From the NCBI RefSeq assembly GCF_031769215.1, contig NW_026782729.1, forward strand, positions 558,001 through 622,000: a DNA stretch of 64,000 bases, written 5' to 3'. Shown piece after piece: positions 1 through 64,000 of the stretch. The notes beneath the pieces were generated by a model. The model saw only the letters and a list, made by a program, of their open reading frames with translations. It had not been told where the DNA came from and did no database searches. The position numbers and the translations under genes were made by a program. Source of the DNA: Ylistrum balloti. Taxonomy: Eukaryota. Each line of letters begins with the position of its first letter. Position 1 is the first letter of the stretch.

Positions 1-12
1 TGAGTTACGTAC

Positions 13-1361
13 CCTGTCTGTCGGCGGGAGTAAGTTTGGACAGTATGGATCTAACCATCGGGAACACCAAAGCGTTTAGGAAACCTATGACTGGAACTGA
101 AATAATGAGAAAAATCATAAAAAAAATATGAACTTCGAAACCGTTTTTGATATAAGCGTTTAATTTTCCAAATCATAATCGCAGGGTATGAACAAATGGA
201 CATTTAATCATATAAAGCTTTTCCAGTCAGACATTTATTCGAAATAACAAATGTTAATTGACTCATTATCAGAAACTTACCCATAAACAACATGACGTCA
301 TCAACCGCTAATGCCTCCACAGTATAAGCTGACATTCCAGAGATAGCACTTAAAATTGCGATGATTTCTTCGGCGAAAAATATCTGCAGACCTTTGACAA
401 TAGCTACACCTAATATCATTGAAGTTGAAACCGAAATTGCCGTGTAATACCCAACTTTAACAGACGTCCAACAAAATGGTGCATTTAATTGGTACAGAAT
501 TTCTGTACTTGGTCTACCAAGAAGAGAAAGCGACGCCGTCATGAAAGTTATTATTCCCAGTACATATTTGTATCTTATAGGAGATGCCTGAAAATAGAAT
601 ATAAATGATGCGCGGGCATTTTCAAACATGGAGGTTTTGGCTATAAACATGGCACGTGGGCGTGAATGCGGCAGAAACAACACAATAACCAGCACTGAAG
701 TGGCTGTTGCTGCACACACGCATATGTTTGCATAGAAGAAACCGACACGCTGAATAACGAACCCAGAAACGAACCCCGAAAGTGCCGCACCTATTCCGAT
801 GGCGGCTTCAAGACATGTTATCATTAGAGTTCGTTGCTTTCCGGGCCTTGTAACATCCGAAATGTAGGCGAATCCAACTGAAAGTACTCCGTAAAAACCA
901 CCTCCGAAGCCATTTAACATGTTGCCAATTAAGAGGTAGTAAACACTGAACTCAAAATAAATGATAATACTGGAAATGCAATTACATAGAAAATATAAAC
1001 TTATTGTAAACGTTAGAACTCGTGTTCTCCCAAAACGGTCACTCAGTCCGCCAATCACCCCACAAGTTACGAGAGCTGGTAAATTATCTGCCAGCTTGAA
1101 GTAGATATTGAACCTTGAAGCCGTCTTCTGTACAGTAGTCCTTTCATGGTAGACTTCAGTCGACGTGTTTACGTTACAGGCGGAACCCTCAGAAGTAGAT
1201 AGATTGGAGTTAGGATACATGTGAATCTGAAAGTAGTGGACTATATATTGGGACGTTAACAGTGTTGAAAGTAACCCACTAAACAAAAATAGCATTAACA
1301 CCACTGCGAGGGTTCCGTGCGACCACCTCAGGGAATTGGGCTTCGGAGGTTTCTTCTCCAT
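13..1361 (-). CDS. SLC46-family MFS transporter paralog 1 (PCFT/SLC46A3-like), partial; coding exons 281-1361 and 13-96, remaining exons lie left of the window
   Basis: ATG at 1361. Exon 1 ends TTTATGG|GTAAGT (phase 1). An 84-bp exon 2 (tttcag|...CAGG|gtacgt) encodes VPVIGFLNALVFPMVRSILSKLTPADRQG. Contains MFS motif A GGLSDRFGR, YISDVT, LEAAIG and LYQLNAPFCW, all typical of SLC46. Confidence 0.9.
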
Positions 1362-3529
1362 GACCGAGTTTTACGCTTTTATTGTTTTATCTGGAACAGG
1401 AAGTCGAATAAGACTTTGTAAAATGTGTTTCTACCAAAGAGTCCACAGTGTTTGATCGTCTCAAAAAGAAACTTCATCAATAAACATTAATCATAAAAGT
1501 CGAGGCCCTGTTACTCAGTAAAGAGGAATGCTCTTGGTGACTTGGTATGAGCATTACAAGCTATCCTACTGATAACATTGAACCACTGGTGACCTAGTCC
1601 GTATTTAAGACACAACATTATCTGAAAAAGACATGTATATACAGACTGATTTCGGGGTATGCTGTGGGAAGATCGAAGATTAACGTCTCTAAACAGACAA
1701 TATTGAATTGAGAAAATTAACAATAAAATGTAAATATTTCCTTATATTCTTTCTGAGGACAAATAAGCTGTATTTTATGTCACAAAGACATCACAGAAAA
1801 CAGTCATTTGGAACGAAATACATGTATTGTTTTAGGATGTAATGTGCCAATATACGACAATCACGAAAACAATGTCGTTATGCGAATAACTTTCAACTCA
1901 CAATACTCTCAAAATTATTAGGAAGTTTAAATGTTGGCGTGGTGTTTTTCTGATATCGTAGAAACCATCTGGACGTAAAAAGATGACGGCCACTTGGTCT
2001 AAAATGTGAAACACGTGTAAAAATAATACATTATCCTTACTTCAATACAAGTTCAATTAAATACTGACTGTTTAGACACGCCTCTTAACTTAGAGTTGAT
2101 CGAAACGTCATGTGACATGGCTTACAAGATCTGAACCGCAACACAGCATCTGTGGATAAAGTGCCAGGTCCGTCCTTCCGGTATTTCTATATCAAATAAT
2201 GTTCCTCTTGCCCGAGCACCTATGTCAGTATTGAAATATACACGGACCTAGATAATGTGGCCTCATCTTTCTGTGATAAACATCTTTATCTACAGTCAAT
2301 AGATACGCAGATTGTGATTTCACTGGCATTCCATATGAGAGTGATTGAAAGTCATGTGCATATGTATTGTCTTCTTGTTGCGGAGAAAATTTTCATTATG
2401 TAGGTAGTATGTAATCATTTGATAATTATTTACCCGAAATTCCTATCGATATGCATTCGCTGAGTTTTGAGGGTTGGGTGGATTGTAAAATTAGCTAGAA
2501 AAGTAATCGTACGAGTATTGGTTTTTTCCATTGTTATTTATTGTTGTATCATTATATGTTGTTTCTTTGCTTTTAAAAAGTCTCTTTTCAAAAAAGTTTT
2601 TATGTGCTCTTTTAGTGAGATGTTGTTGTACAGTTATCTTTAAATGATCTTTTTCACATTTACTTTCTTTCATCAGTTTCAGTCCCATTGACAAGTTGAA
2701 TAAAAGATCAAAGACACACAAGTGATTAGTACCTTTTAATACAATTTTGAAAATAAATGCACTAGAGCCAAATATCGCATTAAACGGCACCATAAATTGT
2801 CATGTCCTTCTAGGATTCGTCAGTAATGCCCAGGGCCTATATTTGAAGCCTTGAAAGCGACAGAAGAAAAGTGATTGAAAGAAATGTCCAACTCTAAAAT
2901 GGGAAATCAAAAAGCCCCATATTTCTTAATTTCATATGTATCTAATGATTTGGAAAGCATGTCAAGTACGAATGCATATTCTGAACCATGTCAATATTTG
3001 AATAAATTGAAAGAGAGGAATAATACCAAAATAGTCGTAGTCGTAATGAAATGTTGTAAATGTAAAATATGGTGACGATTTAATTATTAGAACACCGAAC
3101 AAATGTATCACACATGGCTTGTTTCATTTTTCATAGTAAACGCAGCTTCTACGAATACGAGACAATTATTTATCGTGCTTAGAAATAAATTCTCCAAAAG
3201 GCTATTTACATAGTTATGGGAACTGTGCCCCTCTGCTGGCTGACTTGTTGTTGCTTTCATACGAGGATGAGTTTATTGAAGAGCTTGTCAAAACAGGTCA
3301 ACAAGAAGTTGTCAATTGACAGATTGAATAGTAACACGGTTTCAAAAGATGCAGGTTGATGAAAACTATAGAGAAGTATCAAGGTCGTTATGTTGATCTC
3401 ATTGAGAAATATTCTATTTCTTTGTGCGATTTGAAACTGGACGTTAGTTTGCCTGTTGGTTTCGTTGTTTCATACCTTGTTCTCATTTGAGAACGTTACA
3501 TTACGTACCTAGATTTGACCAATGTTTAC

Positions 3530-3640
3530 ATTGGGGGTGTCATCGATGAAGCAGAACACGCTTACTCCTCCGGAACACCTGGTCTTATTCGACTTGTACC
3601 TTTTCAGGAGCATCCATGTAAATCTTTAGTATGTACTTAT
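3530..3640 (+). repeat. Interspersed repeat copy (retroelement-tail-like)
   Basis: gtgtcatcgatgaagcagaacacgcttactcctccggaacacctggtcttattc aligns with inverted copies at ~9180-9265 and ~13505-13592. Confidence 0.75.
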
Positions 3641-4679
3641 TTTTGCCCTAGTTTTATTGACTTTGATTGTGGATGATGAGTATGTTGACATGTGGGTATT
3701 TTTTCTGTGCCATTCTTCCGGATATGCTACCTTCTTGAGTCCTATCTTCTGGTACCCTACACTCTGGGGCCCATCTGCTAGGGCCCTGCATACTTGGGGC
3801 CTACCTCCTGTATCAAACCCTCTTGGGTCCTATGTAAAATGTTGGCTTTCAGTAAAGTTTAGGTTATGCCTATTTCTTTAATACTACTCACATAACTGCA
3901 GCAGAGAAATAGTCGTATATTATACGCTTTTTAATATTTCTAATATAACGTCCACATTACACAGGTTAACAAAGTAAAGAATATCTATAATATCCACACT
4001 GATTCAACAGTAATGATCATGGTCACCACTTTATACCGCAATGATTTACCGGAATGCTTATTTACGTAGAGTTCAGAAACTAATTAGTATGTATGGGTAA
4101 AGTAAAAATGACTTCTATAATATTTGTATATTTACCCCACATTTAATAGATAGAAATAAAGTTTACCATCACGTAAGTGATACAGTCTTACCACGATGTC
4201 CTAAGACACTAAATTATTAGATTTGACATATTTTTTTATTATCTGAGATACAATCATGTGTCAAAAAGCATACATTTATCACAATATATTCCGCTATTCC
4301 AAATTTACCTACAATCACAGTCTGATGGCACAGGGTTTCATATCGGTAATATCCATCAACATGTTTTGCCAATGACATGGAACAAAGTCCAAACTATGGA
4401 TCACCCTGGCCTACTTATGGTACAGCCCTCCGCCTGTCGAGAAATACTTATACATTGTCTATCGTAGATGAAAGTGTATATGATTAAATAACGGTGGGGA
4501 ATAATATTACCTTACTTGAAACAAATCAAAATGAAATAGTTTCACTAACAAATGACACACAGAGACGTGTCACGATGCTTATTTTTGAATGAAATGAAAA
4601 CAACACCATCTTGTGGAAATTTTGAATGTTCACCTGGAACAATCTTGTATCGATGTTTTTCGTGATATGATCAGCTTCA

Positions 4680-7600
4680 TTATCCTTCATCCCCAATCAA
4701 TTTCTGAGTCTCAGTAATGATTTTCGTCACATCTTGTATTGGTAAGGTTTTCGATCCGCCATTTTTGACACGATAAATCCTGAAAAAAGATTGACAAACA
4801 AGAACTAGATTATTCTAAAAAAATATTCTTCCAGCATGTAATATACGGATATTTCTAATACTTTATCTTGATTTGGTCGTTAGTCCTTTAGGTGGATGTC
4901 ACTCATTCCCATCCACTTAACGATGTAATTTTTAAAAATCCTATTAACGCTGAGGGTTTTAGCATTTACGTTGATATACCTATGCAACACTGACCTATTA
5001 CCAGCAAGCCCAAATGCTCCATTTCCACAACTTATTTTATCCGGAAAAAAGTTTTTAACCATCAGAAAAGCATAACCATAAAATGGACAATTCTGACAAC
5101 CGAGCAAGATAGGAGGAGGTAAAGATGAATACGCAAATACCTTAAATTAAAAGTGTAAAGGGAACATTATATATTACTTATACAAAACAATAGATGTAAA
5201 ACCAAAGAACATAGCCCATACTCACAATAAGAAAAATACATTCAGGAAAGCGGAGCCCGCAAGAACGAGGAAAACCAAGCCCCGCATCGTCTCAACGGTC
5301 TCTTTGTAGATTACCGATGTTCCAAGACTGCTAGCCATTCCTGCTAATATCTCAACCACAGCTATCCCCGCAAAAAGAGCACCTACGATAATAACGTGAT
5401 ACATATCATTTGTAAATAATGTGATTCGTACAGTGTTAATTAATGCGATCCCTATAATAGTACGAACTGTAATACATACAACGGTAAATACTTTGATGTA
5501 AGTAATGTAATGTAAAATGATAAATAACGTGATACACACAACGGTAAATAATGTGATGTAAACAATGATAAATAACGTGATACATACAACGGTAAATAAT
5601 GTGATGTAAACAATGATAAATAACGTGATACATACAACGGTAAATAATGTGATGTAAACAATGATAAATAACGTGATACATACCACGGTAAATACTTTGA
5701 TGTAAGTAATGTAATGTAAAATGATAAATAACGTGATACATACAACGGTAAATACTGTGATGTAAACAATGATAAATAACGTGAACACATGCAACGGTAA
5801 ATACTGTGATGTAAACAATGATAAATAACGTGAACACATGCAACGGTAAATATTGTGATGTAAACAATGATAAATAACGTGATACATACAACGGTAAATA
5901 ATGTGATGTAAACAATGATAAATAACGTGATACATACAACGGTAAATAATGTGATGTAAACAATGATAAATAACGTGATACATACAACGGTAAATAATGT
6001 GATGTAAACAATGATAAATAACGTGATACATACAACGGTAAATAATGTGATGTAAACAATGATGAACAACGTAAACAATGAACACATGCAACGGTAAATA
6101 CTGTGATGTAAACAATGATAAATAACGTGTAAACAATGATAAATAACGTGATAACGGTAAATAATGTGATGTAAACAATGATAAATAACGTGATACATAC
6201 AACGGTAAATAATGTGATGTAAACAATGATAAATAACGTGATACATACAACGGTAAATAATGTGATGTAAACAATGATAAATAACGTGATACATACAACG
6301 GTAAATAATGTGATGTAAACAATGATAAATAACGTGATACATACAACGGTAAATAATGTGATGTAAACAATGATAAATAACGTGATACATACAACGGTAA
6401 ATAATGTGATGTAAACAATGATAAATAACGTGATACATACAACGGTAAATAATGTGATGTAAACAATGATAAATAACGTGATACATACAACGGTAAATAA
6501 TGTGATGTAAACAATGATAAATAACGTGATACATACAACGGTAAATAATGTGATGTAAACAATGATAAATAACGTGATACATACAACGGTAAATAATGTG
6601 ATGTAAACAATGATAAATAACGTGATACATACAACGGTAAATAATGTGATGTAAACAATGATAAATAACGTGATACATACAACGGTAAATAATGTGATGT
6701 AAACAATGATAAATAACGTGAACACATACAACGGTAAATAATGTGATGTAAACAATGATAAATAACGTGATACATACAACGGTAAATACTGTGATGTAAA
6801 CAATGATAAATAACGTGATACATACAACGGTAAATAATGTGATGTAAACAATGATAAATAACGTGATACATACAACGGTAAATAATGTGATGTAAACAAT
6901 GATAAATAACGTGATACATACAACGGTAAATAATGTGATGTAAACAATGATAAATAACGTGATACATACAACGGTAAATAATGTGATGTAAACAATGATA
7001 AACAACGTGATACATACAACGGTAAATAATGTGATGTAAACAATGATAAATAACGTGATACATGCAACGGTAAATATTGTGATGTAAACAATGATAAATA
7101 ACGTGAACATATGCAACGGTAAATAATGTGATGTAAACAATGATAAATAACGTGATACATACAACGGTAAATAATGTGATGTAAACAATGATAAATAACG
7201 TGATACATACAACGGTAAATAATGTGATGTAAACAATGACAAATAACGTGATACATACAACGGTAAATAATGTGATGTAAACAATGATAAATAACGTGAT
7301 ACATACAACGGTAAATAATGTGATGTAAACAATGATGAACAACGCGAACACATGCAACGGTAAATACTGTGATGTAAACAATGATAAATAACGTGATACA
7401 TACAACGGTAAATAATGTGATGTAAACAATGAAAATAACGTGATACATACAACGGTAAATAATGTGATGTAAACAATGATAAATAACGTGATACATACAA
7501 CGGTAAATAATGTGATGTAAACACTGATAAATAACGTGAACACATTCAACGGTAAATAATGTGATGTAAACAATGATAAATAACGTGATACATACAACGG

Positions 7601-10600
7601 TAAATACTGTGATGTAAACAATGATAAATAACGTGATACATACAACGGTAAATAATGTGATGTAAACAATGATAAATAACGTGATACATACAACGGTAAA
7701 TAATGTGATGTAAACAATGATAAATAACGTGATACATACAACGGTAAATAATGTGATGTAAACAATGATAAATAACGTGATACATACAACGGTAAATAAT
7801 GTGATGTAAACAATGATAAATAACGTGATACATACAACGGTAAATAATGTGATGTAAACAATGATAAATAACGTGAACACATTCAACGGTAAATAATGTG
7901 ATGTAAACAATGATAAATAACGTGATACATACAACGGTAAATACTGTGATGTAAACAATGATAAATAACGTGATACATACAACGGTAAATAATGTGATGT
8001 AAACAATGACAAATAACGTGATACATACAACGGTAAATAATGTGATGTAAACAATGATAAATAACGTGATACATACAACGGTAAATAATGTGATGTAAAC
8101 AATGATAAATAACGTGATACATACAACGGTAAATACTGTGATGTAAACAATGATAAATAACGTGATACATACAACGGTAAATAATGTGATGTAAACAATG
8201 ATAAATAACGTGATACATACAACGGTAAATATTGTGATGTAAACAATGATAAACAACGCGATACATACAACGGTAAATATTGTGATGTAAACAATGATAA
8301 ATAACGTGATACATACAACGGTAAATACTGTGATGTAAACAATGATAAATAACGTGATACATACAACGTTAAGTAATGGGGTACATGTACATTCAATGGT
8401 AAGTTATGTGGTACATGTACATTCAATGGTAAGTTATGTGGTACATGTACATTCAATGGTAAGTTATGTGGTACATGTACATTCAATGGTAAGTAATGGG
8501 GTACATGTACATTCAATGGTAAGTTATGTGGTACATGTACATTCAATGGTAAGTAATGGGGTACATGTACATTCAATGGTAAGTAGTGTGATATCATGAA
8601 TGAGCCGATAGTGTGTTTCTACTACAATAACAACAATGGTAAAATGCTATCCGTAGAATTTTTTATGTTGTATTGACGACATGCGCTCATGATATTATGT
8701 CTACAAGGTTACTTTGATAGAGAAATGAAGAATATAGTGATCAGATGATAAATAACTGTACAGATAGATATTGCGATGAAAAGAGATGTTAAGCCTGATT
8801 AAGAGTGTGCGATGAAAAGATAAACCTATACTGACAAATGTTATGAATAAACAAATATGCACGTATTATGAATAGATATCAGTAACGTAAACATAAATGT
8901 AAATGAATTGATAAATGACAAAGCATGTTGTGAAAGTGACATCGTGATTATGAATGCATCGATATTTTAATAATATTTATTTGGATAAATAGATATGGTA
9001 CCGTTATTTCATTATCCAGCAGATATCGACACTCTTCGGTGTATAGAGAATGGCCATTTTTTTTTTTATAAAACTCATGACATTGAAAACAAATTCAAGA
9101 AAATACCAATATGTCAACATAATCATGTTCCAAACTAAAATTCCATCAAAGTAGAGGAAAATGAACAGAAGAAAGATTTACACGGAGACCTTTGTACAAG
9201 GAGAATAAGACCAGGTGCTCTGAAAGAGTAATGGTTTTCGGCTTCATCGACGACACCCGCCATGCAAGACTTGCTCAATCCAATCTCAATAAATAATTCA
9301 AAACACAGGTCAGGGCCATTCTAAAGCCTTTGAATACATGCAGAAATATGACAGTATAGCAATAACTTCCATAAATAAAAGCAGATGTAACTGTTGATAT
9401 GATGAGAGAAATTTGAAAGCATTGTGGTGAATAGAGAGGGACTTCTTATGAGTATCATGTTAATGTGAGTTGGAATTTAATAGTCCAGGCATCCAATGGG
9501 CCATATGATATGAACATCCCATCGGAAAGAGTAAGGAAACACTTACCTTGCCTGTCCGGGGGTGTAAGTTTGGAAAGCATCGCCCTGATTATCGGGAACA
9601 CCAATCTGTTTAGAAAACCAATGACCGGAACTGCACAACAGAAATAAGATGTATGTCGAAATATATGACCCATTTTCCAAAACGATTGTTTTGAAGAGTT
9701 ACTGATTAGGTATATCTTTCTATAATCGCTCAAACGAACTAAAGGATTGGTAAAGCAAAGATCAATTAATAGTACACTCTATGACGATTAGGACTAGATA
9801 TATTAAGACTTAAATGGAGATCATATTATAAAAAAAAATGTTTGAGTAAACTCAAATCATGTCTAGATAGATTAGAAAGGACAGTTATTATTATTTTTTA
9901 TCAGATCGGAGCAACGATCACAGAATATATATCAGCTTGTAAAATGTTGTAGAACAGGAATATTTCACACACTTTCAAACATTTTTACAAAATAGACCGC
10001 TAATTTCTTTGTCTGATCTGTTCAATAACTCAGAAATACCATCTCATGTTTCCTTGTCTTTCAAAACATTTCAATAACCTCAAAATCCGATATATTTTTG
10101 TCATTGTACAGCTCACACCGAAAGCGTTATTTTTTTTATTAAAAAGTCATTATCACACACACTCTCGGAGGAAAGCTGACCTTACCCAGAAAGAGGATTT
10201 GATCACTGAGGGCAAATGCTTCGACAGTGTTTGCTGCCATCCCTGAGATACCACCAAAAATGGCGATGACTTCGTCAACGAACCATTTCTGCAACACTTT
10301 AACACAAGCTACTCCTAAAATCATCGAGGCGGAAGTTGAAATGGCCGAGTAATATCCCACTTTCAAAGAACTCCAACAAAATGGTGCATTCAACTGATAC
10401 AGAACTTCTATATTTAGCTTGCCTAAAATCGAAAACGTTCCGAACATGAAACTTACAATTGCCAGGACATATTTATATCTTTTGGGAGATGTTTCAAAAT
10501 AAAATATAAATGATGCACGAACATTCTCAAGAGTTGTGGTTTTTGATATTAATATGTCAGGAGGGCGTAAAGGTGGCAGAAACAACACAATCACCAACAC

Positions 10601-11257
10601 GGAACTAAACGCTGATGCGGACACGAATATACTTGCATAGAAGAATCCGAAACTCTCAATAATGAACCCAGAAACGAACCCCGAAACTGCCCCACCAAAT
10701 CCGATGGAGGCTTCAAGAAAAGCTATCATTAGAGTTCGCTGTTTTCCTGGGCTTGTGACATCCGAAATGTAGGCGAAACAAATAGATAATGTACCATATA
10801 AACCACCTCCTATGCTGTACACTGCGCTGCTAAACAGGAGGTAGTAAACGTTGATTTCGAGATAAATCAAAATATTTGTAAGACATGCCGATAGAAAAGA
10901 TAAAATGGTTGTATATATTAGAATCCGTGTCCTTCCATACCGATCACTTAAACCTCCTATGATGCTAGATGTAATGAGAGCGGGTAAACTTTCTATCAGT
11001 GCTCTGTAAATACCGATCTGTGTGGCTGTCTTCTGTACTGTTGTTCTTTCATGATATTCCTTTGTCGACGTGTTAACGTTGCAAGCGGACATATTGTCCG
11101 ACGAAGACAGACTCGAGTTCGGAAACATGCGAGTCTGTAGGTAATACACGGTGTATTGAGTCGTCAACAGAGAGGAAAGTATCAAACCGAACAAATAGAA
11201 CATCAAAGTTACTGCAAGGAATCCGTGCGAACACCTCAAGGTAGCCTGATTGTCCAT
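4680..11257 (-). CDS. SLC46-family MFS transporter paralog 2, ~470 aa; exons 10186-11257, 9547-9630, 5226-5382, 4680-4779
   Basis: All introns are GT-AG with consistent phases (1,1,2); the exons sum to 1413 nt. Motifs: GGLSDRYGR, LEASIG, LYQLNAPFCW, IIRAMLSK, GALFAGIAVVE. C-terminal tail is IYRVKNGGSKTLPIQDVTKIITETQKLIGDEG*. Confidence 0.9.
5392..8367. repeat. 48-bp minisatellite, ~60 copies, in intron 2 of paralog 2
   Basis: Unit gtgatacatacaacggtaaataatgtgatgtaaacaatgataaataac. It produces the 16-aa periodic ORFs in the track. Confidence 0.97.
8369..8588. repeat. 30-bp tandem repeat, ~7 copies, abutting the 48-bp array
   Basis: Unit ggtacatgtacattcaatggtaagttatgt, which partly resembles the 48-bp unit. 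Confidence 0.95.
9180..9265 (-). repeat. Interspersed repeat copy, same family as 3530-3640
   Basis: Reverse complement reads gtgtcgtcgatgaagccgaaaaccattactctttcagagcacctggtcttattc. Confidence 0.75.
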
Positions 11258-13504
11258 TTTTACGAGATGTGTGTCCTGTCAATGTTAAGCCTAGAATAGA
11301 AACGGAGTTATGATGTATTGTGAGATATTTCCTACAATATATAAACTTCCAGCACTGTTCAATGAAATGCGACTTCCATGACAAATTAGGAGATGTTAAA
11401 GGTGAATGTGATTTACACTGGCGAAAGATCAAACGTAAGCGTAAAGCACTCTGACAAAGATTCCGAAGTAAATTATGATATATTTATCTGAGCACTAAAA
11501 TCCTTTACAATTAATAAACTTTCAAAAGAAATGTAAAAAAAAAATCAAACAGTAGCTGATCGCTGAAAGGATTGTTCAAAGAAACATAAGCGAGTAGCAT
11601 CTGTCAATAGGAATTAACAAAATTGGATACAGAAGAGCCAAATAATCAATTAACTGCAGCATATAGTTCCGTCCTTCCAGAATTGTGCAAATGAATTCAT
11701 AAACTCGCTGTAATATCCGAAGACGTTTGGAACTATGTTTCCGCGCGGAGCAATTATTTTGGTTTCCGTCATCTGGCAAAATTCAGCGTAACATCAATGT
11801 CAAGTTAACACAGGTTGAACAACAAAACTGTTTAAGTTTCAATAGTCTGATTTTCAGTCAATGATGCAGGATAAATACAATACATGGTCAGCGTATTGAG
11901 ATATAAGCTGTATTTTGGCGAGGAGAAGAAAGTGGCGAGCCACGTAAGACACTGAACATGTATTCCCTATATAATGTAAAACGTGATGATGAATATCTCC
12001 ACAACCATATGTCACGTACTAGAAACACGTTTTTGATCACTCACACAATCGTTTTAAGATATACCAGAATAACGAATCTACATCCGAACGCTGCACTCAG
12101 CAACACCATCCCATCGTAAAATCCATTGTCACTGAGCACCTTGTCAGAATGACAAAATTTCCTGTAGGAAGTGTTTTACAGTCTGTATCATGAACTGTGC
12201 TAGATAAAGAAGGAACGAACTATGTACTATCTACTGATACGCGGTTAGTGTTACACAGATTAAATCAGTATTTAAATTGGCCAAACGAAAGGGGGCACAT
12301 TCTGGGACTGTCGCCAGGGTTCGAACACGTGCAGATTCCAGGATCCCAGATATACAGAGTGACCATGTTGTACTATATAGATAATTGTCCCATACGTTAC
12401 TGATTTATTTTCACTTCAACAACATTTAATCATGTCTGTTGTATACAGTTCGTCATAGCTATGCGTCAATTACAATAGCTACACTAGACTATCTAAATCA
12501 TCACCTAGAGCATATAGCTGTGATCTGTCCGTCTTGTTGATGTTTTGCGTGTTATATGTTATATAATGGTGGCTGCCAGAAAATGGTCAGAATGTAACGT
12601 GAAACATTCTTTTTTTCTACACTACAGCTGAAAAGGTAATCTATGTCCTCTATACGAGGAATTAAACTGCAACTGTGTCCTTTTTCATATTTCAATTCAG
12701 CTAGGGACAAATGTTAACATTACTTGCATTTCCGCTGGTAGATAATGAATTGTAAGTTTCCAACTAATTTAGGTAAGGTTACACCGAACCAATACCATAC
12801 AATGTTATTAAATAAATATGTACAGCTTTTAGAATAAAGTGCGATAAATACATAGATATCCATGTCACATTCCAATATGTAATTCTCATTTATATCAGTG
12901 TCATTAATAAGTTAAATATTCAGAAATGTCATTTTAAATATCATTATTAAGAAAATGTTACATGGGGAATCCTTTTCTCCTGAGAATACGAATAAACTAC
13001 AAATGTTTAGATAAAAAATAAGCCTTACCAGTACCAATTTACGGTGATAGAAATAGACATAGTGAAAAAATATAATTGCAATCGAACAATGTATGGAACA
13101 TAATTGTGTAAGAACAAGTTATTATTGCGAGTTGATGGAAAACGTTTCATGTGGACGAAATGTTATTATGTGGGAACGCAATAATATAGTATGCTCTTTG
13201 AAACAACTCTAAGGTGACTGGAAACGGACATCACCAATTTGTATCAATGATCGTGTTTTATATTTGACCTAATGCTTTGTTGTCAGCCAAAATAAAGGGA
13301 GGTAAGTGTTTTAATTGTGTAAATATTATGGAATACTATTAGCAAAACTAACATGAATGATATAATTTTGTAATGTCCCCTGTATTTACCATATTCATAA
13401 CACAACCTTGTAGTTAACAAAGTTAACTATGTAGCACAAGAAAATACCAACAGTTCCATGACCCAAACCCATATACAGTAACACGTGAACACAATAGTGT
13501 TTTA

Positions 13505-13592
13505 CACAGAGATTCTGAGGAAAAGGAAAAATAAGACCAGGTGTTCTGGAATGGTAAGCAATTTTTGCTTCATCAGCGACACAAGCAATGTC
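13505..13592 (-). repeat. Interspersed repeat copy, same family as 3530-3640
   Basis: Reverse complement reads gtgtcgctgatgaagcaaaaattgcttaccattccagaacacctggtcttattt. Confidence 0.75.
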
Positions 13593-14159
13593 AATCTTGG
13601 TAAATCCAAGTAAGTCGTGTCACGTTCCCAAAGAGAACATTGTAAACAACAGAATCAACAGGTATAATACCGAGCAACAAACACGTCCAACGTCATGTCG
13701 CATTAGAATTTTCTTCACAGTGAGATCATCATGAACACCGAAAATCTTCCTATCATTTTCATCATTCTGTATCTCCCGAAACCCTGTATTGTGAATTTGT
13801 CTATCAGTTACAGATATATCGCAGGAAAATCGAGATGCAGAGAACAACAAACCCTTGAATATTTTATCAAATGCAACACGCAACGGGGTGAAGATGCAGG
13901 GTGAAGCTCTCCGAAAACTTCACAGTAGGTAAATTAGATCATCGCATTTATCATACAGCTTTGTGGGAAGGTGTCCATATTGATCGCGGTGTCTTAAAAT
14001 ATATAGGAAGAGTTTGTTGTGTCCGTGCTTTCCAATTGAGGTGAATATGTATGTTGGAAAGTAAATTCTTTTGATTTAAAGACAGGATGTGTATATATCT
14101 GAAAATGAAATGAAATTACATCGATTATAACGCAGAACTATAATAAACCGTTTAAATGC

Positions 14160-14940
14160 ACACAGTTGATTATGTAGCAGAATGTAAGACTCCCTTGTAA
14201 TATACAGTAAATCATGTAGAGTAATCATATTTTGTAATATTACAATGCGGAGATACCAATGTAATGGAATTGTAACTCTCTGTTGTAATACACTCAGTTA
14301 ACAATGTCGCAGAATTATAACACATTTGAAATACACACTGTTTATTATGTGACAGCATTATAACGCTCTTGTACACTCAGTTAACAATTCACAGAATTAT
14401 AACACATTTGTAATACACACTGTTTATTATGTGACAGCATTATAACGCTCTTGTACACTCAGTTAACAATTCACAGAATTATAACACATTTGTAATACAC
14501 ACTGTTTATTATGTGACAGCATTATAACGCTCTTGTTGTACACTCAGTTAACAATGTCGCTGAAATATTACACATTTGAAATACACACATTTTATTATGT
14601 GACAACATTATAAAACGCTTGTAATACATTCAGTTAACAACGTAGCAGAATGTTTACATCCTCTTTTAATAGACACAGTTAACCGTGTAGAAGAATCATA
14701 ACCCTCTCTTATGATACACAGAAAGTTATAACAATTTTTTGTTATAAATACTTTATTAACCATATAGCCGAATGTTAACCCCTTTTTACAATACAGTAAA
14801 TCATGTAGCAGAATTAGATCAGTCTCTTGTAACATAACACAGTTAACTGTGGAGCAAAATTAGAACACTCTCTTGTCCTAAACAAGAGTACGTTATGTAG
14901 AATTAGTATAATTTAATGTAATGAACCAGTTAAACAGTAT
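14160..14940. repeat. Degenerate ~41-bp repeat with an 82-bp dimeric core
   Basis: Near-identical units start at 14371 and 14453 (gtacactcagttaacaattcacagaattataacac...). Diverged copies flank them. Confidence 0.8.
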
Positions 14941-15503
14941 CCATGTTTTAAGATTGGGTTTATTTAATAAATTTAACACAATTATTGGTAGTGGAGAACT
15001 TATCTATGTTATATCATCAAAAAACCAAATAATTTGTATGCCAAATGTAGAATACATCTGAATCTACGATATCTATGAAGCTTTTCAAAAGTATTATAAC
15101 GCTGACATTAGGTAATTCTCGCTGTTAAAGCAAAGAGAAACTTGAAGGAGTATGCTCAAACATTTAAAACATTTATTTGAAACAAGAATGTCAGTGGTAT
15201 ATTATAATGAAATTCTATATTTAATAGTGAAAACGCTTCATCCATAATAAACAGAAAATCTATCACGCATAGTGGGGGTAGATTTCCGTTGGGTGTACTC
15301 GTTACATTCCTTTTTAAAGGTTTCATTCTACAAGAAATTGTTAATGAATGATTAGAATGATTCAAAAGTCTAAAACATTAGAGAGTTTGTTCACGACACA
15401 ATCATTGCTTTTCAAACCCGTAGATATCTAATGATATTCCGAATTTCAGAGTGCACACACAGTGTGCAGTATCTGTATGCTAAATTCTATCACAGAATCT
15501 TCT

Positions 15504-18422
15504 TTACCCTTCGTTCTCAACCAATACCTGAGTACCAGTAACGTCTTTCGTCACATCATGTATTGGAATGATTTTCGATCCTCCATTCATTATGCGAAAA
15601 ACCCTGAAATAGAATGACACACACAAAAAACTTATTCGAGGACGTTACCATCTGACCAATTCTTTAGTAATAAACTTATGGTGGGGCTTAATCATTGGAC
15701 GTCAGGCTCCCCTTTATAAAATATAACGTCAAAGGTCCCGAACTGGGACTTTTTTCATTTATTCGATGCAGTATTTAAATTTTGAAATTTGAACATTCAT
15801 TTTAGCATTACTTCGATCTTATATGTTGTTTATGAAACTAGATTTAAGAGCAGAAAGTAGAGACATGTAAAAATCACCTATACAGAAAAGAATGTTCCCG
15901 TATTTTCTTTTTAAAAGATATTTCGTGTGACGCTCTGGTATCGAATAACAATGGATGTGAATACTTCTACAAGGATTGAATCAATAACACTGTTAAATTT
16001 CAATTTAGGTAACTTTTTAATATTTTGGTAACCTTGGAAATGGCAATATTGAATATTTGGAACCAGATATATGTGTAAAAAGTGATCAATTTTACCACAT
16101 AATGACTAAAAATGTGTATACTACACTATCCCCGTCTGGAAAAAACTTTAAATAACGAATTAAAAGCAATCTAGTTTATACCGAATACAAAACAGATATA
16201 TCACACAAAAAAAGGTGATTTGGTAACCCTTTAATAAAAGAATGATATAATCTTTGTAATAAAAAAGCAAATGCATACTACCACATGAAGAACCATTAGA
16301 GAATCAGGGTAAGGATAGTGTATACTTACATCAAAAGACATGCTGTTATTAGGGACAAACCACCAAACACGAGGAAAACGAAGCTCCGCATGATACCAAT
16401 AGTTGCCACGTAGATGGTCGACGCTCCAACATTGCTTCCAAGGTTTGCCGCTATTTCTACCACAGCTATTCCCGCGAATAGGGCACCTACATTAGCAAAT
16501 AATTGGTATCTATAATGGTTATAACGTCATACAGATATAATGATATGGAAAGAAAACCACACGCGAGCAAATAATGCAATCTAATTGATAAATTAAGTGG
16601 TTATAAAACCAGATATACGTGGAAAGAAAAGCGATAGCATACTGATGTTGATATGAATGCGTAATGACAAATGAAACAAAAGACTGCCACATAAAGCTGG
16701 ATGCATACTAATAAAAGGTATGTAGAGATGTCCTCAGACTAAAAATAACTTTTCAGAAAACAACTGATATTATGAGTTCTAATTATTTTGAAACATTAAA
16801 TATATATATCAAATTGCAAATAATGTAGAAATCAGTATTCATACTGACATATAAACAGACCTGTGTTAATGTGTTTGTATAGACGAATCCTGCTACGCAT
16901 GTTGCATTATTGCATTGTGACATCTAGGTTTGCAACAAGGCAAACCAAAGTTTTGTTTAATGATCGTTGTGAATTTTATTGCGCCACATACCCTGTCTTT
17001 CCGGAGGTGTAAGCTTGGATAACATAGATCTGATCATCGGGAATACCAACGCACTCAGGAAACCTATCGCTGGAGCTGAAACATTAATAATGCATTGTAT
17101 GTTTTATTTCATAGATAAGATTTAATTTGTACTTCGTAACAATTGAAAGGAAACAATTAGAAAAACGAAATAGATATCAGCATTCTTAATGCAGCATTGG
17201 TTTAATCCAATTGATGACGGACAAGGATCTTGAGGATTCGGACATTTTGTGATGTTGCATTGTTTTGGGTTCAGATTATTATCGATATCGGCATTGTTTG
17301 GCAGCATTAAATCATGAAGTGAATTAATTTGAACTTACATAGAAAGAGCATAAGGTCACTGACGGCAAATGCCTCAACAAGACAAGCTACCAACGAAGAG
17401 ACGGCACTAAAAACTGCGATAATTTCCTCCACAAAAATTTTTTGCAGGATTTTGACTGTGGCTACACCTAAAATCATCGAGGCGGAAGTCGATATGGCCG
17501 AGTAATATCCAACGTATACAGATGTCCAACAAAATGGTGCATTCAACTGGTACAAAATTTCCGTATTTTGTTTACCCAAAAGGGAAAGCGCACCAATCAG
17601 GAAAGTAATTATTGCGAGTACATATTTGTATCTCGAAGGAGACGCTCGAAAATAAAATGTGAAAGATGCGCGTGCATTTTCGAAGATTGAAGTGTCTGAT
17701 AACAACCTTACGGGAGGGCGTGACGGCGGAAGAAACAGTACAACTACCAACATGGCACTGGCCGCTGATGCAGAAACACATAAACTTGCATAAAAGAATC
17801 CAATACTACTAAGAATGTATCCGGAAATAATTCCCGATAGTGCCGCGCCAACTCCCACGGAGGCTTCAAGAAGAGTTATCATCAAAGTCCGTTGTCTTCC
17901 TGGAATTGTTACATCCGAAATATAGGCGAATCCAATGGACAGTGCCCCAAATAGACCGCCTCCTATACTGTACAGTGTGCTGCTGATAATGAAATAGTAA
18001 ACATCGATCTCAAAGTAAATGACAACACTGGAAAAACATGTCGATAAAACAAAACACGTTGTAGTAAATGAAAGAATCCGTGTTCTCCCAAACTTGTCAC
18101 TAAGGCCACCAATGATCCCGCTTGTTATAAGAGCAGGTATTGTTTCAGCAAGTTTTGTGAAGATATTGAGACGAGATGCACTTTTCTCAACCGCTGTCCT
18201 CTCACGGTATGATTCTGTCGATTTGTTAACGTTGCAGGCGGACCCATCTGAAGAAGACAAACTGGAGTTGGGAAACAAGTCAGCCTCTAGGTAGCTGAAT
18301 ACATACTGAGTTGACACCAACGACGAGAGAACCAAACTAAACATAATTAGCATTAACGCTACTCCAAGCATTCCGTGCGACCACCTCAGGGTACCGTGCT
18401 GGGAATGAGGCTTTTCCATCAT
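15504..18422 (-). CDS. SLC46-family MFS transporter paralog 3, ~474 aa; exons 17339-18422, 16992-17075, 16330-16486, 15504-15603
   Basis: The ORF track starts at a TTG (18440); the first ATG is at 18422 (MMEKPH). Exon sizes 84/157/100 and phases match paralog 2. Motifs: GGLSDKFGR, LEASVG, LYQLNAPFCW, MIRSMLSK. Tail is VFRIMNGGSKIIPIHDVTKDVTGTQVLVENEG*. Confidence 0.9.
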
Positions 18423-18519
18423 GGAATTGTATAATGCCAATTTTATGCCTAGAATGGAAAGTCAATGCATGCAGTTATTATACAGATACGTATTTAAGCA
18501 ATAAATCCAAAAAAATTGC

Positions 18520-19810
18520 AAGATGAAGCGTGGAAACCGAAACATTTAACATAAGGATGACGAAGTGTAGAAACCAAAATATTTCATATAAGGTTGATGA
18601 AGCGTAGAAACCGAAACATTTAACATGAGGAGCGTGGACCAAAACATTTAACATAAGGTGAAGTGTGAAGTAAGATCAGAGTTCAAAGCATTAAATGTAC
18701 AATGTACCACACTTAAAGTGGTAACTTAATGATTTAACATAAGGTTGATGAAGCGTGGTAACCGAAACATTTAACATAAGGCTGACGAAGTGTGGAAACC
18801 AAAATATTTCACATAAGGTTGATGAAGCGTAGAAACCGAAACATTTAACATGAGGATGATGAAGCGTGGAAACCGAAACATTTAACATAAGGTTGATGAA
18901 GCGTGGAAACCGAAACATTTAACATAAGGTTGATGAAGCGTAGAAACCGAAACATTTAACATAAGGATGATGAAGCGTGGAAACCGAAACATTTAACATA
19001 AGGTTGATGAAGCGTGGAAACCGAAACATTTAACATAAGGCTGACGAAGTGTAGAAACCAAAATATTTCACATAAGGTTGATGAAGCGTGGAAACCGAAA
19101 CATTTAACATAAGGTTGATAAAGCGTGGTAACCGAAACATTTAACATAAGGTTGATGAAGAAGAAACATTTAACATAAGGCTGACCAAACCGAAACATTT
19201 AACATAAGGCTGACGAAGTGTGGAAACCAAAATATTTAACATAAGGTTGATGAAGCGTGGAAACCGAAACATTTAACATAAGGTTGATGAAGCGTGGAAA
19301 CCGAAACATTTAACATAAGGTTGATGAAGCGTGGAAACCGAAACATTTAACATAAGGCTGACGAAGTGCAGAAACCAAAATATTTCATATAAGGTTGATG
19401 AAGCGTAGAAACCGAAACATTTAAATAATTGCAGAAACCAAAATACATAAGGTTGATGAAGCGTGGAAACGAAACAAACATTTAACATAAGGATGATGAA
19501 GCGTGGAAACCGAAACATTTAACATAAGGTTGATGAAGCGTGGTAACCGAAACATTTAACATGAGGTTGATGAAGCGTGGAAACCGAAACATTTAACATA
19601 AGGTTGATGAAGCGTGGAAACCGAAACATTTAACATAAGGTTGATGAAGCGTGGAAACCGAAACATTTAACATAAGGATGACGAAGTGTGGAAACCAAAA
19701 TATTTAACATAAGGTTGATGAAGCGTGGTAACCGAAACATTTAACATAAGGTTGATGAAGCGTGGTAACCGAAACATTTAACATAAGGTTGATGAAGAGA
19801 GGAAACCGGA
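18520..19810. repeat. 37-bp minisatellite, ~34 units, just upstream of the paralog 3 coding start
   Basis: Unit ccgaaacatttaacataaggttgatgaagcgtggaaa, interspersed with a variant (ccaaaatattt / ctgacgaagtg). Confidence 0.95.
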
Positions 19811-21138
19811 ACGTAAGTTTGAAGAATGGAGGAAATCATCTGTGATATTAAGCAATTAATTTCGTATTGTGAGTATTAAACGTACTACTATAGCTCACCT
19901 CATTTGACTGAACAGTTTACCCAGATGGAAGCAAGGCAAAACACCGAACAATAAACAAGTAATGGTGAATACAGGATGTCCGTATTAAAAATATACAAAT
20001 GAACGTGACGATGAAAAGAAACACAGACGTATCACATGAGCTCCCTACAACATCACTTGAACTTGTTGTTATCTCGGTCACTCAGGCTATCGTGTGAAAA
20101 TACAGACTAACAAATTTAAAAGTCACAGCCAAAATCTGGACGCATCAATATGAGTCTAGTAAGAGATTTCACCTGCACGGACTGTATCAGATTTGTAATA
20201 TATAATGAGGTGAAATGTACAAGGTTTTGATAACACACTATCTTTGCTATTTACGGATGAACATCCTTGATTACACTCGTGTGAATGCTAAACATAAACT
20301 AATGACAGACAACAAATCGGTGACTCGAGTGTATACCTCACCGATATAGCAATATCACGTGTAAACTTTGTTTACATAATATCCGATAACCGCTATTTCA
20401 GTATTGCTGTTATTGACGCGACCAAATTGCTATCCGAGAAACTCAAATAAAAACAGTTAACATATTTGTGATATCAACATTTTAATAACAATAAAATATT
20501 TCAGCCACTGCCTTAGATTTTTTTTAATGCTGTATAATCCTATTTCTTTACAAACAAAACCAAGCAAATGAAAATTGAACCCATTAAATGACAATAAATT
20601 ACAAAATAAAACACCACTACTGAAAAATCTTGTTTGTAGTCATAAACATTAAAATATCTTCAAATCAACGGATATGAAATTTAGCGTTAAATCTCATAAT
20701 TGAAAAGCAAGTAGAATTTAAGAGTAAAAGGCTGATTTTAAGCAATGGACATCAGACTTTGACTTCCTTAAATCTTATTCCATGACGTCTAAAGCACTTT
20801 GTAGATAATGCGGAGTCGGAAGAACATTCGAAATGAGCAAATAATCTTCAAATTACTTTCCGACTAAATGATTTGTAACTTAGTGTCTAAGTGACAACTG
20901 TTTAAATGTTGTTTTGGAACCCTTTCACTTAAAATCATATCAATAGCAAACTCTAAATGTTTCCACTTGGAATCATTCTATATTAACAGGGAAGTCTAAA
21001 AATGAAGAAGTGTCCTACAAATACAAAACAGTAAACATGGAACTATTTAATGGGAATCTTCCAAGAAAATTATATATATATTCTCAGAGTCTGGGTTAAT
21101 AGCGCTAATGCTAAACGATCGCGTTTCGAATTATTTTT

Positions 21139-21168
21139 TACACACACACACACACACACACCTACACC

Positions 21169-21204
<36 letters not shown>

Positions 21205-21400
21205 ACCACCACCATCCCCCCCACACACACACACGTACACGCACACACATATTATATCTGCATATATAATTGAAATAGGTATTAAATGATACGGGTATCA
21301 TCTGATCTGGCAGAGCAGAGCTAAAAACAACAACAACAAAAAAAAAAAAAAAACACAGAAAACACACACACAAAACAAAACAAAAGCAAAAACAAAAAGA
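21139..21400. repeat. Compound microsatellite (CA)n/(CT)n/(CAA)n/poly(A)
   Basis: Simple repeats visible directly in the sequence. Confidence 0.95.
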
Positions 21401-22515
21401 CAATACCGACATGTCAACAGAGTCTCAATTTAAACTCAAGTCGAAAAATCAAAGGCAAAATATTTATTTACATGTTAACCTTGGTGAATCCAAGTTAGCA
21501 ATGTCACAATCCCAAATAAAATACAGAGTAAACAACAAAGAAATCACTAGGCGTACTAACGAGTTTCAACCACGTGGCAGTAAACGAAACAAGAATGGTG
21601 TTAATGTTACCCTGGTAGGGGTTATATATACTAGTTCAAAATGCAGAGTTGTTTTCCTGTTTTGGGGGTTGAAGATTTGGGAGTTTTCAGGGGTTAATAA
21701 ATAAGCACATTGAGCATACCTTCAGACAATGAATTAGAATCATCCCATACTGAATGCCATGACAATTCGGAAATAATGATAGTATTTATATCAATCCGTT
21801 CCAAATAAGTATTTCATTAATTTAGGCATGAACGCATCACCACTGTATACCTCGTATAGATCTTTATATAAGCACATGTACAAGCATATTACAGTTATTA
21901 TATTGATGTAGGTGGGGAGAGGAAAGATATTTGAAATACGAGGAATTTTTTACACTTGAATACAATATTCTCATCATATGTACCCTACATTTGTATGAAA
22001 CCGTAAACGGTATACATAGAAAAGCTGTAATCCAAATATAGCGGAATTTGCGAAATGTACACAGTAGTCCAGGACACCAATTCGAGCACAGTAGAGAGAT
22101 ACGTCAATTTGCATTGTGTAATCGAAGAACAGGCACGAAGGCAAAAGAGCACTCGAAGAGGCGTCGTGATGATGGATATAGTCGGAGGCACACTGGGCAG
22201 CAGGGGAGAAAGGGGACATAAAGAAAGAATTGTATGAGGCTTGGCTGCTACATTTTCACTGACGTTATACCATCCGTCATGCCTCAAGGACAGTAAACCT
22301 CTTTGTGTGACGAGATTTAAACATCTTCATGATATTTTGCAATTACTCAAATTGAGATTGACCTACTGTGATTTCGTTTTTTCTTTCTTTCTTTTTAATT
22401 CAATCTCTTGCTTCCTTCAAAATTAATAAGCACAGTATATTCGTCATGATGATGTATCTCCCAGGTAGGAATCAGGCCTTTCTCCCTATGGTGTCTCTTA
22501 CACTTCCGCCTCCTT

Positions 22516-24809
22516 CTAACTAGTTCTCTTACAACGGTAAAGTCTGCGAAAACAAACATGAAGTGTTGTTTTTATTTGATAAAAGAATGGGTTCCTGGAC
22601 AAAATAATTAAGGTGAGCTAGTTCTTGATAGTTTTAAGTTATTTCATTTAAAATGACAGAATATAAAACTTTACAATACTTACAGCAGAAGGCCTATAGA
22701 GAGTACAGAGAATGCAGCATACACAAGGAAAGCCGTTCCTCGGAACATCTCGATAGTGTTTATGTAGATGATCTTGACTACAACATTGGCTGTCAAACTG
22801 ACACATATCTCCATAACAGCCAATCCCGCAAATAAGGCACCTGATGGTGGGAAAATGCAACATTTGTACGTTTTAGTTTAGCTTCCTCGACATAAAAAGA
22901 GCTGGCGTGTTACATTTTATTTGCGTCTTGCGATCGTTAAGTTAACGGGTAAAAGTTCATTGTCCTGAAAAAGTTCTGGAAGATTTTAATACTACCAGTT
23001 AAATTGGAAGCTTTACTAGTTCCAAGATTTTCTAGTTATACTTTGGCGATATACAAGTATTACCTTGTTGGTGAGGTGGCGTTATTTTGGACATGATAGC
23101 TCGCATCATCGGGATAGTGAGTATACTTAGCACCGCAAACAACGGGACTGAAACAGACATATAAATCTAGTAGTCTACAAGTAGTGCTTTGTGGAAAAAC
23201 AACTTAATGACTATATTATTTTAGACTTCATCTATTTAAGAACAATTATGAAACAAGTAACTGGAAAAGCAAGATTCTGAAAATACCTTTTGATAGTTAG
23301 ATCACCAGAATAGGCAAATAATGAATTAAAGCGTTGCCTGCAATCTCGAAGACTGCACAGAAGCTACAAAAGAGAATGGCCCAAAAATCACCTCTTTTTG
23401 GCGCGAAGGGAAGACTGCGAGGGGTCTTACAGAGGAAAAAACGGAATATCCATAGAAACCCCATGTGGTCGGGCGTGTGACCACGCGTTTTTCACGTCCG
23501 TTGGGAGAAAATTAATCATTGATATTTAGGTGAAAAGTAAGCGCGTTAACACTGCGCCATCCGACCGCACATTTAATGGACATCATCATCAAAACCAATA
23601 CTTACCTAAGAAAAGTGTCAGATCATTGTATGCAAACGCTTCTAATATACAGGAAGTAGCATTAGATAGGGCACTCAATATAGCGATGACTTCTTCTGCG
23701 AAGAAACGTTGTAGAAGTTTGATGGCTGCTATTCCAACAAGCATACTTGAGGCGACTGAAAGCGACACAAAATGTCCTATCTTCACTGGAGACCAACAAA
23801 ATGGAGTGTTAAGTGCATACAAGATTTCAATTCTACTCTTTCCTAGTCTAGATAAACACGCCAATACAAATGTGGCACCACATATGATATACACGAATCT
23901 CTTCTTGGAAGATCGAAAATAAAACTCAAAGGCTGCCTTGGCTGTGCCACATGTAGCTGTCGCACCACGGGTTGTTCCTTGGTTAGCGATATCTGTGCTC
24001 CTGTCACCATAATTAGTTTCGTTGTCTTTGGAGAGTGTGGTTCTTCTGTAGGATTGTGTGGTAGTGTTACTGGTATAGCTCGTTATGTTTAAGAGAGAAT
24101 CTGGCAGGGGAAACACCACTACTAGAACTGCCGCTAATACCAAGAAACAGGAACACAGGCTGGTATAAAAATAGCCAAACTTTTCAATGATATATCCGGA
24201 CACAAGTCCGGAAACGGTCATTCCAAGTCCGATGGATGCATCCAATAACGTGATAAACAGGCTTCTTGGCCTTCCTGCTTCAGTTATATCAGACACGTAT
24301 GCAAAGCCAATTGATAAGGCGCCATAAATCCCTCCACCCACATTGTTTATGACGGCAAAAAGTATAAACAGGTTGATATCAAATGAACATTTTACTCCAA
24401 TTGTTGTGAGTAGAATTCCGAGTAAAGTAAAAGTGACATTAACAAATAAAGCCCTCCTACGCCCATACCTGTCACTCAACGAACCAAGAACACTGCTCGC
24501 GAGTATGGCTGGCACAGCCTCAGCTATTGTCTTGTACATGTCCCACTTCGCTGTAGTCTGCTGCACGGTCGTCCTCTCTAGATAACTTTCGGAGGACTTG
24601 TTCACATCACAAATAGATGTGTGTTTATTATCGAACGCTGAAGAGTTCGGAAATTTTCTGGAAGCTATGGTCTGGTAGACATATTGCGTTATGGACAACC
24701 CGTACAATTCCACTGCAAGTGAAAGGAACAGAAGAGTCACAGCGATAAACAGATGGCGCAGTCTGTATCTAATGGTTGGTACATTGATGAGGGGTTCATG
24801 TTCTTCCAT
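22516..24809 (-). CDS. SLC46-family MFS transporter paralog 4 (most divergent), ~490 aa; exons 23606-24809, 23064-23147, 22684-22840, 22516-22543
   Basis: The 84-bp and 157-bp internal exons have canonical splice sites and the same phases as the other paralogs. Motifs: GSLSDRYGRR, YVSDIT, LYALNTPFCW, MMRAIMSK, GALFAGLAVME. The last exon (ttttcgcag|A CTT TAC CGT... LYRCKRTS*) is less certain. Confidence 0.85.
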
Positions 24810-25329
24810 GGCGTCTTCTGGTTTAACACGTTAACACGAGAGATGAAGTCGACGAAGAATAACTTCCGCAACTTTGTATATCCCAGCTGATTATATCCTG
24901 ATTCGTAACACAATCTATAAAAAGACAACATTTTCTTAGTGTTTCAAGTCTAGAGTATACTTATTGACGACACAGCTGAGAGGACCAGTTAAGCAACATT
25001 CTCAAGTAGCTAGCCCACAATGTGTAGTATAATAAGAGATCTATAAGGACGCCCTGTAACTGTTATTACATAATACGCCTGTCCTACAGTAAATTCACCC
25101 ATGTGACATGTTACCAGTGTAATGTACCATGGAAAGTTTTTCATGCGCTCCGCCAGTCACAAATTAATTGTGTTGTTATAACTGACAATGACGTTACATT
25201 ATAAATTGTATATGGTGCATCAAAATGGCCGCCATGCTCATCATTTCTTCGTTATTCTGTGTTATTAGAAACTGTAGATTTACGTTACCATCAAAACGAA
25301 AATCACAACTTACTCAGAGAGTGACTAGA

Positions 25330-27050
25330 TCCTTCATTACGAGACTGATAGTTACATTATCACTACTCATAATAGATATCGACATAACGAGACTGACAGT
25401 TACACTATTAGTACTCATAACAGATATCGACATAACGAGACTGACAGTTACACTATTAGTACTCATAATAGATATCAACATAATAAGACCGACAGTTACA
25501 GCGATACTCATTATCAAAACAACCGTTATCACGAGACTGACAGTACAGTGTTATTTGCATGACGGTTACAGTGTTAATGACAGTTACAATGTTACTAGAC
25601 TGACAGTTACAGTATTACTAAACTGACAATTACAGTGTTACTAGCATGACAGTTACAGTGTTATTTGACTGACAGATACAGTATTACTAGATTGACAGAG
25701 TGTTACTAGACTGGCAGTTACAATGTTACTAGACAAACAGTTACAGTGTTACTAGACTGACAGTTACAGTGTTACTAGACTGACAGTTACAGTGTTACTG
25801 ACAGTAACAGTGTTACTAGACTGACAGTTACAGTATTACTGACAGTTACAGTGTTACTAGACTGACAATTACAATGTTACTAGACTGATAGTTACAGTAT
25901 TACTAGATTGACAGTTACAGTGCTACTAGACTGACAGTTACAATGTTACTGACAGTTTCAGTGTTACTAGACTGACAGTTACAGTGTTACTAGACTGACA
26001 CTTACAGTGTTACTAGATTGACAGAGTGTTACTAGACTGACAGCTATAATGTTACTGACAGTTACAATGTTACTTCATTTGCAGTTACAGTGACAGTTAC
26101 AGTATTACTAGATTGACAGTTATGGTATTATTAGACTGACAGCTACAATATTACTAGACTTACAGTTACAGTGTTACTAGACTGACAGTTACAGTGTTAC
26201 TGACAGTTACAGTGTTACTAGACTGGCAGTTACAGTGTTACTAGACAAACAGTTACAGTGTTACTAGACTGACAGTTACAGTGTCACTGACAGTTACAGT
26301 GTTACTAGACTGACAGTTACAGTGTTACTAGACAAACAGTTACAGTGCTACTAGACTGACAGTTACAGTGTTACTAGACTAACAGTTACAGTGTTACTGA
26401 CAGTTACAGTGTTACTAGACTGACAGTTGCAATGTTACTATACTTCAGTTACAATGTTACTAAACTGACAATTACAATGTTACTAGATTGACAGTTACAA
26501 TGTTACTTGACTGGCGGTGACAGTATTACTAGACTGACAGTTTCAATGTTACTAGACTGACAGTTACAATGTTACTAGACTGACAGTTGCAGTGTTACTG
26601 ACAGTTACAATGTTACTAGACTGACAGTTGCAGTGTTACTAGACTGACAGTTACAGTGTTACTGACAGTTACAGTGTTACTAGACTGACAGTTACAGTGT
26701 TACTAGACTGACAGTTATGGTATTATTAGACTGACAGCTACCGTTTTACTAATTTTAACAAATACCGTCGTATCGAGACTGACGGCCACAGTGTTACTAA
26801 TTATAACAAATGCCGTCATAACGATACTGACAGCTACAGTGTTACTAATAATAGCAAATGCCGTCATAACGAGACTGACAGTTACAGTGTCACTAATTAT
26901 CACAAATGCCGTCATAACGAGACTGACAGTTACAGTGTCACTAATTATCACAAATGCCGTCATAACGAGACTGACAGTTACAGTGTCACTAATTATCACA
27001 AATGCCGTCATAACGAGACTGACAGTTATATTGTATTGTTATAAAAGTGA
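25330..27050. repeat. Nested minisatellite: 48-bp units flanking a ~1.15-kb array of 23/18-bp units
   Basis: The core gactgacagttacagtgttacta repeats over ~25570-26720. 48-bp units containing the same core lie at ~25370-25500 and ~26800-27030. Confidence 0.92.
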
Positions 27051-27234
27051 TGATTGACGGCTATGTTATATCATTCATTAGACCGATAACACTTATAACG
27101 AGGCAGACAGTTACAATGTATACTCGTCATATCTGGTCCGTCATTACAAGATAAATGTAGCCATTTCAATGGGTTACTAATTAGACCAAGTTTCACCCTA
27201 ACGAGACGATCAGTTACAAAGTGTTAGTAATCAG

Positions 27235-28017
27235 ATCTAGTCACGTAATTACGGTATTTTTTGTCAGTGAGTTATCTAGTCACGTAATTACGGTATTTAT
27301 TGCCAGTGATTTATCTAGTCACGTAATTACGGTATTTATTGTCATTGAGTTATCTAGTCACGTAATTACGGTATTTACTGCCAGTGAGTTATCTAGTAAC
27401 GTAATTACGGTATTTATTGTCAGTGAGTTATCTAGTCACGTAATTACGGTATTTATTGTCATTGAGTTATCTAGTCACGTAATTACGGTATTTATTGTCA
27501 TTGAGTTATCTAGTCACGTAATTACGGTATTTACTGCCAGTAAGTTATCTAGTCACGTAATTACGGTATTTACTGCCAGTGGGTTATCTAGTCACGTAAT
27601 TACGGTATTTATTGTCGGTGAGTTATCTAGTCACGTAATTACGGTATTTATTGTCATTGAGTTATCTAGTCACGTAATTACGGTATTTATTGTCAGTGAG
27701 TTATCTAGTCACGTAATTACGGTATTTACTGCCAGTGAGTTATCTAGTCACGTAATTACGGTATTTACTGCCAGTGGGTTATCTAGTCACGTAATTACGG
27801 TATTTATTGTCAGTGAGTTATCTAGTCACGTAATTACGGTATTTATTGTCAGTGAGTTATCTAGTCACGTAATTACGGTATTTATTGCCAGTGAGTTATC
27901 TAGTCACGTAATTACGGTATTTATTGTCATTGAGTTATCTAGTCACATAATTACGGTATTTATTGTCGGTGAGTTATCTAGTCACGTAATTACGGTATTT
28001 ATTGCCAGTGAGTTATC
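27235..28017. repeat. 39-bp minisatellite, ~20 copies
   Basis: Unit ttatctagtcacgtaattacggtatttattgtcagtgag. It explains the 299-aa periodic ORF. Confidence 0.96.
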
Positions 28018-29003
28018 AATTAGATCTAGTATAGTCATAACGAGACTAATAATTACTGTGTTTCTTATCATAACGAGTCGCGTTATTACGAAGCTAGATT
28101 TAGATCTAGTATCTTCATAAGGAAATAGACGGATAGGCTGTCGATATTACAGTTGAGATATCTAAAGTCACAAAATAATTTCACTACGCGACGTCGCATC
28201 TTTACATGTGATTAACCATCTATTACTTAAATTTCAATTATCTATGCAACAAGTTAGTTTTATCCATAGTCCTAACTTTATATGCTAGCGTTTTTTGTCT
28301 TGAAACCTTAAAAATCGTACACTTACCTCGATCATACGATAACCTATCTTTGCGTCCTCGTATCTTCAAATGAAATAATAACGAACATTTCCCTCTTGTT
28401 GATATGGAAATTCCACTTTCAGGTTCTTCCGGTTTCGCCAGTGCATAAGGTACCGCATAGGAGCTACTAGACTAGAACAGAACACCTTATGTATTTGATT
28501 GCCTTATATTCAGACAAGGATGTAGAAAGTCATCAGTATACATACCTGCTTAGTGTCAGGAAGTAATGTCATCGTTGTTAGGTTATCACAGGCAGTGTGG
28601 TAAAATGAGACCGAGAACGCGATCAGATCAGCATTGGGAATCCAAATATCGAAAACTACTCATATATTGTGATGGGAATTTGGTGTTCGCTTTTTCAACA
28701 TATAGAATAGACAATCATGCCTGCTAATTGAGAACATGTATCATTTATTTCATTTAATAATTATCAGGACCCCTTTTATATTATGGCAAAGTTACTGATA
28801 CAGCTCTAGTTGTAGTTTTTTTTTATGACTTTATTAATTATAAAGTGTCTCGTCAGCCGGATAAGGCTGGATCTCGCCCATGTGTTAAATTTCGTGATAT
28901 CTGATTACATTTTAGAGTATTTGTGATACTATAAAATAAGGTTGTATTGTAATCCTAAGCTCTGTATCATATACATAATTGTGTCGTCCTTGTTATCACA
29001 AAT

Positions 29004-29640
29004 AACAAGAGGTCTAGTTAGCCTTGACGGTCAATATTGACCATAAAGTTACAGGGTAAGTAGCTTTTAAATAGTCATAAAAAAGAAATTGTGACGTGTT
29101 GAGAGTAAACCAGTGTCAATGTATGCTCACCATGAAAACTCATCCTGTACTGACAATTCTTACCAAGTTGTTCCCAATAAAAATTATATAGATTATGCTC
29201 AAAAACCCATTTCCTATATGAAGTATAGTAAACTTTTGCCCCTCCCCTGGGGGAAATGTGGGACCCCGGGACCATGAAATTCACAATTTTGGTTAAGCAC
29301 CTTAGGACGCTTCCATCCATATAGAACAATTAATTATAACATATCTGGGTGTTGAGAGGATTTTTAGAATTTAAGAAGATTTCATCTTTTTTGGCCGTGC
29401 GCATCAGCCCCTCGGACCCAGCCATGATCAACGTGCACATGCCATCAAGCCATCATCCTAAAGCCTTGGACCATGAAATTCACCACTTTGTTCAAACGAT
29501 TTTAACACGCTGCTATCTACGAAGAGCATTTGATTCTAGGAATATATTTTGTGTCATAATAAAAGCTCGGATTATCTCCCCTTGCCCTAAGATCTATTTG
29601 AACGCAGTATGGCTGGATTTCTGTCAATTTCAGCATTTAA
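29004..29640 (+). mobile_element. Possible non-autonomous Helitron/Helentron-like element with internal degenerate repeats
   Basis: Begins AACAAGAGG. The block ccatgaaattcac...ttt(g)gt recurs about 200 bp apart, similar to oyster satellite-bearing elements as I recall them. The right boundary is uncertain. Confidence 0.4.
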
Positions 29641-30979
29641 CTACTGCTCCTTTCTTTTCGTACGAACAAAAGAGAAATGAAGTGAACTTCAAATATATCT
29701 TTCCACCATGCTGTTTCGTTCAATGGAATTCTTGTTACTGTCTTTGCTCCGACAATGGGGTATTATCAAGAGGGTATAGTGTAAGTAGGTGGTATGGGAT
29801 TAAAGAAAAGACTCGTAACAGAGTCAGAATAACCGGAACAATTAAAAATAATCCAACAAGACTACGAAGAGATGAATGAGGTAAATACATCGTCTGTTGC
29901 AACAACAGACCAGTCATTGTGCTATCAAGTTCCACACAAATAGATATTCTTTCTACGTAAATGTTGTAATCGTCGAGTACCAGAAAGGGAGCTGGGGTTA
30001 ATTAAGCTTGTGCTATTCAGGACGAAGTAATACAACCATGTCTTGACTCTCTCCAGTTTATTTAATGGAAAGCAATTTGTAACTTGTTCATTTGCTCTGC
30101 ATTCAGCTCTAGGGATAGCGACAGACTCCAGTAAATTTACTTTTAATCAGAGCTGTTTGCCAGATCATATAAAAACATAAAAGCAGTGGCTTTGCAAGCA
30201 GATGGTCGAGATTAGAATATCTTTTTTTTTTACATTGGCCATTGGTTGGTTCCAATAATTGATACATGCTATCATTTTGAAAATAGTTCTTTAATCCAAA
30301 CATGACAATGTCTGGCCAATCTTGCGGATAACTCCGACATCATTACAGGTTTATACAAAAACGTCTATGGGAAACCTTACCACTTCCTAGCTATAGTATC
30401 AAACGCAATTATGTGGCAATTTGATATTATGCTCTCAATAAAGTGATAATTTCGTTTGGGTTTGATGAATTGGCTGACCTAACCGGACAATGGATAATCT
30501 TCTAGTAAGCCGCATCCTTGTTACATTCACCTGACCATTCTGCCACATCTGGATATCGAGTACAATAATCACCGTATCGAGATATGTATGTGAAGGACTT
30601 TATTTACTGCAACTAATTGGAACATTTCAGATTTACATCGATTGACGATCACCAACTTCATCTCGTTGAGAATCACACCGTATTGACAAACGTTAACTTT
30701 ATATGCCTAGATGTATAGTTTTACGCTCGAATGGGTATATTGTAGAAATGGTTCGTTACGGTTATAGTGATCTTACCAATAGTTTCAAGCAACTTAGGAT
30801 CAGGACTTCCCTCATAAATGTTTATTTTCAGGGGTTCCGTTTTAGAGATTTCACTACCGCGGTTGCCGAATGGTACAAGCGTCTGACGGTGTTTTTCACT
30901 AGTCCTCCATCTCCGTATTGCTGGTTTGAGGACGACGATTAAGTTAGGATAAAGTAGCACCAAACAATGGATAAAATTG

Positions 30980-31470
30980 CATCATACAGACGTTTCGTCA
31001 TCCTATGACTCGTCAGTGATGTTACATCATACAGCCGTTTCGTCATCCTAGGACTCGTCAGTGATGATACATCATACAGCCGTTTCGTCATCCTAGGACT
31101 CGTCAGTGATGTTACATCATACAGCCGTTTCGTCATCCTATGACTCGTCAGTGATGTTACATCATACAGCCGTTTCGTCCTTCAAGGACTTGGCAGTGAT
31201 GTTACATCATACAGCCGTTTCGTCATCCTACGACTCGTCAGTGATGTTACATCATACAGCCGTTTCGTCATCCTATGACTCGTCAGTGATGTTACATCAT
31301 ACAGCCGTTTTATCCTTCAAGGACTTGGCAGTGATGTTCCTTCATACAGCCATTTCGTCATTCTAGGACTCAGCAGTGATGTTACATCAAACAACCGTTT
31401 CGTTCTTCCAGGACTCGTCAGTGATGGTACATCATACAGCCGTTTCGTCCTTCCAGGACTCGGCAGTGAC
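30980..31470. repeat. 45-bp minisatellite, ~11 copies
   Basis: Unit catcatacagccgtttcgtcatcctaggactcgtcagtgatgtta. Confidence 0.95.
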
Positions 31471-33179
31471 ACCAGAGACCTAGATATCGAAGCCTAGGAG
31501 GCGACTGAGGAAATTCCAAAGTGATTGAAATAAATCAAAATCTAGACGGGGATGTGCAGCATCGTAATTTTGATATATCAGATAAAATTAGAACGTGTAT
31601 ATTTTGAACCGTGCCAACATGTGAATGAATTAAAACATGGCATAAAGCTTACGGCCAACCTCTGCGATTTATTCCACCAGCGGTGTCTACCACCTGCACA
31701 AAATTTACAAATGAATAGCACCTTTAAATAACGTAAAGAGTTAGACACAGTACAGTCAATGCATATAGCTTTTTTGTCCTAGCGTTCGTCAGTGTTATCA
31801 TTAGCGGCAAGTAATTCAGTCACATAAAAAGCTGAACTGAACCTTGTCTGAAAACTTGCAACACTCTATAATACTATGCTTAGTATCATCAAGATATGCA
31901 ACACGCGACATTCATTGTTAAATAATACTTTGTCATAAAGTTTCTTTGCCATATATAACCGAACTCTTTTCCTGAAGGGGTGCAACTCATGTGCCATTTC
32001 CACGCATCTCGACATATATACAAATCGAGAAATTACCAAAAGATTGAATTAACACATATATCACAGAAACATGTCATTGTAATTGACAAAGTATCAGTTA
32101 TCTGAATATTTTAAATTTCTCGCCTCAGGTGTTCAAGTCAATGATTATAAATGGTATTTTGATACCTACTCTAGTCAATATAACTGTAACTTAGATGTTG
32201 GCATATTGTCCAAGTAAACTATCTCCGTTTTGGGAAACAGCCGTCGACATATTTGATGCTCAATACCCTAGCTTCCGGATAATCGGAACAGCGATTATAT
32301 GCTATTTTCGGGGAACTGTTTGATTGGCCATAGTAAGGTTATCAAGACTGGTCAGTGCTGTAGAGAGGTAGCATAAATTTAAAGATGGTGAACGTGTTCG
32401 AGATGAGGACCAGTGCAAAGGATGTAGTTGACGTTTGAGAAGTGGACCAGTACTGTGTTGCAGCTGAAGACAGTGAACGTGTTTCATGAACGAACACGTG
32501 TATACATTGAAGGTGGTGCGCTATAATTGGGCCCGTGTTGACAATGGGACGTGCAACGTCATATACTAATGTTAAACAACATCAATGTTTTATGCAAAAC
32601 GTAGATCGTTTAGTATGGCGAATTCTTGTCCTATGGATAAGTTTCGTCCATCAATTCGTTTAGAATTGGTCATTGTCAGAAAGGGGAAAAAATTGGCTCG
32701 GACACGTATAAATATCGTAAAGATCTGTTTACTTCACTCCTTGAGCAATATTAGCGAGAAACCGAATTAATTTAAGGTCATACAACTAAAAATGCAGTAC
32801 AGAGTAAAGAAACCACCAAACGAAGGATCTGGAGAAATCGGCAAGATGCAGGGTGTACTGTGCAGTTTGTTCTCGATATGGAGAGAAGATGAAATTGAGC
32901 AAACTGGATACGTTGGTGTTCAGTAAAAACTGAAGATTGCTAAAAACCATGGATACTGTCGAACATTATAAAGACAGTTTCATTCCTTGTCAAGAAAACT
33001 AAATCCTGAGCTAAAATCAAGATTAATGCTTTTATTAATATCAGTTCTATATCTGTGTAATGACGCAGTCAAACTTAGCCTTGTCATTCAATACTGAAGG
33101 TTTGACAATTCATTCGTCCAAATTGCAATTTCGTTTCGGGACTTTTTTAGCCACTTTAACCTCGTATTCTAAATCCTGA

Positions 33180-34372
33180 CATTAAACAACGAATTCTGTT
33201 TTCCATCAAGCAAAGGCCCTCCCTTTTGATACTTATTCCACGCAAATCTTATCATCTGGGCACGTGCTTCTACTTGACCTCTTGACTTGATCTACTTCAT
33301 CTTCACCAGGTTCCATGTACTCCATATGGTAACAAATCACACACAATATCGTGACCAGGAGCTGATTTCCTTCTTGGTTTCTGTGGACTGCGGATTTTAC
33401 AGAGCTTCATATGGTAACAGAATCACATGTCCTTCATGGAGACCTTCCGTATGGATTTGAAGTTTTCTGTCCCTTAGTTAACCTTACTCAATGACTATCA
33501 ACATCCCCATCTGTTTAGAAAACAAACAGTTGCTTGTATGTGATACACCTTCGTCACTTCTGTGAGTATATTACAAAAGAACTCTCAACTAGCATCAGGC
33601 AGACAAGTATGTGTATCTAAATATGGCTACAGTGCAATAATTACATCCTAATAACACAACATTAAGCTGTAATCCATCTACTAAGCAGTCAATTCATTTG
33701 GAATATCACTCTCACTGCTGAAATCACAATCTTTTTGATGTTGAAGTGTCTCATCTCCTTGAGTGCACCTCTTCTGTTTCGCTAACCTCTATGCAATTTG
33801 GTGCTAATTCTGCGGTTTCCTTTGTTGTCATTGGTCATCATATCTGGCAACACCAGGGCACTCCATCTTCTGTTCAATTCTTTTTCTCATCAGAGGCGTC
33901 TATGGCTTGTCTGTTGTCGCTATTACCTGATAATAGGAGTTAAACTATTCCAAATTGTGACATTCTTCAAAGAGGTTTTACTTGAAGTCTTCAGTGACTC
34001 TATACGCAACCAACATCTTCAAATTTCTTCATGTAGCGTAGTGTACCTTGGACAGCTTCTCTTCAAATAAATTTTGACCAATTAAATGGTGCTGTTTACT
34101 TTAATCTATGAAGTATTCCATCAAGACCACTGCCCAGCCCATTCTATTAGAGTTGCCTAGCCTCTTTCAAAGGCAATTTCGACCAAACAAATGGAGCAAT
34201 TTTTCATGCTGTTTTCATGTAGATCTCCTGTTGATTCGGACAATATACTCTTAGTCATAATTGGTATCTTTTTGCTGTTGCTTCTATATATGTAAGCGAT
34301 CTTCAACCATCTTTTCTCTGCCTTTATGTTGTCACTCTTGACCATTGACTTTTCTGATTCAGATCCACTTTC
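33180..34372 (-). pseudogene. Possible decayed coding sequence of unknown origin downstream of ZNF318
   Basis: A splice-acceptor-like site precedes purine-rich, codon-like sequence with many stops and a duplicated peptide motif APFVWSK/APFNWSK. Confidence 0.3.
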
Positions 34373-35583
34373 CTGGTTTTAAAACATAAACAAATGGTTA
34401 TAAAAAGAGAACAAAATATGGGGCTAAAATATCACAAAAGGGGCGTTAAGTTATGATAGATGAGAGGGACTCCCATAATAGCAGCTTACCATTCCCAAGA
34501 TTAAATTCTTTATTAAGGAATGAATTTACCTTTCTTCCAGAAAAAAGCATTACTTATAGAATCTGAGAAAGGGATTTATGCTTGCCTTAAGTAATACTTT
34601 TTTTATTAAATCAAAATTTGTGTTGAAAGACCAGAAATTATGACTGATAAGACTTTAACGTTCTCTTTAATCGTTTAAAAATCATAACTTGACTTGCTCA
34701 TGCGGTAGTCATGTGCTACATATAAGCATGTAATGGCGGCAAAAAGATAGTAACAAAAAAGACCCCAAAATTTGTTAAATTCAAATTTTGGAATTTCTAC
34801 GACAGCAGATGTTTGAGACACACCACCAAAAAAAAAAACAAAAAAAAATCCCAATTCCAGTTCTTGAACTATACTTTGTCCAAGTTGTGTACATCGATAC
34901 ACCGGAAAAATTTCAACATTAGAGCACAAAAATATATGAATCTTTCTGAAAATGATGACATTTTAATAATGAAAGACATGGACTACTTGGTTCACAATAC
35001 GAAATGGAGCATGCATTATAATTGTTATCAACACAGCATATAGTTGAGATATGAAATATTTCTTTACATGATCTTAAATCACTTGAAAAGATATCACAAT
35101 TGTAAAAAAGACTGAAATACATACTGATGTAACTGAAATAAACACAAATGAAAAATGGGACTTTCCTCTTCTCAAGTTTTTCTAGCAAACACATCTGCTT
35201 AGCATTCCAAGTGTTGCTATTTTTTTTTTAATATTTGCACTTGTTCATTCAGATTGATTTTCTGTGGATGAACACTTTTTCACTTTAATTCACTTTCCCT
35301 TCACCAACAGTCAACACAAAGGCTTATGCAATTGTTAATCTGTAATGAGAAATGGGAAAGGAAACAAATTCTGTTTCATCTTTTTCCAACTATTTCTCTT
35401 GGTTTATTATTCAGATACAAGTTTACATTTTCATGACTTCTTCAATTTCTAATCACAACTTTCAATAGAAACTCCACATTTCAAATGAAGTTAAAAAGTC
35501 CACATCTTATCACATAAAACCCTCCACATAAACAGCGTAAAAATCATTCTGCAACTATAAATCATTAAGGATAGGGGAGATAA

Positions 35584-38500
35584 CTAGGATTCATCTGCTT
35601 CACACTCGTCCACAACCTCAAAGTCACTTCCCATTTGCATACTGAATCCACTACAATCACTGGCTCCATCTGAAATTGGAAAAATACAGATATATTTTCT
35701 TTCGTAAATGGTACTGTTACATTTGAGATGTTATTGAAAAACACACACTTAAAACTGAATACTTTCCCAACAAATACAAAGATAGAAGAAAAAAAACCTA
35801 GTGGTTTACAGAACACAATGTAGCATTAGCAGCTTTGCTTTGTTAAGATGAGGTCAGAGATGACACAATCCCATTTCTCCAATGCTACACTAAATTTTGA
35901 AAGAAAATATTTATATTGTATGAACATTTTTGAGACCAAAAATTTGAGTCCTCATGATAATTTAACATTATTAATATTCACAATACCATGTTTATAGCAT
36001 CATTTTTTCTTTTGAAACTTGTTTATATTAGCTCAATGTGATATAAATAAAAACATAATGCTCACCATCCATGTCGTCAGACTCAGAGACTGCAGTACTG
36101 ATCTCAGCTGTAGGCATTGTTGTTTCATTAGAACTTTGTGGGGCTGGTAAAATATTTGCCTGGTCCATCGGCAAGTCTTTCCTCACACCATTTTCAATGG
36201 TCACATCCACACTATGTTCCTTGAATGGATCTGAAGGCGGCAGAGGAATATCCATCCCCATCACTGGCAATTGATCTAACTTACCTTTTTCCTGAGCTTC
36301 AACACCCCCAGACGGTATTTGTCTGATTGGTGGCAAGGAAAGGTTCTGTGAAGGTGGTGGTGGTGTTTTCTTCTCAGCTAATGGTTTCTCAGAAAGAGGG
36401 TCAATACCAAGCAACTTCAAATCTTCTAGCTCTTCTTTCTGTGCAGATGTCAATGTCTTCTCTTTTTCCTTCACTGCATATGTCTTTTCTTTCACTCTAT
36501 CATCAGTCTTTTTTTCTGCTGTGTCTGTGTTATCGTCCTTGAGTTTTCCTGTAAAAGCTTTGAGTATATCCTGAGCTGTCACCTTCGGCTTGTCCTTCAT
36601 TACTGGTAATGGTTTGGATTTATCTTCTAGTGTTAGAAACATGTCCAGAGGCGTTTGCTTTCCTCCTGAATGATCTGTTTTTCCTCCACCTTTCCTCAGT
36701 GGGAAAGCTTCAACCTTACCAGCCCCAGCTGCTTGTTTCTGAACATCCGGTTTTGAAACGGGAGTCCAAGGCGGCAGCAATGGGTTTTTCTTCCCTGTAA
36801 TTTTGACACCAGGAACAGGTTTTATACCCATCTTGTTGATAATATTAATGGCAATCTTGCCTTTACTCTCTTGCCCAGCTTCACTATCTTTCTTTTCCTG
36901 TTCTTCACTGTTATCATCTTCATTCTTGCTCTTTTCTTTGTCACTAGTGGAGAAAGTGAACTTGCCAAATCCCTCACTAGATTTCACCGTCTTAATATCC
37001 TTCTGTTCAATTGGTGATAATTTTGGTTTTTTAGATGCTTGTTCTATGCCTAATTCAGCCACTGGTTTTTCCCACAACTTTTCCTTCTCCTGCACTCGTT
37101 GCTTCCTTTGCTCATTTTTTTCTTTTTTATCTTCCCGGCGGTCTTCCTTTTTCACAGGCTTCACATCTTTGCTTTCCGTGCGACCTGCAGCTTTATCCAG
37201 TGTCCTCTTCTGCTCATAAAACTCGTTTTTTTCCACATGTTTCTGAAACATTGATGTGTGAAATTGTTTAAAACATTACTTACAGGTTTATATATATACT
37301 ACAAAGATGTTTTTTCTCTCTCTAATACTAGGTTATATCTATTTTTAATGTACTTATATAAACTATAGATTTTATCTCAATGCCTGTATCGTTCATGCCA
37401 AAATCATAACATGTTCTATAATCTCCATTCAAGAAGCCAATGTAAATAAGAAATTGTAATATTGATCTTCATGGTATAGTTAAGAAATATCACCTATTTA
37501 ATTGAACAAATTCAGTAGCAGTCCATCTCAGGTAAAAGTCACTTATGCGAAGAGGTTCAAATGATTCAATCCAATGACATGAAGACAATTCTTTAAAGGT
37601 TTACTACACATATGTGACCCCTATGACCATGAAAATAGTTCAAAATCATACAAAAATGAAAATCTGAAAGTCTTTTATTCCAGGTACCTTATCAAAATAT
37701 CAACACCAAAGGTGTTATGTAACATGAAAAGATTTTAACAACATATCAAATACTTATGTCCTTGAAATGGTCATTAATATGAAGAATCTTTTTGTGCACA
37801 TGTTCACCAATTATCACTAACCAGAAGCTTCTATTTTTCTAGATGCTTGAATAAAAATTTGATGGACACATGGACCAAGGACAATGGATCATTCACCAGT
37901 CAAGAACTCACCAACATTTTGTGCCATGTGAACTAAAATGTTAATTACAATCACATAACATAAACAAAAATCATATCCTAGTAATAAAGTGTTATCAATA
38001 AATAAGATACTAGAATACATGTAAGAAATGTTCTTAGTTTAAAAAAAAAACATATACGTTCATACCAAGTAGTTTTGATAGTGGCTTTCTGTCTTGATGT
38101 GAAAGTCAGCACAAGCCTCATCCCCAGCAAATTCCTTGCATAAAGTGCAGTAGAAAGCCTTACAAGGCACCAAGAATTCTTGGCCTGAAATAGAATGTAC
38201 CTTTTTTTCACTGCACCATTCCATATGGAGTGATTGTTTTGTCAAATAGAAATGGTATCATGAAATATTTTACCATTTTGTTAACCTGAGCTTAATCTGT
38301 GACATCACATTATCCAAGTTAGCATTGCCCACCTAGTTCAAATAGAAAACTTGAAGCAAGATTTCTAATACTCTGAAATAGTTTGTCCATGCTGCTCAAG
38401 AAACATAATAATCATTTCCCTATTTCAAGAAAATGATATCTGTGCAGAGGAAGAAAAGGATTACCTTTAATTTACCATCTGAATATAGCCAAGATTGAAA

Positions 38501-41500
38501 AGAACACGATACTAATTTTTGATTGATTTTGCCATTTTACAGAAATGTGAATGAAATAGTTTCAGTTATGATAAATGTTGATCAAAATGAATACAGCTTT
38601 TTATTCTGTAAATAATAATGCAATTGGCAAATAGTTAATGAATCAATAAGGATATCAATCTGCCAATTGTGAACAAAATACTGTGTCATAGTTAATTGTG
38701 GGCGATATTCTTTTACTTAAATACCTAGCAAACATTTTTACGAATTGTTAGAAAATGTACTTTATATGTATGTATACATAGAAACCAATATAAATGTAAA
38801 TGAAAAGGAAATCCACAAACCAGCAAAGACAGGTTAGAAAGTACTAATTTTCCTTGTAAGGATCAGTTATTTCTTCGCTAGCCATCTTGTTGATAAGTCT
38901 TAATATAGATAAATCATGACCTCATTAAGGATCAGGTCAATGATATTTATGAAGCTTACTCTGGCAACCGATTCCACTTTTAAGTGTCCTGAAACAACTT
39001 TTTATCAAGTTATCTCAAAACATGATTCCTTCTTTTTCAATGAAGCCTTACCTTTAACTGGCAGCACTGCTAGGTGATCATTTTTGTTATGTTTTTGTGG
39101 GGTCTTCATTGTCCTAGGGACCCATGGTCGATCATAAGGATTCATAGCCTTTTAAAAAAGGAATAACACATGTATTATGATGTGCATCAAATAAACAGTC
39201 ATTGTAATATTTTTTGTCCTTGTCAGCGGTAAAACATTGTTTGCAGTTAAGGATTTACTCCTCTGAGAAGTAAAAAACATCCAGTATTTAACTTTTTTTC
39301 TGATGATTTTATTAAAGGTTTGATTTCAGAAAGCAGATTAAAAGCAAAAGATGAATGTTTCTGCACTGCTTTTTCCGATACAGGCATCAGAATATGTGTA
39401 ACATACAATAATTCATTTTCCACAAATTCTTATTTTTTTCCAGAATAAAATATATTCTCTCTTGTTCTCTTGAGGAGTACATCCTTAAGTTATTTGACAT
39501 ATAGATAATATATGTATGAATTGGTATCGTGGAGACTTCTGATCTCTTATTTTTGAGATGATACATGAAAAAATGTTTCAATATGATTACTTTTAACACC
39601 AACGAAAATATCAATATCTGCAACTTTCAACTATTCAATATTTACTGGACAAGATATATACATACATACTCAAATTGAGGAAAGAGTACCTGCTGATGTT
39701 TTTTTCCATGTAGATGTTGAAGAACGCTGTATACACTACCAGATTCTGTGTTACACACTTTACACCAGTGACCTCCAGGATCAAAAAACTCGTACTTCTT
39801 AACACGTGCCTGAGTAAATAAAGAGAAATATTCCCTTCTATCTGATTAAAAATAGTAGAAGGGTTGTTTGTTTCTGAGGTATCATTCATATTTTAAGTTA
39901 GAGCAATAATATGCTATTATCATCTAAAATTCAGAAACAGCTGATATTAGACATAGTGGAAAAAAAAACCCATGTAAAATATGAAAATATTGTCAAATCT
40001 CCTTTAAAAGCCACCTGTTTATAACAAGTACTTGTCTATTAAGGCCACTGTTTTGGGTCTCAATGTATTCATACTAAATTGCCTATAAACGTTGTTTTTC
40101 TCTGATCACTCAAATGGCCTTTATACAGACTAATGTAATGGTATTTATACCTGTTGATTTTTCTTTCGTTTCTGTAACTCCTCATTGCTCCGTACACCTT
40201 TACTTTCCTTAGCATCTTCTGCCGAAGCTCCGTCTTTTTCAATTTCAGGTTTATGATTTGGATCAATTTTACACTCTTTCAAAATCTTTGAATTTTCCTC
40301 AGCAGCTTTTCGAAGTTTTGATATTTGTGCAGATATGTCATCCTGCAGTTTGTTATTCTGCAGCAGCACTGGATCTTTATGTCCATCTTTTTGTCTGCGT
40401 ATCTTTCTCATCATTTCATTTTGCTGTTTCCTCAATTTTTGTAATTCTGCTTCCAAAGATTCAATCTTCTGACGTCTCTGTTCCCTTTCTTTTAATAAAG
40501 CATTTCTTTCTTTTGGTGTGAGCACCTTTTGAGGAGAATCTGCTGTCTGCTTTTCAGGAGGACCTTTTGGTTTATCAATTTTAGGAGGAAGAACAGTTCT
40601 GTTGGTTTCTTTTGGGGAAATTGTTACTGTTTTTTTCTCGATGGTGATTGTCTTTTTCTCCAGGATTTCTTCCTGCATTTCGTCTTTATTTACAGTTGAC
40701 TGGTGGTCTGTAGTGACAGGCTTTCTCATTTGAGGGGGTATGCTATGAGGTGCTGGGGGTGGACCATGAGTGGGAGGTGGACCATGGAAGATTTGGCCAG
40801 GAGGTGGATTATGAGTGGGATGAAATGGGGTACTTTGAGGTGGGTAATTTCCATAGCTGGAATAAGAACCAGAATCAAAACTTTGGGGAGGAGGCCCATA
40901 CCCATATGGGGGAGGTGCATTATACATTGACCCCACATTTGCTCCAGAATAAGGAGGAATAGCTCCTTGATTTGTCTGTGTAGAAGATGCTGAGGATGAA
41001 TTTGTGTAGTCAGACAAACCAGGTGGATATGCTGGTTGTGAATATGATGTTGCTCCAGAATAGACAGAATACTGTGTATCCGAACGTGGAATCTGTCTTT
41101 GGAAAGATATACCAGATGACAGATTCTCCGAGGACAGAGTTGGATCTTCATATGTAGACTCATCAAACATGTCACTTGATGATTTTTTCAATTGTTCCAC
41201 TGATGCTCTCTTCCTTTCCATATCTAAGAAATCTTTCTCCCTGGTTCTTTCTCTCTTGTAAGTTTCTGAACGTCTTTCCTGTTCTGAAGGTTTTTGTTCC
41301 ATCTTTTTGTACCTTTCTCTAGTTTCATTTTCATGGTCATGTTTCCTCTCAGTTGACTTTGGTGGACCTACTTTTGCTTCTCGCATCAAAATATCAACTA
41401 TTGATTCTTCTTTTTTCTTGAAGAGCTTGGCTTTGATATCATCAGAAATTCCCCCTTCTAAAAAGGATGCAGTCTGATTGATACCAAACTGTTCCTCTTC

Positions 41501-44393
41501 CTTCTTTGGTTTCTGAATTGGTGTTGAATTGCTTGCCTTTTCTTGCATTCTTCTTGACATTTCAAAGTCAAATCCTATGGATTTTAGAATATTTTCTATC
41601 GTAGGATCATATTTTTGTTTTGGCTCCTCTGTAGAAACCTGGCTTGTATATGGGATGGTTTGCGGTATATGGATAGGTTCTTGGGATGTAGAAGCATTTT
41701 GGGAAGGTTGTGGAGTAGGTTGTAGGATTGTAGGCAATTCATTCCCAGAGGTGAATAAACTTAACAAGTCTGGCTTAAAAGCTTGAGTAAAGGCTGGAGG
41801 TTGAACAGTTACAGGTTTTTCCTGCACTGAGGTGATATCTCTTATAGCAGAAGGGTATGAATTATGCTTCAATCTTTGGTCCTCAAGGAAAGAAGAAACA
41901 GATGAACGCAGTTGGTCTTCTGCAGTGGGTCTGCTGGGCTGGTCAACAATTTGATGATCCAAGAAACATGAGTCTAAATTTCTTTCTTGATCCTGTGTTT
42001 GACGAGAATCTGCATAATTTCTCTGCCCAACAGAAGATGACAATCTACTGAAGCGATCATCTTTTGAATAAGAATCTGGCTGTACATGTCTATGATCTAC
42101 TTCAGTGTAAAATGCATCCTCTGATCTATATTTGGACTCAACTGAGGGTTTTGAGCCAATCTTGTTCAAATTGCCTTTTTCCAAATCAAAGTCATCGTCG
42201 CCATACAAGAATTTTTCCTCATCTTCGATATCCATGTAAGAGGACATTCCTGGTAATCCAGATCTAGAGTTTCCTCTACCATCACTTGATTGCTGATCAT
42301 TGAAAAGCGTGCCACCAATGGTCTTTTCATTGTTATGTTGTATCCTTGCATCTGTTCCCTGTTTATCCAACACAGGTGTTTGACGCATGATAGGAAACAA
42401 ATTCTTCTCTTCCATTGCAGATGGATTTGTGGTCTGGTTAGTTGAAGTTTCTTCTGATGAAGACTTCTTTTTCAAAATAGATTTTAAAGGTTTTGGTGTA
42501 GGAGGTATAAGAGGAAATGTAGGTCTCAAATCATCTGAACTTGACCTGTTTATATTCTGATAGTCATCCCTATTTGGTAAATCTCTGTGTCCACCTAAGA
42601 GTTCTCTTTCAGTTCTGTCTTCAGTATCATGCCTGTGATCAACATCTCTAAAAAAGCTGTCACTTTCTGGTTCCCTATATCCACCCTGACGCTCCAAACT
42701 ATCCCTGTTATTTCCTCTTCTATCAATGCTTCCTCCTCTTCTGTGATTGGTGTCTTCTTTGTACCTTTCATCCCCACTGTATCTGTTGTATCTGCCTCGT
42801 ACATCTCTGTTAAGATCTATGTTCCTTTCTTCATATCTGTCACTTGGATATTCTCTATTTCTCTGTCTGTTAGAATCATACCCTCCACTCCTTCCTATTG
42901 CAAAATCCCTGTCATGTCTTCGGTCTCCATGCTCATAGTATTTGGCCTCTTGATTATAACCATCAAACTTGTTAAAAGAATCTGTGTCAGATTTGCGATG
43001 ATTATTTGGTAAGTCATTATATGGGGAACTGTCAACAGGGGGGCCAAGTCTTCCTGATAATGGACTCCTGGTTTTCTCCTTATAGATGTCATTACCAACA
43101 GTAATTCGCAAGGATTCAGTAGCCGGAATATCTTTTGAATACTGAAATGAGTAAGAAAAGTATCAGCGATATAACCTTATTGAATATTTTATACTCTGTT
43201 TTGTTTCAAGCTCTCAATAGTCAAATATTAATGAACTTGAGAATCTAAGCAATATTTGATGCCACACAGCTTAAACTTCTGATAAGAGAGGACATATTTA
43301 AACCTTTTCAATTGATGTTAGGGACTCAGGGTGCACTTCAGTTGTTATAACTTAAAAGGAAAGAAAATGCAGTTAAGACCAAAGTGCCAAACTAAGATTC
43401 AAACTTGACATTTAAACTTACTGGAGCCAACTTGCCATCACCAATCAGTAGTCATTAATGTACTTGTATAAGCACGCTCCCCAAAACACTCTTAATGTTA
43501 ATTGAAGACTTTGTCAAGGAAACAAAGTTCATACAGTGACTCCTATTCATTATGATATCAATACCATTCATATTCCTGAAATATTTTCATAAGAAAAATA
43601 ACCTTAGGTAAATGCTGATAGCTCCAGTGACAAATATAATGCCACTGCTAACAAGCCCTTAGTTAACCTATCCAAGTTTAGGAGACAAATGAGGAAAAGC
43701 ACATGCCTATTTCAACAGAGGCCGAAGTTAAGTTGGATTTACTGTATTTACATTCTTGAAACCCATGCCATGACCACTGAATTAGGCCAAACCCTGACAC
43801 AGCATTGATCAAAACTTAAACTAACCCAATCCTACTACAAATTCAAGCTTTATGTGATCCTATGCAATCCTGCTATACTCGAAACACAACTTTTACACAT
43901 TAACATTTTATGTTATGCATCTCGTTATTTGAATTCACTTATTTTCTATTGTTTTTATTCTTTTTTCAATTTCAATGGCTTGAAAAAAACATTTCAATTC
44001 AGGTTCAGTCAAAACTTTCACTTCAGGACTGGTTAACGTTGTATTTGAATCTTATTATCTGCCATCGACACGCCTAGATATTAATAGTTTTCTGAACAAG
44101 CCAAGACTTTTTTTTTTGGTCTCAAATGCTTATCCTCGAGGTAACAAAAAAGTTGATCGTGTTGGCCATGAGGTAACCTGTGTTCTTAACGGTGAACGCG
44201 AACGATCCCGACTTCTGTGACGGTCTCGACCGTGTGATGAGCGTTCCCGGCTATTGCTACGTCCTGAACGTCCATGCTGATCTCGCTTCGATCCATAGGA
44301 GTCACCACTATTCGATTTCCGTGTTGATGCGTGAATACCTCCCTCTCGCTTGACAGTGTTGTGTGACCCCTTCCCTCGTCCGAGAAACCCCAT
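35584..44393 (-). CDS. ZNF318: Zinc finger protein 318 ortholog, ~1601 aa; exons 44178-44393, 40151-43141, 39690-39809, 39052-39148, 38066-38184, 36066-37242, 35584-35669
   Basis: The exons join in frame (4806 nt) through GT-AG sites. I recognise these ZNF318 blocks: SLRITVGND, LKSILKK, DIEDEEKFLYGD, the coiled coil ending KDGHKDP, matrin-type fingers HWCKVC...HLHGKKH and FYCTLC...HIKTESH, and NPYDRPW. The N-terminus is RS-rich and the C-terminus is acidic (DFEVVDE). Confidence 0.88.
37505..37938 (+). mobile_element. Possible decayed non-autonomous Helentron-like element in a ZNF318 intron
   Basis: Contains internal gtgacc/ctatgacc motifs. The end caagaactcaccaacattttgtgccatgtgaactaaaa resembles, from memory, the AGCTCAC...GTGAGCTAAAA terminus. 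Confidence 0.3.
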
Positions 44394-44656
44394 GCTAATG
44401 CGTTAAAACCTCGCTGCACTACCCTGTAACACTACTTTTTCGTCGCCATATCAGTGCCCCCTCTCCTTCTCGATTATGCGCATGCCCGAATCGTAAATGG
44501 TACCAAACCGTAAAATTTTGGTGGATTTCTTGTTTTCTTCTATCGCATTTCAATCAAATGACATTAATAAAAACCATTTTAATTCAATTTTCTACGCAAT
44601 TATTATGTCAAACTCTAATTACTTTGCTTTGTAAAACATGTAAATATATTACGACA
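44394..44656. promoter_or_regulatory. Compact bidirectional promoter region between ZNF318 and the myosin gene
   Basis: The divergent ATGs are 263 bp apart. The region is locally CpG-rich, with an NRF1-like TGCGCATGC at 44477-44485. Confidence 0.6.
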
Positions 44657-44720
44657 ATGCCCACACACACTTGGCTGACTCGGTCGGGAGTGGCGGTGAA
44701 GTTGAAAGAGTTGCCGTACG
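44657..44720 (+). CDS. Probable first coding exon of an unconventional myosin (MPTHTWLTRSGVAVKLKELPY-G)
   Basis: ATG at 44657, then 21 codons plus 1 nt, then a strong donor CG|GTAAGC. Phase 1 matches the acceptor at 48300. An alternative micro-exon ATG GAG A|gttagt at 44802-44808 also fits the phase. Confidence 0.6.
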
Positions 44721-47700
44721 GTAAGCGAGCTGCGTGAGTCACTCGCAACGCTGGGCACAAGGCAAGCGAGTAGTGTGATTAAACCACCGTTATTCATTCG
44801 GATGGAGAGTTAGTTATGTAGTGAATTTCGGACAAAAAGGAAAAGTATTTCGGGCAAAAATGTCATCTATTTTGGAAAGACCTCAACTCGCCTCACGGGG
44901 TACGTATGTGTGCGTCTAGTCAGCATCACCATCTTTTGTTCGCGAATCATGATCAACTTAGATGTTCGATATTGCTTTGTACTGTGTAAACACACTGACA
45001 GTAGAGAACAGCGGAGTGTCATGTTTCCTTACAGATAACAATACACATCCGATAGGAACAAAGTCTCAACTTTTCCTTTTCTTTCTTTTTTCTTTTTTTC
45101 GTCGATCAGCAGATGTTATGATTATTCAATATATGTAAATTTTGTTCCTGGAATTCTTCTGTTAAGGTTACTTGGGTTGTACAATTTGTTAGTCTGTGGT
45201 TATTAGACGAACATATAAGCTGTAAGTTTTTCATCATTTAAAATTAGATTGTCTTGAAAAATTAAAAATACTGTACTGAGACAGTACATTTCATTTCATA
45301 AGATTATTTAATAAGTTTTAATATACAAAAAGAATTGTCCAAGCATATGCTGATACAGTGACTTTCATTGTAAGAACCAATATTTGTTTTGTTCATACAA
45401 AGATATATTCAACCAATTTCTGTTGATTATAAAGGCAAAGAATGACCACATCAACATTTTTGAATACTTTTGATTCACCCTAAAGAATTAATATTGTTAA
45501 TACATGTTATTATAACGTTACCAATTTACTGCATATTAAAAAGTATCTCAAACATAATGACCCAATTATATAAGATTTATGAAGCATATTTGCTGATTAG
45601 TAACATATGTATATCTTTACAAGAATGTTGTATTTTGTAAGTTTAGGTTTCATAATGATAAACTTGGCTCAGTAATGTGTGGTATATATCATTTTACAAG
45701 TATATCTCTGAAGAGAATTTTTCTGCAGAAGGAAAAACAATGATAATAGAATTCTAATTTACATTTAAATGTTTTGTTTATAAGTAGGGAGTCAAGCTGT
45801 ACTTCTACAAACATGAGTTTTACATGTGCAATCTCTCCTCTTTGTCATTTTAGGGTTGTTATTTTACCCAGTACATCACATGTATTGATTTTTATTTTGG
45901 TATTGGATCTTTACCTGTTGAACCAACAGAAGCTACAGTCAGTGTGAATCACCCATGCTGTTATTTACACCTGCTTAGTCTATTCCCCAGTGTATAGTTT
46001 ATAACTGATATAATATAAGTTACACCTATATATCGCACACATGTGTCTCTAGAAATCAGACTGTGAGTTATGGTTATCGTTGATTGACAGCACTAGGAAT
46101 TTACAGGTAGCTATAAATAAGCTGGTCACCATAGTAAAGCCGCTGTACACTAGCATTAGGTATACACCATAAGGTCATGCATAATGAATAGGCAGGTTAC
46201 AAAGATATTATTACATAATGACTCGACACCAGTCTTTAACCATGCATGAGAATAAGGAGTGCACCGGTCTAACTCTTGACACAAGGTATGTGGATACACA
46301 CCACTACCCTTCGGCAATGATAGTCAATGAATACCCATGTAAGCAGCGAGTGTGTGTACAGCTAGTATTCTACAATGATTAATAAACACATTTATAATTG
46401 GTCTGTGTATTTTCAAATATTTACAATAGCTTTCTTTTGTTTTTGTTTTTTTTTATATTTTTTTGTCTTTAATTTTCCTATCAGATATATTTTTCGCATA
46501 CAATATTAGAAAATTTTGCACATGAGTTGAAGTGATAATGTTCAGAAGATAAAAGAATAAATACCATTTGTTGTTGGATGATTATCAGGGTCTCTCTAAA
46601 TTGGCCTCAAACCTTGACTCTAGTTCAGAATTCTATCCATTCTGTATGTATTGTTGTCAAATGATTTAGTGACAAGAAAATGCTTTTCAACTTACAGCTG
46701 ACAATTTAATTCAAACTTTTCTCCAAAGTGGCCACATTACATTTAAAGTTTCTAACTTATAAGGGTGTCTGGTTTTAAGAGAATTCCTGATCACTGTGTG
46801 GTCTTAAGCAACAAGCTTTATTTTATCAATATTCATCATTCTGAAATAGCTAGTAAGAAGTTTCAAGTACATCGTAAATATTGGCTATTCCTGTAAGTCT
46901 TGAGAATGCCAGAAGAGGCATGCTAGCCTACTAGGAAAATTAGATCCTTCTTATATGTATGCATGCATGCATTTATGGAGGTCTTTACCCCATTTACTTC
47001 CATAAATATATGCATATCATCATTAGGTCTGATCACCAATACACATGCAATGTTCATGTTTATATTCTGAGCTGTCAAATAAAAGATATTTGTGTATTGA
47101 AAACATGGATATGTGTGATATTGTAGTACACTGCAGTATAGAGTGAGCATATGTGTTGTACAAAAAAAGAATAATTGTCATTCATGTGTTTAGTAAGTGG
47201 TATATATCTGTCATCAAAGGAACATTTATCTTTGTTTTTCTCATACAATTATTATTATGTATGATAAAGCTATTATTTCATATCTGTACTTTACAAAAGT
47301 CACAGTCATGAATGAAAACAATGAAAATAACACTAATTCTTTCCAACATTGCAGTCTTGTTTGGTTGTAAACTGTAATGTTTTATGGCTATCATAAAAGT
47401 GATAGCTGGGTATTGACTTTTACGGGGTGGATTCATGCATTGTTTGTTATGCCATTCACTACATGACTCATGGTCTGCTCATGCCATGTATATTATAGAA
47501 TATTACACATGTTTATAGTCAGTGATCGAAGGGGCCATCAGTTTTATAGATGTGCATGCACAAGGATCAGATCATATTAGGCTGTATTAGCTACTGCACA
47601 TAGAATAAGTCATCAATATACTAGTCACATTATGATCATTTTCAGATCTTATTTGATCACTAGGTCATGATCATATATCGACAAAGTAACTGCCTTTAAT

Positions 47701-48299
47701 GCAAATATGCAGCTGGGTCTACATCATTTTCATCAAGCAAATTATTTGACAAATCATCCTGATTTCTTTCAAGCTTATAAATCAGTGGTTAGAAATTCAG
47801 GACACATAATATTAATAAGCAGAACAACTATCTTTGCAAAGATATAACTAGATACACATATGAAAACATTTATTTGAGAAAGACTAATTCTAATTAAACA
47901 CCCTGATTCAGTAGATAATTCCTTCCATGAGATTTCTTACTAGGAGGTATTAGATTGTTGTTTATTATTTATTACTAATATGATTTAATCTTATTAACAT
48001 TTGGATGGTAAATTTATGGGAATTAGTACAGTTTTTAGCCAATGTAGGTTAGCATTGCCCAATACTGAAATAAAAATCTAGACATAAACTGTATAGGTGT
48101 TAATGTTAATACATGTACAAATAGTTCCCCAACATGTTGAAATATATCGAAGTCGAATGATATTTTGAAATGATATCAGATACATTATTTTATCAAAATG
48201 TTACATGAAAATATCAGTAAGTATATTAATTTCTGTGACCATGTGACCTTTTACAAGGTAGTTAATTTTTGTATTAATATATTGATTTTCACTTTCCAG

Positions 48300-48406
48300 G
48301 TGCCCGACCCGAAGATGGAGTTAGTGATATGACAATTATCAGTGATATTGATGAGAAAGGAATCAACATCAATTTGCGAACTCGTTATAAAAAGGACCAG
48401 ATTTAT
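48300..48406 (+). CDS. Unconventional myosin motor domain exon (ARPEDGVSDMTIISDIDEKGININLRTRYKKDQIY)
   Basis: Bounded by ttttcactttccag| and |gtatcc. It encodes the classic myosin head N-terminal motif (DM..L..L.E..I..NL..RY..D.IY). From memory it resembles the class XXII MyTH4-FERM type, which I have not verified. Confidence 0.88.
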
Positions 48407-50984
48407 GTATCCTTTTGTCTTAAAATTATATGTATGTACTAATCAAGTTGTGTAAGTATGGATTGAAATAATTGATTTGACCAAAAAAAAAAAAAGGGTG
48501 TGGGTGGGGGTTGGAAATTGTGCATGCATTACAGGAATTATACAGGATATTATATCTTGACATATGTGGGAATGTATACACTGCATTACATTGCTGCAGT
48601 ATTACTATTTACCTGTTGCTGTCATGATGTCTTTGGTTCTGTTCTTGTATCATTGTGTTTACAGAGCTACATGATTATTTAATGTACATGCAAAGTAACA
48701 ACTGAAAATAGTGTGATTGCTTCAAAGCTATGTATAAAGAAAAAAAGTTATTGCAAACACATGAGTTCAGCATAAGCACTTACATTGCTAAATCTTCAGA
48801 TGCTTAACCACAGTAACAATAATGTTGACATCATAGATACTTTGACTGAACATTTGTAATTGAGGTCAGTGAGGTCATATATGTATGTTTCCCATTAAAA
48901 GCCTAACATACATTGCTTGCATGGCAAAATTACCAGTATGTGATATTCATTGGGATTTCGTGGGTGCTTTTATAATTAGTTACACAGTTTGCTGTTGCAA
49001 TAATTGTCACTACACTGTATACAGAGTAAAAGAGCAATGTTCCATTTGTTTTTAATTAATGCTGATAAATTTATTATTCAAATAAAGATAGATATAAAGT
49101 GCTTATCTCTTTAGGCTACTTTTTGGTTGGCCATGTAAGCATGTACAGGGTATATAATCAATACAACCACAATTACAGGAAATTCAGCCTCCATCAGTTG
49201 TTAGGTATGCATTGATATGTATCTGTGTAATAGGCAATTGATAGACAGGCTTACTTTCACTGACATGTGCTATTTTAGGCTCATTGGATTTACCTAAATA
49301 TGTATGATAAGCAATGATTTATTTGGTTAACTACTGATAAAATGTTAGTTTTTTTTGTAGGGTATGCATAGTTGTTAAAATCACCAGTTAAACCCAATGT
49401 TTTGATTGCACAACATACTTGTAGCTTATGTATATCTGTAGATCTTTTGATATTATTTTTATTTTGGAATGTCTAGATCTTTGTTTGTGATTCCAATGTT
49501 CATGCAAATAAATAATGATATATTTTCTGATAAAGTTATGGTATTAGAAAATTACGTCATTTGTCAGTAGGTAGATGAACCATTGGTTTTAAGAAACATT
49601 CATGTGCAGATACATTTTTTTTATCTGTGTTTAATCAGTACTTGAAATGATACAAGTCTTCTGTACTTAAAGCTGTATATTTTGTGATATACCAAAAGTT
49701 CAGAATTCATATGTAATTTAGTTTTTGGTTAAAAAAGAAACAAGGTAGTATTGTATATGAATATTTAGTCATGCAGAGTTACAGATCTGAAAGATGTGCA
49801 CAAAATTAGCTTATAGACATATGTGCATAACTGAAGTGCACCTTAAAACATAAGTGCATATAATATTATCAACTACTCAAAACAAACGGAAAAGGAAGTT
49901 GGGCCTGTACCAAGCATGACAGACTTTAGTTAACATACACACTGAGATTTGTACAACCTTTCAAGTGCACAGGAAGAGTGCGGTGCCACAGATATGTTCT
50001 ATGTCCTATCTGGCGGTTTTGCTCACCTCCAGACTCCCTCAAATTCCTTACACTGATAAATTTTCTCTAGATTACAGGGTTCAATCTGGAATGTTTAGTC
50101 TGGCAAGATGAACACATATATCTATCTTAGGAAAAACTGAAGTTTTACATAATTTGTAATTTTATTTCATATCTTGTAATCACAGATAGAGGATTTCCAC
50201 AAGCTCAAACTACCAGTATATATAAACATTTTATGTAGGACAGGAATTTACTTCCTGTGGAAAATGGAAATGGTATCAGAGCAGGTGTCAGCTAGGGAAT
50301 CGGTTATAGGAAGAGCACAGATGTTAATTAAAACAAGTCCATCTTGGAATCAGTTTCAACATAAAAAAGACATGTGTCCATGTTTTCTGATATATGGGTC
50401 AGATTTGTTTTATGAGAACTTGGAGTGTAATCATATAAAAAATAATACACCTCTAATTTATTTAGCCCCATATGGACAAGAATGTAGTAGTAGTAGTACA
50501 ACAAGTTATCATCTGACAGTGGAGCCATTTTGATGAAAGAAAACCGATAAATACATACAGATTAACAAGACTTTATGTTACGCTTATGTATATGTTACAT
50601 ACAGAGATGGCAGAATAAAAATTTAGATATACTTATATGTAAGTTGTATGCCTCAGATCTTACGCTTTACTAGTTTTTATATCATTATTAAATAGGTATA
50701 ATGGACTATTAAATTCATGGAACAATCTGTTGCCTTGTTTCATGGCAATGTTTTGTTTTCTTCACCACATGAACAGTCACAGTCTTTTAGAGGTGGAGAC
50801 GCCTTGTCCTTGTAGAGGATTGTGGCTACCTTACTGAATGACGTATACGAGGCCCATCACATGCCATCAAGAGCAATTGTGATAAAGTGTACATGTCTTA
50901 CCCATGATAGCACAGAGTAGCCGTCTCTTCCTAATTATGTTTAGCTTCCTGAGAAATACAAACGGTTATGTATATAAGGGTAGG

Positions 50985-51053
50985 GAGGATCAAATCACAG
51001 ACCTCAGATCTTCTGGTGATGTCTAGGCCAACGCTCTACCGACTAAGGCAACT
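50985..51053 (-). mobile_element. Decayed tRNA-derived SINE head
   Basis: The minus strand has an A-box-like tagtcggtagagcg and a degenerate B-box-like gtgatttgatcc at tRNA-like spacing. It cannot fold as an intact tRNA. Confidence 0.4.
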
Positions 51054-54000
51054 AATGGCATAATGTCAGTAACAAACTCCTGATGAATTTTTAATTTCTC
51101 ATTAATCACCTAGAAAAGGTGAACAATTGCAGCTTTTCAAAAGTGTTTCATGATATCATTCATCTGATCATCATGATTCATGTAAGTACTAGAAAATCAA
51201 TAATCATTTCATAGCTTATAATTAATTACAGCAGATCTAAAGGTGCTTTAATCTTGTTACTAGTTTACCTAAATCAAAAAGATTTCATTTATAGCTGATA
51301 TTTTTTCATGATAACTACATTCTGGAAGTAGGCCCAGATTACAGGTTGAACACAGGTCAATGCTCCAGAAAATGTATTGCCTCTGAATTTTCATATACAT
51401 TGTACACACACTGTTAGCTTACAATTCATATATACTGATTATTGGATATGTTAGAGTACTGTCAAGTACCCATATTAAGTCTATGTATAAGAATACTTAG
51501 TAACGATGCCATTCATTAGCCTGATGGAACTGTTATTATATATATACAACACAATTAGTGTAATTACTGCCAGAACTATAGAGATACTTATGCATGCAGA
51601 TGAATGTGTAAGGGAGTCCACATCTAACACCTGGTATCCATACACATGCTTACAGAATGTGTAGAGATCAGGATACTGGTTACCATTCACACTGGTACAT
51701 ATTTGTGAATAAATTCTTCTATGATAACTGAGAATTGATAAAAAAGAAAGAAATTCATAAAGATACCAGTATTTATAACTGAGAATTGGAGAAAAAAAAA
51801 GGAAGAAATTCATCATGAAACTATTTTTTATAGAAGGTTTATATATAGTAGGTTTCAAATTTTAAGCTATCATTTGACATTTCATTTACCATGTCTTTAA
51901 GTTACAGTCATTTCTGATAAGACTTTTTCCTACACCTGAAAATACCAAAAATAATAAACTTTGGCCTTGTGTTTTCCATCTGTATAGCAACACTTTGACA
52001 GCTGGGAGTTCACGAAGACACATGTTACTTTCAGTAGAGTCCTATCAAGCAATACAGGATGCTTTGATTATATCTTCTATCAAGCAATACAGACATGCAA
52101 GTTGTTATACTTCCATTGGTGCACTGAGTTTACTTTACTATTAAATAATTACTTAAATAAGCTAATTATACAAAAATATTGAAATTGTTCCGTTTTAACA
52201 TGCAACAAGGTGAAAACATTGGGAAGTTACACTTTCCGGTTAAAATTAGACTGCAGATACTTTCAAGGGCTGAGTTGAATAATTCCTTGTTATGGTGTAG
52301 AAGAGGATTACAGGCATTGTAAGAGATGGAGCATTTGGTTAGCTTCCCACATAAGTCAAGTCCGGGAGTGGAATCTTCCTGACAGAGCTAACGTTATACC
52401 AGATATTAATTTTTACATGTTGAATTACCTGTAACTATTAGTTTATTAATTGGAGGCTGAAATGATGGCTGGAGTAATATTGGCTCTGTTTTAATGTTTA
52501 AACCCCACGAAGTAGTGCTACAGTATGATATCTGATGAAGAAATCATCAACCAATGCAAGTGGAGTTACAGACCAGGAGTATATTTATAGATTGTAGGGA
52601 TGGTAGGGGTTATCAGGTCAGTAAAGAATGGACATTTTGATATATGTGGTAGCTTATGAGGGAATTCTTCAGACTTACATACCAATAAAAAACCTATATA
52701 TCTTGGTGATAACTTTCCAACATTTTGATATCTTTTCTGGAGTAACTATGCCTGTTGTTTGGACACCCATGGAAAGGATTTCTCATCAGTGTACATGTGA
52801 GGTTCTCACTGTGAATTGTATTTATTGTTTATTGTTCCAGAAAGTCCACAGATTATAACACTATACTTACTTCAGGATTTAGCTCATATTGTAAAACCAG
52901 GCACAGGCTCCATGCTAAAGGCACATATATACACTTAAGGTGAAAATGTAATTAGATTGCATATGGAACTGTTGCAACTGGCAACCGTGGGAAGTTGGAA
53001 ATGACATCAGACTTACATGATTAGTTTGCACTCAATATTTGACCATGGGAATTGGCTATATTAAGATACGTCCCCAAATAGCATTGTCTCATCCATGTAC
53101 TTTACAAATGATCTGTGTGTCTTGAGAAAGGTTTCATTTAATGAAAGTTTCAAAGTTGAATAAATTTCAAGTTGTCATTAAGTGATTTATACCCATTTTT
53201 GGAAGTAAGCATCATGGAGCCATGATGGTCAACCACTTATAGGATCTTAATATCACTAAAGGAAATGGTTTTAACCTGGTTCTCACACAAAGCTATAAAT
53301 ACTGTACCAGTCATGACCATATGATCCTATATTTGAGTTAAGGTTGGTGTGGATTGAGTGTATTGAATTCTTCAACATCTTTGTACTTATATTAAGATGA
53401 TTAGAATAACTGAAGACCTAGAGAAGGCTGTAGCACCAGATATTTCCCTTTTTCTTTAAAGCTATCTAATTTCTTACCTTAGTGATATCTTGTATCATAT
53501 GAGATGTGCAAAGGAGAATACCAAAGTAATTGAAAATATTCAAATGCAATAAATTAAAACTTTTTGTGACAGTAAGCACATAATAAGCAGACATTTTAGA
53601 TAATTAAGTAGAGGTTTCTTAACAAGAGGTTGTTATATAATGTGGTATTTCTTTCACTGTCGTTAGTTATTTAAGTTACAAAAAACCGAGCATTTACAAA
53701 TATACAAAGTGACAAGTTTGTGAGACCTGTTTCTTCTCTAATAAAAGAGCTATACTGTTGTAATGAGTTGACCTGTTCTATACCCACTGGTAGTGAAATG
53801 CTGCAATTGAATTATGATTAATATGCAAAACTGACATTTCAGAAATATGTAGAAATGTTATGATTTATTACAAATTTTATCAAGTGTTTTATCTTAATAG
53901 CAATAAACTGATAGAAACCCTTATAAAAATTAGATTATAACAAAAAGCATGAAGTACTTGACCTACTTTTTGCATGTTTAAATTTCAGGGACTTTGTGAA

Positions 54001-54194
54001 GCATTCTTCCTGTTCAAGTTTACTGTGTCAGCCGAGCAAAAAGCTCAGATTTTAATATTTGTGGTTTATTTACCAGTTTTTTGTTACTCACAGTTCTAAT
54101 GATAAACTGCTGTTTTGGGAGGTCAAGTTGAGCACCATCCCATTGTGGTGAAAATGTAAATAAATCAAGTGTTGAACTAAGGCTCACATCACTA

Positions 54195-54360
54195 CAGGGC
54201 TCTCACACCCCATTTTGGGACTGGGGCCTGGGGCCTGGGGCCTTTAGAATTGGGAAAAATAATGGTGTTTTCCTTAGAATTGGGAAAACTTGGGTCTAAA
54301 TTGGGAAAAAAAGATACTATTTTGCATATTCGGCCCAAATCTGGCAGATTGAGAGCCCTG
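54195..54360. mobile_element. 166-bp MITE with 11-bp terminal inverted repeats and a 5-bp target-site duplication
   Basis: Termini CAGGGCTCTCA...TGAGAGCCCTG, flanked on both sides by cacta. Confidence 0.8.
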
Positions 54361-57300
54361 CACTAAGACACTAGTTTGGTACTTTAGAACATAATTGTGA
54401 TCAGTTCATTATAAACTTTCACATACACATCTTTCATATACACTATTACTGTAAAATTATAGATAATATTTTGTTGATGGTTCTGTACCTGCCTAAAAGC
54501 ATTATTTGGCTTTTCGTGTGGCTAAATATAGCCTGAACTAGAGCAGTTGATTGATATTAGATAAATTAGTTGAGATATAGCATTTAACAGACTGCCAACA
54601 GGTGTACAGTTTGTGGCATTTCTTATCCACACTAGAAGGAACCAAGATGCTTTGAAACTTTTTTTTTGTTTTTAAACTGGGAATAGGTGGTCAACATGCT
54701 CCATCCTTTTATACATGTATATCAATGATATCCATATACACATACATGTAAATATTTGCTTTGCCGAGGGCAGTTTCCAATGCTTTCTGTCTGCCTGTAT
54801 TGACAGGCATATCCATAATCAAGACTTAGAATGTGAATATTCATCTCTTCAGTATAGGCTGAAGCTGTGTGCTGTAACAGCCAAGCTCAGTTTTCTTACA
54901 GATGATGTTGATAAGATGATCATTATAATGAAAATACCACATTAAAAAAGGGTGGGGATAAAAATGTCTTGCTGCTAGGAAGTGATTGTGGATTTCGGAT
55001 CTGTCAATGCTGCCATGCATATATCTGTTGATGATTATCCATTATACTTGTAGTAATCTAACTATTGCCAAACTTGAACAAGTACATTTGTTAAAGTTTA
55101 AACTTTGCATTGCTGTTTGATTCAGTCAAAGGTTTCCATTGGCACAAGTTGCTTGCACATCTTAAAAATGTTTGCCTTTCATATTTCTTTCTTTAATTTG
55201 TGATGTAATGATCAGGTTTACTTCGTTAGGTTTTATCTTTCATTAAGTGTTTGTCTGAAGCTTTCTGTAAGCTCCACTCCCAACATTTCCTATATTATAA
55301 GAATTATTGTCATGTGGTATACAGCTGTGTATGATGTTGTGCCATCTTTACTCAAATTATTTTGTGATCTAGAAACAAACAAACATCTGACTAGCTTATT
55401 GATTAAAAAGATCTTAAAATCATGTATTCACTGACATAGTTTGCTATGTTCTTTTGTGATCTTATCATTTGTGAAATAGTGTTTGTATGGATAAAACCAG
55501 TATGCATGAAACATCAACACAGCTAGTATAAAATTTATATACAATGATAAAGGTGTAGACAGATTGATGTAATACTACGTGTTTTACCACAATTACATAG
55601 AAAGCTGCTATTATGGACATGTATAATGGTTGATAATTTTGCATGTGGAAGTTAAAATTGGTGTCTGATTGTTGATAATTATAAAAAGATATTATCACAA
55701 GATTGCAGTGAAAACTGCAGTTGTACAGAATGCCTATGTTTAAGAAATTAATGTCATGCTATGTAGAATCTTTAAACTACACAGTGTATTCAGTGTGTAG
55801 TAATAAAACTTCATCAACATTTCAGATGTATCTATATAGTAATTTTTATGTATTCAAAAGTGTTTTAAAGTTTAAAGTAACAATTAGTGCCTTGTGCCTT
55901 GTGTTTCAGAACTGTACTTAACCAACAGATCAACTCTGCTAGAAACATTCACTTTAGGAATCATCACACATAGTTCATCGGAAATGTTTTATAAGACCAG
56001 AGAATAATTGCACTAAAAATTCTCAAACATCTTACATGCACCATGTATCTTGCTGATTTTTTCAACTGTTACATGCTGTTCAGAATGATCATGTGGAGTT
56101 AATAGTTTACATATACTATGATATATTTCTAAGTCCTACAAGATTTCAGTACAAATGTACAGAGTTTGAACATCTGGTAATGAAAAATTGATTAAATAAT
56201 AATCAACTCAACAAATTTTTAAAAAAACCAACCAAGTTACTGCTGTGATATATGGCGTTTTGTGTGGAGTTTTGAGATGTTTGTTGAAGTGAACCTGCTG
56301 TGTAGATTTCATGCTTGAGGTGGATGTATACCACCCTGAGAACCTCACTAGTAAATACAAATTTGACATATGCCTGCAACCCCTCCATCATTTTAGCATC
56401 TGCTCACATGTCAGGAAGGAACCGACTCCATTGTATATTGTAAACATGGTATAAACAAGATATAGATGGCTGGTCATGTCTGCTCTCCCTTAACTTACAT
56501 GTTGATGTGTCAAAAACACATGCTTTTGTTCTGAAATTGTGTAAAACGTAGCTGTGTCTGACAAGCATTACTGTAATTCTACAATGTAATGCACCTGTAG
56601 TTGTTGTACGTTTGGTTGGGATTCAAAATTCCGATATATATAAATATTGTGAAAAAAAGAGTGTCAAATATGCACTGTAAATGCACACCTACATAGTACA
56701 CACCTTTAATAGGCAAAGTGGATGTGATTAATATGATGTTCTGGTAAATGGTCATCAACGTGCTGTTGCTTCAGAACAGGTGGGATTATAAGATCAATTA
56801 CAGTATTCATGAACTCAGATGATAATTGACCTTTCACTGTGATGAATTGCCCAATGTTTCAGGTGTTTTTCCCAGGTGTACACCTATGTATATATAACAT
56901 ATACCTTTAGGTGTACATTGAACAGATGCAAGCCGGATCTTACCTGTCAATTGTAAGACAATACTCTTATAAAGATTTTGATATTTAACTCATTGTTGAA
57001 TGCTATGGTTTTGTTATTGGGTCACTTATGATACACAAAGAAAAAACAAAAGTTTTGAAATAGAATGCAGGGTGTCAGCAGAGCTGACAGGAAGTACTTA
57101 GACTCATGATCACCTGTCTAGCTGACAACCCACAATCACTTGTATGGCAGTATCATATTTAAAGATTTAAATTTCTCTAATTCATTTTGTCAATAACAAG
57201 GCCTCCAAGGCCATGATATACACTTCACTACTTTTAACACTTATTATACTTTTAGAGTGAGGTTTGTGTATTTTTTTTATCAAAGAATTGACTTCCAATT

Positions 57301-60300
57301 CTTAGTGTAAACAATAGTGAAAAGAAGGAATGTGTTTGTGTGTTTATATTCTGACTACAAATCTTGACCAAAAAACAAATGAGGCATATGATACAAAACC
57401 AAACTATGGCATTTCTATAAACGCTTTGTTCAGATTGTAAAATTGGTCTGATTTACTGATTGTGTGAGGAAATGTTAGACAGGATGTTTATAATGTGAAT
57501 GTGATAAAAATATCTCTATACTGGTACTAAGAGTTGAAATGCCATATTAAAAAGGAAATTACTGTTATCATTTGTAAAGATGTATTGTAATACTTTAGAT
57601 ATGAAATAGCTTTGCATTATACAAAATGTTTCAAAGACAAAGTATTTACATGTTACAGTTAAGAACATGACAAGTGTAAGTATACATGTACACATGCAGT
57701 TATATTAGGTATGTTGCACAGACATTAATCAATTGCTTGGATGATTGTCAATGTGGTTGACTTTGGAAGGACATATGAGGTGGTCTATTATATAACAAAG
57801 CAGTATTGGAGAAGAATCTCCTTGTCCACAGACTATTGATCATGAGCTGAGGACTACATACATGTAATAGTTAAATGATATAGTTGTGTGTTCCAATGTA
57901 TTTGTGTGGTGCAATTAAGTTTGTTCCATGATTGTGATTCTTCGGGGTTGTTAAAAAAGTGTTTCTCATCTTAGACTTTCTGTAAACACTTCTTACTCAA
58001 GCCTTGTTACATCTAGTCATCATTGTTACAGACTGAAAGGTTGGGCTTTCCTTGGAAATTTGGTATTATTTTTGGAGGAGAAAGACCAAGGAGATATTAT
58101 TTGGATGTATTCAGATAAGACAGCATGTCAGACTATTTTGGGTTACACGGAAACCTTCATAATCTGGTCGGACATATTGATCAGTCAGAAAGCTTATATC
58201 CAGTGGGTTTTTTTGTTTTTTGTTTTGTTTTTGTAAGAAACTTTGGGCTACATTATTATGAGACTCACAATGTCAGACATTAGTGAGAGAACAGAGGCAG
58301 ATAAGACAGGTCTCACTGTGGCAGGAATATTTTCCCTTGGAGTTACATAGCTTTAAGGATCATTTTTGAGGCTGGTCTTCAGATCTATACAAACAATATC
58401 CTTGATGAAAGCAAACTGTGAAAGTTTGACATCATTTAGGGTAAGAGGTGAGATAGTGCACCAGGCCATTAATGAGCTTGAAATGAACTGATCCCTTTAC
58501 AGCTCTACTTGTATTTAGATCTTTCAATGTGCATGTACTTGTAACAGTAGGTACGTGCTTTCTGATATGTTTCTAAAAGTTGTCGACATTGTTGTGTTAT
58601 TCCAGTTACGAATTGAAGAAATGTCACTAGTCAAGAGGTACATGTATATAGCTGTTTCATATCAAACAAAATATGGGTTTACAATTTCAAGTTCATATGC
58701 AAACACATCATGTCAACACTCTGTGATACTCTTGGAGTCATGAATGTGATCATTATTTGACCTTTGGACCACTGGTTTGTTGGTCAGATATGTATACTGT
58801 ACCAAATGGAAGAAATTTGAATGGTCAAAGTATCAGGTTGTCATATTTCTGACTGACATTTATGCTTGATTTTATAATCACTGATAAATGATTGCTTCAT
58901 TTTTTTGGGTCAGTTGTGTGTTTGAGCTCTACACTAAGCGATGTAATTATGCCTGTCTGAGAAAATCAACAAAATAAACCCATACAACTTTTTTCTTTGC
59001 GTACATCAACATGGATTCAAGCACTCTAACATTGATTTCTGGGAACGGTTGTGTTTTCCCACTCTGAACAGGGCACATTATCAGTTGATTCGCTGTTGAT
59101 GTATGGTAACAATGTAATTTATGGCAAGTGGAGACCAATTCCTATTGATTTAGGTGATTGTAATTACAGATTAATGCGTTTCAGACCATTCACTTCAAAT
59201 TTTATGGTTAATTTGTTTGTGTTATAAAATAATCCCAATTATCCAGTAAATTGTTTTCTTTGATTCTGTTTATTCTAGATCTCTGTCCCTCCAGCCTCAG
59301 TACCAGAATATGTGTATATTCTGGAAAGTCTGGTTAAACATGAATTTCAGGGTATAGGCATTTTATTTTGTTTAAAACAACATTACTGGTATCTTTCATT
59401 TATTCAAAGATCCTGTGATGCATCATAGATTTGTTGGTTTCAATCAAGAACATTACAGAAGAGTAATAAATACCTTACAGATTGAGTTTCCAATGTTTTG
59501 GAGCAGCAATAAGCTTGTGATAACATATCTCTGTACATGGATTAAATTTACCACACATGGCTGACAGTGAACATCCTCGTTTTACAGTTTCTTTTAATAC
59601 AGCACATAATAGCAGGGTCAGCTGTTCCCCCTCCTGGCATGGCTTAGGTACTTGTACACCTTATGTTTGTGTATGTATACATTACTAAGGCTCTTGGCTT
59701 TGCCTGCATTAAATCAGTAACATTTTGATTTTGCCTACAAGTTAAATAACCAGACTTCCCTTCCTACTCCATAGAACATGTTAAATAGCATATACAGAGG
59801 GCCTGTCTGCACAGCCAGTAGACCTTAAGTACTACTTGAGTGTGATATGATGTCAGGTTAGAAAAGTAATCACCTCCACCTGTACATTACCAGACAAACA
59901 TGTGCACATTGGCACCTTCTGTACCTCCTTGTACACATAGGGGATCATTACACATGATTTCTCTCTTTGATCAGGTTTTGTCCAGTCGGGACCCATTTGC
60001 AAATAGAGCTTGTAAAATATGTGATAAATCTTCAGCTGTAGGCTATACATAACTTAAATTGGGGGAATTGAAATTCATCTTAAAAAGGTTGGGGATTCTG
60101 ATTTTCCATGTTAGTTATACATACTCCTGTAGTATGTAAACAGACACAGCACATGTCCAGTTTTCAAGCTAACATTGCTGTGTACTGATATCGAAAGATA
60201 ACATCACATAGGTAGCTGATTGACATAGTTGTGGGAAGCAGTATTGATAAAAACTTGCACCAGGAAATGTTTTAATGTGGCACTTTAATTTTACAAACAT

Positions 60301-61271
60301 GTTTTGATAGGTAAGGTTCGTTTTTAGATAAAATTGAATTTTCTTTGCACATACTAAGGCTAAAACTAAATGTGGTCATTTCTGGATGTCAGCATTTGAG
60401 TTGCATATAAGTGTCCAAAGCCCCCAACCAGTGAAAGTGAAAGAGCATGGTATCCTGAAGGGTGGCCCATGGACAGCATAAACTATAAGTACAATGATCC
60501 TGAAGACTTCCTTGAGGACTGGAGTGATTAGTGCTAATGTAGCACCACTATAACAACAAGTGGTGACATTTAAGTATGTTGAGGATGCCAGGTTGAACCC
60601 TATAAGCTCTATTTGATGCTTATCAGGGACAAGGGCTAGGGTATTGTGATAGTTAATTGATAAAGACATTTCAGTTGCACAAGTCTTAAGAACTTTTTTT
60701 TTTTGGCTATGGGATTAAGTGTTACAGCCATGTTTCAAACTTAAGCAGCAACAGGCATGGTCAGCACTTGGATGATTGAATGCATGGCCTAGCACCCCAA
60801 TGAATGGTATATAATTGACTTCCAAGCTAAATTTCAACTGACAGTTGGCAAATATTGCATGAAATCCAAATTTGATTTACAACATGTTTAAACTGGTGAC
60901 AAGATGAAACTTTCCCCATGATCTCTTGCATATACTACTGTTAATTCATTTATGATATCAAACGAAACATTGCATTAGTTTTAACAGTACTGTAGAGCAT
61001 ATATACTGGATCTTAGTTAATATCAACAATTACTTTGAACATGAAGATAAAGGATAACTTTATATAACATCAACAAAGCCATGAAATGATACATGCATAT
61101 AGATGTATTAATGAAATCCTTTATATTCCCTTAACTGAATGCTTTTAGAATTCACATGTTGTATACAAATTTCATTGTTGTAGAATGACATATTGAAAAT
61201 GTCGTAATTGTATTTGCTTTTGCTTTTGTTGTGTTTCTGATGAAAAAAACTGACCTTAACATCATTGACAG

Positions 61272-61334
61272 ACTTACACAGGGTCCATTCTTGTGGCAGT
61301 AAATCCTTACAAAGAATTACCAATATATGAACAG
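61272..61334 (+). CDS. Unconventional myosin motor domain exon (TYTGSILVAVNPYKELPIYEQ); gene continues beyond the window
   Basis: Bounded by ttgacag| and |gtaagt. It joins the previous exon in phase 0 to give the hallmark IY-TYTGSILVAVNPY. Confidence 0.92.
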
Positions 61335-61669
61335 GTAAGTTGTTATCCTTATGACTTTCTTTTTACTGCAGATTTGATGGTTTTTGTCTAGCTAGGTACA
61401 AATAAGGAAATCTATAAATACATGTCTTCTCTTTTAGTATAATCTTTATTTCATTCCATTACTTGAAAAACAGACAAAGTACAAAGGCATTGGATCTGGA
61501 AACAAGTTAAGGTTAACCTTTTTAAGTACATTTTGACCAATTGAAAATCAGAAACAGATACACTATTCATGTTCTATATCAATTATGTATCATCTCAATT
61601 ATGTCACAGTAATCTGTTTCCAGTTAGGTTTGCAGAACTCTAGTTACAAAAACTATTAACACAAGACAA

Positions 61670-63135
61670 ACTTATTGGTAGGTGTGTCACTTCTGTAAGG
61701 TTTGTAGAGCTGTAATCAGCGTGGTAGGTGTGTTACTTCAGTTAGGTTTGTAGATCTGTAGTCAGTGTGGTCGGTGTGTCACTTCAGTTAGGTTTGTAGA
61801 TTTGTAGTCAGTTAGGTAAAACAAGACAAGCTCAATGGTCTGACATTTTATTTAGGTTTGCAGATCTGTAGTCAGTAAGGTAACACAAGACAAACTTATT
61901 GGTGTGTCACTTCAGTAAGGTTTGTAGATCTGTAGTCAGTGTGGTAGGTGTCACTTCAGTAAGGTTTGTAGATCTGTAGTCAGTGTGGTAGGTGTGTCAC
62001 TTCAGTAAGGTTTGTAGATCTATAGTCAGTGTGGTAGGTATGTCACTTTAGTAAGGTTTGCAGATCTGTAGTCAGTAAGGTAACACAAGACAAACTTATT
62101 GGTGTGTCACTTCTGTAAGGTTTGTAGATCTGTAGTCAGTGTGGTAGGTGTCACTTCAGTAAGGTTTGTAGATCTGTAGTCAGTGTGGTAGGTGTCACTT
62201 CAGTAAGGTTTGTAGATCTGTAGTCAGTGTGGTAGGTGTGTCACTTCTGTAAGGTTTGTAGATCTGTAGTCAGTGTGGTAGGTGTGTCACTTCTGTAAGG
62301 TTTGTAGATCTGTAGTCAGTGTGGTAGGTGTGTCACTTCAGTAAGGTTTGTAGATCTGTAGTCAGTGTGGTAGGTGTTTCACTTCTGTAAGGTTTGTAGA
62401 TCTGTAGTCAGTGTGGTAAGTGTCACTTCAGTAAGGTTTGTAGATCTGTAGTCAGTGTGGTAGGTGTGTCACTTCTGTAAGGTTTGTAGATCTGTAGTCA
62501 GTGTGGTAGGTGTGTCACTTCTGTAAGGTTTGTAGATCTGTAGTCAGTGTGGTAGGTGTGTCACTTCAGTAAGGTTTGTAGATCTGTAGTCAGTGTGGTA
62601 GGTGTTTCACTTCTGTAAGGTTTGTAGATCTGTAGTCAGTGTGGTAAGTGTCACTTCAGTAAGGTTTGTAGATCTGTAGTCAGTGTGGTAGGTGTGTCAC
62701 TTCTGTAAGGTTTGTAGATCTGTAGTCAGTGTGGTAGGTGTGTCACTTCTGTAAGGTTTGTAGATCTGTAGTCAGTGTGGTAGGTGTGTCACTTCTGTAA
62801 GGTTTGTAGATCTGTAGTAAGTGTGGTAGGTGTGTCACTTCAGTTAGGTTTGTAGATTTGTAGTCAGTGTGGTAAGTGTCACTTCAGTAAGGTTTGTAGA
62901 TCTGTAGTCAGTGTGGTAGGTGTGTCACTTCTGTAAGGTTTGTAGATCTGTAGTCAGTGTGGTAGGTGTGTCACTTCTGTAAGGTTTGTAGATCTGTAGT
63001 AAGTGTGGTAGGTGTGTCACTTCAGTTAGGTTTGTAGATTTGTAGTCAGTGTGGTAGGTATGTCAATTTAGTAAGGTTTGTAGATTTGTAGTCAGTAAGG
63101 TAACACAAGACAAACTTACTGGTGTGTCACTTAAG
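61670..63135. repeat. 46/44-bp minisatellite, ~30 copies, in a myosin intron
   Basis: Unit tcacttcagtaaggtttgtagatctgtagtcagtgtggtaggtgtg, punctuated by a variant block gtaaggtaacacaagacaaactta. Confidence 0.96.
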
Positions 63136-64000
63136 TGAAGGTAGGTTTATGGAGTTGTAAAATTATTTATGGTGTGAAGATGAACAAGTTTTAAATGTCA
63201 AGTGACGTTTTAAGGCACCATGTACAATTTATAGTGTCAGCAGGTTAGGTACATTATATTCCTTAAACTTTATGTCCGTTTTATAATGGTTTGTGTAACA
63301 GTTGATAGACTGACGGGTCAGTCCCTCAAATACATTAGTCATGTTTCATTTGTTTTCAAATGTGTTTCATGCTTGTTTCTTCTCCTGAAGGGGCTAAAAG
63401 TTGAATTGCTTATCAAGTTGATGTGCTGCTGAAATGTCTATAGGTCAATATACTAAATATATACCTTCTTGTTATAAACTGTCAAGCAATATTTTGGCAC
63501 GTTTTACAGTCAAACCTGCCATGAAGGTCATCAGTATAATACCTGTTTATAAAGGTTACTTGTTTCTGCTCCCATTACTATACAAAACAAAATCATCAAA
63601 CCTCTATATCAATGCCATCATTTTATACAAGCTATTTTTTCTTCCCCCTTTTGTTTCCTAAATGTACAGTATTGCCTATATTTAGAATTTTGCTATAGTG
63701 AATCCATCAATAGGATTCTATTGCAAATAGATCAACTTTGCTAAGTTTTAGCTCATGTTGGTCTAAGACTTTGAATGTCAGTGATGTGAAATATGCATTC
63801 GTGAATAGCATTGAATACCAGATGAGCAATGCAGGCTCTTTTGGCCACTTGTTCTGTTGTGTATAGTGATGGCGAATCCATAACAGTGAAAAATAAAGAT
63901 TTCAGCTTAGTTTTCATTCTACTTAGCGTACTGCACTACCAAACTGCAAAGAGGAGATGAAGATGCATGCATTGTATCAAAACTGTACATTACAGTCCTT

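What the first reader, a model, noticed from the sequence alone, without database searches (positions are those of the whole stretch)
18520..19810. Minisatellite built from ISG15-type ISRE cores directly upstream of an SLC46 transporter
Seen: by hand count, about 17 of ~34 units contain an intact GAAACCGAAAC (most as GGAAACCGAAAC); others carry variants. The first lies ~110 bp from the paralog 3 ATG, apparently inside a 5' UTR intron (acceptor-like AG at 18449-18450). Known: GGAAACCGAAAC is the core of the human ISG15 ISRE (IRF consensus GAAANNGAAA). Bivalves have IRFs and an interferon-like antiviral response. Mammalian SLC46A2/A3 and a Drosophila SLC46 import muropeptides, and human SLC46A2 imports cGAMP. 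Inference: tandem amplification may have created a copy-number-tunable IRF enhancer that makes this one paralog immune-inducible.
Basis: partly seen in the sequence, partly recalled or inferred. Interest (0 to 1): 0.72.

Follow-up and report, generated by a model that had tools for sequence, protein, structure and literature searches.

The report
ISRE-like minisatellite in scallop SLC46 intron
A real 1.3-kb tandem repeat, half of whose 37-base units carry a perfect interferon-response-type motif, sits just upstream of the start codon of one scallop SLC46 transporter gene, but every test possible here says it looks like an ordinary young repeat, and its role as an immune switch is untested.

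Summary
Window 18522-19812 is a 37-bp minisatellite of 33 units: 17 carry GAAACCGAAAC, 13 carry GGAAACCGAAAC, and 23 keep AACCGAAAC. The genome is the scallop Ylistrum balloti. The array lies 114 bp upstream of the ATG of the third of four tandem SLC46A3-like genes on the minus strand.

The unit and its flank are unique in the 648-Mb genome, so this is not a mobile element. The 12-mer is the human ISG15 ISRE core. The genome has at least four IRF genes, and its viperin gene has one perfect ISRE about 110 bp before its ATG.

No test supports a selected function:
- Minisatellites with spaced GAAANNGAAA cores are common here (1820 matches against 1766 for the reversed control).
- The core is no better conserved than the rest of the unit.
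- Motif-breaking variants have spread through the array.
- Homologous genes in three other scallops lack the array and any nearby ISRE.
- No RNA data exist for this species.

Best reading: a neutral, lineage-specific minisatellite (about 0.6). A working IRF enhancer remains possible (about 0.3). The scan noted another IRF-like minisatellite elsewhere in this genome and judged it ordinary.

The parts
18522..18653 (.). Proximal block of the 37-bp minisatellite (about 3.5 units; the first intact GGAAACCGAAAC is at 18532)
   Evidence: TRF 18525-18631; unit list
18654..18739 (.). 86-bp non-repeat spacer that interrupts the array
   Evidence: Unit segmentation; sequence
18740..19812 (.). Main block of the minisatellite, about 29 units. 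A-type units carry GAAACCGAAAC. B-type units carry GAAACCAAAAT, with both CpGs lost. The GGTAACC variant lacks the first GAAA. The distal unit decays into the unique flank (GGAAACCGGAAC).
   Evidence: TRF 18732-19812, 30 copies, score 1418; unit types and per-position table
18449..18450 (-). AG of a 3' splice site (ttccattctag|GC) about 30 nt before the ATG. It marks the end of a 5'-UTR intron that holds the array.
   Evidence: A pyrimidine tract plus YAG at -27 to -33 is present in 10 scallop paralogs. The equivalent site in Argopecten is a real GT-AG intron end in transcript L033.
18472..18484 (-). TGTATAATAACTG, a branch-point-like motif 22-34 nt upstream of the acceptor. It is also present before both Mizuhopecten paralogs.
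   Evidence: Comparison of upstream regions; the branch-point reading is inference
17340..18419 (-). First coding exon of SLC46A3-like paralog 3 (ATG at 18419-18417; a second in-frame ATG at 18422-18420)
   Evidence: 100% match to residues 1-360 of P0001; Pfam MFS_1
16990..17076 (-). Coding exon 2 of paralog 3
   Evidence: tblastn of P0001, residues 361-389
16329..16487 (-). Coding exon 3 of paralog 3
   Evidence: tblastn of P0001, residues 389-441
15507..15602 (-). Last coding exon of paralog 3
   Evidence: tblastn of P0001, residues 442-473
19892..19905 (-). Candidate 5' splice site AAATGAG|GTGAGCT (cut 19899|19898), 86 bp beyond the distal end of the array. If it is used, intron 1 is 19898-18450 (1449 nt) and 89% of it is array.
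   Evidence: Read from the sequence. Inference only; there is no RNA evidence.
23607..24809 (-). First coding exon of paralog 4, the upstream neighbour. Its later exons are at 23062-23148 and 22683-22850. The array lies between this gene's 3' end and paralog 3.
   Evidence: tblastn
10187..11257 (-). First coding exon of paralog 2 (P0009); no such array lies upstream of it
   Evidence: tblastn; motif positions
282..1361 (-). First coding exon of paralog 1 (P0008); no such array lies upstream of it
   Evidence: tblastn

Best explanation
This is a young, locus-specific minisatellite (VNTR) that fills most of the 5'-UTR intron, or at the least the 1.4 kb just upstream of the start-codon exon, of SLC46A3-like paralog 3 in Ylistrum balloti. 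One 37-bp stretch was amplified by replication slippage and unequal exchange or gene conversion. That stretch happened to contain GAAACCGAAAC, so the IRF/ISRE-type core was copied passively with it.

The array evolves in concert. Runs of identical neighbouring units alternate with a CpG-decayed B variant and a GGTAACC variant, and both variants have themselves been copied. It leaves the branch-point-like motif and the splice acceptor intact, and it lengthens the intron. Nothing shows that it was selected for a function.

Because it offers 17 perfect IRF dimer-type sites and 6 further single sites next to a promoter, it may well be bound incidentally by scallop IRFs. That step is inferred, not shown.
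For: - The array is real and unique. The unit (32 nt, up to 3 mismatches) hits only this locus, 23 of 23. BLAST of 5 units and of the 1.3-kb distal flank finds only this place.
- The setting is rich in minisatellites. By my own sum of the array spans in the TRF table, about 15% of the window is minisatellite. Different, unrelated units lie between and inside all four paralogs, and the homologous Mizuhopecten locus is also full of arrays.
- Genome-wide, three GAAANNGAAA cores spaced 15-45 bp occur 1820 times against 1766 for the reversed control. I count 24 separate loci in the 100 matches the tool lists, all on contigs C13-C100.
- The strict pattern GAAASSGAAAC x3 gives 18 matches at 3 loci against 53 control matches. 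The other two loci lie beside LINE fragments or in repeat-only DNA.
- Inside the array, the 11 core positions are 94.1% conserved against 94.5% for the other 26. The most variable A-type position is inside the core, where GGAAAC becomes GGTAAC.
- Homologous genes in Mizuhopecten, Argopecten and Pecten have no related unit and no GAAACCGAAAC. They have no GAAANNGAAA within about 2 kb upstream of the ATG. The transcript-defined Argopecten exon 1 and intron also have none.
- The three sister paralogs in the window have no ISRE core near their starts.
Against: - The core is a perfect match to a high-affinity vertebrate ISRE (PMC5131898).
- Oyster IRF2 and IRF8 activate a mammalian ISRE reporter (PMC5557890). 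Scallop CfIRF1 and CfIRF2 are reported to bind ISRE (as cited in PMC13524488).
- This genome has at least four IRF DNA-binding-domain genes.
- Its viperin gene carries one perfect GAAAGTGAAACT about 110 bp upstream of the ATG, so ISRE logic is probably in use here.
- A strict-type array is rare (3 loci), and this is the only one beside a gene of an immunity-linked transporter family.
- A mussel SLC46A3 contig was listed at 17-fold among the hemocyte DEGs after a repeated Vibrio encounter (PMC6697025).
- Concerted evolution can hide selection on the core, so the lack of extra core conservation is weak evidence.
Confidence: 0.6

Rival explanations
1. The array is a working IRF-responsive enhancer. 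It would act as a natural multimerised ISRE in the first intron or proximal upstream region. IRFs activated by infection would bind it and raise transcription of this one SLC46A3-like paralog, with output depending on the number of intact units.
For: - There are 17 exact GAAACCGAAAC and 23 AACCGAAAC within 1.3 kb, starting 114 bp from the ATG.
- The core is identical to the ISG15 ISRE core.
- Bivalve IRFs act on ISRE reporters or bind ISRE.
- At least four IRF genes are present.
- Viperin in the same genome has a canonical ISRE at about -110.
- The array is unique to this locus and is not a transposable element.
- SLC46 family members import cGAMP and muropeptides in humans and flies (paper titles and abstracts).
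- A mussel SLC46A3 contig is listed among hemocyte DEGs after repeated Vibrio contact.
Against: - There is no expression, binding or accessibility data of any kind. The only public run that holds the locus is DNA.
- ISRE-core minisatellites are no more frequent than the reversed control.
- The core shows no extra conservation, and motif-destroying variants have spread.
- No ISRE lies near the homologous genes of three other scallops or near the three sister paralogs.
- The extended ISRE consensus is not fully met: T instead of A/G at -2, and A instead of T after GAAAC.
Confidence: 0.3
2. The array grew out of an older, single functional ISRE that already served this gene's promoter or intron. 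It would then be an amplified relic of a real element, as the scan proposed for another array in this genome.
For: - The oldest-looking edge unit, next to the unique flank, already reads GGAAACCGGAAC, one mismatch from the core.
It is a lead only; I did not test it.
Against: - No single-copy counterpart of the unit exists upstream of paralogs 1, 2 or 4 (no hit at 25 of 37 or better elsewhere in the window).
- Pecten and Argopecten also have no hit at 25 of 37 or better. Mizuhopecten has two weak ones (26 and 25 of 37), but they lie in a different intron, in the opposite orientation, and carry no ISRE core.
- No ISRE lies near the homologous promoters.
Confidence: 0.07
3. The array is the internal satellite of a transposable element, or part of the 3' UTR of the upstream paralog 4.
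For: - Many bivalve minisatellites ride on mobile elements. A hammerhead-type array of that kind lies in this same window.
- The array is downstream of paralog 4.
Against: - The unit and the 1.3-kb flank are single-copy in the genome.
- The array starts about 2.9 kb beyond the last mapped coding exon of paralog 4 and ends 72 nt before a conserved splice acceptor of paralog 3.
Confidence: 0.03

Closest known systems
Vertebrate ISRE / IRF-E elements (e.g. the ISG15 promoter ISRE, GGGAAACCGAAACTGAAGCC)
   Same: The 12-mer GGAAACCGAAAC is identical, with two GAAA half-sites 2 nt apart. It lies close to a gene start. IRF-family readers are present in the genome.
   Different: There are 17-23 copies in a tandem repeat rather than 1-2 conserved sites. 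The motif is in reverse orientation relative to the gene and is probably intronic. It is not conserved in related species. The flanking consensus bases are not met. No binding or induction data exist.
Regulatory VNTRs near gene starts (human INS VNTR, MAOA-uVNTR, SLC6A4 intron-2 VNTR).
   Same: A minisatellite of tens of bp per unit in the promoter or first intron, with transcription-factor-like motifs in each unit. Copy number is a plausible quantitative expression variable.
   Different: For those VNTRs, length polymorphism and expression association were measured. Here neither polymorphism nor expression is known.
Repeat-borne interferon enhancers (MER41 and other TE-derived STAT1/IRF1 sites in mammals).
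   Same: Repetitive DNA supplies ready-made IFN/IRF-type motifs next to genes.
   Different: Those are dispersed TE copies with ChIP and deletion evidence. This is a local tandem amplification, single-locus, with no TE signature.
Ordinary scallop minisatellites, including exon-junction 'mirage' arrays and hammerhead arrays noted elsewhere in this genome
   Same: The unit size class (20-80 bp) is the same, as are the dense occurrence in introns and intergenic DNA of the same gene cluster and the concerted evolution with interspersed variants.
   Different: The unit does not copy a neighbouring exon end or splice site and is not part of a dispersed element. Its only special feature is the IRF-type core.
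Synthetic multimerised ISRE reporters (e.g. the ISRE-luciferase constructs used in PMC5557890)
   Same: The architecture is the same in principle: many ISRE cores in tandem close to a transcription unit.
   Different: Reporters place the cores directly upstream of a minimal promoter. Here the cores are 37 bp apart, half are degenerate, and they probably lie downstream of the transcription start, inside intron 1.

Membership tests
Minisatellite / VNTR | Head-to-tail units of 10-100 bp in many copies | tested here: met
   37-bp period, 30 + 2.9 copies, TRF score 1418; 33 units listed
Minisatellite / VNTR | Single locus, not a dispersed satellite or TE-borne array | tested here: met
   All 23 genome hits of the unit are in this array. 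BLAST of the units and of the flank finds only this place.
Minisatellite / VNTR | Interspersed unit variants that show concerted evolution | tested here: met
   13 unit types among the 26 full-length units. The B variant (6 of the 26 full-length units; GAAACCAAAAT occurs 7 times in the array) and the GGTAACC variant (5 units) are each multiplied. There are runs of identical neighbours.
Minisatellite / VNTR | Length polymorphism between individuals | not testable with these tools
   The only other data set (X1, DNA contigs) breaks 137 nt into the array.
ISRE / IRF-binding element | Core GAAANNGAAA(C) | tested here: met
   17 units with GAAACCGAAAC; 23 with the single-site AANNGAAA form AACCGAAAC
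ISRE / IRF-binding element | Full ISRE consensus (A/G)NGAAANNGAAACT | tested here: not met
   The units read TGGAAACCGAAACA. That is T at the first position and A instead of T after GAAAC. The consensus is quoted from general knowledge.
ISRE / IRF-binding element | Bound by an IRF and confers inducibility | not testable with these tools
   No RNA run exists for this species. IRF genes are present. Bivalve IRFs act on ISRE in the literature.
ISRE / IRF-binding element | Conserved at the orthologous or paralogous promoters, as for the viperin-type ISRE | tested here: not met
   There is no ISRE core within about 2 kb upstream of homologous genes in Mizuhopecten, Argopecten or Pecten, nor upstream of the three sister paralogs.
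ISRE / IRF-binding element | Motif class over-represented relative to a composition-matched control | tested here: not met
   1820 against 1766 (loose pattern) and 18 against 53 (strict pattern) for forward against reversed pattern
SLC46 transporter (the neighbouring gene) | MFS fold with full-length similarity to a known SLC46 member | tested here: met
   Pfam MFS_1 at 1.7e-14. P0001 residues 22-445 align to chicken PCFT/SLC46A1 (7bc6) at E 1.9e-31. Sources name it SLC46A3-like.
SLC46 transporter (the neighbouring gene) | Transports cGAMP or muropeptides | not testable with these tools
   Substrate unknown. The closest vertebrate names are SLC46A3 and PCFT, not SLC46A2.
Exon-junction ('mirage') minisatellite | The unit copies the adjoining exon end plus its splice site | tested here: inconclusive
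   The unit has no match (25 of 37 or better) anywhere else in the window, including the acceptor and ATG exon. Non-coding exon 1 is not mapped, so its donor could only be compared by eye with the candidate at 19899; I saw no resemblance.

The most novel reading that the evidence does not exclude
Local tandem amplification has built a natural roughly 17x ISRE enhancer in the first intron of one SLC46 paralog. Scallop IRFs would then switch on a cyclic-dinucleotide or muropeptide importer during infection, and array length would set the dose. That would be an invertebrate example of a VNTR creating an interferon-type regulatory link from scratch.
Probability: 0.15. Interest if true: 0.7.

Novelty: new member of a known kind. 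Interest (0 to 1): 0.3.

Why it matters
If the array were shown to bind IRFs and to make this paralog inducible, it would be a clean natural case of regulatory innovation by repeat expansion. It would also link the invertebrate IRF response to an SLC46 importer. As it stands, it is mainly a caution. In a genome where a large share of the DNA is minisatellite, arrays that carry perfect transcription-factor motifs next to interesting genes are expected by chance. The useful by-products are:
- a transcript-supported 5'-UTR intron model for scallop SLC46A3-like genes;
- a positive control showing that viperin in this species has a canonical promoter-proximal ISRE.

Tried and rejected
- **Mobile-element origin.** Rejected: the unit and the flank are single-copy.
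- **Common descent with the other arrays of the SLC46 cluster, in this window and in three other scallops.** Rejected: the best z is 4 for a 12-base match among 28 comparisons.
- **A single-copy ancestor of the unit near other paralogs or in other species.** None found. The only hits are two weak 25-26 of 37 matches in a different intron and the opposite orientation in Mizuhopecten.
- **RNA evidence for the transcript start and for induction.** Not obtainable. The only run that holds the locus proved to be DNA, because its contigs run straight through the introns. I laid reads only on 15400-18519 and kept the array itself out, because the tool says it turns long repeats away.
- **TATA box plus initiator reading of the 70 bp between the array and the ATG (TATAATAA at 18483-18476, CCATTCT at 18457-18451).** Considered, then dropped in favour of branch point plus splice acceptor. 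The YAG is conserved in 10 paralogs, and an Argopecten transcript splices exactly there.
- **The conserved 100-bp block 21472-21575 versus 13588-13686 as non-coding exon 1.** Unresolved. Only the paralog-3 copy has a GT after it.
- **ISRE cores upstream of the four IRF genes.** None near their ATGs; uninformative, because their transcript starts are unknown.
- **Rfam.** No family reached its gathering score anywhere in the window, the array included.
- **Exon joining.** Protein searches used the database protein P0001 or single exons by reference.

Full report
**What is there**

The stretch 18522-19812 is a genuine minisatellite. Tandem Repeats Finder reports a 37-bp period at 18525-18631 (2.9 copies) and at 18732-19812 (30 copies, 83% matches, score 1418). 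Cutting the array at the TAAGG/TGAGG anchor gives 33 units. 26 are exactly 37 bp, and an 86-bp non-repeat spacer lies at 18654-18739.

The motif counts in the window are as follows, all on the + strand and all inside the array:

| Motif | Count |
|---|---|
| GAAACCGAAAC | 17 |
| GGAAACCGAAAC | 13 |
| AACCGAAAC (a complete single IRF site of the AANNGAAA form) | 23 |
| GAAACCAAAAT (decayed variant) | 7 |

**Whose genome, which gene**

The 377-codon open frame at 17307-18440 (minus strand) is 100% identical to the first 360 residues of a 473-residue protein. NCBI names that protein 'lysosomal proton-coupled steroid conjugate and bile acid symporter SLC46A3-like [Ylistrum balloti]' (P0001).
- It matches Pfam MFS_1.
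- Over residues 22-445 it aligns to the solved proton-coupled folate transporter SLC46A1 (7bc6, E 1.9e-31).
- Its four coding exons lie at 18419-17340, 17076-16990, 16487-16329 and 15602-15507.

Three further paralogs lie on the same strand. Their first coding exons are at 282-1361, 10187-11257 and 23607-24809. 'Paralog 3 of an SLC46 cluster' is therefore correct. The first ISRE-like core starts 114 bp upstream of the ATG.

**Promoter or intron?**

The 140 bp upstream of the ATG was compared across 11 SLC46A3-like paralogs from Ylistrum, Mizuhopecten, Argopecten and Pecten. 10 of the 11 have a pyrimidine tract followed by YAG 27-33 nt before the ATG. In paralog 3 this reads ...gactttccattctag|GC, with the AG at 18450-18449.

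A Logan transcript contig (L033) matches one Argopecten paralog at 99.5%. Its 5' UTR maps to L021:3423-3641 and then jumps to 4143, 27 nt before the ATG. The skipped part starts GTAAGT and ends CAG. The conserved YAG is therefore a real splice acceptor, and these genes have a non-coding first exon.

By homology, which is inference, the Ylistrum array lies in the 5'-UTR intron. It ends 72 nt before the acceptor and 38 nt before a conserved branch-point-like TGTATAATAACTG (18484-18472). A good candidate donor, AAATGAG|GTGAGCT, lies at 19899|19898, 86 bp beyond the distal end of the array. If that donor is used, the intron is 1449 nt and 89% of it is array. The Argopecten intron is about 500 nt.

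I first read TATAATAA and CCATTCT in this interval as a TATA box plus initiator. I dropped that reading because of the cross-species and transcript evidence. No RNA data exist for Y. balloti itself. The only public run that holds the locus gave contigs that are colinear with the introns, so it is DNA. I kept the array itself out of the read-laying run because that tool turns long repeats away.

**Is it a mobile or dispersed repeat?**

No.
- A 32-nt unit pattern with up to 3 mismatches hits 23 places in the 648-Mb genome, and all 23 are in this array.
- BLAST of five units and of the 1.3-kb distal flank finds only this locus.
- The unit is not significantly similar to any other array in the window or in the homologous loci of three other scallops.
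- It has no single-copy counterpart near the other paralogs.

**What speaks for an IRF element**

- The 12-mer GGAAACCGAAAC is contained in the 'ISREcore' probe TGCCTCGGGAAACCGAAACTGAAGCCA (PMC5131898).
- Oyster IRF2 and IRF8 activate a mammalian ISRE reporter (PMC5557890).
- Scallop CfIRF1 and CfIRF2 and oyster CgIRF1 are reported to bind ISRE (summarised in PMC13524488).
- The Y. balloti genome has IRF DNA-binding-domain exons at four loci.
- As a positive control I located its viperin gene. In 4.3 kb upstream there is exactly one GAAANNGAAA. It is the canonical GAAAGTGAAACT, on the gene strand, about 110 bp before the ATG. ISRE logic is therefore very probably in use in this animal.
- SLC46 family members import cGAMP and muropeptides in humans and flies.
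- A mussel SLC46A3 contig is listed at 17-fold among the hemocyte DEGs after a repeated Vibrio encounter (PMC6697025).

**What speaks against a selected function**

1. **The setting is saturated with minisatellites.** By my own sum of the array spans in the TRF table, about 15% of the window is minisatellite.
   - Unrelated arrays lie inside an intron of paralog 2 (5498-8598), downstream of paralog 3 (14283-14651) and upstream of paralog 4 (25335-28017).
   - The Mizuhopecten locus is just as rich in arrays.
2. **Spaced ISRE cores are no more common than a reversed control.** The control is the same pattern read backwards.

   | Pattern, three cores spaced 15-45 bp | Matches | Reversed control |
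   |---|---|---|
   | GAAANNGAAA | 1820 | 1766 |
   | GAAASSGAAAC (strict) | 18 | 53 |

   - For the loose pattern, I count 24 separate minisatellite loci in the 100 matches the tool lists, all on contigs C13-C100.
   - The strict pattern falls at three loci.
   - Of the other two strict loci, one lies beside LINE reverse-transcriptase fragments. The other lies in repeat-only DNA.
   - Arrays built on IRF-type cores are therefore an expected by-product of how many minisatellites this genome holds.
3. **The core is not better conserved than the rest of the unit.** The 11 core positions are 94.1% conserved, against 94.5% for the other 26.
   - The most variable position among A-type units lies in the core, where GGAAAC becomes GGTAAC in 5 units.
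   - The B variant has lost both CpGs and the second GAAA, and has itself been multiplied.
4. **The element is lineage- and paralog-specific.** No related unit, no GAAACCGAAAC, and no GAAANNGAAA within about 2 kb of the ATG occurs at the homologous genes of Mizuhopecten, Argopecten or Pecten.
   - The transcript-defined Argopecten exon 1 and intron also have none.
   - Nor do the three sister paralogs.
5. **The full ISRE consensus is not met.** The units read TGGAAACCGAAACA.

**Verdict**

The most economical account is a neutral, young, locus-specific minisatellite. It arose by slippage and unequal exchange from a 37-mer that happened to contain a perfect IRF-type core, and it now occupies most of a 5'-UTR intron (confidence about 0.6).

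A block of 17 perfect sites next to a promoter could well be bound when IRFs are active. It rests, however, entirely on motif resemblance (about 0.3). A third possibility is that an ancestral single functional ISRE was amplified (about 0.07). The edge unit reads GGAAACCGGAAC, but no unexpanded counterpart was found.

Two earlier notes of this scan bear on the same genome. One describes a conserved ISRE in a cGLR promoter. The other describes an IRF-like minisatellite that was judged ordinary. Both fit this picture, but I tested neither one directly.

Noticed in passing
window 30980-31469: A 45-bp minisatellite whose minus strand matches the Rfam hammerhead ribozyme models below the gathering score (Hammerhead_3 at 41.2 bits, E 1.5e-7; Hammerhead_1 at 28.4 bits). 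It is the same kind as the hammerhead arrays noted elsewhere in this genome.
   Followed up: partly
window 5498-8598: A 3.1-kb minisatellite (48-bp and 30-bp units) lies inside the intron between coding exons 9536-9631 and 5225-5383 of SLC46A3-like paralog 2. Its stop-free frames produce spurious ORFs of up to 1053 codons.
   Followed up: partly
window 25335-28017: Three different minisatellites (units of 48, 23/46 and 39 bp) are stacked directly upstream of paralog 4, starting about 530 bp from its ATG. None carries an IRF-type core.
   Followed up: partly
G000:C731, about 45749 (L031:550, minus strand): The viperin gene of this scallop has a single perfect ISRE, GAAAGTGAAACT, on the gene strand about 110 bp upstream of its ATG. 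It is the only GAAANNGAAA in 4.3 kb.
   Followed up: yes
L021:3423-4170 (Argopecten) and transcript L033: A transcript contig proves a non-coding exon 1 (at least 219 nt) and a GT-AG 5'-UTR intron of about 500 nt that ends 27 nt before the ATG of a homologous SLC46A3-like gene. The acceptor is conserved across scallop paralogs.
   Followed up: yes
window 21472-21575 and 13588-13686 (minus strand): This roughly 100-bp block (72% identity) is the only conserved block between the upstream regions of paralogs 3 and 2. It lies 3.1 kb and 2.4 kb before their ATGs. It could be a shared non-coding exon or promoter, or a 3'-UTR piece of the upstream gene. Only the paralog-3 copy is followed by GT.
   Followed up: partly
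window 36028-37251 (-) and 40145-43111 (-): Two long open frames of 407 and 988 codons have no Pfam match. The first is not related to the SLC46 genes.
   Followed up: partly
G000:C258:238913-239466: Another strict IRF-type array (41-bp unit with GAAACGGAAAC, about 13 copies) lies directly beside LINE-type reverse-transcriptase and endonuclease fragments. No immune gene was seen within 10 kb on either side.
   Followed up: partly
window 15797-18519, run X1: A second data set for this species (DNA contigs) differs from the assembly by 13 substitutions and 4 small indels over about 2 kb of paralog 3, mostly in introns. Its contig breaks 137 nt into the array.
   Followed up: no
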